DNA of 64,000 nucleotides, taken from Ruditapes philippinarum (lineage: Eukaryota). The notes under the pieces were generated by a model. That model did not search any database and was not told where the DNA came from. It saw only the letters and a list, made by a program, of their open reading frames with translations. A program made the position numbers and the translations under genes. Shown in pieces: positions 1 through 64,000 of this stretch. How positions within the stretch are numbered: the stretch's first letter is position 1; the number at the start of each line of letters is the position of its first letter. The stretch spans positions 62,001-126,000 of the forward strand of contig NW_026867332.1 of NCBI RefSeq assembly GCF_026571515.1, given 5' to 3'.

Positions 1-674
1 GAACATTTGAGCCACGTGTGGAGAAATGCCTCAAGGGGTATTCAATTTATAAGGCAACACAAAATTTGTCTTCAAGGGTGACAACATTGACTGAGAACCT
101 GCACAATGGCAGCATTGTTTTTGCTCTTTGCCTTTTTGAGGGGAACACTTTAACAACACACTCTTTACAAAGTACTAACAAGATCCAGTTTACCATTTTT
201 ATTGACATAAAAAATTGAAGCATTCTATCACCTGAATTAAATTGAAATATGCACCTGACACAAATTGTAATCTAATTTAGTTGTCGCTGTTTCACTCACA
301 TATAGTTACATGATACACATTACTATATCTACATTTTTTTGTGAACTTAAAAAGAGCACAATCAATAAATTAATATGTATGAAAATGATCACATCTTTTG
401 AAAAATGTCATTGTTTTGGTTACAACTTCCTAATCAATTAATTTAAGACATACCAAAGTACATGTTAAATCAAATATATAAAAATTTTCATTTAAATATT
501 ATATTGACATTGTTAACTTTCGTGATATTTCATCAAATATACAGTTACAAAAACACTGGTCTTTGGTGGTGGTGGTTGCTATCAGATAAATTGTCTTTCA
601 TCATATATACATATACACATCTATCCTTTGACCACTTGTACAATGTTGTTAAGAACTATCCTATGTAAAATATC

Positions 675-3600
675 TTATTTGGTACTGGTTGAAAATAGAG
701 CTAGAAGTCCAGCTGCTGCCCCAACTGAAAATACATAATTTCTGAGAAAAATGTTAAGGAAAAAAACAACAAATATCAGACAAATATAAACAGCCCCAGG
801 CAATGACCTATCCATATTACTGTCAAAAAATGCTCATTAGATGATGCATAAATACTATCACAACATGATACTGTCTTACTGTGAGCTTGTCATCATAAAA
901 TAAATCATTCAAATATTTTAGTATTTGTTCATATAACTTTAGTGTAAATATTCATCAATTAGGTTATGATTGGGCATCATCCATGGGCGAGTGGTTATGG
1001 TTGTGAACTTCAAAACCAATTGCCCCACACTACACTGGGTTAAAAACCAGACAGGGTCTCTGGACAATTTAATGTAAGGAAGCTTTTCTAGATTACAGAA
1101 TGTGCTACATTTTTTCAGATAAAATGGATTCCTGATGTTCTGCTTCACCAGTAAAGTTGGAAAGTCTCCATATGACCACTACTGTGTTGAACATGACATA
1201 ACCCCTTCTCCCACTCAAATATTATGATAATCATAAAGGTAAAGGATACACATTTGGGTTGAAGTTCTTGAGAACATAAAATGATGAGAGAATCAGCAGC
1301 ACCAGGTAAAAGGCGTTGTTATAGAATATAGAGAATGTTGTCGCCTCGTAGTCTGCTACCTCGTTCTTCTTCCATAAAATCCTAAAATGAAAACACCATT
1401 ATTATCAGTGATAACAATTAACGTTATAAACTTTATTGTGGAAGTTGCAACAGATTTTTTCTATACAACTTCGATGAATAATGTTCACTTACCAAACACA
1501 AGTACAAAGTGGAGTGTTGGCAAAGCGGTTGAAGTGTCTGCTTCTTAATACAGGCACTTTGGGTTTAAATCACAACCATGTTTTCTCATGTGAACCCAGC
1601 AGTAGTTAGTTCCAGAAAATGGACTCAAATAAGCAACAAGCTTTTATTACAATAAAACATAAATTATCTTTGTACAAAGTAAAGAACAAACTTTAGAACA
1701 TCAAAACATTAGTAACAGCCATCAGATAAGTTGACACATTTGAGCATTTGAATAGTATTAGTCAATCCTTTTGATGTATACCAAAGGCTGCAAGCTCTGT
1801 GGTATTTTCTGATCTTTGCAGTATGTATTTTCCTGTATAAGTTTATTTTTATGTAGTACTATAATTCATCTTGCTAGGCACCAGAGTTTGATAGAGTTGC
1901 ATCAAAAAATCATTTATGTTCATTTTTTATGGCAGCCACACTTTATCCTTGCACATCATGGCTACTTCCTTAACAAAGACACTTAAAAAAAATTCAGAAA
2001 AGTTGCCTCGACTTGGATTTGAACTCCAGACCTCTCGCACACTAGACGAGCGCGTTACCACTGCTCCACGGAGAAGTTATGGAAACGATGCCTGAATAAA
2101 ATCTAGTCATTCTAAATTTAGAACTTCCATTGCAATCCTTAATAATTTCGAGGTATTTTGTTCAGGATAAACCTGTTGTTTAAAATTGAAGTAAATAATT
2201 TAGCGAAAATCTTCTCGCCGAAACAGTCCGACATGTAGAATCTATATACATGTATTCCACTACTCTGCAGTCAGATTTATTTGTGTAGTATTCGGTAATC
2301 GAAATCGCTAAAAATAGCATTTTCATTGATTAAAATCAAATTCATCCGCGTAATTTGTGATTGTGCATTTATTGACAATTCTATAAGACAACGCTACTTT
2401 TAAACTTTGAATCCGTTGTAATTTGTCTGATACTTGTAACAAAATAAAAATATTTCTTTCTTTTAAATCGCTAGTTTTAAGCTGTTTTGAGAACTACTTG
2501 CTGTTAGGTTTGTCGTGAAATTCTGTGTCAGAGATTGAATGTCAGCTTTGTATTTACTGACCTTTGGTCAGAAAATACAAAAACAAATTAAGGCAATACC
2601 TTTCATCTTTTTCTTTTTTGTTCATTTTCTTGTCATCAGCTACTTTTTTCATTACTTCCCTGGCAACAGCATCTTCTCGTTTTTGGGCAATCCTGGAATG
2701 TTAAAGAAATTAACTTCAACCGTCAACTATGTTACCACAGTAAGGGAAAGGATTATAATTATTGTCTAGATTGATGGGTTTGAATAAAAGCAACATAATT
2801 AACAAGGCATTGAAGTGTTCAATGTAACATAATGCACTGCATTGAATAATAGTAATATAGGTATTAGAAGCAATTGAAAGAAACAACATTCAAGGGAAAC
2901 CATCAGAGAAATAATAACTAAATGTTAAAACACTTTACGGAAAAAATACTATTGCAAACTTCTGAAACAAACTCTTGATAAAAATGCATAGATAAACATC
3001 CATTGAAAATTTATGAAATATCTGAAAGAATGCTTTTAATCAACTGATTTTTGTAATTTCAATATAAAGACAAGTATACTCACTTATGTTTAAGAACAAA
3101 CTTGACATTTTTGTAAGCAAAGGCAACAAGGTATGTACTGATGAGAGTGCCAACAGCAAATAAAATGCCTGACTGGTACAAGTCCATTTGATGAATCCTC
3201 CAGTACAACCCTGAAAAAAATATTTTAGAAAATTTAAGCATGTTCCTTTATATTTGATTGATAGTGGCTGTGCTGTAATTAGCAGGTCTTTGATTTCATG
3301 ATATTTCATGGATTGTCTAAAGATTTATAGTTTTTTCAATCCATAAATTTACATATATATTCAAGGAAGTGGCAAGCCGTATGGGCCCGTACGGCTAGCC
3401 AAAAGTTCTAGCCGTACGTCAGTCACGTAAGACTAGCAAGGACACACTGTATTGGCTAGTCGTACGGCATTTTCAAAATTAGATGGAAGTCGAAAATGCA
3501 TATGTTATTTTATGACTTTAAGCGAGGAATTTAACTAAGACACAGCAATTGTCTTTGTATGTTTACTTTTTAGAGATTAATCGCCTTGTTGGCTACAGTA

Positions 3601-6455
3601 AAAAAATACGAATCTATTTGTCATCTCAAAACGTTGAGAAAAAAATAGCGTTTGATCGCAGTTAAATAACATCAATTGAAATAGTTTACAAAATTTTGAT
3701 GTTGATGATAGTCCGTTTTTGTTTAGTTAAGTTTAATTTTCGACACCTTTAAAATGAACAAGAGCTGTCGGTAGGACAGCAACGCTCGACTATTCTTAGT
3801 GCTTGATAGAAAAAAAAAGGCTTGATACAGTTACCTCCTCCTGTTTACAGGTTGGGGTCATGATGGTGAACAAGTGTGCAAAGTTTTAAAGCCATATATC
3901 AATGGACTTTGAAAATAATTGAACTATTACAAAAACTTTAACGTAAATTCTAAGTCGAAAAAGGGGCATTATCCTGTCAAAATGCTTGATAGAGTTACCT
4001 CCTCCTGTTTACAGGTTGGGGTCATGATGGTGATTAAGTGTGCAAAGTTTCAAAGCCATATGTCAATGGACTTTGAAAATATTTGAACTATTACAAAAAC
4101 TTTAACGTAAATTCTAAGTCGAAAAAGGAGCATAATTCTGTCAAAATGCTTGATAGAGTTACCTCCTCTTGTCTACAGGTTGGGGTCATGATGGTGAACA
4201 AGTGTGCAAACTTTCAAAGCCATATGTCAATGGACTTTGAAAATATTTGAACTATTACAAAAACTTTAACGTAAATTCTAAGTCGAAAAAGGGGCATAAT
4301 TCTGTCAAAATGCTTGATAGAGTTACCTCCTCCTGTCTACAGGTTGGGGTCATGATGGTGAACAAGTGTGCAAAGTTTCAAAGCCGTATGTCTATGGACT
4401 TTGAAATATTTGAACTATTACAAAAACTTTAACATAAGTGGTTACGCGGACGCCGACGCCGACGCTCGGGTGACTGCAATAGCTCTACTTATTCTTATCG
4501 AATAGTCGAGCTAAAAATTATTGTTGTTGGGATCTGATAATTGCGTCAATTACCGACGGTATAGATATTAAAATTCTATTGTAAGTCCCTGGGTAGGCTT
4601 TAATTAAGACTTATTAATTAATTGATTGTGCTTTTATGTCCGATATTTATCTACTGTATTTGAAAATTATACAATTATTTTTGCATTTTACTGAGTTTTT
4701 TTTCAATGTTCTTTTTATATATTCCATTCCGATCATTATTTATTCGATCCATGTGCTTAATTAACAAAAATTCACCTTTCATACAATTAAAACAACAAAT
4801 CATAATCATGAGGCACAAAATAACATATGCATGTTCGACTTCCATATAATTTTGAAAAGTGCCCGTACGGCTAGCCACTTCCTATATTCAATGTGAAAAA
4901 AATTTCCTTTTTTAGTTTAAATAATACTATAATCAGCAGCTTTAGATGAGCTGTCTTACTGATCGATTACATCACAGGAGCCTGAAGTTATATCAAAAAC
5001 AAAAAAATAACGATTTAAAAAAAAATCCCATATATATACTATAAAAAACACAAGGAAGGCAACAACATTTCCCCACCCACCGCTACATTTACAAGGAATA
5101 TTTATAAAAACGCCTTGGATTTACTTCCGAACACTTTTAATCAATAAAGCACATTAAAATCTTTCAGAAACACTGTTTACTCTTATCAACTATCCAACTT
5201 TTACGCCAATTGAATGAATTTATCACTGCTCTTCTCCCATCGTCGGTTCCATTGCCAGTTCTGCGCTAAATTCCGTCATACCGTTATTGACCGGTCTTTG
5301 TAGATACCGAAATTCTTTCCAAAACAAAAAAAAATAAGAACGATTTAAATAAAAATCCTATATTTATAATAGTATTTATAATATGGGACTTTTATTTAAA
5401 TCGTTCTTTTTCGTTTTTGATAGAATTTCGGGATCTACAAAAACCAGTCAATGACGGTATGACGGAATTTAGCGCAGAACTGGCAATGGAACCGACGATG
5501 GGAGAAGAGCAGTGATAAATTCATTCAATTGGCGTAAAAGTTGGATAGTTGATAAGAGTAATCAGTGTTTCTGATAGATTTTAATGTGCTTTATTGATTA
5601 AAAGTGCTCGGAAGTAAATCCCAGGCGTTTTTATAAATATTCCTTGTAAATGTAGCGGTGGGTGGGGAAATGTTGTTGCCTTCCTTGTGTTTTTTATAGT
5701 ATATATATGGGAAATTTTTTTAAATCGTTATTTTTTTGTTTTTGATATAATTTCAGGCTCCTGTGATTACATTTTACCAAAAAAGGTAATGAGGCTTTAC
5801 AAAGGTATTTGAAATGATTTTGAAAAAAGTGAAAATAGAAAGTCATCAAATTGCTCTGAATCTTACCATACTGTTGCATTTAATCATACAATAAGTTATT
5901 CAGTAACCTTATTCTAACTACATTAGTTTTGAATTTCAAGAAAACTTATACTATTTCCATACTTCATGTCTGTAAATTTACAGATAAAAAAAGTCTATAA
6001 AAATAATGGACGGTCCAAAAATTTACGCTACTCGGACTGTCCATAAATATCATGTATTCCTAGATGTGAGTAGAAAATGGTTCACAATGATGGTTGGAAG
6101 TGGTGTACTAGTACTGTAAAATTATCATTGAAATTGAACGATTCTAAAACTTGCATTGGTGCGCAGTAAAACCAAACAAACAAAAAGATACATTTCACAA
6201 TCTTAAAATTTAAAAGAAACATGTTCTTACAATTAAAATCCTATTACCCCACCCACCAGTATCCTGCCTACGTGGCAAAACTCGGTCAACTTAAATATAA
6301 TTTTACTCAAACTTACAAATGGGGATGGCTGAAACTATCAACGCATTTCCATAAAATAGTGCCGAAGACTTCGTTGAAACGTTTCTGCTGAAATCTTGAA
6401 GCAGCAATTCCTCTTCTTTTGTTAAATTTTTCTGTTTTGTGCTTTTGGATGCCAT
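675..6455 (-). CDS. SSR3: Translocon-associated protein subunit gamma (TRAP-gamma), 5 coding exons, 185 aa
   Basis: Exons 6455-6317, 3210-3084, 2692-2600, 1381-1250, 741-675. All introns are GT-AG with compatible phases; 558 nt total. Translation [56 protein letters not shown]...[26 protein letters not shown]...[28 protein letters not shown]...[11 protein letters not shown] closely matches SSR3. Absent from the ORF track. Confidence 0.97.
975..1205 (+). mobile_element. Degenerate tRNA-derived SINE in SSR3 intron 4
   Basis: A-box-like head (ggcgagtggttatgg), decayed B-box, and a 3' region (gttggaaagtctccatatgacc) resembling bivalve SINEs. Boundaries approximate. Confidence 0.5.
1515..1670 (+). 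mobile_element. Degenerate SINE related to the copy at 41350-43060
   Basis: tRNA-like head, then agttagttccagaaaatggactc...aataagc...agctttt...acaat, similar to 42965-43050. Confidence 0.45.
2004..2075 (-). pseudogene. tRNA-Thr(AGT)-like sequence (tRNA pseudogene or SINE head)
   Basis: Reverse strand CCGTGGAGCAGTGGTAACGCG-CTCGT-CTAGTGT-GCGAG-AGGTCTGGAGTTCAAATCCAAG has A box, anticodon arm and B box. The acceptor stem does not pair, so it is not a functional tRNA. Confidence 0.55.
3365..4882. mobile_element. Non-autonomous MULE-like DNA transposon
   Basis: Terminal inverted repeats GGAAGTGGCAAGCCGTATGGGC / GCCCGTACGGCTAGCCACTTCC, flanked by an exact 9-bp target-site duplication TATATTCAA (3356-3364, 4883-4891). 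Confidence 0.85.
3757..4517 (+). mobile_element. Helentron-associated (HINE-like) element with a 164-bp internal tandem array, nested in the MULE
   Basis: Terminal hairpin gctgtc-ggtag-gacagc; subterminal inverted repeat GCTCGACTATTC (3784) / GAATAGTCGAGC (4500); core units at 3820, 3984, 4148, 4312; (GACGCC)n microsatellite; A-rich ends. Confidence 0.85.
4973..5765. mobile_element. Foldback (palindromic) MITE of ~790 bp
   Basis: Left arm 4973-~5360 is a near-perfect reverse complement of ~5380-5765. Termini CACAGGAG...CTCCTGTG are flanked by the direct repeat ATTACAT (4966-4972, 5766-5772). Confidence 0.9.
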
Positions 6456-6526
6456 CTTGCCGGTGTAAAGGAAAAAGTCAGAGTGACACCAAATGAACGG
6501 TGCGTAATATTCCCTATCCGTGATAT

Positions 6527-6536
6527 GAAACGAAAC
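6527..6536 (+). promoter_or_regulatory. ISRE/IRF-binding-like motif GAAACGAAAC
   Basis: Reverse complement GTTTCGTTTC is the core of OAS/Mx-type ISREs. It lies in the SSR3 / CARD-gene divergent promoter. Function is inferred. Confidence 0.5.
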
Positions 6537-6742
6537 GTAGCGGTACGACCTACCTCTTGTTAGAACGTCTTGAGTGAGGGTTCGAGTGAACTTGACATTC
6601 TCAAAATGATTTTACACTTTAACTTAAAGTAGTCATTTTTAGATATTTTGTATTTGCTTTGTCTGTATAAACACATAGCGAAAATTCAGCTGGCTAATTC
6701 CAAATTTAGAATGCGGATCAAGGTCGGCGGATCAATTGCAGT

Positions 6743-6753
6743 GGGAATTCCCC
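6743..6753. promoter_or_regulatory. NF-kB (kB) site GGGAATTCCCC
   Basis: Palindromic match to GGGRNWYYCC, ~150 bp upstream of the CARD gene ATG at 6899. Confidence 0.6.
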
Positions 6754-6898
6754 ATAAATTTCCGTTGTTGATCTAGATCGAAAGTGGTTATACCTCCTTT
6801 CTTTTAAATATGTCAGGAAAATGTAATATACTGGTAAATTGCAATGCATTTTTTCAACACTTACTCGTACATGTGTAACTGTGCTGCTTTGGTTCGAT

Positions 6899-9800
6899 AT
6901 GTGTACTGCCGCGGATAGTTTTCAACAAGACTTAGTGGAGAAAAAGGTCTTGGAATATAGAACACAGTTATGTCGGGTTATAAACGCTCCGAACGTATTG
7001 CGCTGGATGCCAGGTTTTCTCTCGACAGGTACATATACACTTGTAAATGACTTCCATGCAATGTTAATAATTTCACAGGACAAATGAAACTAAATATAGA
7101 ATATGGATAGCTCATCAGTTGATGCACATATTTTTATTGGGAAACCAAGAAATAAGTTAAATCCGTGGTTACATTCACGCGAAAAAGTGGTTGTGGTGTT
7201 GGGAGGTTTCAAGTAGGGCCTATAAGTGATTAAGCCACAATGAATTTACCAGAGGACAGTTAATGCAGCCACCGCACCTTTCCTGGGCATGCTGTCATGA
7301 ATTGAAAACAGTTTACATCCGCTTCTGCACTTAGCTAGTGCGAATGACCGTAGAAAGGATTTCATGACTAATCAAAAAACGAAAGTAGGTCACTTTGCAC
7401 GTACCGTCCGGGAATCGGACCCGGGTCGCCCAATTCAGAGTCCAACACCATTGAGCTAACCAGACTGCTGTATTAAAAATGAAGACCCATGTATTACCTA
7501 TCTATCTATATTTCGTCACACTGAATAAATTTAATAGGGGTGGTTCGGCGCAATATAAATATAACTATCCGAGCCCCTGAGGGTCAAGTAAGTTCGGGAT
7601 TATTAAATCATTTCAACAACAGCTGTAAAGTTCTATCCTGTTTATATACTGATCCAATCTTCAAATAAGGTTGTTACAACAAGTAGATTCGATAAGTACA
7701 AACCAACACTCTGAAATAAGTATATATATAACAATATGTAAATATAAAGTAAAATAAAGTAGAAACAATGCATTACATCTGGAATATACGATAATATCGT
7801 ATGTCCCAGATTACATGAATAAATAATTCATATCTTATGTTCTAATCTAGAACATAATCAATTACATGTCTAGTGGCCAATTTAGTTCTTTACACTCAGC
7901 AACAGTCCTTAAATATAATATCATAGCTTATGGAATTATACACACAATTAAGATATTTTACCTTTTAAACAATACACAATACATCGCACATGTAACTTAC
8001 CATCTGAGGGATGAGTGCAGTACATCAATCTAATTATTACCTCTCTGACTATCACACCAGTGACTGTTAAAATTTAAGTTACATTAAATAAATTTCATAA
8101 AAAAACTAAATAGCGACAATTCATTAATAAATTGGGTTTTATATCGACTCCAGGTCTTATTTTGGTGTCCAAACAACCAAAATGAGTTTTATTAGCATAA
8201 AAATAGGTAACCTCATTGTGGCGAAATGGAAAATACAATTTCTGTTTGCATGAGAAACTCCGCCTTCGGATCATCCGTACATCAATATTAAATCAACAAA
8301 CATGACTATTAGCGGCAGTCCTAATTTAACGGTATATTTCCGCATTGTAACGGATGTTTTCATACAAATTTAATCTTTTTACGAGATTATTACTTTTACT
8401 GAACCCCAGGTTTAGTGCACCGTGAAGCTTTAACGGTTAAAGTGTGTTTGCACAAGAAAATATCACATTTGCTGTGCTCCGGATAGCAACTAAAAAACTG
8501 TGACGTAGTGCATGCACGAGCTCATTATAGTCTTCATTTGCATGTTAAAATTCGTATACGAACTTTAGCGGTACCGTGGGGTTTCCCGTTTAAAATCCTA
8601 ATTTATGAACAATGTTTGATGAGATTTACAACAATACTATTAAACAGGTTAATGAAACTGTAGAATGTTTGATTTTTAGGCCGACGGCAAAATATTTTTA
8701 CATATTTATTTAATGTAACTTTAACTGTAAGGTTAAATATTAATAGTGAATAAAAGATGAAAGGTGATTTGATAGATACATGTCATTCTGAAACTCATAC
8801 TTATTTACAAAATTCACAATCAATGGACTGAACCAAAATAGAACAGAATCACAATAATGCAATTCTACATATTTACAATAAAGCATTTAGCAGCAGTCAG
8901 GATAAATACATACCAACTTAGGAAATAAAGAACTTGACCACAAACACTATTTTTTCTAACCTCTCTCCTTTACAACATAACAAAGACACAATGACTTTTT
9001 CCCACCAAGAAATTACATGACATAAAAATAGCTTAAAATCAATGATCCGTGAACAAGTCATTTGAATTCTTAGAATACTGACCAATGTAAACATAAAATA
9101 AAATCAGTTAAAACCAATAGAGTAATCTCCCTTGAAAGGTATCAGACAAGACCGACGGATTTGTCTCCCTTTGCAAAATTATAAAATCCAACAGTAAAGC
9201 AAGAGTATTGTCCCTTAGACCTGATCCTAAAAATAAGACCCTGTTACATAAACACACATTATTTTAATGCAAACAATCCAGCTCTCGTCGTGTTTTATCT
9301 TAATTAGAGTACGCTTTCTTTGGTAGATGCGTTTCTTTTCTTTTTCTTGTACTTTTCAGACCTTTTTTACTTTTCAGAGTTTAAATGATTGACATTGAAT
9401 TATTTTTTATAGTTTATAATGAAATGAGCATATTTATTTGCATTGCATGACTTTTATCAACTTTAATTATAGCGGATGAGAGAGAAATTGAATCAGTAGA
9501 TTTACAATCGCATGAACGGGCAGCTTTCATTCTCCTTAAGCAAATTTCTGCATGCATTGGATCGGGAAAATGGGAGGCATTTCTCGAAGCTCTAAGGAGG
9601 GCAGGTAAATTGTTTTTAAATAAGTCAATTATAAAAAAACCAACACATTTCTATACGTAGATCGAGGATACTTGTAATTCTAAAGAAAAACGGCTAATTA
9701 TCAATGCCTTAACGTCCTTAAACTTTTCAACAATTTTGACAAGTTTTTTTATCCGATTTCCAAAGTTCATGCTTCTTATTATTTTCTTAATCTCATGCAC

Positions 9801-12800
9801 GCATATGTTATATTTAAACTCGAAAAACATTCAGTTTTAGATAGGGATATACAGCTAGTTAATTGTTTCACTTTACTTGATTCATCATCGTTTATATTTT
9901 CTTCAATACAGAATACCCATATTTGGTATCTTTATTGGTTTCAAATCAAACTCCAGAACAATGTAATCATCAAAAGAAGATCTTGCAAATTTTTGCGCCA
10001 TATTTGGAATTACAGATAGAGCCATGTGACCTCATTACACATTTCTTTTCGTCAAATCTGATCAATAAAAGTGACATGGAAGAAATACAGGTAAACTAAT
10101 AGTACATATAGCACAATAGCACATGCATATTAGATCTAGGCTTGAACCGAAGACATGCATCCAAATTAGAACATACGAAATATATAGTTTAATTGGTACC
10201 ATATGTGTTTAAATCTGTACACATATGTTTAAATTTGTAATAGTGTAATAAAAAAGTACACAATTTCTTAATGCGAAAGCTAGGACTCTTTGCACCGTCT
10301 TCATATTTTGCAAGTTAGTGGCGATTATTATAAAAAATCAATTGAATAACGTACACAATGAAATTACAACTGCATTTAAAAGAACTTCAAAACTTTATAT
10401 GAAACGCCATGCACTTCTTTGCAATTATAGGCATGCCAAAGGAGTCGAGGCTCTGTTGCTGCGACGATATTGATGTTAGATTGCATACAGCGTCGACAGG
10501 CACCATCTAAGTGGTACACTGGTTTCCTTAAGATTCTTTATCAGAAAGGATTCAAAGATATTGTTCATGAGATGGAGCCTGAGTTTAGTCTCGATTGTGA
10601 AATATTGAAGATACCGAAGCTTCTAGTCACTGGTTTGTTATCCTGATTTTTTTTCCAATTGAAGTTAAAAGATAGATGAACAGACGTACAGACCGAATGC
10701 GGTGTTTTACCATAACCTGTTCAATCCATTTACAAAACACTCAAAAATATCCAAAAATAGTGAAAATCATTGAAAGCAATTCAACACCGTAAAATGATAG
10801 TTTGACAAGCTAAGTTCGCTCGTGTCTGATTCGGTCGCTAATTAGCCAATTAAGGGAATCCACAATCATGGCAAACTGTACGTAACATATAAAGATGGTT
10901 AGGTACTACACATTTTTTAGAACTTAAAACACCCAGCCTTGTAAGAATACAACTACTCACAATTGTTTTCCATAATAAGGTATTTTATTTAGTCTTACTC
11001 TGATCCCCTGTGCTTTAAATGTCTATTTCATAACCTTTCAAAGCTGTATCATGTACATAATTAACACTTCAATTTAAGATACATCCGATTCAGACATAGA
11101 CACAGATGAGTATGGTTGCTCCATAGAGGAGAAAATTGAAGCCAAAGTTAGATACTTTCAGTCTGAAATTACAGAACTTCTTAGCGTTGAAAAGATTGCA
11201 CCAGCCCTGTGTCAGTTGATTAGTTTAGGTATGTATGATTTATGATGGTATAACACTTTTTTGTTGCTTGGTAAAGTTATAATCTGATCTTACGTAATGA
11301 TGTCTTAAATACACGTGACTGTCGATTTAAATAAAAATTTGGTGGGGCTAATTATGTGATAACATATGTCAACTTTAATATCTTTATCAAATTTAATTTA
11401 GGTAAGATTTGTCGAATAATGCAAGATCAATTTTCTTCGAAAAAAGAGTCTATCGACAGTTTAATCGAAGAAATCATCAAATTGAGGAGCAAGACAAAAT
11501 GGAGGACATTTATCTGCTGCCTGAAAGAATCTGGTAAACTCTTATTCTCAAGAAATACAATGTATTCGTAACCATTTAGATGAACGAATCCTCCGGTATT
11601 TATTTGAAATATATACACACAAGTCATTCCAGGAAAGAACTATGAGACGTGCACAAACTCATACATGTCTTGTGATATTAAAAGAAGACGACACACAGTT
11701 TTCTCTTAAATTACTATTAGAATCAATGGACTAATGCTCTCTTTGTACAAAAATAGTGTTAACTCGTGTTCTTATTTCTAATAAAGGGCATTATTATTTA
11801 CGTTCCCTCAGCAGCTTAGTTAATGCACTGGCAGTGAAACATTCGACCGATGCGCATGGGAGTAGGGTAGACATTATTATGAAAGTCATCGATCTAAATT
11901 TTGCTCTTTTTTTATTCTTATGTAAATTTCATACCCTCGTGCCCTAGCTAGGTAATCCCCACATTTAATTTACCGGATCGATTTTCTGTTTCCTTGGTTT
12001 TTATTAACAAACTTATTTGGCTCATATAGCTTGAACTTTACTTTTATTTATTCAGTTGTTGTTTTGTTGAATTATTTTATTGCTGTTGTTTTAGATTATC
12101 CACACTTAGCAGAACTTTTATCCAAACCGCGAACGAACAAATGTCAAAGTAAAGAGAAAGCTGTATTAAGATTGTTTCAGCCAGTACTTGGAGAGCAACT
12201 TGAACCTATTGATCTTATATCACATCTTGAAAAAGATAATGCAATAAATCATCGAGATAAAGAGGAAGTACTCAAAACTCTTCATCAATCTGGAAAGACA
12301 GCCGCTTCCTTAGTTCTTATTGATTGTGTACAATGTCGATTGGCGCCTGCACAATGGTATAGTGCCTTTTTGAAAGCGCTTCATGCATGTAACCGAGATG
12401 ATCTTGTGGAAATAATAGATCCTGAGTATTTCAAGAAATACATGTATGATAGTTCCGGTAAGTTCTGCTTTAACAATATAATTATATCAATACTGCAAAA
12501 TATTTTAAAACAAAAGAGAAAAAGAATAAAAGAAGATTTAATCATTGACATGATTTTGAATCGCAATTTCTTAGCTCTTTATGTGAAACTGGATAAGGAC
12601 TTTTACTGTGAATCGACGAGGTGTACGCAATCACCAATATGTTTATTAACGTATTTTATTGGACAAAAAAAATACAATGTCTTTATTAAATGCAAACGCG
12701 TTTCGTAATCAGTTTTCCATTTTCAGTTTAATTCTATCATTTTTGATTTAACAACTAACTGTTTTTAAATATTTCAAATTCGTTCTTATTGTTTGCAGAA

Positions 12801-15057
12801 GTTGAGAAAGAAAGTGATGTCAATGAGGTAATTCCGCAAGAGGCCATCAATTTAGATGAGAGAATAGATGCTGCACACTGTCACATCTACAACTTGGAGA
12901 AATCTGCAAAACAGGAAGTAGTCAAGTTACAAAAACACTTTGATGCTTTGAAGAAAAGCATGTTTGAGCAAATAGAAAATAAATCGTTTGCATTGACAAA
13001 GAATCTTGAAAATATGACAGAAAGGTAACAAATTGTGCTTTTTACATAAATAAGAACCATACATTAAGACATCGTGAAACAACATTTCAGTTATGAGTGC
13101 ATTGCCACTAAATTTCGTATATCATAATGGATATCTTATATCATCTGAATGTGTTTGTGAACCTTGGTACACATTAACATTAGAACAGCCATTGAGATCC
13201 AATTGTAAGTAAGGATATTGATATTCTAGATGAAATTAGAATCACAACAATGATGTTAATGATTTAAGCGTGATGTTACTATTGTCTTCGTTATTGTCAC
13301 TTTGTCTTACTAACTTGGCCATATCGTTTGGCTCACTGGCTAGGTAGAACAACGAATTTTCGCTTATTCAATCCTCGAGCGAGACAGAATTTCTCCGTGT
13401 CAATTGATCTCAGTATTCTAATGATTATTTCCTGACAAATACATTTGATACAACTGACAAAGAAATTATATACTGGACAAGTAGTCGGTCATTTGCGAAG
13501 AAATTGGTAAATACCGGTTAGTTATCCATGAGAGTTAGATAGTCTGTTAAATCAAACGAACCCTTTTAACATTTTTTTTTCAGAACTCAAGACGCAGGTT
13601 TGAGGCAAGAATTCGAAACATGTCTCAAACGCGTGATGTCTACATCCTATACCCTTTGTGATGTTGATTCCTTCACAAAACTGACAAAACTGGGTGTTTT
13701 ACAAGAATCATATAATACGTCACCGATAAAACATACGTCTGACAGAAAACAGAATACAATAGAAAATAAAACAAAACCAGTTGCAAGCATATTTCAAGGA
13801 ACAACAGCGAATCGTCGTCGAAGATGCTTTTCGGAAAGTTCTTCTGGTTCTAGTTCATCATCAAGCTACTTATTTGTAACAAATCCAACGCAGTTATCGA
13901 CTTCATCAGATTCTCTAGCTATCGAAGAAGATAGTAGAGTAAACCATGTATCAAAAGTAAGATTTGCAGATGACAATGAAATGCTTCATGAGAAACATAA
14001 GAAAAACCAAAATCAGCAGAAAATAGATAGTAACAGTGATTACCTTTCTCAGTATGGAACGAAGAAGACCTGCAGAAAACGCAATTTTTCTGAATCTAGT
14101 GTGTTCTCCACCGATGCGTCGATAGTTTCATCTACCGACAGACCACCGTCCTCAAGTCTAACCGATTCTCTAACTGGAACATCTTCTTTGTCATCATCAA
14201 CAAAGACAGCAAGTGTCACAGAGAAGAAGGTTCTTATTGAACGCAGAGAATCGTACATTTTTCACCACGAAAAGGTTGTAAATTGTAAAACCAACTGTGT
14301 TTTATCTAGTGTTTGTTGCCTACCAAACAATAAAACAGTCCTTGTCGATCAATGTAACTGTTCTTTCCATATATATGGTAGGTCTAATATATGTGAGAAG
14401 TTGAAGAGTCCTAGATTTAAGAATTACATTCCTATATGTTTATGCTCTATAGGTGAAAACCACTTATATATTCTGTTTCGAACACGGGATTGCACAAATG
14501 TACTGGTACAGTGCAATTTACATGCATCGGATGTCGTATTTGTGAAGACAGTAGCCATGTCTGCAAAATGTAATGGGAAGCTGTGCTCAGTTGCAAGTGG
14601 AAATAACAATGTCGTAGCCTTTTGCATTGATAAACATATGCATGTCTTTTCAAAAGACGGTATAGAGACGAAAATTGTAAGCTGTGATATAAAGAATGAA
14701 AATGAGTGGTGGCCAAACTATTCAGTTGTTGATTCGCGTTGCGAATTCGGTTTCACTTATGACATTTATTCTAATTCTGTGTACTGTTTCTGTATATCAA
14801 CGGGTGAAATGGTCTGGAGAAAAAAGCTCCCAAATGTAGAAGGAATAACTTTGTGCGATGAGAGCATATATTTATCTATGAACGTTTCATATGCGATTGA
14901 AGTTTTGTCAAAGACAACGGGTGATTACGAACGCTCTATTACTGAAAACGTGCGACGTCCATTTGCCATGTCAAGAAGTCATGGCCATGATACCATTATT
15001 GTTACGCAATACCACCCGGAGGGTAAAAAAATTAATAGAACAATAAAATATTTTTAA
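6899..15057 (+). CDS. Four RIG-I/MDA5-like CARDs + coiled coil + Ser-rich linker + NHL-like beta-propeller; 9 coding exons, ~995 aa
   Basis: Exons 6899-7028, 9473-9604, 9912-10090, 10431-10632, 11079(or 11094)-11228, 11402-11533, 12095-12457, 12799-13024, 13584-15057. All GT-AG, phases consistent, 2988 nt open. CARD1-like: VLEYRTQLCRVINAPNVLRWMPGFLS..ERAAFILLKQI..GKWEAFLEALRRAEYPYL. CARD2-like: ILQIFAPYLELQIEPCDLITHF..LINKSDMEEIQ..GSVAATILMLDCI..KWYTGFLKIL. The pair repeats in exons 5-7. The C-terminal ~270 aa has beta-strand repeats like mollusc TRIM-type propellers. Confidence 0.85.
7190..7470 (-). mobile_element. tRNA-derived SINE (Meta/MESC-like central domain)
   Basis: Reverse B box (gggaatcggacccgggtc), reverse A box (ttgagctaacc), and central gaatgaccgtagaaaggatttcatgactaatc. 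Confidence 0.65.
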
Positions 15058-16907
15058 GAGCATGCATAATTATCGAAGTAGATTGTCAAAGACTCCGCAA
15101 AACACAACCAGCATAATTAGTAAGTGCGTGACCTCCTCTTATGGCAAATACATTGCAATAATTTTTTTCATAAATGACATTACAAATAAATATACACGTT
15201 AGTTAAAGTATCAACACGGCTGAATATACACTATATTACAACAATAAAACATCATGATTACTCCAATTCTACACAGCATGTAATGTTTAGATCGAATCTA
15301 GCAAATATTAAAAAACTTGGTACAGATGTATTTTTATGAATTTGATATTACATAATATAAATCATTACAAAGTACACACGCTAACACGCATGCATTTGTA
15401 AAAGAAAAAGAGCGTTCTTGGCACCATGTCAAATATCACACAACTGAGTGACCCCTTCAACTGATTAGAAGGATAAGTACTTACTTATGCAACAAATATT
15501 TTACATACGCATGCAATAGAAAATGGCAGCATCTTAAAAACACATTTTTTGAAATAAACATTATATTTTGTGCCTTAGAACGTGATCTTTGAACCGATAT
15601 TGCCAACCACCAATTAGCAAATACCAGAGATATAAATGTTCGAAATATCTTTGTCATTTTGCGATAGATGATACATGCATTAATTTTGTGGTCTCTATTT
15701 TTTTAGTGGCAATACATTTAAATAAATCAGACTGTTTAAAGAAAACAAATTACTACATTTGACCGTAGCTAGCAAAATTTAAATGCACCTATGTATCCTG
15801 TGTTTCATTAGATACTTTGGACATAGGACTTATGCAGGATATATTTTGTTGAGACGGCGAAATACTCAGGTTTATATGCAAAGGATACAAATTACTGTGT
15901 AAATTATATTTTTGTTATAAAAGACGTACTTTAGAATTTTTACACATATAACATGTACGTATGTATAAGATGCCGAGATTTTAAAATGTACGAATTGTGA
16001 GCGGATATGAATGATATATAAAGCAGTCAGGCTATATTCTTTATGCAGCAAAATGTTTTGACTTTGTTTTACATTTATTATTGTATATATTAATATCTTT
16101 AATTACAGTATATTAGATGTATACAGTTTATTATGTTTAGATACTTACGTTTTAAACTTTTTGTTTATCATGAAACGGGTTGTAATATTCTTGTTAACCG
16201 ATCACAATTATTAATATATAATTATTGTGCCAAATGTTTTGAATGAATCATATACACATATATTTACACAATCATATCCTTGTTTATTAAAATATATTAT
16301 TGCATTGCTGTTATCTTTTATACACATGTATTAGAAACACACATAAAATAATATAGTTGTAGAAATATCTTCATCAGAAGTTCATCACATAATATGCAGA
16401 TGGACATAGTGGAAGAGGACGAAAGAACAATACTAATTAAGATACATGAACATTGTTATTTCTAGTAATAATAAAATATTCAGAATATTGTTCCATTTAA
16501 CATTCAGATCTTGATTCAGTTATAAAATACAAAGACACATATACATTCAGTGAGTTGGATAGATGATTGGAAAATCCCAAACTCAGGGTGATCAGTTCAG
16601 TGGTGATATAAGAAAAAACACATGCATGGATGTTTACTATACAAAATGTCAGTGTTCTAATGTAATTTCTAAAACATGCTTGATTAATACATGAAGCGTT
16701 ATTAAAGTACAAAGTGTCAAGTTTAATAGTTTCAAAAAATATTATGTAAATCTTGCATTTGTTATAGTACCACATTTCTTGTTTTGTACTTGTGATTCCG
16801 AGTATAAAATAAATTGCTAAAATTATAAGAATGCTTATTTGTTTACCCTATTAAAGAGCTTTAAAATGAAAAAAATCATGTTCCACAAGTTTTGAATGAA
16901 GTTAAAT

Positions 16908-17086
16908 CATGGTCAGAAAATTTGGTCAGATAAGTTTGGATTATGGTCAGATAATGGTCAGAAAAGGTTGGATTATGGTCAGAAAAGGTTGGATTATGTC
17001 CAAATAATGGTCAGAAAAGGTTGGATTATGGTCAGATAATGGTCAGAAAAGGTTGGATTATGGTCAGAAAAGGTTGGATAAAGGTC
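16908..17086. repeat. Minisatellite of GGTCAGAAAAGGTTGGATTAT and GGTCAGATAAT units
   Basis: Interleaved 21-bp and 11-bp units are directly visible. Confidence 0.9.
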
Positions 17087-17218
17087 ATTTTATGACGTTG
17101 TATAGACGTCGGTTCCTGACGTCTAAAAAACTTTCAAATCGAACCTTTTGCCAACGTTTACCCAACGTCAGGGTCTAACGTCAATATAACGTTGGTACGA
17201 CGTCTTTTGTTTGCTGGG
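17087..17218. mobile_element. One end of a non-autonomous CMC/EnSpm-like DNA transposon
   Basis: Dense (A/G)ACGT(T/C) subterminal repeats ending in TGTTTGCTGGG (reverse complement CCCAGCAAACA). The other terminus was not found. Confidence 0.55.
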
Positions 17219-19204
17219 ATGTCACAATACATACGTTACTTTGCGTAGCGAACTGGCAAATTACCCAGGTTGTAGTGGAATGAAACTTGTGCTCTTGACC
17301 TTTTATGAACATATATTAAGAAATCATATCAGAGTCAATAGAAAATCGAAAGTATCGAAATTAATTTTACATCGTGTCCTTTTAACAAATATCTATATGT
17401 TTTTCAAATACTTAAGTTTTTAGTTTTGTCTTTATTTGTTAAAGAATCGGTTCAGCCTGTTTTGTCTAGTATGGAGAGCATTGGATTTGTAATCCAGGGG
17501 TCTATGGTACGATCATCGGGCGAGATGAAATTACTCCGAAACTATTTCAGATCGGACATTGAACCAAATGCTCAGTTTTTCTCTCATTGCTAATTAATAA
17601 ATCATGTTAGATACGTAATTCATCACTTGTAATTACTAGTGATATTTATCCTGGAAAGCAGAATAGATGGACTGACTGATTTTGCATATAGTTGTACATG
17701 TGAAGCAATGCAAAGTTGTTGATTGTTTGCTTATACTGGTTACTGCATGCACCCATATATTATTTTGCAAATAGATATGTTCTTAAATACTTTGACGTAT
17801 AGTCAGACGAGTTTGTATCACATTCAATAAATGCATTTTTGGTGTGCAGTGAGGGAGTAGGTGCATAAACTACAAAATAAGTTATTTGGTGAATCAAACC
17901 GTTCAACATACATGTAATTGGTTATTTCAATAGTAATATAGTAATAAAATTACCTTTTAGATTCATTTAGTTATATAACTGTTGATATGAACACAATGTG
18001 TGTCGTAGTACAACCGATTAAAATTATAATAATCGAATGTTAGGGTTCCTTCCCACTGGTACTGGTGAACGATGGTTAGGATGCTACCCGCCTAAATGAC
18101 TGAAATACTGTTGGGAAAAGGCGTAAAATGAAACAAACAAACAAACAGTCTTTCCCACTATATGTTTAATTTGAAAGGTAGTTTCTATAAAGAGTATCAG
18201 TCAATTCCATGTGGCAAACATTACAATTTATGAGGTCCGTTTCATTTTGGCTCAATAACTTTGAAGCAACATTGGTCCCGAATCAAATATAGGTAGATCT
18301 TTGCGTTACAAATGTTTATCCCTCTCTGAAGATAAACGTTTTCTTACAAAACGAGAATAAAACAAAATACTTTTTTTCATATTGTTTATCGACAAAATTA
18401 TTTTACGAAATTCATTAACCAAGAAGATATATTATAGTATCTTTATAAATCTAAAAAAAATCTTACCATGGCTTATCAACACAATAACTTATATAAAAAG
18501 TATTCATTTTTGAAGTTAAACGTAAACATATTTCCGCGACTGTATTGCACCTTCCCCCCAAATTTAGATCATGTCGGTTACTCGTAAGAAAGTTACAATA
18601 GAAAGGAAATAATTATGTTTCGCGGCCATTCATGTGAGCAATCTTAACGAAACTCCCTAACCCCCAAAGAACCTAACTAAAACACGGAAGAACGTACAAT
18701 GGTGCAAACAATGGATACATGTATAATTGAGAGATAATGACAATTGTTTAATATCACATTTTCAATGATTGATATCATTAAGTAGAGCATTATAAAATAG
18801 ATAAAACATAATGCAAATATATGTAATAATGTTACATCATCAAATAATAACAAAAAAGGTATTTTCTATTTACGAAAAAAGGTCGTGACCCGAATATGAT
18901 AAGATGTAATATTGTGTGACATTAATATTCCTGAATATGTGAAATTATCAATACAAATTAATTTACACATTGCGTACATGACAAAACTTGAACACAATAG
19001 GTATTGAACACAATTTCATTTAATTGTACCCTTTAATTTACTCTTATATATAATCAATATTAACAAAGATATATCTCCAAATCGATCGCCAGATTTTAAC
19101 ACACAGCTTTATTCAATCATTATTCGATTCATAAGTTAATGTCTTGCATAGTCAATAAACGCCATTTTTGCAAATATCTATATTACTGATACGTTTATTT
19201 CAAT

Positions 19205-19956
19205 AATCTGTTGGGGAGATAATGAACAGAAACTGAAAATTTCATATTATTTTCAAAGTGAAAGGGGTATTACTCTGCATGAACCATGACCAAATTCGAA
19301 CTTGGCCTCCGCATTCCATTGACATATCCATATGTCAAATTTGAGTTGAATGTTTAATACTGTTGGGGTGATAATGAACGGAAACTGAAAACTTCATATT
19401 TTTTTCAAAGTAAAAGGGGCATAACTCATCCAAAAATTATCAAACCATGACCAAATTCGAAATTGACCTGTATTTTCTCATGACATATTCATATGATAAG
19501 TTTGAGTTGAATGTGTTGTACCGTTGTGGAGATAATGAACGGAAACTGAAAATTTCATATTATTTTCAAAGTCAAAGGGGCATTACTCTGCCAAAAATCA
19601 TCGAACCAAGACCAAATTCAAACTTGAACTGTATTTTCTCATGACATATCCATATGTCAAGTTTGAGTTGAATGTGTTGTACCGTTGTGGAGATAATGAA
19701 CGGAAACTGAAAATTTCATATTATTTTCAAAGTAAAAGGGGCATAACTCTGCCAAAAATCATCGAACCATGACCAAATTCGAACTTGACCTGTATTTTTC
19801 ATGACATATCCAAATGTCGAATTTAAGTTGAATGTGTGCAACCGTTACTAAGATAGTGAACGGAAACTGATGATGACGGAATGACAGAATGACGGAAGGA
19901 CGGAACAGGGAACACTATATATATGACCCGTCCATTATATGGCGGGGCATAAAAAA
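19205..19956 (+). mobile_element. Truncated HINE-like element with a ~161-bp tandem array
   Basis: gataatgaacggaaactgaaa recurs near 19218, 19370, 19531, 19692, 19852. It ends with a GACGGAAT-like microsatellite, a hairpin and an A-tract. Confidence 0.8.
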
Positions 19957-20197
19957 CTTTAATCATTGGACCGAAATGAAAAGGTATGATAGCAAATATC
20001 TATATCGGTCGATGTTCAAATATGAACAATTGAAACACGTGCCCTTTGATAACGTAAAAGCTGAAACAATTACATTATGGGAGGTGTAGATGTACATGTA
20101 CTTGACATAACCATTGTTTAAAACTGCTTAAAAGAGGCTACACAACAAAATATTTAGACAGTAGCCATTGAAATCGTTTTACTTGAAATATAACAGG

Positions 20198-23100
20198 ATG
20201 GCAAAAATACTATGTTTGTTGATATTACTTGTTTCTTCATTTACATCTACGTTGAGTGAATCTGATCCGATCTCGAAACAAGGGTATACGCTGCCAGAAG
20301 GACATCCAGAACGCTGTTTTATTATGCTAGCTGGACACAAAGATCTTCGGCGTTTAGAAGCTCTCCCGGGTGGTGGCTGGGACAACCTACGTAATTATGA
20401 CATGGGCGCTGTTGTTCAACATACTTATCACAAATGTATGACAACAGAAGATGGTCGTTTTCTGATACCAGATAGTATAACGACGCTCCCCATTAAGACG
20501 AGTGGTGTTGACACGATTTCAGAGTTCTTTGATCACTGGGATAGCTACACGAGTGTTTCTTCAAGTTCAATCAATTTAGAGGTTGGGGTATTCGGGATAC
20601 CTATCGGCGGTAAATTTTCCACAGAGTATGGGAGTATAAAATCAAAGCAATTTTCTGAGAAAAGTTCGACAACTCGTATGCAAGTGAGTAAAGTTTAACA
20701 ATTTTATTCAAAGGAATATTTGTTTAACTATTCACTTCAAAATAAGTTAAAATTAAGAATTATTAATATGCCAATACAAAGCTTTCTTCCTTGACTGAAT
20801 TAAGTATTTCATGGGTATGCTTGATGATACGGCCTTATTGTCCTCATATTCAACAAAAAATTTGGTTTCATGAAAACTATACTTTTTATGATTTTAGTTC
20901 AGTTCATTTGAACATATAACTGCATTGGAATTCAAATTGTGTTAACCGATTTAATAACTTGAAAAAAATAATGAAATACTTCGATAATTATATCGTACGT
21001 TAAGCCGTTCCGCAAGTTCCCTTAAAACACCGCCGTCTGAACCATAGCCTATATTTGAGACAAGGTGGGCCATGAAAAACTCCAATGGAAAATGCTTAAC
21101 TCTGGCATAAGAGGTCACAACACTTTAATGTGTCAAAAGTTGTTTTTTTAAGATAATAGGCTAAATAAGACAGATCATCCCATGAACAATCAAGTTACTT
21201 CTGGAGACTTCAGGGATCGGTGCTTGGACTAATTCACTTTCTTGCATACATATATGATCTCCCACAGGACGTCCGCTTAAAAGTTTGCGTCTTTTTTTTT
21301 ATTATACTACTATGGTACGTGGTATCTAGAATGGGAATGTAGTTCAGCCCATTCAATTGTCAAGTAATCCATGTCACAAAAAGGAAACCCATACCAACTT
21401 ATTAATTTGTAACGACGGGCCAGTCTAGAGGCTGTACGTAATATCGATAAAATACCTGGGCGTGTACATATCTTATGTACTCTCAAAAAGCTGGGCGTGT
21501 ATATCTAATGGTTTCTTAAAGGTCCAGCACATAAACAGGTCAACCAAAAAAGGCAAACTAAACACTTGGCTTCTTATGTCGTAATATGAAATTAAACTCA
21601 GAACCTCTTAAGACCCTTGATTGACTACAACTAAAATATATGCATCTGATATCTGGTCCCCAATAGCCAAACTCAAGTTGATCAGATAAAATCTGTCCAA
21701 AGAAGATCTGCGCCTTAGATCAAATCTTTGGACGTACATCCAGTGTTACCAAGATGCTGGAGTCATTTAATTTGCACCAACTAGATCTTTGTCGTATTGC
21801 CTGTAGTTTCTCAATGGTTTGCACAACTAATGATATAGTCACCATCCCCATAGAATGTCATCTCACCCCATTAGGAAGAGCCTCCCGACATGCCTCCATG
21901 CTGAGTTACAGGTTAATCTAAGCCCAAACAGACTATTTTTTTTTTCAAAAACAGTTTTCCACTTCCCTGATGTTTTGATATATTGACACACTAGAGTAGT
22001 TCAATATTGCTGTTAGCCAAGTTGAGCATATCTCACCAATTTATTTTATTGGTATATTATGTTGTATATACTTAAGGTCTTTTATTTCTCTATTTAACTT
22101 TTCTTGACGCACGGGGGGGGGGGGTATCAGAATAGTAGTATGACTGTTTCAAGTAATTGTGGTAACACATATGACGCCGATGGAGAGCCGTTGGAGAGAT
22201 CACACCAGTGTGCTCATCAAAAAGGTTATATAAACAATTTTTAACATATTTCCTTTTTAGTTGCGCTATCGGAAGTACAATGTCATATTAGAAAACGGAT
22301 ACTCACTTCATCCTTCGTTCAAGAGCCGTCTCCAGAAGATAGCGGCACATTTGATGTTAGATCGAACACGTCTCGCTTCTTACGAAAGTCAGCTGCTTGT
22401 TCGAGACTATGGCACTCATGTGATAAACAACGTTGAGCTTGGTGCAACACTTGTCAAAGTAAGAATCTGATATGTTAATATTTTCTGATTAAATATATAA
22501 GAATTCGTACCATCAGAAAATAAATGTAATAAAAACAAAATTCAAACAACAATAAATAGAAAAGAAGAAAAAAAACCCCAAAAGAAAAAGTTGCAACTTG
22601 TATGCTAATAATATTCTGCTGTATTTAATAGACGGATCAAATTACAATATCGCAAGATGAAAGCTCTCAAACTGACTTTCGGCACATAGCAGCATCTGCA
22701 TCTGCTATTGTGTTCTTTGAAGAAGTTGGAATCCAATTCGGTGCATCGTATTCTAATTCAAAATTTGATGAAGCAGTTAACAAGTACAAACAATCAAGAA
22801 TGTCGTCTAAACTTTCAACACTTGGTGGAGATATTTACAAGTAAGTTCACGTCTTCCTGTGATACTGATCAATGTTTAATAACACGACGTCGCTTTGTTG
22901 AAAACTCAAAACGAGGGCTGCTAAAAATAATCGCGGAATTTAATCGTAGAACTCTTAAAATTAGACCCAATAAAAAGGTTAAAGTCACGAAACAAGACTT
23001 TTTCAATCAAATATATCGATACATAAAATAGTCACATACATTTATTAACACCATGAAACATACATTGCCGGGAATCAAATTGATACAACGTCATTCATAA

Positions 23101-26016
23101 GTCAAGTGAACCCATGCCTTTTTTGAATCCTGCGAGACAATGCATTCATTTCCGGGTCAAAGGGTCAAAATGATGAATCCAAGTTTCATTGACCATAATT
23201 ATGTGATCAATCCAAAAACATTTCGCCCTAGCGCCCAAGCCGACGTAGAAAACGAGTCGAATAGGCAACTCATCATACTTGTAACTGTCCTTCAAACGTA
23301 TGGGAACCTATCTGGCGCTGACCTTCGATATCACTAGGTCCTGATTCATAATAAGGGAAGGGTAAAGCAGGATACGCCTAGGTCATCAGAAATTACGCGT
23401 ACCGTAATTCGCCGAAAAGCATTAACCGTATCTTAAACGCCGAACAAAATTGACGTCGTCACAGTTGCTGGGTTTACTTGATGTGGATCGTCTTTAAGCG
23501 ATGTCCTGCCTTTAAAAAACAGTTCATGTCACTTGTTTACAATTGATTCGCTGAAAAACTTAATTGTAGCAGCCGACACTTCAATCATGTCTATGGAGTA
23601 GAGTCTCCTTTGGCAATTTACCCAGGCCAACACAAAAATTAAAAAAAAAAACTTCACGTGATTCTTCTAACTTTTGACGACAAGAAAGCACCTGCGAGAC
23701 TTAAAGGACAATGTTACCGTAACGAATATTGTAGTAACATCGTCTTCCAAAGAAATGTCTGAAGAAGATACTTGAACGTCTGCTAAGTTCGCGCCATTTT
23801 TTTTCTATTCCGAAAATGACGTTTTTGCGATATAAATGTAAGAATACAAAGAGTTACAAATGGAGCCCAGCATCAAGCAAAACAAGGGTTAAATTCTATG
23901 GTTACGAGCATTTTGGGCGTTTATTGAGAACGTACTTTGATCTTTACACAATCTATACGGATGACATTAATAGATAATAACGATAAATATAGAGATAAAA
24001 TATTAGAACATAAATAAAAGAGAGTAAATGCAGAATATCTTAAACTCATCGAACAGCTCCCTTGTACAACTTTATACATAAATATTAACGTCGCGTTGTC
24101 ACAAACCATATACTTTCAAATTTACACGAAAATATGATATGATTTCATGTGAATTAGGAATTGAAAATAAATGAACAACGCCTTATAACATGTATTATGC
24201 ATTATGCCCACTATTGAAAAGATATTTCTTTGGTGTTTTTCACTATTCCTTCTTGATTATATTTTATGACAAACGACTTGTAGTCATTGACAGTTTTTTT
24301 ATGTCAATATGGAGGTGACTGCAAATTTCTTTGCTTTTGTGATCTACGCTAAATAGAAGTTGATAGACAAATTTAACTCTCAAATTGTTTTTTAAAAATC
24401 AGCTGTCACATTTTTTACTTACAACTCAAGTTTTTTATTTCAAGTATGAAATTATATTTTTGCAGCTTTCTTTTGCCATCATACTGTTGTAGAAAAGTAA
24501 TTTAATTCATTTTCTTCTTTTCAATTTTAAAATGAAATCAGATGTCTAATAAAATCTAATAGGATAAAAGTTACATGTACGTATATTTGTTATTGTTTTT
24601 TCCAGACCAACACAATTTTCTGCTGAAAACTGGAGCAGCTCGATTGAAAACAATCTTGTGCCACTAGATAGATCGGGGGACCCATTATATTTATTCGTTA
24701 ATGAAAACAACCTACCTGGTATACCAGAGTACATTATAGAAAGAGTTCATGCCTATGTCAAAAAAGCTGTTTATCGTTATTACATACAAAATGTACATAA
24801 AGGATGTACGGTACGAAACGCGCCAAATTTTAGCTTTCAGGCTAACGTTAATGATAGTACATGTGATCCGCCTAAGACAAATTTTACTTTTGGGGGTGTT
24901 TATCAAACGTGTTCGAACACAGGTTATGTAAATCTATGTGATGGAATGTCTGTAAAGAATCCATTAACTGGTGACTTCAGTTGCCCAAACAACTACGAAG
25001 CTATTCGCATCAACAGCGGAAAAAAGACCCAACAAAGAAATAGAGCTGTGGTTACGAAATGTGGCTGGTTTAAAAAGTGTGCCAAAAATGTTATAGACAC
25101 TGCAAGTGCCGATTATGAAGCATATTGGTGTGCTAAAATCGATACAAGCAGTCCCGGTGGATATATGTTTGGCGGTTTGTATACCACACATACACATAAT
25201 GTGGTTACACAAACAAGAGAATGTCCCACATACTTTACTTCGTTAACTATACTTGAAGACCTAACTATATGTGTAAGCGATGACAACGAACAAGGTTCAC
25301 AATTTAATCTTCGTTTCGCAGGCTTATTCAGCTGTGTTGGAGGAAATCCAATGGCATTGGACTCTAGTAAAAGAAGAGACAGAAATTATCCCAACTCCTG
25401 TCCAGAAGGGTATAGCCAACATTTAGCGGATGTAGATGACGGATGCGAGATAAATTATTGCATACAATCCGGCGCAATAGCAATGGAACAATTACCGAAA
25501 ATAAAGTTACCTCCCTATATGTCAAGACCTTTAGACATACCACAGGAAGAGACAGAAGATGATTCGTCAGTGACCATTTTCAGTAGTGATGGTACCAGTT
25601 GGTCTTCTTTAGAGGATGAAGTTGTTAAAGCAGCTTCCAGTAACAACACTTTAACATTTGAGTTTGCAAAACAAACAGCACTCAATATCCCTTACATCAA
25701 ATCTTTGGTTATGGCAAATGTATCCAGCGAATTTATTACTAATCTTGGGAGTGGAAACATGTTGGACGAGTCAGATGTTAAACAGTCTGCACTGAAAATG
25801 ATACACAACCAAAACAATTTAAAACTTGACAAGGAAAGTTCTCCAGTTCTGAGTAATGCACATGATGAAACTAGCAAAAACCATAAGCAGGTTTCTACTG
25901 TTACAGTTGCGGTAATATCTGTTAATGGGACAATTCTCTGTGTGCTGATAGTATTAGGCATAGCATGGGCAATCAGACGTAGAAGAGGTGCAGCGTTACC
26001 ATATCAAAAGATTTGA
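20198..26016 (+). CDS. MPEG1: Perforin-2 / macrophage-expressed gene 1 (MACPF + P2 domain + TM), paralog A, 4 exons, 767 aa
   Basis: Exons 20198-20683, 22261-22458, 22632-22840, 24606-26016 (2304 nt). Signal peptide; LEALPGGGWDNLRN, TTEDGRFLIPD, RDYGTHVI, DRSGDPL, FTFGGVYQTC, KNPLTGDFSCP, FGGLY, CPEGYSQHLA; TM helix and short tail RRRRGAALPYQKI. Confidence 0.96.
21060..21960 (+). mobile_element. Heavily decayed CR1/L2-like LINE reverse-transcriptase fragment in MPEG1-A intron 1
   Basis: Frame-broken remnants reading WKMLNSGIRG, IKYLGVYI, GFLCRNMK and YASDIWSP, in RT C-terminal order. Confidence 0.55.
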
Positions 26017-28829
26017 TGATTTAATATAACTTACTGAGCAAAAACAGATACATGTACATGTATCTAGCAATATTTTAGATTTTTTATACATATATAATTG
26101 AAGCATATATAGCATGTTGTCGGTCTAGGAATTGACATTTGTAATTTTGTATTTATGTATTAGATGCTTATACAAGTCATTTAATCATAAACTTGTTATA
26201 CATGAGACAATTCTCTGATATGTATGATTAACATGTAGATATGTGTAAAACACATAATCATATAAATCTGCGTCATCAACAATGTCATGGTCTCTCTTAA
26301 TCCTCAGTTTGATAATCCCTACAAAAATATTACATTTTTGTGAAAATTGATATGAAAGGACAAACATTAATACTAATTTAACATTGCTGACATTAATGTC
26401 TGACCAATGCATCGATAGATCTATTCGGGACTTCTATGAAATATGTTTTAATATCAGTGATAATGAATTGCAAACAATAAGCAGTATTTGGTTAATTAAA
26501 TTTACGATTTCAGATGACACTTGTAGGGTTTTCTACTGAGTGACACCCGAGTTAACGGGAAGACAGCAAAATTTAATCTTGAATAATATTGCTTGCCTGC
26601 TAAGAACAATCTAAAGTCTTATATCTCATCCTAACTCTTTCTTAGTTTCCATTGTAAAGCTTAAGAGCAAAAAAGTTCTACTTCTACTACATCTACTTCT
26701 TTTGAAATTTTCTATCAGACAATCCAGATTTTTTTAAAAACTTTACGTTAAGTAATATTTGAATACAAAATTGTTTCATACAGTTAGCCATGGATGTATA
26801 TAAATCTGTATTTTTTGATAATCTTAATTAGATTTTCAAAAACTTATAAAATATTCGATTTTTGAAATTGTATTTTTTTCTATAAAAACGTTTCTGAATG
26901 ATTGTAAAATTATATTATGCGAGCAATTGGCAAGTTAAATAAATTAAGAATTGAAGTTATGTGAATGTTAATACTATTTATTACTATCAGATATTAGAAA
27001 TTAGAAAGTTTACGGTCGGAAACAATCCTGTTTTCATTGATAATCTTTTTTTTTCACTTTATAACACGGGCCTTATCAAAGGCCCGTTCCCCTTCACAAT
27101 AGGAGAATACTGGGTGTATTATACCATTTCACAATTACAAATATCAGCTACAACTTGATGAGGTCAGAGCTGTTTAAACAATTCATGTTGAATTATCTCA
27201 AAGTTGTTTTTATAAGAAAAAAGTGGCTTGTTTATTGATTTGATTATCATAGAATTGGGTCAATATTGCGCCGCTTCTTTTCTCAAAATTTCAAGAAATG
27301 TGTTTTGTCTTCTCATATCAAAACTCGCCATTGTGTTTGTAATTCAAATGATCTTTCATCACTATATATGCATATCCATGCGATAAAAGCATAATAAAAG
27401 GTAAAATGAAGTAAAACAGCAGGGAATCAAGCGTCCTTGATTTCATTTTGATAAAACTCAAATAGTTGCCGTTATTTGAGTAAAGAAAGAAACCCTTTTA
27501 TTGGCCTACCAGCATATACATGTATTATCAAATGGTCCTCATCCGAGGGTAGGTGTCTATGAATGATCAATCTCCTGGATTGAACACAATACATTATTGG
27601 AGCAGTACCTCTGGGCGCTTGCAGAAATCATGATCACAAAATAGACAAATATTGTTTTTTTTCGCCGATATTTAATTATTCATTCGTTATCATACATAAA
27701 TCGGTGTGAAAAGATGAATTAGACCTATTAAAATTCATTCCGTTGGGTAAAAAGGCAAGATGTTTGCATTTTATGATTCAAGCGCCCTGCCCGGTATATA
27801 CCGGAATACGGTTTTAAGTGTGGTGCTCCAATCCTTTTTGGCTTGCAGCCGTGTTGGCTTGCACGGCTGCAAGCCATTTCATATGGAAAACTTGTTCCGG
27901 TTAGGTGGTTTCATGCTTACATCTGTTGGTGCATGATTGAACTGGAAACCAGCTCCAATCGGGCCAATCGCAACTTTTCGGCCTTTTCCGTCACTCTTCG
28001 GATTAAAGATAATAGCCGATGTAGTTCCGATTGCAATCGTGACAATTCGGGCGATTCCGTCATACTGCGGAATCAGACGAAGTAATATTACGGAAATCTA
28101 AGCTATTTTAGTTACTTCGGTAATCCCAGTTTGTTTATATAAAAAGGATTTCTATTTTTACTTGATTTATCGGTTTAAATCGTAATAAATTATAAACGAA
28201 ATTGCTCCGTTTCAATTGTTTTTCAAGACGCAAAAGTTAGTTTCTTTTATAATTGTTTTTTTTTTGTCTGTATTAGTTTTATACAATAGAGTAGTATTCC
28301 GTCTTCAAGGGTGGTCCTGCTTACCAAATCACGCATGATCGAGTTATATTTAGATCTACTGAACGCAATTCAACTTCTTGGTGAGGTAATCTAAAAATAG
28401 CCCATGCATATCATTAACCTTGCCACGTGCTAAACTACAGATAGCGCATCGTATTTGTGATCGTGTAACATAGTTGATACATGCTTATTAATTGGTACCA
28501 CGTAACGAAGTATTTTAGTGCATTTACTTGTCTGTAAAGCAAACGAATGATTTCTCTGCGAAAAAGGGGAAATGAAATGTGCACACTTGTTTCCCTTCAG
28601 TATCCACGTTTTACGATTGATTATTTTCTTTATTAGTTTTATACAATAGAGAATAGATGACAAAAAATATTCGTTTTACAAAAAAAAAAACTAAATACCC
28701 TGTATGATATACAAATACCGTAATTCAAAAAAATTGTGATAATAAATTGAAACCAAAAAAAAAAAATTTTAAAGGGTTGGGATGAAGGCACAACTGTGCA
28801 AGCCTTTCCTTTTAAAAGGAAACTTTATT

Positions 28830-29589
28830 TTAGTCTCACCTCAATCTCTGGAATCTCCTGCTTCATTCAAGAATACTGTCAACTTAAGACTGCGTGATCA
28901 TTTTATGCAAAATTGGAGAAGTACAATTAATAATTCCAGTAAATGTCTAAATTACAGGATTTATAAACAGGATTTTTGTTTTGAGCCATACCTCAGCAAG
29001 TTACCTATGAATTTAGCTTTAATTCTCTTTAAATTTAGAAGTATGAATCACAAACTTCCTATTGAAAAAGGAAGGTTTGATGATATTCCAAGAGAACTTC
29101 GAACTTGTAACCTATGTACCAGTAACTCTTTAGGCGACGAATTCCACTATCTTTTTGAATGTTCACATTTAGTTAATACAAGAAAGCTGTATCTTGATAA
29201 ATATTTATATGAACGTCCAAGTGCTTTAAAATTTGAAAAATTAATGAACCATAGTAATAAGGATATCCTTTTGAAACTTGCCATATTTTGCAAAAATATT
29301 ATGTTATTATTTAAATAATGTTAGCTTGTTAGACTTATGTCTTTTCTCTTTGTTTTTTCTCGCTTTTCTCTCTCATCCTCCATTACCAGTCAACTCCGTT
29401 CAATTATTACTGTAATTTTATTACATCATGGAGTTGTATGACCATTTATAATTTGCCATTTTGTAGTATTTTGTTTTTACATATTATTTGCCATTTTGTA
29501 TTATTTTGTATGTATGTACTGTTTTATGTTGTCACATGCCCATATGGGCCCTGACTTATTCAAATAAACCTTGAAACCTTGAAACCTTT
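28830..29589 (+). mobile_element. 5'-truncated non-LTR retrotransposon (RTEX-like): ORF2 C-terminus, 3' UTR and tail
   Basis: ORF 28782-29318 contains FEPYL, FRSMNHKLPIEKGR and the zinc knuckle RTCNLC..LGDEFHYLFEC. It ends in AATAAA followed by (CCTTGAAA)n. Confidence 0.85.
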
Positions 29590-30405
29590 AAACGCAGTGA
29601 TCTCCCCTTATCAATACATCTATCAATATTTTGATATTTATATTTTTTAACTTTTTAATTTATTTTTCATTATTTTGTATACTTTTGATAATTTTTTGAT
29701 AAAATATAACGGACATAGGTAAAAAAAGTTAAAAATAAAACAGAAAGAGAAAAATGACGTTAGATTTTCTATGTAACGGTCTACATTTCAATTTCGACGT
29801 TACGTCATGTGACTTTCATCATCATGTGACGTCTGTGAAGGCAGTGATTACAATTCAGCCAAGGGAGGTAATCACTGTGAGGAGTTTGATGAAAGATGTC
29901 ACCGCTCAAAGCATTTCTATGAGAAATGGATAGTCTGATGGAAGGCAAAACTGGCAACTTTAAACAGTACAAAATATAGGTAGATTAAATTTCCTGATCG
30001 ATTGAACATAACTAGAATCTAACATAACTAGCAACTGCATTTATCTAAATTCAACTGTTCATTTTAGAGAATTATCTTGACGAATCAACATCTTAAACGG
30101 ACAATTTACAGTTTTACATTTGTTAACGCTACAGTACTTTTACAAGTTTATAGCGGTTACAGATCAAAGGTATAGTGACCTTATAGTATATTTTTATGGC
30201 TTTCGTTATCAAACATGATTCATCATCTTTCAAGGTTAAGTTTATTTTTTTACACACCTATAGTTAGCAAAAAAAATACTGGAACGAAATTTCTATTACA
30301 GGTTTTTGGTTATTTTTTTAAAGTATCATTTAACTTTATTTACTTCTTTAGAATAAATAGATATTACATATTTCTATACTTGAAGAACGTTATATTTATT
30401 TGTAG

Positions 30406-31810
30406 ATGGATAGACGACAAATGAATAATATAAAAACTGTGAGTGAATTGGACTCCTGGGCTAAAAGACATGGTTTATCTATATAAAATGACACAGATTA
30501 CAGTCTACGTCGACTCCAGCTTCTTGCAGACAGTATTTCAAAAGAGCTTCCATTATCCTGTGAAGAATGCGGGGCGAAATTTAAACAGAAGTCTAATTTA
30601 CTGAGGCATCAAAGGACAATGCATGGTAAAAGCGACTGCGCTATCTGTCCTTACTGCCAGAAGAAATTTAAAAGACAAGATAATTTAAATCATCATCTTC
30701 GACACCACAAAGAAAACGTTGCACCAATCAATGAATATCAGGGAGAACAAAAACAATCTAAGAAAAGGAAATTATTTACAGAAAATCAGCAGCCATTATT
30801 AACAGCAAAGCAATTAAAGAAATCAGGGGATATTGAGAAGCCATGCAACTGGTGCTCCCACAAGAAGGTTTTGTTACCTGGTAAACCCTTCTGTAAATCA
30901 TGCGGCGACCAGGGTAGGGAATGAAAGTGGTGCCATCGTCCACTGCCAGAAAGGTTCTATAGCATAGGAAATGAAGTCTGCGATTCATGCCACAGACGAC
31001 GAGAAAAGTATATAAAAAGTCAAATTGGTGGGGGACCAACCATAAAAGCTCTCAATGAAACTGCAGAATCTACTACTTTGGAACCTTCCTCAAACAACAA
31101 ATGGGACTTACTTCAGTTTTTAAAAGACAATGACGTCACCATATCAGATATTCTTATGACACGCTTAGAAAGATTGAAAGGTATGAAATGGTTCATGACG
31201 TTATTTGTTAAATTTATCAAATACAATCAAAACAATGAAGCCGTTTATGCTGAACCTGTATTTAGATCCTCTAGCTTTGCATGTACAAATGCTTCTCAAA
31301 TTGAGGATCAAATTGCCGGGGCGTTCCAAGATTTACATAATGGTTACCAAAACTTTGAAAGGGATGGCAGTGGGTGGTCTATTGACACGATTATTAAGCT
31401 TGAGGTCAATACAGCAGAGTATGCACCCTTAGTTGGAAGTAGTTACCTACCTTTACCTAAGAAAGTACAAGATAAAAAAGCTGTATTAAATAAGAAATGA
31501 CGATCAAAAATGCTTCATCTGGTCCATTCTCGCGGCATTGCATCCAGTCACAAACGCAGATCGTGTTAGCCACTATAAGCAGTTTGAACACGAATTAAAT
31601 TTAAATGGTATTGACTATCCTGTACCTATTTCTCAAATTTCAAGGTTTGAAAAACAAAATAACATTTCAATCAATATGTTTGGGTTAGAACGCAACGAAC
31701 TATTTCCTCTTCAAATCACAGATCAAAGAAACATGTCACAACACGTTAATCTCTTACTTTTTTCTAGAGGAGATGTTAGACATTATTGTTTGATTAGAAA
31801 TCTGAGTCTA
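30406..31810 (+). pseudogene. N-terminal part of a Polinton/adintovirus protein-primed DNA polymerase B polyprotein (C2H2 fingers, CxxC clusters, terminal-protein-like region, vOTU-like domain); truncated
   Basis: One frame from ATG 30406 with stops at 30484 and 30922 (the latter at a CxxC Cys position) and a frameshift near 31495. Motifs CEECGAKFKQKSNLLRHQRTMH, CPYCQKKFKRQDNLNHHLRHH, FERDGSGWSI, GSSYLPLP, NDDQKCFIWSILAALHP, FEKQNNISIN, HVNLLL, RHYCLIRNLS. No exonuclease or palm motifs follow. Confidence 0.8.
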
Positions 31811-32421
31811 AAGCACGTCTGTTGGCCACATAAAAATGAATTATGAGCCCATAGTGCTCAAAAGCCACACGTCTCCTTATGACAAAAAAAAGATATGTAT
31901 TTGGGCTCAAGCAAAATAGACCGCTCCCCCCCCGAAGGTTTATTTAAAATAAAGTCCCGAACCCCTTTCAAAAATTGTTTGAATGTATGGGTTTCAGTGT
32001 GCTAATTTTTGGGATTATATATGAATTTGGGATTTAAATAATTTTATGTTAAAAATGGAAATAAATAATTTATCATTTTAAAAAACAAAGTTGTTTTTTT
32101 TCTTTTTAAATTTACCCTTTAAATGAAATTTTGGGATAGATCCCATAGTTTATTACTCTTAACTCCTTTAAGCGACAGGTTTTGTAAAATTTAAAGGTTT
32201 TTTAAATACAGGGAAAAAGGCCCCGCAAAGATGTTTTTTTGTAAAATTTTTTCATCAAAATATAGCTAATAAAAAGATATTAAACAACTTCAACTTTATT
32301 CTGCATTTAAATCCAGGAAAAAATCTATTATATTTAACAGTACATAATTCCGCTCAAACAGTGTCATTTTTCATATCTTATTAACAAATCACGTCTTTGA
32401 AAGAGAACAATATAAGTTTAT

Positions 32422-34086
32422 TTAATCGTCGGTTTCCGAGTCACTAAATTCATCATCACTGTCCTCATGATCATCATCGCTATCATCGCTTTCAGCACCA
32501 TCAGAGTAAAATTCTTCAAGAAATGCCTCAAAATAACTTTTGTATTTTCCCACTGTCAGGCGAACAGCACGTTCGAGTTCCATCTTTTGTAAATATTTCT
32601 CCACAGACTTCATTATTTTGGTATACACATGTCCTCCTCTCAATTTCAGTATATAAGATAGGAGAGTAGTAAACTTTTTCATAAACACATGAATGTCTTC
32701 TTCGCGCAGTTTTTTATTTGCTTTCTCCTCAGCCTCATTCTCAGAAAGTCCTTGTGTTACATATTTCTGTACTTTATCTTGCCATTTTTGAATATTTGTT
32801 TTCTTCGTTAACTCGGCAAGTTCGTTATAGACTTCATTTTCACTATCTTTGTTCGTCGCACTGCTATCTTCATCATAGCCGCATTTTACCCTCTTGGTGG
32901 GTATGACATCTTCGTCTAAAGTTTCACGCTTCAGTGATTCTTGCTCAGGACACCAAAGTTTTACATGATTTTGAAGGTCATGTACGTTTTCAAACATCAC
33001 ACCGCAGTCGTCACAAGCAGGCATTGTCACTTTGTTTGAATAGTCTAGTTTTGGCTCTGTAGGAAATTTCTGATTTTGGTCAGAATTATCTTCTCTGTTG
33101 TGCTCTGGAAAATACGTCCGCACAGTTTGAATGTCTCCTTTTAAATGATGACTTTGATAAGCTGCATTTTCCTTTATACTAAATATATTAGTGCGCATGC
33201 GCATTGCTTCCGATGTGGTTGGTTTTAAGTCTAGAATTAGATATCCGTATGGCTGGCTTACAGCACTGTCAAAAATATCTTATCATTTCTTTAAAATTTG
33301 AGGGGTACATCTGCCTTGCCAGAGTTGCAATGGGCTGCATATCTACCGGGTTATTAAAGAATACCAAGTAATGACAATTTCTGCGCTGTGTTGGATCCTT
33401 ACTCAAATACAAGTTTTGATTTAAGGCAATCACTGATAGATTCCTGTGGTGACTTCCTTCTGTAAATAGGTCTGTAACTCGTTGATCTTTCGCAGTTTCC
33501 GATGCCATATCGTCCAGAATAATAAGATTTCTGATAGTCGTCGTGTCAAGAAATTCATCCTTTTCCAAATGTAAAGGCACTCCTTTGATGAACTCTACTT
33601 TTGTTATGACAGATGCCTTGATTACATCATAGAGCGGCTGCCACCTTTTATACAACCAAATGATTCTTTGTGGTGATGGTTTTATCTTATTGAAGGCTTG
33701 TTGCAGTAACTGAACCACGAAGAAAGTTTTACCTGAAAACATAATACAAAAGCATAAAAAATATTTGATACACCATAACGTGACACAATTCAATTTTGTG
33801 CATTAAAATATTTAGGAAGGATAATAAATAAATAAAGGATAATAAATAAATAAATAAATAAATAAACATACGTACCACTGGATGTGGGTCCCGATACCAT
33901 ACATGTAAATGGATGTTGAAACTTGAACTCTTGCTGCTGCTGCTGCTGCTGCTGTTGCTGCTGGAGTGTATGCATACTGTAGTTCTGCTCTGTATGACTC
34001 TCAATGTTGTTTTGCTGCTGTTGCTGCTGCTGCTTTTGGAGTGTATGCATACTGTAGTTCTGCTCTGTATGACTCTCAATGTTGTT

Positions 34087-34145
<59 letters not shown>

Positions 34146-34192
34146 GTGTATGCATACTGTAGTTCTGCTCTGTATGACTCTCAATGTTGTTT

Positions 34193-34223
<31 letters not shown>

Positions 34224-34320
34224 ACATATACTCTAATTTTGGATGTTTTGTTTTGTAATGTCTTTTTAAGTCCTGTTCCCAAACGTAGTTTTTATCACAT
34301 AAATGACACTGGCAAGTCAT
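32422..34320 (-). pseudogene. Polinton-type A32/FtsK-HerA packaging ATPase, copy 1: two exons, N-terminal C2H2 + polyQ repeats, C-terminal ZnF/helical/acidic extension; one frameshift
   Basis: Exon 1 34320-33876 (MTCQCHLC..RHYKTKH..Qn..FKFQHPFTCMVSGPTSSG), intron 33875-33733, exon 2 33732-32422 (KTFFV..Walker B LIILDD..GSHHRNLS..NQN..RRNCHY..PYGYLILDL..RMRTNIF). Extra base near 33271-33275 relative to copy 2. Confidence 0.85.
33931..34221 (-). repeat. Coding compound minisatellite (CAG)n + NNIESHTEQNYSMHTLQ, 3 units
   Basis: Directly visible in ATPase exon 1, copy 1. Confidence 0.95.
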
Positions 34321-34397
34321 TTTGACGATGTTAACAGGTCCACGGTTCAGAGTGAAATGATTTGAGTTGACACTAAACCGCTTTTATATGTAGATAT

Positions 34398-35516
34398 TTA
34401 GAGATCCTGTAAGTCACTCTCCTTTATCCAGCTGTTGAATTTCCTTGGGTATCCCAACCATTTAACTAACACCTCAGTCAGTCCATTTCTTCTTCGTCGC
34501 TTTAATACTTTTTCCACTTTGAAAATATCATCACGACTTTTCTGCACCTTTTGTAGTTCACTGGAATAGAATGTTCCTTCCACTGAATCTCCATCATAAT
34601 CCACAACTTTGTATATTGCAATTCCTTACCGCAGATATCTCCTTTTTATTATGAAAATTTCTTCTGTCCATTTTTGCTGGTAATCTCGCTGAAATGTACG
34701 TCTGTTGCTGGAAAGTCTGACAAAGTCACCAACTTTGAATTTGAATGGCTTTGATCGTTGATGCTTTCTTTTCTTGCTCTGTGGTTTTAAAGAATCGACA
34801 TAAAGCCGCTTCCATATGGTGGCTTCATTGTTTGCAGTAACTTCATTTGGTAATTTCCCTCTCAAAGAAGAATGCGGTCTTGAGTTGTAGTTCCTGACTA
34901 AATCAGGTAAAATATCAAGATAATTGTATGTGCGTTTATGCGTGAAATATCTGTACATCAACGACTTCAAACTGCGTATCAATCTCTCGGCATAGTTAGC
35001 GTGTGTTATATTATGAGTGACGAAGTGATGGATTCCTTGTTTGTTGAGAAATGATCTCACCCATCTGTTTTTCCATTCGCTACCTGGGTCTGTTCTCACT
35101 TCTTTCGGCTTGCGTCCTGACTGTAATATCTCTTTAAAGCCATCTATTATAGAATATCATGTTGTTTATTCTTCAGTGGAACCACCCATGCATAACGAGA
35201 AAAAACGTCAATGGCAACGAATAAATATCTAATTTGGTCATTTTCTTTTGCTAAACTGGATACATCTGCCAGGTCAATGTCCCAAAGAAAATCTAGGCCT
35301 TGTGATATTACTTTTCTTGTCTTAAATTTATAACGCATTGGTCTCTGTAAACTGCATGTAAGCATCCACATTCTGCAACCACTGTCTTATAGCGTGAATA
35401 CCAACTTTGTATTTACCTTCCTTCTTCAAGAATTTGTAAATTTTTTCAGGTCCTGCATAACTTATAGGACTGTTCAAGTCAAAGTAAATATTTTGCAAGT
35501 GATCTTTCCAACTCAT
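34398..35516 (-). pseudogene. Polinton retroviral-like (rve, DDE) integrase with C-terminal chromodomain, copy 1, disrupted
   Basis: MSWKDHLQNIYFD..LWDIDLAD..IDVFSRYAWVVPLKNK..RTDPGSE..YAERLIRSLK..YNSRPHSSL..FKVGDFVRLS..WTEEIF..FYSSELQKV, then chromodomain VEKVLKRR..LVKWLGYPRKFNSWI. Frameshifts near 35355 and 35155; nonsense codon at 34626. Confidence 0.92.
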
Positions 35517-35678
35517 TTTCATAAAATGACAAGATATTAAAAATGCACTCGCATTATATGAGGATAAAGTTACACTCCTTATATAAACATTTACATCATG
35601 TCGTGAAATAGTTAACAAGTTATTTTGAATTATCTGATGTTTTCTTCACCTGCTACAATAAAGTGAAGTACCTATTGA

Positions 35679-35802
35679 CTGGGATATCGTATGTCCCAGC
35701 TATTGATAAGTTTACATGTTTAAACTTGTTTGTCTAAAACTGGGACATACGATAAGGGGTTATCGTACATCCCAGTCTAAAATTAGCACTTACTGGGAAC
35801 CC
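35679..35802. repeat. Inverted-repeat cassette or candidate element terminus upstream of the integrase (second copy 39102-39225)
   Basis: TATCGTATGTCCCAG (35685-35699), its exact reverse complement (35740-35754) and TATCGTACATCCCAG (35761-35775); ends CTTACTGGGAACCC followed by TTA. Confidence 0.75.
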
Positions 35803-35825
35803 TTAGTGCGGAAACAGAATATGTG

Positions 35826-37525
35826 TCATCCATCATGCAGCAGAGCTATCATTTTAGAGTAAAATTCTTCAAGAAATGACTCAAAATAACTTTTGTATTT
35901 TCCCACTGTCAGGCGAATAGCACGTTCGAGTTCCATCTTTTGTAAATATTTCTCCACAGACTTCATTATTTTGGTATACACATGTCCTCCTCTCAATTTC
36001 AGTATATAAGATAGGAGAGTAGTAAACTTTTTCATAAACACATGAATGTCTTCTTCGCGCAGTTTTTTATTTGCTTTCTCCTCAGCCTCATTCTCAGAAA
36101 GTCCTTGTGTTACATATTTCTGTACTTTATCTTGCCATTTTTGAATATTTGTTTTCTTCGTTAACTCGGCAAGTTCGTTATAGACTTCATTTTCACTATC
36201 TTTGTTCGTCGCACTGCTATCTTCATCATAGCCGCATTTTACCCTCTTGGTGGGTATGACATCTTCGTCTAAAGTTTCACGCTTCAGTGATTCTTGCTCA
36301 GGACACAAAAGTTTTACATGATTTTGAAGGTCATGTACGTTTTCAAACATCACACCGCAGTCGTCACAAGCAGGCATTGTCACTTTGTTTGAATAGTCTA
36401 GTTTTGGCTCTGTAGGAAATTTCTGATTTTGGTCAGAATTATCTTCTCTGTTGTGCTCTGGAAAATACGTCCGCACAGTTTGAATGTCTCCTTTTAAATG
36501 ATGACTTTGATAAGCTGCATTTTCCTTTATACTAAATATATTAGTGCGCATGCGCATTGCTTCCGATGTGGTTGGTTTTAAGTCTAGAATTAGATATCCG
36601 TATGGCTGGCTTACAGCACTGTCAAAATATCTTATCATTTCTTTAAAATTTGAGGGGTACATCTGCCTTGCCAGAGTTGCAATGGGCTGCATATCTACCG
36701 GGTTATTAAAGAATACCAAGTAATGACAATTTCTGCGCTGTGTTGGATCCTTACTCAAATACAAGTTTTGATTTAAGGCAATCACTGATAGATTCCTGTG
36801 GTGACTTCCTTCTGTAAATAGGTCTGTAACTCGTTGATCTTTCGCAGTTTCCGATGCCATATCGTCCAGAATAATAAGATTTCTGATAGTCGTGTCAAGA
36901 AATTCATCCTTTTCCAAATGTAAAGGCACTCCTTTGATGAACTCTACTTTTGTTATGACAGATGCCTTGATTACATCATAGAGCGGCTGCCACCTTTTAT
37001 ACAAACAAATGATTCTTTGTGGTGATGGTTTTATCTTATTGAAGGCTTGTTGCAGTAACTGAAACACGAAGAAAGTTTTACCTGAAAACATAATACAAAA
37101 GCATAAAAAATATTTGATACACCATAACGTGACACAATTCAATTTTGTGCATTAAAATATTTAGGAAGGATAATAGATAAATAAAGGATAATAAATAAAT
37201 AAATAAATAAATAAACATACGTACCACTGGATGTGGGTCCCGATACCATACATGTAAATGGATGTTGAAACTTGAACTCTTGCTGCTGCTGCTGCTGCTG
37301 CTGCTGTTGCTGCTGGAGTGTATGCATACTGTAGTTCTGCTCTGTATGACTCTCAATGTTGTTTTGCTGCTGCTGCTGCTGCTGCTGCTGCTTTTGGAGT
37401 GTATGCATACTGTAGTTCTGCTCTGTATGACTCTCAATGTTGTTTTGCTGCTGCTGCTGCTGCTGCTGCTGCTTTTGGAGTGTATGCATACTGTAGTTCT
37501 GCTCTGTATGACTCTCAATGTTGTT

Positions 37526-37563
<38 letters not shown>

Positions 37564-37623
37564 TGCTGCTGCTGGAGTGTATGTATACTGTAGTTCTGCT
37601 CTGTATGACTCTCAATGTTGTTT

Positions 37624-37658
<35 letters not shown>

Positions 37659-37755
37659 ACATATACTCTAATTTTGGATGTTTTGTTTTGTAATGTCTTT
37701 TTAAGTCCTGTTCCCAAACGTAGTTTTTATCACATAAATGACACTGGCAAGTCAT
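35826..37755 (-). pseudogene. Polinton-type packaging ATPase, copy 2: exon 2 open, exon 1 frameshifted, acidic tail lost at the duplication junction
   Basis: Exon 1 37755-37225, intron 37224-37082 (143 nt, GT-AG), exon 2 37081-35826. Same motifs as copy 1. Confidence 0.85.
37280..37656 (-). repeat. Coding compound minisatellite (CAG)n + NNIESHTEQNYSMHTLQ, 4 units
   Basis: One more unit than copy 1 and different CAG run lengths. Confidence 0.95.
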
Positions 37756-37832
37756 TTTGACGATGTTAACAGGTCCACGGTTCAGAGTGAAATGATTTGA
37801 GTTGACACTAAACCGCTTTTATATGTAGATAT

Positions 37833-38939
37833 TTAGAGATCCTGTAAGTCACTCTCCTTTATCCAGCTGTTGAATTTCCTTGGGTATCCCAACCATTTAA
37901 CTAACACCTCAGTCAGTCCATTTCTTCTTCGTCGCTTTAATACTTTTTCTACTTTGAAAAGATCATCACGACTTTTCTGCACCTTTTGTAGTTCACTGGA
38001 ATAGAATGTTCCTTCCACTGAATCTCCATCATAATCCACAACTTTGTATATTGCAATTCCTTGACGCAGATATCTCCTTTTTATTATGAAAATTTCTTCT
38101 GTCCATTTTTGCTGGTAATCTCGCTGAAATGTACGTCTGTTGCTGGAAAGTCTGACAAAGTCACCAACTTTGAATTTGAATGGCTTTGGTCGTTGATGCT
38201 TTCTTTTCTTGCTCTGTGGTTTTAAAGAATCGACATAAAGCCGCTTCCATATGGTGGCTTCATTGTTTGCAGTAACTTCATTTGGTAATTTCCCTCTCAA
38301 AGAAGAATGCGGTCTTGAGTTGTAGTTCCTGACTAAATCAGGTAAAATATCAAGATAATTGTATGTGCGTTTATGCGTGAAATATCTGTACATCAACGAC
38401 TTCAAACTGCGTATCAATCTCTCGGCATAGTTAGCGTGTGTTATATTATGAGTGACGAAGTGATGGATTCCTTGTTTGTTGAGAAATGATCTCACCCATC
38501 TGTTTTTCCATTCGCTACCTGGGTCTGTTCTCACTTCTTTCGGCTTGCGTCCTGACTGTAATATCTCTTTAAAGCCATCTATTATAGAATATCATGTTGT
38601 TTATTCTTCAGTGGAACCACCCATGCATAACGAGAAAAAACGTCAATGGCAACGAATAAATATCTAATTTGGTCATTTTCTTTTGCTAAACTGGATACAT
38701 CTGCCAGGTCAATGTCCCAAAGAAAATCTAGGCCTTGTGATATTACTTTTCTTGTCTTAAATTTATAACGCATTGGTCTCTGTAAACTGTAAGCATCCAC
38801 ATTCTGCAACCACTGTCTTATAGCGTGAATTTACCTTAAATTCCTTCTTCAAGAATTTGTAAATTTTTTCAGGTCCTGCATAACTTATAGGACTGTTCAA
38901 GTCAAAGTAAATATTTTGCAAGGGATCTTTCCAACTCAT
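37833..38939 (-). pseudogene. Polinton rve-chromodomain integrase, copy 2, disrupted
   Basis: ORFs 38763-39041, 38582-38809 and 37833-38534 are consecutive pieces. It shares the frameshift at KNKQHD with copy 1 and has a private indel near 38830. Confidence 0.92.
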
Positions 38940-39963
38940 TTTCATAAAATGACAAGATATTAAAAATGCACTCGCATTATATGAGGATAAAGTTACACTC
39001 CTTATATAAACATTTACATCATGTCGTGAAATAGTTAACAAGTTATTTTGAATTATCTGATGTTTTCTTCACCTGCTACAATAAAGTGAAGTACCTATTG
39101 ACTGGGATATCGTATGTCCCAGCTATTGATAAGTTTACATGTTTAAACTTGTTTGTCTAAAACTGGGACATACGATAAGGGGTTATCGTACATCCCAGTC
39201 TAAAATTAGCACTTACTGGGAACCCTTAGTGCGGAAACAGAATATGTGTCATCCATCATTCAGCAGAGCTTTCATTTTACTTTAAATTCATAAAGTGTCG
39301 TCTAATCTAAATTATAGTTACAATATGTGTAGTTTAAATCACAGTTTTATTTTTTAAAAAAATGCCTCGAAATTTACGCTAGCTAATTTAGGTAACAAGG
39401 AAATTCCGTTGGAAAATACGGATCTAAAGATAGATGGAAATTCCAATGAAAAACCGGTTCCAACTGGATTCAAGAAATCTAAAAATAGCTCGATCCTGAA
39501 TCCTGAGGCAGAACTCTCATTTCCCTATATCATCATGTGACCCCTTCCGTTTCACTTCAACTCTTTGATATGCATTTGTTGCATCAACAATTACTAGTAA
39601 TTATTTTTCAGCAATATGGGGTTTTACAAAATCTTAGACTATGGAAAGGTATCATTTGAAATTGTGCAAGTCATTATGTATTGCGTGTTTTGTATGACTA
39701 AATACGTCAATAAATTCTATATATCTATCTATATTAGGGAAAACCGATACGCTTGAATATTTCTTTTGAATTGATCTGACATGTTGTAATGATAATACTT
39801 ATATCTCTGCTCATTATAGTTATATAGTTCGACGTTTAAATGTTAATTTATTAAACAATGGAATAAAGTTGAATAAATTAGTCTTAACGAGAATACCTTA
39901 ATTTATAGTCGTATATACTATTGGTATTTGGTGTTGTTAAAATAACGGTTGTTCAATAACGGA

Positions 39964-42900
39964 ATGGCGAAATTACCTTTTCTGTTAATACTTGTTTTTA
40001 CAGTTTCATCGGCGTTTAATGAATCTGATTCAATACCGAAACAAAAGTATACGCTGCCAGAAGGTCATCCAGAACGTTGTTTTATTATGCTTGCTGAACA
40101 CAAAGATCTTCGGCGTTTAGAAGCTCTCCCTGGTGGTGGTTGGGACAATCTCCGTAATAAGGACATGGGGGCAGTTGTTCAGCATACTTATCACAAATGT
40201 ATGACAACAGAGGATGGTCGTTTTCTGATACCAGATAGTATAACGACGCTTCCAATTAAGACAAGCGGAGTAAGCACAGTGTCAGAGTTCTTTGATCACT
40301 GGGATAGCTACACGAGTGTTTCTTCAAGTTCCATTAATTTAGAGGTTGAGGTATTAGGGATACCTATTGGAGGTAAATTTTCCACAGAGTATGGGAATAT
40401 AAAAACAAAACAAATTTCTGAGAAAAGTTCGACAACTCGTATGCAAGTGAGTCAAGTTTTACAACTTTATTCAAAGAAATATTTGTTTTACTGTTTTAAT
40501 ATTTGTTCTACAATCACGTTTTCATCCTTTATTTAATTAAGTATAGTTATTACAGTGGATTAATAATATCTAGAATTAACATGTTTAACATAAATAAATA
40601 TATGCCTATCTAGAAAACCATGTTTTGTAAGGTTTTTGTTTAGTTGATATAGAAATCTTTTTGCATCTGAATTAAAATGCTAGTAGGATTTATTATTTTC
40701 TTGTAAAGGCATACCGGACTGATACAGGACTGCTTCAACTTACTTTGTTAACAAATATGACGCCGATGAAGTGCGTTCGGATGATTCCTTTTTTTTCCAT
40801 TAAAATAAAGGTTAAAGAAACAATTTAAGTCTGTTTCCTTTTTAGTTGCGCTATCGTAGGTACAATGTCATATTAGAAAACGGATACACGCTTCATCCTT
40901 CATTCAAGAGCCGTGTTCAGAAAATAGCGGCTGATTTGATGTTAAATCGATCACGTCTCGCTTCATACGAGAGTCAGCTGCTTGTACGAGACTATGGCAC
41001 TCATGTGATAAACAACGTTGAGCTTGGTGCAACACTTGTCAAAGTAAGAGTCTTTTATTCTACTATATGATGCTAGAATATAAGAATTCGTACCTTCACT
41101 AAATTTATAAACAATGAACAAATAATCAGAAAACATCAACAAACAAAAAATGCTTTTAAAATGAATGACTTGGGTTATATTTATTTATGTTATATTGATT
41201 AATTAATTGATAGTTTTATAGTTATAAAATAAATAAAATGCATAATCAAAGCCTACCTTAATCTAAAAAAAGGACGGTGCGGCCCATCATATTTTATTTG
41301 AATAATTTTGTTCTATGCACTTGTCCTATATTAACTTATGCTCAAGTTATGCAGTGACGGCGTGGCCAAGTGGTTTTGTCGTACTAGTAATCAAACGATT
41401 GATGGCCGCATGGGTTCAACCATGATCAGGGGCAAGCTGTTGCTTCCGTGAATAAGAAACTTTACACTCATTGTTGGCGTCCGCGCCGAAGCGCGGCGCT
41501 CTTATGGAATGAGATCAGATTTTGTGAAAGGGCGACAGCAACTTCTCGAGCCTTTTAGTCGGTCATAATAAAAGCCGAAAATTCCGATCGGTATGAGGGT
41601 GCTTGATTATTAAATAAGAATGAAATGTCGCGATATGTTACAATGAATTTTCGCAATGCAAACATTTACAAATGAAATAACCTTTTCCGTCAATAAATCG
41701 CGCTCTTCGGGGTTTTTTATTTATCATTTTGTAGTACACAGTCGGTTATCATGTCATGGTATGTTATTGTTGTACATGTATCCTAGAATGATCAGTTGAT
41801 GACCTAAATATTCCAAAAACCTATTTATAGATATATCTTTTTATCACTCCTATCGGTAAATGCCGGTCTCTCCCGGTCTATTTTGACCAGGATTTACTAG
41901 TGACCGGCGAATAGTACCACACGTTTATTGTCCAGTCTCTCCCGATTTTGGAGTAGATGTTTGATATCGTTACAATTGGAAAAAAACAACAATAGCATGT
42001 TTCATTTTATCTATATGAGATAAAAACAATAAATATGTACACGGATTTATATGTAATATAAATCCGTGATATGTACAATAATTGAGAAAAAGGTACATTT
42101 TTTATGGTATTAAAATGACATTATCAACTTTGAAACATTTTATTTAATTATTCAATTTGTTATCCGTGTTTAGTAAAGATGCCGAGGAATTTTTCAAAGT
42201 TACAAATTAGATTTTATGAATTATTCAATTGATCGATAATTTAAAAAATGATAAAGAAAAATACAATGTACATGTACATGGTTTAAGAATAAACAATATT
42301 ATATATTGAAAGATAAACCATAATTTACTGACTTTTTCCAGTTAAGCTTTTACTTATAATCGTCGGTCAATATGACAATTGAATTCTTAAAATTTATTTT
42401 ACAATTTTAATAAAAAAGAGTAGTAAAAACTCAGTATTAAAATAGCACATAAAACACAAAAAAGAATAAAAGAAAACAATATTCATAAAATTTGTATTTT
42501 TTTTTAAATTAAAATTAATAGATATTACAATTATTGTATAATAAACAATTATGCTCAACATGATCAACATGGTAATATAACCAGTGTCATATTTTTACTA
42601 ACTTAAAGTGTGAACAGATACCTTAAGGGGGTCTTCGCTAATAGCGATAACATGTACATAATAAGGGACAAATGTGTGGTACGTGTTGATCATGCGTTAC
42701 ACATATGGATTATAAATGATTGCATACATGTATATCCGTTGCTATTAATAACCACGATCATAAAGAAATAACAAGTAATATTCTAATCTCTAGCATGCCA
42801 ATCAAAGTTCATAATGAACAATGTCTTTCGTCCGCTCATTCATAAGTGGTATACATTTCTGGTAGTTTATAACATATCTTGTCATCATATGTGTACTAGT

Positions 42901-45143
42901 TCATCTTCACTTGCTGCATTTCTTGCTTGGACGCCCTTTGATGCTTTGCATCAATGCTTTTCTTGTACTGGTTTGTTCCAGGAAAAGATTCGAGACTGTT
43001 AAAATAAGCTTATAGCTTCGAACACAATCGAACTAAAATAAATTAATATAAACTAACTAATGATGAATTTGACAGACAGATCAAATAACAATATCACAAG
43101 ATGGAAGCTCTGAATCCGACAGTCGGCAAAGAACAATATCTGCAGCTGCTGCCGCGTTCTTTGAAGAAGTTGGCATCCATTTCGGTGTTTCGTATTCTAC
43201 ATCATCATCGAATGAAGCAGTAAACAATTACAAAAATTCACGATTGTCCTCTGAAATTATAACACTTGGTGGAGATATTTACAAGTAAGTTCAACATACC
43301 GCTTAAATTTATAAATGTTTCTAAGTTTTCAAAAATAATATACATGTAATGGGTTATTTATATAACGTCACGTTGTCATCATCACTAAGTACATTTGTAG
43401 TTTCAACTGTACTCTATCATGAAATTATGTTTTCAATTATATCAGAAATAAACAAGTTTTTCCTGCATATGACGCCATGTCGACCTTATGTTATATTCTT
43501 TAAATTTTTTACAAATAACGCTTTATTTGTATAATTTTACTGTCTATTGAACCAATGTCTTTGAGTAGTTAAAATTAAGCGATTTTATCTTGATGATTTA
43601 TTATTGTGTATTTCTAAAAATATAAACATGTTGGGTCAATGTTTTTCTTTGGATAAAAAAAGTATACATGAAAATATTTTCATGTGCTTATACTTGTATA
43701 TATATTTTATAATTTATATATTTTATAAATAATTTATATTTTGTCAGCTTTCACATGCCATCACACTGTTCTTTTTGTTGTTTATTTGTTTTTATGTCTT
43801 CTTGTTTATATATAAAATAGAAGAAAATAATTGAATTCAATTTCTTCATTTCTTTATACTGTAAATGTTTTTGTATTCTTTTGTTCAGGCCAAGTCAATA
43901 TTCTGCTGAAAACTGGAGCAGCTCAATTGAAAACAATCTTGTGCCACTAGATAGATCGGGGGACCCATTATATTTATTCGTTAATGAAAACAACCTACCT
44001 GGGATACCAGAGTACATTATAGAAAAGGTCCATAGTTCTGTCAAAAAAGCTGTTTATCGTTATTACATACAAAATGTACATAAAGGATGTACGGTACGAA
44101 ACGCGCCAAATTTTAGCTTTCAGGCTAACGTTAATGATAGTACATGTGATCCGCCTAAGACAAGTTTTACTTTTGGAGGTGTTTATCAAACGTGTTCGAA
44201 CACAGGTTATGTAAATCTATGTGATGGAATGTCTGTTAAGAATCCATTAACTGGTGACTTCAGTTGCCCAAACAACTACGAAGCTATTCGCATCAACAGC
44301 GGAAAAAAGACCCAACAAAGAAATAGAGCTGTGATAGTGAAATGTGGCTGGTTTTTTCATCTTGGAAAGTGTGCCAAAAATGTAATAGACATTGCAAGCG
44401 CCGATTATGAAGCATTTTGGTGTGCTAAAATCAATGCAAGCAGTCCAGGTGGATATATGTTTGGCGGTTTGTATACCCAACATATAGATAATGTGGTTAC
44501 ACAAACAAAAGTATGTCCAGCATACTTTATCCCGTTAACTATACTTGAAGACCTAACTATATGTGTTAGCGATGACTATGAACAAGGTTCACAATTTAAT
44601 CTTCCTTTTGCAGGCTTATTCAGCTGTGCTGCAGGAAATCCAATGGCATTGGACTCTATTAAAGGAACAAACAGAAGTTATCCAAACTCCTGTCCAGAAG
44701 GGTATAGCCAACATTTAGCGGATGTAGATGACGGATGCGAGATAAATTATTGCATTCAATCCGGCGCAATAACAATGGAACAATTACCGAAAATAAAACT
44801 ACCTCCTTATATGTCAAGACCTTTAGACATACCACAGAAAGAGACAGAAGATGATTCGTCAATGACCATTTTCAGTAGTGATGGTACAAGTTGGTCTTCT
44901 TTAGAGGATGAAGTTGTTAAAGCAGCTTCCAGTAACAACACTTTAATTTTTCTAATTCATAGTAATGCACTGGATGCTACTGATAAAAACTACGAGCAGG
45001 TTTCTGCTGTTACAGTTGCAGTAATATCTGTGACTGGAACACTTCTCTTTGTGCTGATAGTTAAAGGCATAGCTTGGGCAATCAGACGGAGGAGAGGTGC
45101 TACGTTGACATATCAAAGATTCGATGATTTAACATATATGTAA
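39964..45143 (+). CDS. MPEG1: Perforin-2 / MPEG1 paralog B, 4 exons, 714 aa
   Basis: Exons 39964-40446, 40846-41043, 43076-43284, 43889-45143 (2145 nt). Same intron positions and phases, and the same MACPF/P2/TM motifs, as paralog A. Confidence 0.96.
41350..43060 (+). mobile_element. tRNA-derived (CORE-like) SINE split by a later insertion; halves 41350-41473 and ~42958-43060
   Basis: Head ggcgtggccaagtggtt..gggttcaacc; body aagaaactttacactcattg| resumes after the insert as |ttcttgtactggtttgttccagg, then an AAAT/AACT-rich tail. Confidence 0.65.
41474..42958 (+). mobile_element. Helentron/HINE-like insertion (~1.5 kb) inside the SINE
   Basis: T-rich target, subterminal inverted repeat GGCGTCC (41476) / GGACGCC (42929), and 3' hairpin TTGATGC-TTT-GCATCAA (42938-42954). 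Confidence 0.7.
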
Positions 45144-46049
45144 CTGCCTGGGCAAAAGAAAGATACAAGTATCTAGTAAAACATATTTTAGATGTTTTGA
45201 ACATACATAATTGAATCATCTATCGCATTTTGCTGGTCTAGAAAATTGACATTTGTAATTTTGTATTCATGTATTTAAGTGATTTCAGTTTTGATCTGCC
45301 TTAGTTATATAAGTCATACGATTTTAAACTTGTTAAACATGAGACAATACGCTTATGTGTATGATTAATATGTAAATAATTGTTAAAAACATTATCAAAT
45401 AAATTTGCATCATCAACAGTGTCATAAAAGCGTTAGCAGATGGCAAATCTTGAATATACATGTACTAGATTGCAATGAGAAAAAGAGAGTCTAATGGAAG
45501 TCAAAAATGACAACTTTAAACAACATAAAAATTTGGGCGACTTAAATTTCCTGATCGATTTTACATAACATGCAATTGTATTTATCTAAATTCAAGGAAA
45601 TAATGGGCCATCAACACTCTTAACAGTGCTAAACACAACTTAGAACAGTTTTTATAAGCATGAACCTTTGAGACAAGCTTCTAATATTTGGGCCATAACA
45701 TTTACAAAAGATTGAATTGATAAGATCACCATCCCATGAACGGGTGTACACTAAAGAATAGTTTGATTCCCTCATCAAACTAGTGAGGAGTGTGTGTTTT
45801 AAGTTTAACAAGCAATTATCATAGTATTGCAAGCAATCCAGAAGTCCCCTACCGGTTAGAACCCCAGCAACATTCTGAAGGGCCATTGGTCATTCACTTA
45901 TGTTTCTATTTTAAGTAAATTTGTTGAAAAAGTTCTTTAAAAGTGATCACAGGAAACAGTTTTTATGTACAGACAGACAGACGGACAGAAGGACACTCTA
46001 ACATCATTTTCTTAAACATCCCTGTTATCAAAATATAACCTTTTTAAAA

Positions 46050-47402
46050 GCAAAACTCTTAAAAAGGAGATAACTCTTGAAATAAAGATGCAAGACGTCA
46101 TACATGATGCGAGTGTAACAAAGAACAATTAGTAATGAAGGTATTGATAATGAATGTTTATTTTGAATTTGAAGTAAAAGAAAGTTAAAAGAACGAATAA
46201 GAAAAATTCAAAGTTTAAAGAGAAGATAATTCTGGAAATATGGATGCTAGATTTATAAACCTAGTCATATTATTATGATGTGGGAGTTTGAAGAAAATCA
46301 TATAATGATTGAAGCAATTGGAGTAAAAATTACCATTTTCTCAAAAAAAGTTCAAAAGAGACATAATTCTGAAAATAGTCTTGCTAGAGTATTGAACTTT
46401 CTCACAAATGCTGAGTGATAATAAGAAACATATATATGAAGATTGAAGTAGATACATTCAGAAAAAAAGAAGTTATTAAAAAAAACAATATTTTTTTCAT
46501 GAAAATTTTAAGTTCAAGGGAGGAAATTCTGATCAAGTTGTAAACCTTGTCACATATGATGTGGTTGATGACTAGAAACTTATATTTAAAGTTTGAAGAA
46601 AAAACCTAAAGAAAGAAAGAACTTATAGTGAAAAAACGTAAAAACTAGAATCAGAAATCTTGAAATTCAGTCTATTTGTTGCCATAGTAACCAGAATTTT
46701 CAACATCGGAAGAAAAGAAAAAGACGTGCATAATCTCCAGACTGCCATCTACCCATATTTTAAGTTTCATAAAAAATATTTTCAGTACTTTTTGCGTTAT
46801 CACTGGTTCCAGGATATGTGTAAAATTTGCCATATTTTCAGTCTTTTTGTTGCCATAGCAACCAGAATTTTCAACATAGGAAGAAAGAGACGTGCATAAT
46901 CTCCATACTGCCTTATATCCATATATCAAGTTTCATAAAAATATTTTCAGTATTTTTTGCGATATTGCTGGATCGAGGTTATGTGTAAAATTTGCCATAT
47001 TTTCAGTCTATTTGTTGCCATAGCAACCAGAATTTCAACATAGGAAGAAAAGAAAAAGACGTGCATATACTGCCATCTATCCATAATTATCAAGTTTCAT
47101 AAAAATATTTTCAGTACTTTTTGCGTTATCACTGGCCAGGTTATGTGTAAAATTTGCCATATTTTCAGTCTATTTGTTGCCATAGCAACCAGAATTTTCA
47201 ACATAGGAAGAAAAGAAAAAGACGTGCATAATAACCATACTGCCATCTATCAATATATCAAGTTTCATAAAAATATTTTCAGTATTTTTTGTGATATCGC
47301 AGGATCCAGTTTTGTGGACAGATGGAATGACGGACGCCGACGGACAGACGAACGGAGGGTAAACCTAAAGTCCCCTCCGGTAAACCTGTAGGGGACTAAT
47401 AA
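46050..47402 (+). mobile_element. HINE-like composite tandem-repeat element(s): diverged array ~46050-46630 and a ~150-165-bp array 46660-47300
   Basis: ttcagtctatttgttgccatagcaaccagaattttcaacat occurs four times; (GACG/GACA)n microsatellite; terminal hairpin agtcccct..aggggact. Confidence 0.75.
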
Positions 47403-47856
47403 GGGTCCCTCTTCCCTTTCAGGCACTGAGAGTACGGACCCCTAATTTGAGGAGTTCATTTTCTGCTATTTATCTTTGTCCATAAGTAATTTTTAAAAAA
47501 AATATGTACATACAGAAAGAAATAAAACATACTTCTTATACAATTTCATAATTGGTTGTATACGAAATCGAATATTTTATGTTAGATTTCTGTATGCTAG
47601 TTAAATTAACAACAGTATCTCCAACATCTTTATAAACAATACAAAACTGCACAAACATTGATATTGACAATCAAGTTTATTCTGAAACATTTTATGAGAA
47701 CTACATAATTAAAATGGGCATTTACACAGACAAATACAAGCACCTCCTAACAGTATCATTCATACCTGTATTGCCTAACAAACACCTGAACATGTGTATA
47801 CAAAAACTAAACTTTTGTATACGACAGAAAATGAACAATATCTCACTAGTTTCAGA

Positions 47857-50800
47857 TTATCTGCCCTCATGATTAATATCCTTAAGTTCTGAAGTGTTTT
47901 CAAGGTATTCTTGTAATTTATCACCACTGACGTCTGGAAGTTCTGGAATCTCTTCCTCATCCATTTCAAACTCTTCAAGAATTTCTTCTCTCTTTTTCTG
48001 ATGCATTGTTTTCGCATAGTCTCTTTGTCTGCGAATCTTCTCTTCATACAGGGCAAGGTATTTATCCATCCAGCCTTCTTTTTCAGGATGCATTAAATTG
48101 AAACGTTCATTTATTTCCTTCGGAATATAATGCTCTGTCTCTGTTCTTTGATAAGGAATACCAATAGCATTACGTGTAATATACGATTTTGGCTCATCTA
48201 TTTCTCCTTTTTCTAGTAACTTGTAGGCGATATCTCTCTCTCTGACAACATCCAGTAAATTTTCCATGCTTTCCTCAACCTGAATAACAATGATAAAATC
48301 GAACTTTGAAAATCCTTATTTTATCCTAAATTTTGCATTCAGGTTGGTCTGGCCATTCATTTTTTTATACCTAAACCTGCTGACTTTGTGTAAAGGATTT
48401 GCCTCGCTTTGGATTTTAGACAGTCAATTCTGAGATTAAAGCTACATGCCATCAGATGAGCCAAAATGTTTTAAGAAAATCAAACTGCTATTTTTGCATA
48501 TTTTGACCTCTTTTTGGTAATTAACATGAAATAAATTTTCGTAGTTAACTAAAATATTTTTCTTTTTAATACATTTTCAAAATTTTCATGAAAATAAGCA
48601 TGAATTTGGAGGCGTGATGCTTTAAGGGATTTCAATTATATCAAAATACAAAGATGTTTTGTAGTTAGCTGGATAATTTTGGCACTTTATTCATGTAAAA
48701 CATAGCAGCTGTAACTTTAGGAATTGAATATGTTTTTTTTTTAAAACCGATAAACAATTGACACTGCATGATTGCACAGAATGATATACATGTACCTTGA
48801 TAAAACAGAAGAAATATAAACAAGATTTTACCTTCTCAAAACGTTCCGGACTTGGCAAAGCCTCCAATTCACTCCTATACATGTGTTCCATGGTCATTAA
48901 GAGATTCCGCTCTTTCAATAACACATACCTTAAATAGATGAACATGTCAAACATTTGTGATAAAATCAAATTAACTTTTTCAATATAGTTCATGTTCTTA
49001 TAGGAACCTTATTTTGTCAGTTAAAAGATGCGTATCTCAAGATTAAAATTGACCTCAAGGGTATTAAGAGCCCACAAGTGTGGGTAACTGGCTGGTCCTA
49101 ATAACTCAGTCTTGAGTGCTGAGATCAAGTGAGCTTAAGTCATTTGATTAAACTAAAGAAAAAATACTAACAGATAACCTTCACACTAAATCAAATAGTT
49201 GTGTGTGTGTGCAATATCATATTTCTAAGTACATGACTGTATATTTACAATTCTGACCCACCTAAATCTAGGTTTCAGATTTCACACTATATTTAAAAAA
49301 AAAAAAAAATATGGAAATGTAAAACTGGTACACATCTTTATGACCCTGAATGAGATATCCAAAACAAAAAAAATCTTTCTGCACCATGAAGGTAGTTAAA
49401 CCTGCAACTTGACTATTTAAGCCACTAGATGGCACTGGGGCAGATTTTCATGGTATTTTTGATATGCTTCACATCTAACAGCCCTTTTTAGAAATAGTAA
49501 AATAACCAAGAAGTATTTTGCCTAAAAACTTTTTGTATAACTTCTTTGCAACATTTGAAATAAAATGGCAGAGAAAACATCACCAAAGATTCACTTAAAT
49601 GTACTTTGTGAAAAAAAAAATCAGTTAACTGTCAAAAATTTGAAAATCCCGGGCCGGAGTAAATGGGATCATGAACTGCAGGTTGTAAACAAATACACGT
49701 GGCAGTGTTAACTTTCCAGTAGAAACTTAAAATATTACTCTAGGAAGGGAGCTGCTGATCAGTAATCGTCTGCTATAGTGTTTGTTTACATCAGCTAAAT
49801 TTAGCACAGGTACAGTGTCCTTTGCATGATTTATCTGATAAACACGCCTACAAAATTCTCCCTACCAGGGCAGGGATTTTTGCGGCTTTAAAGTCAACAC
49901 TTCCTTTTTTGTCCGAAAAAAGCTAAAAAATCAACTTCATATCATTCATTTTTATATTTTATATGTTTTATCTATTTTTTGTTGCCATTTTAACCGTTCT
50001 TTTCAAAAGGATTCTTTTACATGAAGTAATGATGTTTAAATTACTTAATTTCATGGTTAAAATTGATGTGCTTATAAATGTCTAACTATGAAGAAATCAA
50101 AAACAGTTTACCATAACTTATGTAGATCAGTGTTACTTTTTATTCTCAGTTCTTCTTTTCTCCATGGTCGACCTGAAATATTTTTATAACAATGAATCAT
50201 TCAATTATTAGGCCCATAAAGCCGTGAAAAATGGTACAATTTTCATTTTTTTAAACTTTTCGGAAAAAGTACTCGTCGTCCATATACTGTAGCTAAACTA
50301 TTTTTTGTTTCTTTTCCTTTTTGACATTTTTGGCAATTAGTAGTTATAGTGATTGGGTATTTTGTATGGAAGTTACCAAGTAAAAAAAAACACATGTTGA
50401 CATTTTGCCTTCTTTATGACAGATTATTCCACATTCAGTACTACATCTCCGCATAAATATAATGCTCTTAATGAATTTTATTCTAAATATTACTATTTCA
50501 ACACATGTTTGCCTTTTCTGAAAAGAATAAATAAAAAAAAAAAATTATCAATTTACTATAATGTACTATAATTGATTCAATTCCCTATATCTTGAAATAA
50601 TGCATAGCACTGAATTTAACACTCCTTTACTTATGTGCAAGTAAAAAAATAACATTTATGTAGCAGACAATTATAATTTAGAAATATATTTCTGTACTTA
50701 TCTAGTCTTGAAAACAATAAACACAGCATATACATCTCAATGGTAAAAAGAATATTCTTGAGCACTAGAAAAACTTTTAACAAGAGGGCCAAGATGGCCC

Positions 50801-53800
50801 TAGATCGCTCACCTGACCCATCCAACTCATCCGAACAATTACCTAGACAAGCATTCTGACCAAGTTTCATAACAGGTGAGTCAAAGTTTTGACCACTAGG
50901 TTGAAAAACTAGGTCACCGGAGCTAAAAATAGAAAAACCTTGTTAACACTCTAGTGGCCACATTTTTGCCTCAATCATCATCAAACTTGGTCAGGATGCT
51001 TGTCTAGGTGATAGCTCGGATGAGTTCGAACATGGGTCATCTCGGATGAAAATCTAGGTCACAGGAGCTAAAAATAGAAAAACCATGTTAACACTCTAGC
51101 GGTCACATTTTTACCTTAATCATTTGAGATGAAACTTGGTCAGAATGCTTGTCTAGGTAATTATTCCGATGAGTTGGATGGGCCAGGTGAGCGATCTAGG
51201 GCCATCTTGGCCCTCTTGTTAAGTTTTTCTAGTGCTCAAGAATATTCTCATTTTTCCATTTTTAGCTCCAGTGACCTAGTTTTTCATCCTAGATGACCCA
51301 TGTTCGAACTCATCCGAGCTATCAACTAGATAAGCATCCTGACAAAGTTTGATGATGATTGAGGCAAAAATGTAACTGCTAGAGAGTTAACGAACAAGTC
51401 TGGACGGACGACTGAAACGATCCTAAAAGCTCACCCTGACCTAGCTCAGGTGAGCTAAAAAGGCTTACTTTAAAGGCAAATTATGCCTCAAAAATCAATT
51501 CTTTTTAATTCTTTAGAAATGTCAAACATGTGTTTAAAAATGGATTTAGAGCATGTTAGATGTTTAACAAATGCTGAACATGCAGTAATATATCATAAAG
51601 GTAGCAAGCAAAATGTAAACAAAGTAGTATTTTGACTCCCATACAAAATACTAATTCACTATAATCATATAGGTTGCTAACAGCTATAGTTGTGCAAAAG
51701 ATAGTCCATGTATAATAATAAGGAAAATGAGTATTACTGTAAAAACAAGAACAACTCAAGATATCAAAATTTATAAGTTTTTGAGAAATAAAATTGGTAT
51801 AATTTTTGAGGCATTATGGGCCTTGAAAAGTACATGCAGGGTGTCAGTATATCACACTTATTGAAAACTAACAAACATTTTATTTCTATCTTATGCTGTA
51901 TTTGAGAACTATGAAACTAGTTGAAATTCTGAATTTTTCACTGTTTCAATTGTTTATTAATAATTATGACACATATTTCACCATTATATCTCAATATTTC
52001 ATAAAAAACATTACTTGATGAATGACTATTTTCATTAATTTGACAACACAATTTATTTATTATTACATTTTGAGTTAAAAACATTGTACTACAATAACGT
52101 TATTGACCTGACCTGAAGCAATTTCTTGCAAATTAAAACTGGAGCAACATGGAAATCCTGACTTTAGTAAAATGTTATTATATCATTATTTTTTTTTTCA
52201 TGTATAACAATGCGAAATTTTGTACAAGAAAAATTTAATATCTTTGAATGTTTTCAGGAAAATGTTAATTTTCATGCTCTTTTTAAATTTAACATTTTTT
52301 ATGGATATTTATTGTTATTAGCAGCATTTTTGGAAAAATTAAATTGATATATTTTGAGTCTCAGGTTTGTTTACTTAAGCCAATGATGACCATCTAAAGA
52401 AGGAACAGAATCACTGTGTCATATATTTATATTTTGTGAATTTCTATTCACAATTATTTCTATAATTATAATGTTGGGTAGTCTACTCACCAACTTTAAC
52501 CTCATCTACATCAAAGTCATCAAGGTCAAAAAATTCATATAAATCAAATCTTCTACCAGTGGTATGTATAAAAGATGAACCACATTCTCTTCTGAAAAAA
52601 ACAAAAACAAAACATCAATGTGAACACATATCTGCAAAGCATGTAGAAGTCCCGCAAAAGGTTTGAAATTATTAGAATACATGTATAGGTAGAAAATTTC
52701 TGAACAAAAAAGCAGCATTGACAATTACAAAACAGTACAACAAGCAGCTAAAACTTTAATAATTCCAGTATTAAATGATGGTCCTATTTTTAAAGTTGCA
52801 CCCTTCCAGATGAGCCAAAATATTTCAAGAAAATCAAACTTGAGAAAAATATCATTACAATTTAAAACCAATAGTCTTCAAAAATGTAAGTCACCAAATT
52901 TTTTCAAAATTTGTTATATACAGGCAATATTTCCTTTGGCTGAACCGAGGCAAACTGACACCTGTTATTATAAAATGCGATAAAAGTAACCTGGCAAACT
53001 ACAGCCCATTTCTTTGAGATATGTTCTTTGTAAGTTATTGAATACATGTACATTGTCTCTTTAAACGTTACACAGCACTTTCAGGTCAACAATATTTCAT
53101 TTAACATGGATTCAGGTCAAAAAGGTCTTGTGAAAACTGTTTTTTCCCGATACAATTTGCGATATATATGACATCTGTCCCGTATGACATGGAATGGTGC
53201 AGCATTTTCCCTAACCCATTTTCAACGGCAGTATTTCTTTTTGTCAAAATGGCAGATGTTAAATTGAAATCAGCTCCATCAGAATTAAAAATATGGGAGC
53301 ATTCTGGCTTTAGAGAAGAAAAGGACAGTGAAAAAACTTCTTATACAACATGCTGACACAGCTATGTTGAGGTTTCTGATAAAGCAGGCAATACATCTAA
53401 TAATGCTGACATATTAAATTGCTCAAAATTTCAACACCAAAGAAACTTATGGGTGGGGGGAAGGGGCTGAACATTTCGCTTCCCCTGCAACCCAAGTTTG
53501 TCAATTATGCCTCGAAGATGTTTTTCATAAGAAATTAGCAGCCACATGCTACATCTATAACAACAACCATTGGAAAGTTTATTGCACATGACATGCTGAC
53601 AGTCATATATGCAAGAAGTCGAGATGGTACAGCACAGAGCTGCTCAATTGGTCATCAGTGACTACTCCCCTTACAGTCACATGTATGTATAATGTAGTAT
53701 CGTCCGTCACAGTGTTGTTTTCTTTCAAACAGGATTGATGCCAGGCTACTGATGTGCTACAAGATTGTTTATGGACTGGTTACAGTACCAATGTCTACTT

Positions 53801-53988
53801 ACATTATACCTCCTATCTGACTAACTTGACACATACAAACAAATAAATTCGGATACTCTTTGTCCGAACACTATTAAACTATACCTGTGGAAATTTGTTG
53901 ATGCTATTGAAGTTGAAGAAATACAAAGTTGCCTTAAACTCTTCGTAACAGGCAATGTTTTAGTAAAAACAAATCGTAGCATATCCAT
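47857..53988 (-). CDS. MRPL47: Mitochondrial ribosomal protein L47 (uL29m), 5 exons, ~261 aa
   Basis: Exons 53988-53885 (basic, hydroxyl-rich presequence-like; least certain), 52591-52491, 50172-50112, 48928-48832, 48279-47857 (786 nt). Motifs [72 protein letters not shown]. Confidence 0.93.
48436..48625. mobile_element. Short TTAAAG...CTTTAA-bounded non-autonomous element (Kolobok/Crypton-like); related fragment at ~52790-52910
   Basis: Palindromic ends; the core cagatgagccaaaat..aagaaaatcaaact occurs at both sites. Confidence 0.5.
50779..51461 (+). mobile_element. HINE-like element rearranged by an internal inversion/inverted duplication
   Basis: Start AACAAGAGGGCCAAGATGGCCCT; subterminal GCTCACCTGA / TCAGGTGAGC; end AAAAA. 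50749-50870 reappears inverted at 51129-51248. Confidence 0.8.
51469..51827. mobile_element. MITE with imperfect TIRs
   Basis: ttaaaggcaaattatgcctcaaaaat versus atttttgaggcattatgggccttgaa. Confidence 0.5.
52880..53140 (+). mobile_element. Decayed CR1-like LINE reverse-transcriptase fragment
   Basis: Frame-broken remnants of TPV..KCDKSNLANYxPISL..LCKLL and HGFRSKRSCE. Confidence 0.6.
53248..53600 (+). mobile_element. Decayed hAT (ZBED-like) transposase N-terminus
   Basis: KIWEHSGF..YTTC*HSYVEV..KAGNTSN resembles a broken BED finger, followed by ITTTIGKFIAHDML. Confidence 0.5.
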
Positions 53989-56583
53989 GATCGATCTCTG
54001 TCTTAAATTTTTATAATTTTCTCATTTTGCAAACGAAGGTCATCATCTGAGTGAAAAAAGGCTTGAAATTATTTTCGCGAAATGAAAAAAAAAAAAAAAG
54101 AAATTAAATCTTTATCCGAAGACTGGCGGAAAGGGCCGAAAAGTTGCGATTGTCGAATATGTATATCGACACACATGTAAAATAAAACGGCATATCATTT
54201 ACTTAAAAAAAAAATAAAACTCTCATATTCTCGCATAGCACTACTTATATAGTCAGCCCCTATTCTGAAGTTATCTCAATGTATATATGTTGTACTTTGA
54301 TAAAGTTTATAACAGAAATACCTGAAACATGCTTCACACCAGATACCGTACCTCATTTTATCATCATATATGCAGAATTTTTACTCCCACTTATTTTATT
54401 TGATATGTTTAGTGGAAAAAAACAACAAATACAATTATTTCATTTGTTAATTTGTTTATCTGGATTAACAAAAACTCTAAGTGTGCTTATATATACTACG
54501 AGCAGTGCCTACTGTATGTACTGTTGTTATATGAATTTTAAAGCAAAATTTAACTTTTTGCTCTGGTTGGATCTCCATTTATCCAGATTTTTTTACTGTA
54601 TAACGTTGTGTGTTGTGTTGCAGCTGTAAAAAAATTGCCCTGTACTTCTTTGGCTACATTTCGGACATATATTGAATGACAACATTGACAGATGTGGTTT
54701 TTAAAAAAAATGATAACATTCCCTAGATGAAGTTCACTTGCAGAATAATTTGAGAATATTGACGTGTATTTTAATTCATTTACTGTAATAACACTAGTTA
54801 AGAAAGAAAGTTCACCATTATGATATATATATGTATCATATATATCTTATTTAACTCCCCTTTGTAATTTCTGACACTGATGCATTTCAAAAGCATCGGA
54901 TTTGGATAGATCACACGATTAAACGCGAATGATGTCTATTTTAATAGATAATGTATGACGATTTGATATACATATATCAATTAATTAAGTGTTAATTATT
55001 ATAAATTATTATGAATTGCTCAAAATGTTCTCGAGCTTAGGTCTGGTATTACTACTTAGTACCTATTAAGAACTTCAATTATTAATTACTGATCTTACTA
55101 CACGAACTATTCACAAGTAATCGTACGGTTGCATCATGTGTTACGAAGTTACATAAAAAGGAACTGGCGCCCTTAAAACAAATGAAATAAAATACATGTA
55201 TTATGAACAGTTTTATCAAACAAACTTAGAGTTTCATCAAACCCCACCCTTTGATAATTCTGTTCACATTAAATTCGTAAATGTTATATTGTTTTGAAAA
55301 ATAGCGTTTATCAAATATTGAGTTAATTAAAATTCTAAGACTGTGTCATGTAAATAAAAAAAGACAACTGGACTACATGGAGGTGAATAAAATGTTTTGT
55401 TACTATAAGGAGCATATGGCATATTTGGAAACAATCGTAACAACCAATCTTGATTTCTACATGCTACATGTCAATTATATGTATGCATCTGTCATAGTTC
55501 CATCCAAGAAGAGTACACTTACTAGCCAAATAACTGTAAACACTAAGCAAGTTAACATTAATTAGTCAAACTTCAACTAGAAACCTTCAAGATAGTTGCT
55601 ACCGCTTCGCATTCCACCATGTTTCTTAATTATAAACATATTGAAACGGTAATCATTATATGGTTTTCTTACTCGATCTGCAGTGTACTTTACTTTTGTT
55701 ATGCATATTACCTTTTTTGTGTTATTGTCCATAAATGATTAAATGTGCTATTTAAGTATATTATAACATGTGGTAATGTGTTTTCTTCATCTTAGTAATT
55801 ATTTTATTGTAACAAAGCTGGCGGTTCAGCAGTTTTTGACATGTAAACGACAGTCATACATATGGAATTTGAATGATAAACTTATCAAACTTAATTACTT
55901 ATCACACCGTTTTGTTAAATCTTCATTAGCGGCCAGAACTCCACTTTTCTTGCTAAAGTAAAAACACGCCAGCAAAGTAATATTTGCTATTCTTATTATT
56001 TGGTAAAAGCAACTTACAATTCAACAAGGATTATTGGTAGATCTACAGACGGTTAGCTCATTAATTTTAATCTAAAGCATTCGTGAACCCTGGGTAAACA
56101 TCCGAAAATCATTATGGTGCGGGGCAAACAAAATAAATGCAACTCGGTAATGAATGAACATTTTTATATTAAATCATAAAATAATAAAAGCACGCGTGTA
56201 GTATCATGTCATACCATTATTTCAAAATGTATATATAGTTTTGTAAAGACATTTTATGTTACTATTTAAAGGAATTATATTAAATAAGGACCTTTACTTG
56301 AAACATGTAACAGTCATGATTACACATAAGCATATGCATTTTGAAATTTAATTCCGTTGATGATTAGAAAAGTCAGAGTTCAAATAACGTATCACCTCAC
56401 TTGTTTTGGTAAAAAGATAAATTGTACATCAATGGAACAGTTTAATACTTTTAAAATCATATTAAACAAAAACTCCAAAAAAAAAGTTTCAATCTATAGT
56501 TATTCATTTGTATCGATGATGTAAGTTTAGTTTTTAATCAACAATCAGTTATTGATAGTTTCAGTACATGTACATCAAACAAT

Positions 56584-57741
56584 TCAGCTGGATTCTGTTG
56601 TAACTGTAGTTTGGAAGTAAACGGGACCCAATGTTCGCATTGTCATGCTTAATGTATCCTGTTTGGGTCTTGCTAAACGTTTTTCTAGTACCATTGATTT
56701 TTCTTTTGGCTTGTCGGAATCTTCACCAGTTTCTGTAGCAACGGTCACGTGTTTGCTATCTTGAATAACTCCTTCAGTATTCTTTTCTATGGCATTTAAT
56801 CCCTCTCGTTGCTTTTCTTCTTCTGGAACCTTCGATTGTGAAAGATCAGTTTGTTTACTGTGCTTAGTCGTGGTATGATTATAATCTCGCCAGTGCTCAT
56901 GGTCGTGAAGCATCCTGTAAAATGTTGTAGTGGACATTTCTCTATCAATTTCAATGTTTTTTCTTTTAACATCTGCTAACAGTCTTTTCTTAAAAGTTTT
57001 GTATTTGTGATTAGGATTCAACATGCGGATTCTTCGGTGCACTTCTGGCTTCATAGACTTCACGTTAAATCCGGAATTGAACACACGCGACTCAATTACG
57101 TAATGTCTTGCTGTTTCTATATCTTCTATCTGATTTGCATTGAATCCTTGTTTCATTGTGACAAAGTTGTCAAACCGATACTCCTTTTCTAACAGTTGAA
57201 GCAGTGCTCTTTTTTCTGTTAACGTCTTTGAAGTTCTTTCAATGACTCTGTTTTGCAGATTGTTGACAAAGCGCTGTTCTTTGTCGATTAATCTGTGCAT
57301 TCTTGCCAAACGTGCATTTTCTGTTTTGTTTGCGAGAAGAGCCCTGATAAATTATAATAAAAATGTATGTATTTACTATGTCAAAATAAATTTATCAAAT
57401 AAATTATCGACTATATTTCCTTTTCTAAAACGATTATGTGACTGTACCTATGTTTAAAACTGACAGTCCTTTTTTAAAAACGAAGTGAATATTAATACAT
57501 GCATTAAAGTTTTATTGTAATAATTTGGAGTTGAATTATTGTAATAGTATTTTCACTATTCCTCAATAAATTTCATCTTATCGTACAGTTCAGAGTTAAG
57601 AGATGCAAATTTGTAGATATATTTTACCTACCTTTCTCTTGTTGCAGCGCTGATTTCAGTTACTCGGTTGAATACTGTCCCGGGACCTACTGGCGACAGT
57701 TCCTTTTCCCTCCATACCTTCATGTTTGTTGCTTGCGGCAT
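56584..57741 (-). CDS. Uncharacterised protein, 2 coding exons, ~289 aa, basic and helical
   Basis: Exons 57741-57632 (MPQATNMKVWREKELSPVGPGTVFNRV..) and 57343-56584, joined by a phase-2 GT-AG intron. An acceptor at 57756 implies an upstream exon (candidate donor at 61289). No recognised domain. Confidence 0.7.
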
Positions 57742-60700
57742 CCCAAAGTTTGTCACTAGAAACAAAAGACATCTATTATATATCTTTCTTTTAACTATAG
57801 TCTCAACTATGGTTTATATCGATTAGGAAAGTCTGCAGTCAATGATTGTGTGGAAGTTTTGAAAGTGTTAATTATTTTCCTAGAACATGTGATTCTGTCA
57901 TTAGTACATATCTTAACAAACATAAAGTGACATTATGCCCATCTTTGTGTAAATAGTGAGTCCACAGGTAAAAGTGAAAATAACTTAACATTTAACCAAA
58001 GTTGTGTTCGTTTTCATAATTTACTATGCAAAAGTAATCAATAATCCATGTGACCCACGAACAATGCCTATTAGGTATCGACAGCGTTCAATTTTTAAAA
58101 AGAGTGGGGCAGTCTTTTTTTTATAATTTATATTATTTCATGTTTCATCCTTAACATTTTTCTTTATTAATTGTTGATCAGTCACGATGATAATAGTCAA
58201 TCTCTTGAAATTTGTTATAAATTCATCTCAACTTGACAATAAAGAATGAGTATAATGTCACTTTAACTAGATAAACTAGATAAAAAATAATACATGTACT
58301 ACACTATATCCAACTCATTTCAGAGAAGCATTGTTTTTCCAACAAAGACTTAAAGCAAATACACATTCAGCAAATGTCTGTGCGCGTGTGTCGTCAGTAT
58401 AAACGTTTTCTCATTTATTTACATGAATAACTAATAGCAATTTTACATCATTTGATATAAAATCCAATTCTTTAAACTTAGCAATTTGTTTTCAATCTTT
58501 CAAAATTTGCTTAGAAAAAAACATCTTTGTGAAAATACTTGAACGAATTAAATCTCAATAATTCACTTTTTAAAGATTCAACACGGATCATTAACGTCGA
58601 AAAAAACATCATGGCAAGCTGCTAAAATAAAAGATAACTTTACCATACCAGCTACACTTCCCAAATTAAAATAATAATATATATAGTACCATACAAGAAA
58701 TTTACAGATAAATGTATTGTGTAATATGTATGTAACTAGTATGCGAGAGAAAAAAATGAAAAAAAAAATAAAACAGCGTGGCCAAAATGTGTTGCCTTTT
58801 CATAAAATAGATTTGAATTATACATAAGATTAACACTGTAACCACAAACACGATATGTTAAGATCATTTAAGTGTAGTCATATATATTAGAGAAGGATTC
58901 CCATACCAATCTTTGGTCTTCCAGGTCCAAATTTTAAAACACTCATCCTTGTGATTAAAGAAATCTAATTTATCAACTTTATCAAACACACTTGATATAC
59001 AATGTACAAATCCTGCTGTTAGAGTAACTTTTGAGCACTGCATTACAGATCTAACCAAATATGTTTTAATCAAACACTTGTTTTAAAGAGATAAAGAAGA
59101 TTTTAAGGGTTAAATAAAATCTAAAAAGTCAATTAATGAAACAAGTATCTGTTCCAATCCAGTTAAAATATGGGTTTCGCTTTTAACGTGTCAGTAAATT
59201 CATTTAAATTTTATGACTTCTCGACTACCTGACGAATTTTTATCATATTCAATTACATTCTTTAGACGGTATATCGTCACCTGCTTTTAAATGGATTATT
59301 ATAGTTAAGGGAAAGTTAAAAATCGCTTTTAGCAAAATGCAACAAAAGTAGGCAATTGGTTCAAAGTGATTAGCTCTTGCCCTTATATCAAATTATGTAA
59401 TATTTAATGCGTTTCAATGATCATATCGTTTTATATCTTATAATTTTTATATTTTGATATCCTTTATCGCTTTTCAGCATTTAATAAATTATCAACATTA
59501 ATAAGCACTTTGCTGTATTTTCAATATTTCATTTTTGTGTTTATTTTTAAGTATTTGCATTTATTTTCAGAACATGACACTTAAAGAGGGGGCAATAAAA
59601 GACTGTATCAACAGAATCATTAACTATAATCTGCTGCTAGTGATACTATATTTTTATACATTGGTAAACATTAAATTCTGAAATGAAAAGTAAAATTAAC
59701 AGATTAAACTTGTAATAACTTTTAATTATCATATTATTTTCTGTTTAACTATTTTAGTATTTTCACATTATACAGAAAAAAGGACAAAAAACTACAAAAA
59801 ACTTCTTTGTACAGGTATTTTTATACTTATGGTTTTGAAATAATTTCAACAATTTTATATAGAAGTTGTGATCAGAAGCTTATGATTTAAATTTTCAGTG
59901 GAAACACTACTATAAGCAACAAATACGTTCACTATGACACAATTTTGTATAATAAAAAAACATTTATCAACACTGCATATCGTTTATTATTTCTCGTTTT
60001 ATGTGGGAGAAAACAGAAAAAGAATATTTCCCCCAAATTCATATAATAGTATGTCAACGTTAATGTTGATTTTAGTCAATGATAAGCAATTAAATTTAAC
60101 CGCAAAAATTGTTCAAGGAAAAAGCAATGTTAAAAGTCTAATATCTATGACACAATGAAAGCAATCAATTAGAAGATATGTTTCCAAACATTAAAGGTGT
60201 CTAATGAAAACATGGTTTACAGTAATACAAAGGTAAGACTGGTATGGTAAATTTATTCACACATCTATTAATTTCATTTGGTTAGGTATTTTAGATCATA
60301 TAATATTACAAAATGTACTTGAAAAGTCGAAAAAATCAAGGGAAACAAATCACATTGCACATGATCTCATACAACCGTTATTTTAAGGGTTAAGTAGATT
60401 TTCTTCATTTAAAATTTCAAGATATGTTAAATCAAAAGCTACTTCTCAATAAAGACAATATCTAATTTTATTAAGTAATGTGTCAATAAAAGTTACCGGT
60501 ATAAAACAATAAAAAAGGTCTATAAATATTGAAATGTGCTTCAAATGTAATGCATTTATTAATTAAGTTATTTTATTTATGTCTAATTCATGTTCACAAA
60601 TAAAGTTTAAATGTTTATAACCGTACATTATATTAATAATAGTAAATAACCGTTCAAACATTAAATAATGAGACACTAGTTATACGTATCAATACAAAGT

Positions 60701-62764
60701 CAATACTAACATTACACTCACTTTTAAATTACAGTTATCTATATGGTAAGAACACGGCAACTAAATGGTAGTTTTCATTAAAAAAAATATAGCTATTTAT
60801 ATGGTGAAAGACAAGTTTCTAGCAAAAAGGGTTTAAGACAAAAATAGTAAAGATGAAAAAACTTTATCGGCAGTTGAAAAAAGCTGAAATTCATTTTTAG
60901 AAAAAATATCATTCGCTAAGTCGAAGCAATTCATTTTAAATACTTAAAAATGTTTCTTTTAGTCATCAATATTTTTTCAATTGATACACATTACAATATA
61001 TATTTTGTATATTTTACATGTCTCAAAAGAGAAATAAAACTGCATCACTCGATTATGTGAATAGCACCACTACGTTGTGTTTGCATTTATATGCTAACAA
61101 GCTTCCTAAATGTTTAACATCCAGTTATTTCAAACCATTAACATAATATGTTCTTTATAATACAAATCACATGTGCATTTTTTTTCTTTTAAGTTTCCCA
61201 GTGCACTATTAAATTAATTAAATTGTTATAAAAATAAAATATATACATTTTAAACACCCCAAATAATGTAAGTATTAAAAAAGTATTACCTGTAGAATCC
61301 CGTATCCAAAATCTCTAAGCAGTCGACTACCAATGTTGAAGAATGTTGGCGAGGGTGATAAATCAGCCCTAAACTACGTAATCTTTATTGAATTCAATCA
61401 CTTGTGATATTTAAATATTTACAATGTTTGATACTATTGTATCCAATTTTGATTAACATGCATGCAGGAATCAGAGATTAAAATAACCACCTCACATTTC
61501 TCGATTTATATATGGGATAGATTCAATCGAGAGAGAAATTACTCTCTATTTTATGCATTAGATCGAAATGTCACATTTCGTTATATATTTTTTAACAGTA
61601 AAAAATGTTATTTAGGCAAATAAAATGTTTTAAGATTGATTAATCACAGTGGTTAAGTAATGAGGAGATATATGTACGTTAAATATATCTTCTTTTTTTG
61701 CTTTGGAATAAGCTGAAGGCTGATCAAAACAGTTTGATTGTTGTTAATTTATTCCCCTATCAAATGAAGTATCATTATCACGATATTAGTATAAACTCTG
61801 ACCCAAAACTCTTCATTGAAACCTGGAATCACTGGCAAACATTCGATAGAATCTAATAAATTTTCTTATTAACGTATAAATCAATACACTTTTTAAAGTT
61901 TAAAATCCAAACAAATTTACACAATGTGTTTTCACTACAGCATTAGAAGCTTTGTAAATTAAAAAAAAAATCAAAATGTTAATTGATATGGCGCCGGTCT
62001 CTTCCGGAAAATATTGATCTTGATCAGAAAATATCCATACGTATGTTTCTGACGTGTGACAATGTGGCAAAGAAATTAATAATAAGTCTGTCAGATGTGC
62101 TTATAACATAACTTGACAGAAATGTTGTACAAGATCAGAACCCCAGGGATGTTTCTTTTGAAATGAATATTACCAGGCTCTCGGTGTGTATTTGAGTGAC
62201 ACATAAAGTATGTAACAATTATCATATTATTGTTTAACAATTGCATGATGCAGCATTTACCTAATGCCTTAGTTGATATGCAAGAGATGATTAAGCAATT
62301 GATGCAATAAATAATGCAGATGCTTTGCTATCGTTATTGTAAGAAATGTTTTCAGCTCGAGCAAGAATGAAAACAGTTCTCGACTGTTTTATAGTCGGTC
62401 GATTCATTTGGCCACCTTCCAAACTTTCCATTTCATTGGTACAAGGTCTCTCAAATAGAAGTAATGTGTCAGACCCCAGTTGGCACAACCATGCACTACA
62501 AAGAACACAATAAATCAACAAAGGTGATGCTAGCCAAATTCAAGAAAACATAAAGAAAAAAACAACAACAAAAAAATCAAATCAACAACAACAACAACAG
62601 ACAAAACAAAAATAGCAACAAAAAACCCAAATAACAAACAAACAGGAATATAAAAAATAATAAACTAATGCGTGGTTAAATGCCTAAACAAACTTTTTAA
62701 ACCCGATTTTAATACATTTTTCATCATATTTCGGTAATCGATCTGCATAACCGCATTTTCTGGA

Positions 62765-62970
62765 TAACTAACAAGTAATTCCCTACCAATTTCTCCGCAA
62801 GTAACCGTCTCTCATCCAGAATAATTTCTGAATCAGCATCGAGAGACAAATGTCCATTAGACCACATGTCCGAGATCAATAGTCACTTATAAATTACGAC
62901 ACACCCGAGAATCGAACAAGCCACCGCTCGATTACCCATCCGTTGTTCTCCCTGTTGAACTAAGTGGATA
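62765..62970 (-). mobile_element. Degenerate tRNA-derived SINE
   Basis: Reverse B box (gagaatcgaac), reverse A-box-like ttgaactaagtgg, and a SINE-like body. Confidence 0.5.
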
Positions 62971-64000
62971 GACATAAATAATCGATTTAGTGCTGGATAT
63001 CAGGTATTAGACTGCATGTTTCTTACATAAAGTTACCATATTCAAAATATGTTAGAATGATAAGCTCAATAGGTAGGCGCGTTGGATAGTTTGCATTTCA
63101 AATCAAAATATATTCCTATAGGCATGACATAGATATGACTTTCTTTACAAAACACATGTACATGATTGTAATTAAGTTAAATTACTGATGCATAGATACA
63201 TATATGCCATATGTTTACAATAATTTAAGAAAGAACAAAAAATGTTTAGTTAGATGAAAGGATTTCAACAGTGTAATACTCATTAAAAAATAAGTACTAC
63301 ATGTATATTTATTAATATTAATTATATTGATACGCTCTCAATAAAAACTTATACAAGATGAGTACTAGTGTTATTTTAGGCAATACTTTTTTATCTTATT
63401 GGTTACCTGTGTCTTTCAACTACAAAGTAACAATATCTAAAATATATATTAATTATTATTATAAATTATTATGACAGTTATTGTTGACCTTTATATGCCA
63501 ATACATGGATATCTTGACTTTTTTTCTGTTGCCTGTAATAAGTAAATACCAGCAGAACGCATTCTAGTTATATATACATATGATTTGAAGACGGTATGTA
63601 GCCTTTATTTAGATAAAACAGATGTGGAATTCAGAGCTGGATATGTGTTGTTATAGTCTATGCTACTATATGTAGTTGAAATATTTAATAAAGCCAAGTT
63701 GAGGTGTTCGGTTATAGTTTCATTGGTCATATAGGCGAACCATCTGGAAATGTTCCAGATAGGGAACACAAATATGATACATGTACTTACGAGCTTATGC
63801 ATTTCGGGAATATATCGCATCACTTGTGTACCTCCCTGTTCAAATACCACTTTATGTCTGATTCGTGATATTTTTTACCGGAATTATACAAATCTGGTCA
63901 ATGAATACATGTTTACGCTTACGATAAAAATCGATGTATTCCGGGACAAAGTTTGCTTACATTTAATACACTATCTGTGTGCTCTCTCCAATCGTAACAT

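What the first reader, a model, noticed from the sequence alone, without database searches (positions are those of the whole stretch)
6899..15057. Helicase-less 4xCARD (RIG-I-type) protein fused to a coiled coil and beta-propeller: candidate new innate sensor or adaptor
Seen: nine phase-compatible exons give a ~995-aa ORF ordered CARD1-CARD2-CARD1'-CARD2'-coiled coil-Ser-rich linker-propeller, with no DExD/H helicase, CTD or TM anchor. Known: RIG-I/MDA5 signal by oligomerising 2CARD modules to nucleate MAVS filaments, and molluscs have many B-box/coiled-coil/NHL-propeller TRIM-like proteins. Inference: an RLR signalling head has replaced RING/B-box on a TRIM-like scaffold. A coiled-coil dimer would present four 2CARD units, the stoichiometry of the RIG-I 2CARD tetramer, with the propeller as ligand sensor. 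It could equally be a decoy. I do not recognise this architecture from described proteins.
Basis: partly seen in the sequence, partly recalled or inferred. Interest (0 to 1): 0.88.

Follow-up and report, generated by a model that had tools for sequence, protein, structure and literature searches.

The report
Clam four-CARD protein with NHL propeller
This is a real, intact Manila clam gene that joins two copies of the signalling head of a RIG-I-like virus sensor to a long helix and a TRIM-NHL-type beta-propeller; it is in RefSeq only as an "uncharacterized protein", is shared by a few clam species, and has not been studied.

Summary
The nine exons (window 6899-15057, + strand) match RefSeq XP_060578733.1 exactly: Ruditapes philippinarum LOC132735758 isoform X1, 995 aa, "uncharacterized protein". 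All introns are GT-AG.

Domain order:
- four RIG-I-type CARDs, formed by a duplicated 2CARD unit;
- a 64-residue amphipathic helix;
- a ~210-aa Ser/Thr-rich disordered linker;
- a six-bladed NHL-like propeller (AF2 pLDDT 86; Z 26.3 to the TRIM71 NHL domain).

I found no helicase, RIG-I C-terminal domain or transmembrane segment.

The same architecture occurs in a diverged paralogue in this genome, in Mercenaria, in Mactra, and on one intron-free 3.2-kb contig. The exons therefore form one gene. The propeller's nearest non-CARD relatives are bivalve RING/B-box "TRIM71-like" proteins. This supports "2CARD grafted onto a TRIM-NHL C-terminal half" for the propeller only; the helix shows no detectable TRIM homology.

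Isoform X2 skips exon 2, the residues that align to 36-80 of RIG-I. Those are the residues missing from the human dominant-negative RIG-I splice variant.

Function and oligomeric state are untested.

The scan also noted this stretch as s1-810735, and noted other helicase-less 2CARD fusions elsewhere in this genome. I class it as a new variant of a known kind.

The parts
6899..7028 (+). Exon 1 (coding part from the ATG): first third of CARD1, aa 1-43
   Evidence: Exact match to P0024 with a GT donor. Aligns to RIG-I CARD1 from the N-terminus.
9473..9604 (+). Exon 2: rest of CARD1, aa 44-87. It is 132 nt with phase 1 at both ends and is skipped in RefSeq isoform X2 (951 aa).
   Evidence: The residues align to RIG-I 36-80, which is the deletion of the human RIG-I splice variant (PMC2860555).
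9912..10090 (+). Exon 3: first half of CARD2
   Evidence: Pfam CARD_2 profile positions 4-42; exon map.
10431..10632 (+). Exon 4: second half of CARD2 and the start of an acidic linker
   Evidence: Pfam CARD_2 positions 45-91, E 1.8e-5; exon map.
11079..11228 (+). Exon 5: acidic linker and first third of CARD1'
   Evidence: Exon map. The CARD1 and CARD1' profiles align at 98.6% probability, E 9e-16. The intron falls at the same place and phase as in CARD1.
11402..11533 (+). Exon 6: rest of CARD1'
12095..12457 (+). Exon 7: complete CARD2' in one exon
   Evidence: Pfam CARD_2 E 2.3e-12, 47 bits against a cut-off of 28.2. RIG-I 2CARD chains are the best PDB matches. CARD2 and CARD2' align at 99.9% probability, E 4e-32.
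12799..13024 (+). Exon 8: most of the long amphipathic helix (aa 443-506 in the model), a candidate coiled coil
   Evidence: AF2 predicts a single helix at 443-506 followed by a second at 510-524. Hydrophobic periodicity peaks at 3.6-3.67 residues. The oligomeric state is not shown.
13584..13644 (+). Start of exon 9: end of the helical region (aa 505-525)
13645..14274 (+). Exon 9, middle: Ser/Thr-rich basic disordered linker (aa 526-735) with two conserved Arg-then-Ser-cluster patches
   Evidence: pLDDT about 25. 31% Ser+Thr, pI 9.2. The patches are conserved in alignment A3.
14275..15057 (+). Exon 9, end: six-bladed NHL-like beta-propeller (aa 736-995) and the stop codon
   Evidence: AF2 pLDDT 86, pTM 0.85, 23 strands. 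VIA-align best matches are TRIM71 NHL (Z 26.3, rmsd 2.7 over 248 aa), Lin41, Brat, Mei-P26, TRIM2 and NHL-2. Foldseek TM is 0.68-0.70 to NHL domains. Homologous to TRIM71-like RING/B-box proteins.

Best explanation
Shown: LOC132735758 of the Manila clam is one intact gene. Its cytosolic protein has two tandem RIG-I/MDA5-type 2CARD units made by an internal duplication. These are followed by a long amphipathic helix, a Ser/Thr-rich disordered linker and a six-bladed NHL-like propeller. The propeller's closest non-CARD relatives sit on bivalve RING/B-box TRIM71-like proteins. The protein has no helicase, RIG-I C-terminal domain or membrane anchor.

Inferred origin: a duplicated RLR signalling head was grafted onto the C-terminal half of a TRIM-NHL-like gene before venerid and mactrid clams split.

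Inferred mechanism:
- The propeller is the specificity module. It binds a ligand, either RNA (as the TRIM-NHL propellers of Brat, LIN-41/TRIM71 and Mei-P26 do) or a protein.
- The helix self-associates.
- Ligand-driven clustering or release of the CARDs lets them engage other CARD_2-type domains (clam MAVS or RLR 2CARDs) through homotypic CARD-CARD assembly, feeding or tuning the mollusc RLR-MAVS-TRAF6/IRF pathway.
- The exon-2-skipped isoform, which lacks two thirds of CARD1, would be a non-signalling or inhibitory form, as in human RIG-I.

Confidence in the anatomy is about 0.95. The 0.5 below applies to the 'ligand-regulated CARD signalling component of the RLR/MAVS pathway' reading.
For: Gene model:
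- Exact exon map to RefSeq isoform X1.
- The same exon order in a paralogue on contig C7804: 51% identity in CARD2', 27% in the propeller, all frames open.
- Full-length homologues in Mercenaria (P0019), Mactra (P0003) and on an 884-aa ORF on a 3217-bp contig (P0008), which looks like a transcript.

CARDs:
- Pfam CARD_2 four times.
- A profile of the family hits RIG-I 2CARD at E 7e-15 and MDA5 2CARD at E 8e-7, colinear from the N-terminus. MAVS does not appear at E<=1.
- Internal duplication: CARD1 matches CARD1', and CARD2 matches CARD2'.

Propeller.

Selection: against the Mercenaria orthologue the folded domains keep 60-81% identity (CARD2 highest at 81%, propeller 63%), while the helix and linker keep 48-49%.

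Absences: none of the 18 RIG-I_C-RD loci in the genome lies on either 4CARD contig. No TM segment.

Pathway context: oyster RIG-I binds oyster MAVS through its CARDs and signals through TRAF6 and IRFs (PMC5557890).

Isoform parallel.

Neighbourhood: two MPEG1/perforin-2 immune genes lie next door.
Against: - There are no expression, splicing or induction data.
- No partner, ligand or oligomeric state is known. The homodimer prediction gave no verdict.
- The propeller is only 10-13% identical to RNA-binding NHL domains and matches no Pfam NHL model, so RNA binding cannot be inferred from residues.
- CARD2' also gives weak hits to CARD9 and CARD11 (E 0.002), so the partner need not be MAVS.
- One Mercenaria paralogue (P0027) keeps the four CARDs and the helix but has no propeller.
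Confidence: 0.5

Rival explanations
1. It is a decoy or brake. The four helicase-less CARDs cap or sequester RLR 2CARDs or MAVS CARD and damp signalling. The propeller and helix serve only for localisation or turnover.
For: There is no RNA-sensing helicase or CTD. CARD-only and truncated-CARD proteins, including the RIG-I splice variant, are known inhibitors (PMC2860555). A propeller-less paralogue exists in Mercenaria (P0027).
Against: A decoy does not need a conserved 260-aa propeller: it is 63% identical between genera, as conserved as the CARDs. A decoy also does not need a duplicated 2CARD. Two paralogues are kept in each of two species.
Confidence: 0.25
2. It is a CARD scaffold outside the RLR pathway. 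It would act like CARD9/CARD11 (CARD plus coiled coil) or Apaf-1 (CARD plus propeller), nucleating a BCL10-like or caspase CARD partner for NF-kB or cell-death signalling after the propeller senses a ligand.
For: CARD2' gives weak matches to CARD9 and CARD11 CARDs (E 0.002-0.03) and Pfam CARD PF00619 at E 2e-9. The architecture is a CARD followed by a long helix. Death-fold plus linker plus propeller families are a known theme in marine invertebrates (PMC8195603).
Against: RIG-I and MDA5 2CARD are by far the best matches, and they are colinear over both CARDs (E 7e-15 against 2e-3). The CARD1 intron positions match the RIG-I splice-variant boundaries.
Confidence: 0.17
3. It is an annotation artefact or a decaying gene: two neighbouring genes merged (a CARD gene and a propeller ORF), or a pseudogene.
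For: No transcript evidence could be obtained here. Exon 9 is a long stand-alone ORF that gene callers on metagenomes report by itself (P0001, P0006, P0017).
Against: The same exon order and open frames occur in a paralogue that has diverged to 27-51% identity and in three other species. An uninterrupted 884-aa ORF spans CARDs to propeller on a 3.2-kb contig. All splice sites are canonical with compatible phases, and there are no stops. Exon 9 has no ATG-initiated ORF from its 5' end; the listed ORF starts at a TTG.
Confidence: 0.05

Closest known systems
RIG-I / MDA5 (RIG-I-like receptors), N-terminal 2CARD
   Same: There is a tandem CARD1-CARD2 unit of Pfam CARD_2 type, colinear with RIG-I residues ~9-160 and MDA5 ~20-197. 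The CARD1 exon boundaries coincide with RIG-I residues 36 and 80. The clam genome holds at least 18 canonical RLR loci whose CARD exons are 26-35% identical to this gene's CARD2'.
   Different: There is no DExD/H helicase, pincer or C-terminal RNA-binding domain. The 2CARD is duplicated to four CARDs. The C-terminal half is a helix, a disordered linker and an NHL-like propeller.
TRIM-NHL proteins (TRIM71/LIN-41, Brat, Mei-P26, TRIM2, NHL-2) and bivalve 'TRIM71-like' RING/B-box proteins such as Ostrea edulis XP_048742604.2
   Same: It has a six-bladed NHL-type propeller at the C-terminus (Z 24-26), preceded by a helical region and a Ser-rich linker. Sequence homology to the bivalve TRIM71-like propeller is significant (hhalign 98.5%, E 2e-15). 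A third propeller paralogue in this genome follows RING and B-box exons.
   Different: There is no RING and no B-box, so no E3 ligase module. The helix is not detectably homologous to TRIM coiled coils. The Pfam NHL repeat model does not match this protein.
Pyrin (TRIM20/MEFV)
   Same: A death-fold domain takes the place of the RING at the N-terminus of a TRIM-type protein with a helical middle and a C-terminal recognition domain. It is a precedent for 'death-fold head on a TRIM scaffold' acting as an innate sensor (established knowledge, not tested here).
   Different: Pyrin has one PYD, keeps a B-box, and ends in B30.2/SPRY. Here there are four CARDs, no B-box, and an NHL-like propeller.
CARD-coiled-coil scaffolds (CARD9, CARD10, CARD11, CARD14)
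   Same: A CARD is followed by a long helical region, which in those proteins controls oligomerisation and filament nucleation. CARD2' shows weak sequence similarity to them.
   Different: Those proteins have a single CARD, much longer coiled coils and no propeller. Their partner is BCL10. The similarity here is far weaker than to RLR 2CARD.
Apaf-1 and the DED-TRADD-N-linker-WD40 families of marine invertebrates (PMC8195603)
   Same: A death-fold signalling head is joined, often through a low-complexity linker, to a C-terminal beta-propeller proposed or known to sense the trigger.
   Different: There is no NB-ARC/STAND ATPase and no TRADD-N domain. The propeller is of NHL type rather than WD40, and the head is an RLR-type 2CARD.
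[quoted passage not shown]
   Same: RefSeq isoform X2 of the clam gene skips exon 2 (aa 44-87), which aligns exactly to RIG-I 36-80.
   Different: The clam isoform is a computed RefSeq model that I could not verify with reads. Its effect is unknown, and three other CARDs remain intact.

Membership tests
RIG-I-like receptors (RLR) | DExD/H-box helicase core | tested here: not met
   Pfam on the full RefSeq protein P0024 and on every exon finds only CARD_2/CARD.
RIG-I-like receptors (RLR) | RIG-I C-terminal regulatory/RNA-binding domain (PF11648) | tested here: not met
   The whole genome holds 18 PF11648 loci. None is on contig C15819 (this gene) or C7804 (the paralogue).
RIG-I-like receptors (RLR) | N-terminal tandem CARD (2CARD) of CARD_2 type | tested here: met
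   PF16739 scores 121 bits against a cut-off of 28.2, in 4 stretches. RIG-I 2CARD E 7e-15 and MDA5 2CARD E 8e-7, both colinear.
TRIM / RBCC proteins | N-terminal RING and B-box zinc fingers | tested here: not met
   There are no RING or B-box hits in P0024 or its homologues P0026, P0019 and P0003. The propeller's distant relatives P0010 and P0014 do have them.
TRIM / RBCC proteins | Antiparallel dimeric coiled coil | tested here: inconclusive
   A 64-residue amphipathic helix is predicted. It shows no profile similarity to the TRIM71-like coiled coil. The homodimer prediction gave no verdict.
NHL-repeat beta-propeller | Six-bladed propeller fold closest to NHL domains | tested here: met
   The model has pLDDT 86 and 23 strands. 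Six of the top seven VIA matches are TRIM-NHL domains (ranks 1-4, 6, 7), Z 24.3-26.3.
NHL-repeat beta-propeller | Match to the Pfam NHL repeat model (PF01436) | tested here: not met
   No Pfam hit up to E 10 for window:14212-15054. Homologues P0008, P0010 and P0013 match PF01436 at or below its 20-bit cut-off: P0008 and P0010 fall below it, and P0013 scores 20.6 bits but with no single repeat passing alone.
MAVS-type adaptors | Single CARD plus C-terminal transmembrane anchor | tested here: not met
   There are four CARDs. The maximum Kyte-Doolittle 19-residue hydropathy is 1.19, so there is no TM segment. No MAVS chain appears among the PDB hits at E<=1.
CARD-coiled-coil (CARD9/11) family | Single N-terminal CARD that nucleates BCL10, followed by an extended coiled coil | not testable with these tools
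   Only weak CARD similarity is seen (E 0.002-0.03). Identifying the partner needs experiments.

The most novel reading that the evidence does not exclude
The NHL-like propeller is itself a pattern-recognition module for viral RNA or a viral protein, and the protein is a helicase-independent RLR-like receptor. Ligand-induced clustering of helix-linked 4CARD heads would directly nucleate clam MAVS filaments, and exon-2 skipping would give a built-in negative-feedback isoform. It would then be one of several alternative 'sensor bodies' that clams have attached to the RLR 2CARD head.
Probability: 0.25. Interest if true: 0.85.

Novelty: new variant of a known kind. Interest (0 to 1): 0.6.

Why it matters
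RLR signalling is understood as helicase/CTD sensing coupled to 2CARD output. A conserved protein that keeps, and duplicates, the output head but swaps the sensor for a TRIM-NHL-type propeller would show that the 2CARD head is a portable module in bivalves. These animals rely on greatly expanded innate immune gene families and suffer economically important viral and parasitic diseases.

The finding gives a concrete, testable candidate for a non-helicase input into the mollusc MAVS pathway, or for a regulator of it. It also points to an ancient origin of the CARD1 exon whose skipping produces the inhibitory RIG-I variant in humans.

Tried and rejected
No junction reads were seen.
I therefore could not fetch the source species and DNA of P0008 and P0006, or the Mercenaria CDS for dN/dS.
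- Complex prediction on two copies of residues 436-540 of P0024 returned 'no answer'. This is evidence neither for nor against dimerisation.
- Exon-level Pfam scans give nothing for the CARD1 and CARD1' half-exons, and BLASTP of exon 1 against exon 5 finds nothing. Their CARD nature rests on the four-stretch Pfam hit on the whole RefSeq protein, the RIG-I 2CARD alignment and the profile comparison.
- I looked for homology of the helix and linker to TRIM coiled coils and did not find it.
- The word-indexed protein search with the 4CARD region found only three close relatives, so it says little about wider distribution.
- The JGI fragment P0023, which I hoped was a spliced transcript, is just exon 8.
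- The protein atlas gave only sub-threshold leads to mollusc NHL/B-box families.
- The full-length AF2 model is too uncertain overall (pTM 0.33) to read domain packing.
They were searched exon by exon by reference, and the full-length work used database proteins returned by the tools.
- The window contains no N and nothing I took for human.


Full report
WHAT IS THERE.

The window is 33% G+C eukaryotic DNA, located at G000:C15819:62001-126000 in a 1.41-Gb assembly. The contig lengths attached to the protein hits (260,237 and 654,379 bp) and their NCBI names identify the genome as Ruditapes philippinarum, the Manila clam.

I searched them exon by exon, by reference:
- Exon 7 is a complete Pfam CARD_2 domain (E 2.3e-12, 47 bits against a cut-off of 28.2).
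- Exons 3 and 4 are the two halves of another CARD_2 (profile positions 4-42 and 45-91).
- Exons 1, 2, 5 and 6 and the 485-aa last exon have no Pfam name by themselves.

The protein searches returned RefSeq XP_060578733.1 ("uncharacterized protein LOC132735758 isoform X1", 995 aa, id P0024) and isoform X2 (XP_060578734.1, 951 aa, P0020).

A script that checked each exon against P0024 gives one solution: 6899-7028, 9473-9604, 9912-10090, 10431-10632, 11079-11228, 11402-11533, 12095-12457, 12799-13024 and 13584-15057. All introns are GT-AG and the junction phases are 1,1,0,1,1,1,1,2.

IS IT ONE GENE?

I could not obtain reads. The comparative evidence is nevertheless strong.
- A paralogue on contig C7804 (LOC132756054; X1 is 961 aa) has the same exons in the same order on one strand. 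It has diverged to 51% identity in CARD2' and 27% in the C-terminal domain, and every frame is open.
- Full-length homologues are predicted in Mercenaria mercenaria (LOC123527491, 1013 aa, 60% identical overall) and in Mactra antiquata (KAL4220903.1, 983 aa, misnamed "ATP-dependent RNA helicase ddx58" although it has no helicase).
- An 884-aa ORF running from CARDs to propeller sits on a 3217-bp assembled contig (P0008). All genomic members have eight introns, so that contig is most simply a transcript.
- Against the Mercenaria orthologue the folded domains keep 60-81% identity (CARD2 81%, propeller 63%), while the helix and linker keep 48-49%. This is the pattern expected if both ends are under purifying selection.

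THE DOMAINS.

CARDs.
- Pfam finds four CARD_2 stretches in P0024 (E 2e-35).
- A profile of six family members hits mouse and human RIG-I 2CARD (6bzh E 7e-15; 4nqk/4p4h ~2e-11) and MDA5 2CARD (7dni, E 8e-7). Both alignments are colinear from the N-terminus across two CARDs.
- CARD9 and CARD11 appear only at E 0.002-0.03 against CARD2'. MAVS does not appear at E<=1.
- Profile-profile comparison of the four units gives CARD1 with CARD1' at 98.6% (E 9e-16) and CARD2 with CARD2' at 99.9% (E 4e-32). CARD1 with CARD2 reaches only 83%.
- The four CARDs are therefore a tandem duplicate of one 2CARD unit. The intron inside CARD1 and the one inside CARD1' fall at the same place and phase.
- The full-length AF2 model shows four helical bundles, at residues 1-97, 102-195, 230-318 and 326-416.

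Middle region.
- A single 64-residue helix (443-506) and a shorter one (510-524) are followed by ~210 disordered residues. That linker is 31% Ser+Thr, basic, and carries two conserved Arg-then-Ser-cluster patches.
- The long helix is amphipathic with a period of 3.6-3.67 residues rather than 3.5. Self-association is plausible, but the homodimer job gave no verdict.

C-terminal domain.
- The last 281 residues, folded with a 13-row alignment, give a confident all-beta model (pLDDT 86, pTM 0.85, 23 strands).
- An exhaustive structural comparison puts TRIM-NHL domains on top: TRIM71 (Z 26.3, rmsd 2.7 over 248 residues), Lin41, Brat, Mei-P26, TRIM2 and NHL-2. Foldseek TM scores are higher to NHL domains (0.68-0.70) than to seven-bladed WD40 proteins.

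Absences.
- There is no transmembrane segment; the maximum hydropathy is 1.19.
- The genome has at least 18 RIG-I_C-RD loci, most lying 7-16 kb downstream of a CARD_2 exon on the same strand. These are canonical RLR genes. None is on the two contigs that carry the four-CARD genes.

WHERE THE PROPELLER CAME FROM.

An exhaustive HMMER search of 1.84 billion representatives found only 15 relatives of the propeller. Beyond the four-CARD proteins and isolated last-exon ORFs, they are RING + B-box + helical + propeller proteins (P0010, P0014). One of their clusters contains Ostrea edulis "E3 ubiquitin-protein ligase TRIM71-like".

The third propeller paralogue in the clam genome (C3684) lies downstream of RING and B-box exons.

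Profile-profile comparison of the four-CARD family with the TRIM71-like family aligns 252 propeller columns (98.5%, E 2e-15) and nothing else.

The statement "an RLR head replaced RING/B-box on a TRIM-NHL-like gene" is therefore supported for the propeller. The order helix, Ser-rich linker, propeller is shared, but homology of the helix is not demonstrated.

AN UNEXPECTED PARALLEL.

Isoform X2 skips exon 2 (132 nt, phase 1 at both ends, aa 44-87). In the alignments to mouse and human RIG-I these residues correspond to RIG-I 36-80. That is the segment missing from the virus-induced human RIG-I splice variant. The variant cannot be ubiquitinated by TRIM25 and acts as a dominant negative (PMC2860555).

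If the human deletion is an exon skip, as the term "splice variant" implies, both introns flanking this CARD1 exon are conserved between a clam four-CARD gene and human DDX58. That would be independent evidence of RLR ancestry. It would also hint that skipping this exon is an old regulatory device. The clam isoform is a RefSeq computation that I could not verify with reads.

HOW IT MOST LIKELY WORKS (inferred).

Bivalves have a working RIG-I-MAVS-TRAF6/IRF pathway in which the RIG-I CARDs bind MAVS (PMC5557890). My best reading is as follows.
- The CARDs here are RLR-type and strongly conserved, so their most likely partners are other CARD_2 domains: MAVS or RLR 2CARDs.
- The conserved propeller, whose relatives are recognition modules of TRIM-NHL proteins (several bind RNA directly; this is established knowledge), is best read as the input or specificity module.
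- The helix would act as an oligomerisation element.
- The Ser-rich linker would be a flexible tether, probably regulated by phosphorylation.

I put about 0.5 on a ligand-regulated CARD signalling component (sensor or adaptor) of the RLR/MAVS pathway. I put 0.25 on a decoy or brake, 0.17 on a CARD scaffold for another partner (CARD9/11-like or Apaf-1-like), and 0.05 on an artefact.

TRIM coiled coils are antiparallel, and that geometry would separate rather than juxtapose the two heads.

COMPARISON AND NOVELTY.

It is not an RLR, because the helicase and C-terminal domain were tested and are absent. It is not a TRIM, because the RING and B-box were tested and are absent. It is not MAVS-like, because it has no TM segment.

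The general design, a death-fold head plus a helical or low-complexity middle plus a C-terminal recognition domain, has precedents: pyrin/TRIM20, CARD9/11, Apaf-1, and the DED-TRADD-N-linker-WD40 families of marine invertebrates (PMC8195603).

The published survey of lophotrochozoan RLRs describes RLRs as having a C-terminal RNA-recognition domain and classifies them by domain architecture (PMC8998645), so I would not expect helicase-less proteins like this one to be in it; I did not read its selection methods. Searches for the locus and accession names and for the domain combination found no paper.

The sequences themselves are already in RefSeq/GenBank as uncharacterized or misnamed predictions. 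I therefore rate it a new variant of a known kind. It is undescribed and lineage-restricted: it was seen only in venerid and mactrid clams, plus a full-length transcript-like contig and several fragments of unknown source.

Earlier notes of this scan list other helicase-less 2CARD fusions in this genome, for example 2CARD-KH-macrodomain (s1-814569). I did not test them. If they hold, this gene is one case of a wider reuse of the RLR head.

Noticed in passing
window 20168-26016 (+) and 39949-45143 (+): There are two tandem copies of a macrophage-expressed gene 1 / perforin-2 (MPEG1, MACPF pore-former) homologue. Each has an N-terminal exon and a large C-terminal exon ending in a TM segment. PDB MPEG1 chains match at E 7e-73 and 8e-32, yet Pfam gave no hit at E<=0.001 on these exons. 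The four-CARD gene therefore sits next to immune effector genes.
   Followed up: partly
window ~32400-38550 (-): A block is duplicated in two near-identical copies. It carries a poxvirus-A32-like packaging ATPase ORF (33269-33793 and 35826-37142), an integrase-like ORF with a chromodomain (34626-35099 and 37833-38534), and poly-Gln/poly-Ser repeat ORFs.
   Followed up: partly
G000:C3684:727000-737350 (L006, L003): The third propeller paralogue of this genome belongs to a RING + B-box TRIM-like gene (RING exon at L006 7485-7802, B-box exon at 8044-8499). A second TRIM-like gene lies head-to-head on the other strand (L006 3248-4873), with RING, B-boxes, a helical region and a Ser/Arg-rich tail in one 541-aa exon.
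   Followed up: partly
protein P0047 (MEW8548782.1), cluster of P0012: A 521-aa member of the TRIM-like propeller cluster is deposited as 'MAG: hypothetical protein [Candidatus Thiodiazotropha sp.]' on a 3.2-kb contig. Thiodiazotropha are clam symbionts, so this is probably host bivalve DNA binned into a bacterial MAG. Several JGI/IMG 'hypothetical proteins' (P0001, P0017, P0023, P0025) are likewise single exons of the clam four-CARD genes.
   Followed up: no
protein P0003 (KAL4220903.1, Mactra antiquata): It is named 'ATP-dependent RNA helicase ddx58' in GenBank but has only CARD domains plus the propeller and no helicase. The name was presumably transferred from the CARD similarity.
   Followed up: yes
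protein P0027 (Mercenaria LOC123527494): This paralogue keeps the four CARDs and the helix, but its C-terminus is low-complexity and does not align to the propeller. Either the propeller was truly lost or the gene model is incomplete.
   Followed up: no
G000, CARD_2-type exons on contigs C14123, C577, C2276, C15390, C8139, C12895, C6952, C943, C5928: These CARD exons are 24-35% identical to CARD2' and have no RIG-I_C-RD hit on the same contig. They may belong to other helicase-less CARD fusions noted by the scan, or to RLR genes split across contigs.
   Followed up: no

Follow-up and report, generated by a model that had tools for sequence, protein, structure and literature searches.

A real, inherited intron of spliceosomal type divides the ATP-binding loop of a Polinton-like ATPase in Ruditapes philippinarum, and parallel introns are found in a sister lineage; elsewhere the core genes of such elements are described as intronless. 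We put a probability of about 0.78 on the reading that this GT-AG intron in the Walker A motif arose a single time, in the common ancestor of one bivalve subfamily of the elements, and is routinely removed by the host spliceosome, so that the P-loop would exist only after splicing. Since introns at this position or close by also occur in distant relatives, intron-bearing Polinton-like elements likely need the host splicing machinery. Animal Polintons may be autonomous nuclear viruses, giant-virus parasites or mere transposons, and an intron that must be taken out before the ATP-binding loop can form ties expression to the host nucleus, providing a life-style marker that can be scored across genomes. 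The locus described here is of little interest alone; its value lies in the family pattern.

Results

The intron in the Walker A codon

The window, by which we mean the whole 64-kb stretch of DNA that was analysed, holds two head-to-tail copies of a 3.4-kb integrase and ATPase unit (32503..39279). In ATPase copy 1, splice-offset analysis places a phase-1 GT-AG intron of 143 nt at 33733..33875 on the reverse strand, with the donor after the first base of the Walker A Gly codon; the next exon resumes with the rest of Gly-Lys-Thr. Only 1 of 19 offsets across the P-loop gives GT/GC..AG ends in the window. The intron starts with GTACGT and finishes with a T-rich tract and CAG, which provides the U2-type features of a GT donor, a pyrimidine-rich tract and a YAG acceptor, and its position is kept while its sequence drifts in two relatives, L001 and L005, as is also expected of a U2-type intron. 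A branch-point search near the acceptor found a loose match only, 75 nt upstream of the acceptor. G+C content is 20%, against 35–40% in the flanking kilobases, a (TATT)n run lies inside, and read-through from exon 1 meets an in-frame stop about 28 codons into the intron. The initial annotation had proposed a spliceosomal intron that splits the Walker A motif, AT-rich and with a (TATT)n tract and an in-frame stop, and it was right in each of these respects. We found no further copy of the intron in the 64-kb window outside the tandem duplicate, and none among 65 loci.

Exon 1 of copy 1 (33876..34320, reverse strand; open frame 33790–34383) encodes a C2H2-like zinc finger, a polyQ repeat linker, the first strand of the ATPase and the first half of Walker A. 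The zinc-finger label is read from the sequence, and the same one-frame architecture occurs in three uninterrupted relatives (L003, L012 and L060). Exon 2 (32422..33732, reverse strand; frames 33269–33802 and 32422–33279, with Pfam) encodes the rest of the A32-type ATPase, a second zinc finger and an acidic tail; it has a frameshift near 33270 and an ATTAAA overlapping its stop. Since uninterrupted relatives encode the order zinc finger, linker, ATPase, zinc finger and acidic tail in one frame, splicing yields the ordinary family product.

The best protein match of the window ATPase is the RefSeq model XP_060578727.1 of Ruditapes philippinarum, whose first 58 residues are the end of the exon-1 frame and whose last 153 are the exon-2 frame of copy 1; this model may rest on protein alignment alone. 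It matches Pfam PF04665 (Pox_A32) at 32.8 bits, compared with a curated cut-off of 22.8, and exon 2 alone reaches 22.0 bits, just under that cut-off. The expectation that ORF-based annotation would overlook the intron is borne out for ORF callers, which miss the P-loop, but not for RefSeq, where this model already spans the intron.

Relatives with and without the intron

A search by ATPase alignment gave 63 related loci, 59 from metagenomes and 4 from genome bins. Walker A is uninterrupted in 37 of these, some of them identical to each other. The window's site is occupied by a GT-AG intron in two loci, L001 (124 nt) and L005 (163 nt), and 12 others have a GT-AG intron of 87–412 nt at a second site 6 nt upstream. 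A further 12 were left unclassed: nine lack the 5′ part and three are ambiguous, with a second-site acceptor and no donor at the expected place in L059 and damage in L040 and L049. The genome contigs contributed 4 ATPase loci, all uninterrupted, and 1 integrase locus, whereas viral contigs gave no ATPase alignment in 15 candidate stretches and a single weak integrase match of 25 residues. The family check proposed with the initial annotation, a search for other copies with the same intron, thus succeeded with L001, which also has terminal repeats, and L005.

In each of the 14 intron-bearing loci, just one of 19 offsets yields GT/GC..AG ends. The solutions fall on two offsets in all, both of them phase 1, so that all ATPase-domain introns lie within 6 nt of each other. 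Downstream of them the alignments cover some 185 further codons without a GT-AG intron; the sole other insert (L058) was not resolved as an intron. If the intron is retained, the first stop falls 9–47 codons after the P-loop Gly (14/14). Exon 2 is open for 424–447 codons in four of the 14 loci, and in the other ten its frame is short owing to breaks or contig ends. Among the 120 protein homologs listed, 48 have the whole P-loop and others begin with acceptor-like read-ins at either site. Animal-type ATPase also appears in bacterial genome bins (P0053 and L060–L063), several of which are named as mollusc symbionts; this is likely host DNA in the bins.

A second intron, in the integrase gene, marks the second-site lineage. 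This phase-1 GT-AG intron of 95–257 nt occupies one site in six loci, two of them identical (L026:2106–2221, L030:2196–2452, L031:2419–2539, L035:2015–2109, L046:1610–1725 and L047:1612–1775), and lies in the Gly codon that directly follows a conserved aspartate in the integrase core. It is absent from the integrases of the window and of L005.

Divergence and phylogeny

Over about 150 codons the window protein is 70–74% identical to those of L001 and L005, with pS of 0.84–0.94, which is saturated, and pN of 0.15–0.19. Intron identity between the same sequences is 0.50–0.56, compared with 0.47–0.55 for shuffles. Because the same site is used in relatives that are about 71% identical and whose intron sequences no longer align, and because one contig skips the intron exactly (see below), these comparisons make the intron an inherited trait of mobile lineages rather than an inactivating insertion. 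Among four close second-site copies, which are paralogs or alleles, dN/dS is 0.07–0.33 in 5 of 6 pairs, the remaining pair having no synonymous change, and the introns are 76–94% identical.

A first tree of 86 rows was made by quick search only, with 4 short loci dropped, and a careful, unrooted tree was made from 37 hand-picked rows with LG+G4. For the trees, 14 ORF calls were classed by eye from acceptor-like N-termini and not from DNA, and in the careful tree such calls make up 4 of the 7 same-site rows and 5 of the 10 second-site rows. A branch with weak support (88/60) sets the seven same-site rows apart from the others, and they and an uninterrupted sister group together form a clade with support of 100/100. 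The second-site rows group elsewhere in the tree, in a clade (98/98) to which the uninterrupted locus L024 also belongs. Placing both intron sites in one clade was rejected (p-AU 6e-5), while holding the second-site rows together without L024 was not (p 0.12). L024 has neither the ATPase nor the integrase intron, yet keeps the junction-side codons of the second-site clade, and may represent a double intron loss or a basal position. L055 and L057 use the second site but fall outside its clade, nearer uninterrupted rows (their sequences are short), a position that hints at a third intron gain. Two gains and perhaps one loss would be the simplest reading of the unrooted tree, in which the direction of gain or loss depends on the root.

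Putative transcript evidence

None of the 24 runs listed as containing this sequence is on record as RNA, which is evidence neither way. We aligned four runs to the window: two contig sets, X1 and X2, both only guessed to be RNA, and two sets of raw reads, X23 and X24. One X2 contig (record 12; 1663 nt, with 21 other letters) covers 32281–33733, and its loose 159 letters open with 30 letters identical to window 33877–33906. The intron is therefore skipped at the exact predicted junction (33732|33876) in one contig of one run that is only guessed to be RNA, and no joint row is listed. This record derives from another copy, which lacks the break of copy 1, and its source may be a DNA copy that is about 98.5% identical and has no intron. 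Depth within the intron is zero in X2 and close to zero in the two contig runs taken together, although contigs drop rare forms; the X1 contigs end short of the junction. X23 and X24 are labelled RNA. They gave 107 and 100 aligned reads, on both strands, of which 72–81% run into unlike sequence, and GATC stands at the start or end in 9 of the 12 loose-end rows shown. We read both sets as proximity-ligation DNA (GATC chimeras, both strands) and set them aside as RNA evidence. The search for spliced reads across 33876>33732 that had been suggested at the outset was thus answered in part, by an exact skip in one putative RNA contig, but by no junction read in X23 or X24, which look like DNA.

The window locus

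The tandem units span 32503–35856 and 35856–39279 and are about 97% identical, with 24 mismatches plus indels in repeats and no synonymous change in 149 ATPase codons; the duplication is either a very recent event or an assembly artefact. The intron of copy 2 (37082..37224, reverse strand) matches that of copy 1 at 142 of 143 nt. The initial annotation had pointed to this second occurrence, and the identity is as close as claimed, but it adds no independent evidence because copy 2 is part of a near-identical tandem duplicate. By reading frames, exon 1 of copy 2 (37225..37755, reverse strand) changes frame inside the polyQ repeat, and exon 2 (35856..37081, reverse strand) is open for 417 codons, its tail lost at the duplication junction. 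Each unit also has an intron-free rve integrase on the reverse strand, with a C-terminal chromodomain in copy 1, identified by reading frames and by Pfam on copy 2: that of copy 1 (34398..35516) is spread over four frames and that of copy 2 (37833..38939) over three. The copy 1 integrase is 72–83% identical to the unbroken integrase of L005. Both window copies are a decayed, duplicated, broken remnant.

Searching the window with the L060 and L034 ORFs for the capsid-like protein and the protease gave no match, and no terminal repeats were found around the window element, although they are present in its relatives L001 and L034. Because it has no such repeats, we file the element as Polinton-like and not as a complete Polinton. 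The role of its ATPase as a packaging motor is a predicted one only, because the window copies are broken and stand without capsid, protease or terminal repeats.

On the forward strand at 30487..31807 lies a broken zinc-finger ORF, presumably the N-terminal part of a Polinton polymerase. It has no match to a Pfam polymerase domain, and its nearest atlas cluster is unnamed, the commonest taxon being Preplasmiviricota, on 5 of 87 members. Beyond 31807–31808, the other copies seen in three runs carry different sequence, and X2 diverges below about 32350; the intervening 31808–32350 either does not belong to the element or is badly assembled. In one X1 contig, sequence resembling 30140–30169 runs straight on into 30403. 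The skipped part (30170–30405) is bounded by GT and AG and may therefore be an intron in the 5′ untranslated region of the polymerase-like ORF; the junction letters are not an exact match. Short imperfect palindromic repeats occur upstream of the integrase at 35685–35776 and 39108–39199, and a 45-nt stretch (39491–39535) is common to the window and the upstream region of L005. Host paralogs of the MACPF (MPEG1-like) family flank the element on both sides (20165–26288 and 39946–45425), and a CARD-domain ORF is found at 11956–12708.

Composition of related elements

L001 is a 4.2-kb contig (1–4242) with 339-nt terminal inverted repeats (94%) that contains the intron-bearing ATPase, small ORFs (one Lys/Arg-rich) and a CARD-RING gene, and has no integrase, polymerase or capsid match; its end resembles the start of L059. 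Capsid-like or protease matches occur at six loci (L015, L033, L034, L036, L040 and L060), none with an intron, and no capsid or protease is linked to any of the 14 intron-bearing loci, whose contigs are 1–9.5 kb long. The capsid label comes from an atlas match (score 0.98) to double-jelly-roll clusters in which the family name is on 22–30% of members. In L034 (403–6013) a capsid-like gene, a protease and an uninterrupted ATPase lie within inverted repeats, and L012 (1–10582) combines a polymerase, an uninterrupted ATPase and an integrase, with no capsid match. These two modules suggest modular or split Polinton-like genomes.

Discussion

We propose the following history for the intron. Because Polintons are not known to have an RNA polymerase of their own, transcription would fall to host RNA polymerase II in the nucleus, and an intron arising at a G|G site in the P-loop of the subfamily ancestor would, for that reason, have cost little. 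Exact splicing would restore the ATP-binding loop and, with it, the normal protein with its two zinc fingers, linker, ATPase domain and acidic tail. The elements would have kept moving with the intron over a long time, and the sister lineage likely gained an intron of its own 6 nt upstream and another beside a catalytic aspartate of the integrase.

That the 143 nt are instead an inactivating insertion whose GT-AG ends arose by chance is hardly credible. A 4-nt direct repeat does flank the insert, as a target duplication might, but this repeat is absent from L001 and L005, which have introns with GT-AG ends at the same offset and of unrelated sequence; the exact skip in one contig and the lack of another copy of the insert in the window also argue against it. 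Domestication by the host, with the intron marking that step as has been proposed for the bivalve TLEWI transposons, we regard as very improbable, and it is largely refuted at the window locus. In its favour are the existence of a putative transcript, the host gene model and the lack of detectable terminal repeats at the window copy. However, neither the window ATPases nor their integrases are intact, the read sets contain other copies that differ from these and have different continuations, L001 combines the intron with its 339-nt terminal repeats, other intron-bearing relatives lie beside integrase genes, and the second-site family consists of several diverged copies. The initial annotation had offered an early domestication step as one possible meaning of the intron, and these observations speak against it.

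A single old P-loop intron might have slid by 6 nt in one lineage and been lost many times, making the uninterrupted relatives derived. Both sites are phase 1 and only 6 nt apart, and L024, inside the second-site clade (98/98) without either intron, looks like a precise loss; on the other side, this history requires many losses where two gains and one loss suffice, a single clade of the intron-bearing rows was rejected, L024 may be basal, and published Polintons are, in the text available, described as intronless. We consider it unlikely. Quite unlikely, in our view, is a regulated switch, in which retention gives a zinc finger–polyQ product or degraded RNA, splicing gives the ATPase, and selection explains the repeated gain in the P-loop. 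The confinement of all 14 ATPase introns to 6 nt, with none resolved in the downstream codons, fits such a switch, as do the hint from L055 and L057 of a third gain, at the second site, and the stop that always follows retention. Yet the retention peptide is not conserved, the stop varying over 9–47 codons, the coding strand of the intron contains no poly(A) signal, contig depth there is next to nil (a weak point), and 37 of the 63 loci do without the intron. Clustering could moreover occur without selection, as the Gly codons of an invariant motif would offer G|G proto-splice sites. The early/late switch envisaged in the initial annotation is therefore unsupported, and we retain the reading of a routinely removed intron.

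The initial annotation had also suggested a lineage whose packaging motor depends on host splicing. Dependence on splicing is consistent with an intron that is a lineage trait (L001 and L005) and with the putative RNA skip; packaging by the ATPase stays putative, given that none of the 14 intron-bearing loci, which lie on short contigs, is linked to a capsid or protease. A broader possibility, which we hold only tentatively and would sooner doubt than accept, is that several Polinton-like lineages of marine invertebrates each acquired spliceosomal introns independently, within the catalytic loops of the ATPase and the integrase, and remained mobile elements under purifying selection. The core enzymes of these lineages could then be made only by way of host nuclear splicing, and some of the lineages would move as small modules with terminal repeats, either ATPase with cargo or integrase with ATPase, that belong to a split, multi-part system. 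If this is true, expression in the cytoplasmic factory of a giant virus would be ruled out, and the host or the element would have a splice gate on the ATPase. There is also a practical consequence. ORF-only surveys assume that such viral genes are intron-free, an assumption stated in the available text of PMC9356565 and applied in that of 10.1101/2025.04.19.649669. The P-loop intron contradicts it, and intact elements of these lineages would score as dead.

In the literature covered, we came across no description of spliceosomal introns in the ATPase or integrase gene of animal Polintons; Repbase, Kapitonov and Jurka 2006, the 2024 supergroup review and the adintovirus supplementary maps lay outside this scope and may record such introns. 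Word searches of papers on adintoviruses, nematode Polintons and bivalve transposons, within the text accessible, found no passage on them. As far as the available text goes, the core genes of 134 intact vertebrate elements are intronless (PMC8097293), a finding presented there as consistent with Kapitonov and Jurka 2006, and nematode elements have introns in cargo genes only (10.1101/2022.07.12.499685). Group I introns are carried by cryptophyte elements.

A viral parallel is seen in adenoviruses, and Pfam Adeno_IVa2 matches one relative of the window ATPase (P0039). The related adenovirus IVa2 packaging ATPase is made from a spliced nuclear transcript, but there the intron is close to the start of the coding sequence rather than in Walker A. 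In its gene content, the window element resembles Polintons/Mavericks (adintoviruses, Eupolintoviridae). An A32/FtsK-type ATPase stands beside an rve integrase with a C-terminal chromodomain, a domain that the text available of PMC11071296 names as typical, and uninterrupted relatives of the ATPase adjoin a double-jelly-roll-like capsid gene and an adenain-like protease (L060 and L034) or a protein-primed polymerase (L012). It differs from them in its split P-loop and in the lack of capsid, protease and terminal repeats at the window copy. Spliceosomal introns inside Polinton-like elements are shared with dinoflagellate Polinton-like viruses, where, according to the portion available of PMC12166617, they are young, repeated introner copies, mostly acquired after integration and depleted from coding regions. 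The intron described here, in contrast, is old and fixed at one catalytic motif across elements; its sequence is no longer alike from one lineage to the next, and apart from the duplicate the window contains it only once. Among bivalve DNA transposons, spliceosomal introns have been acquired by the Tc1-like TLEWI family, whose members are described in the accessible text of 10.1101/656579 as low-copy, devoid of terminal repeats and domesticated. The present elements are similar in being a bivalve family with such introns but, unlike TLEWI, their intron-bearing relatives keep terminal repeats or integrases and occur as diverged copies.
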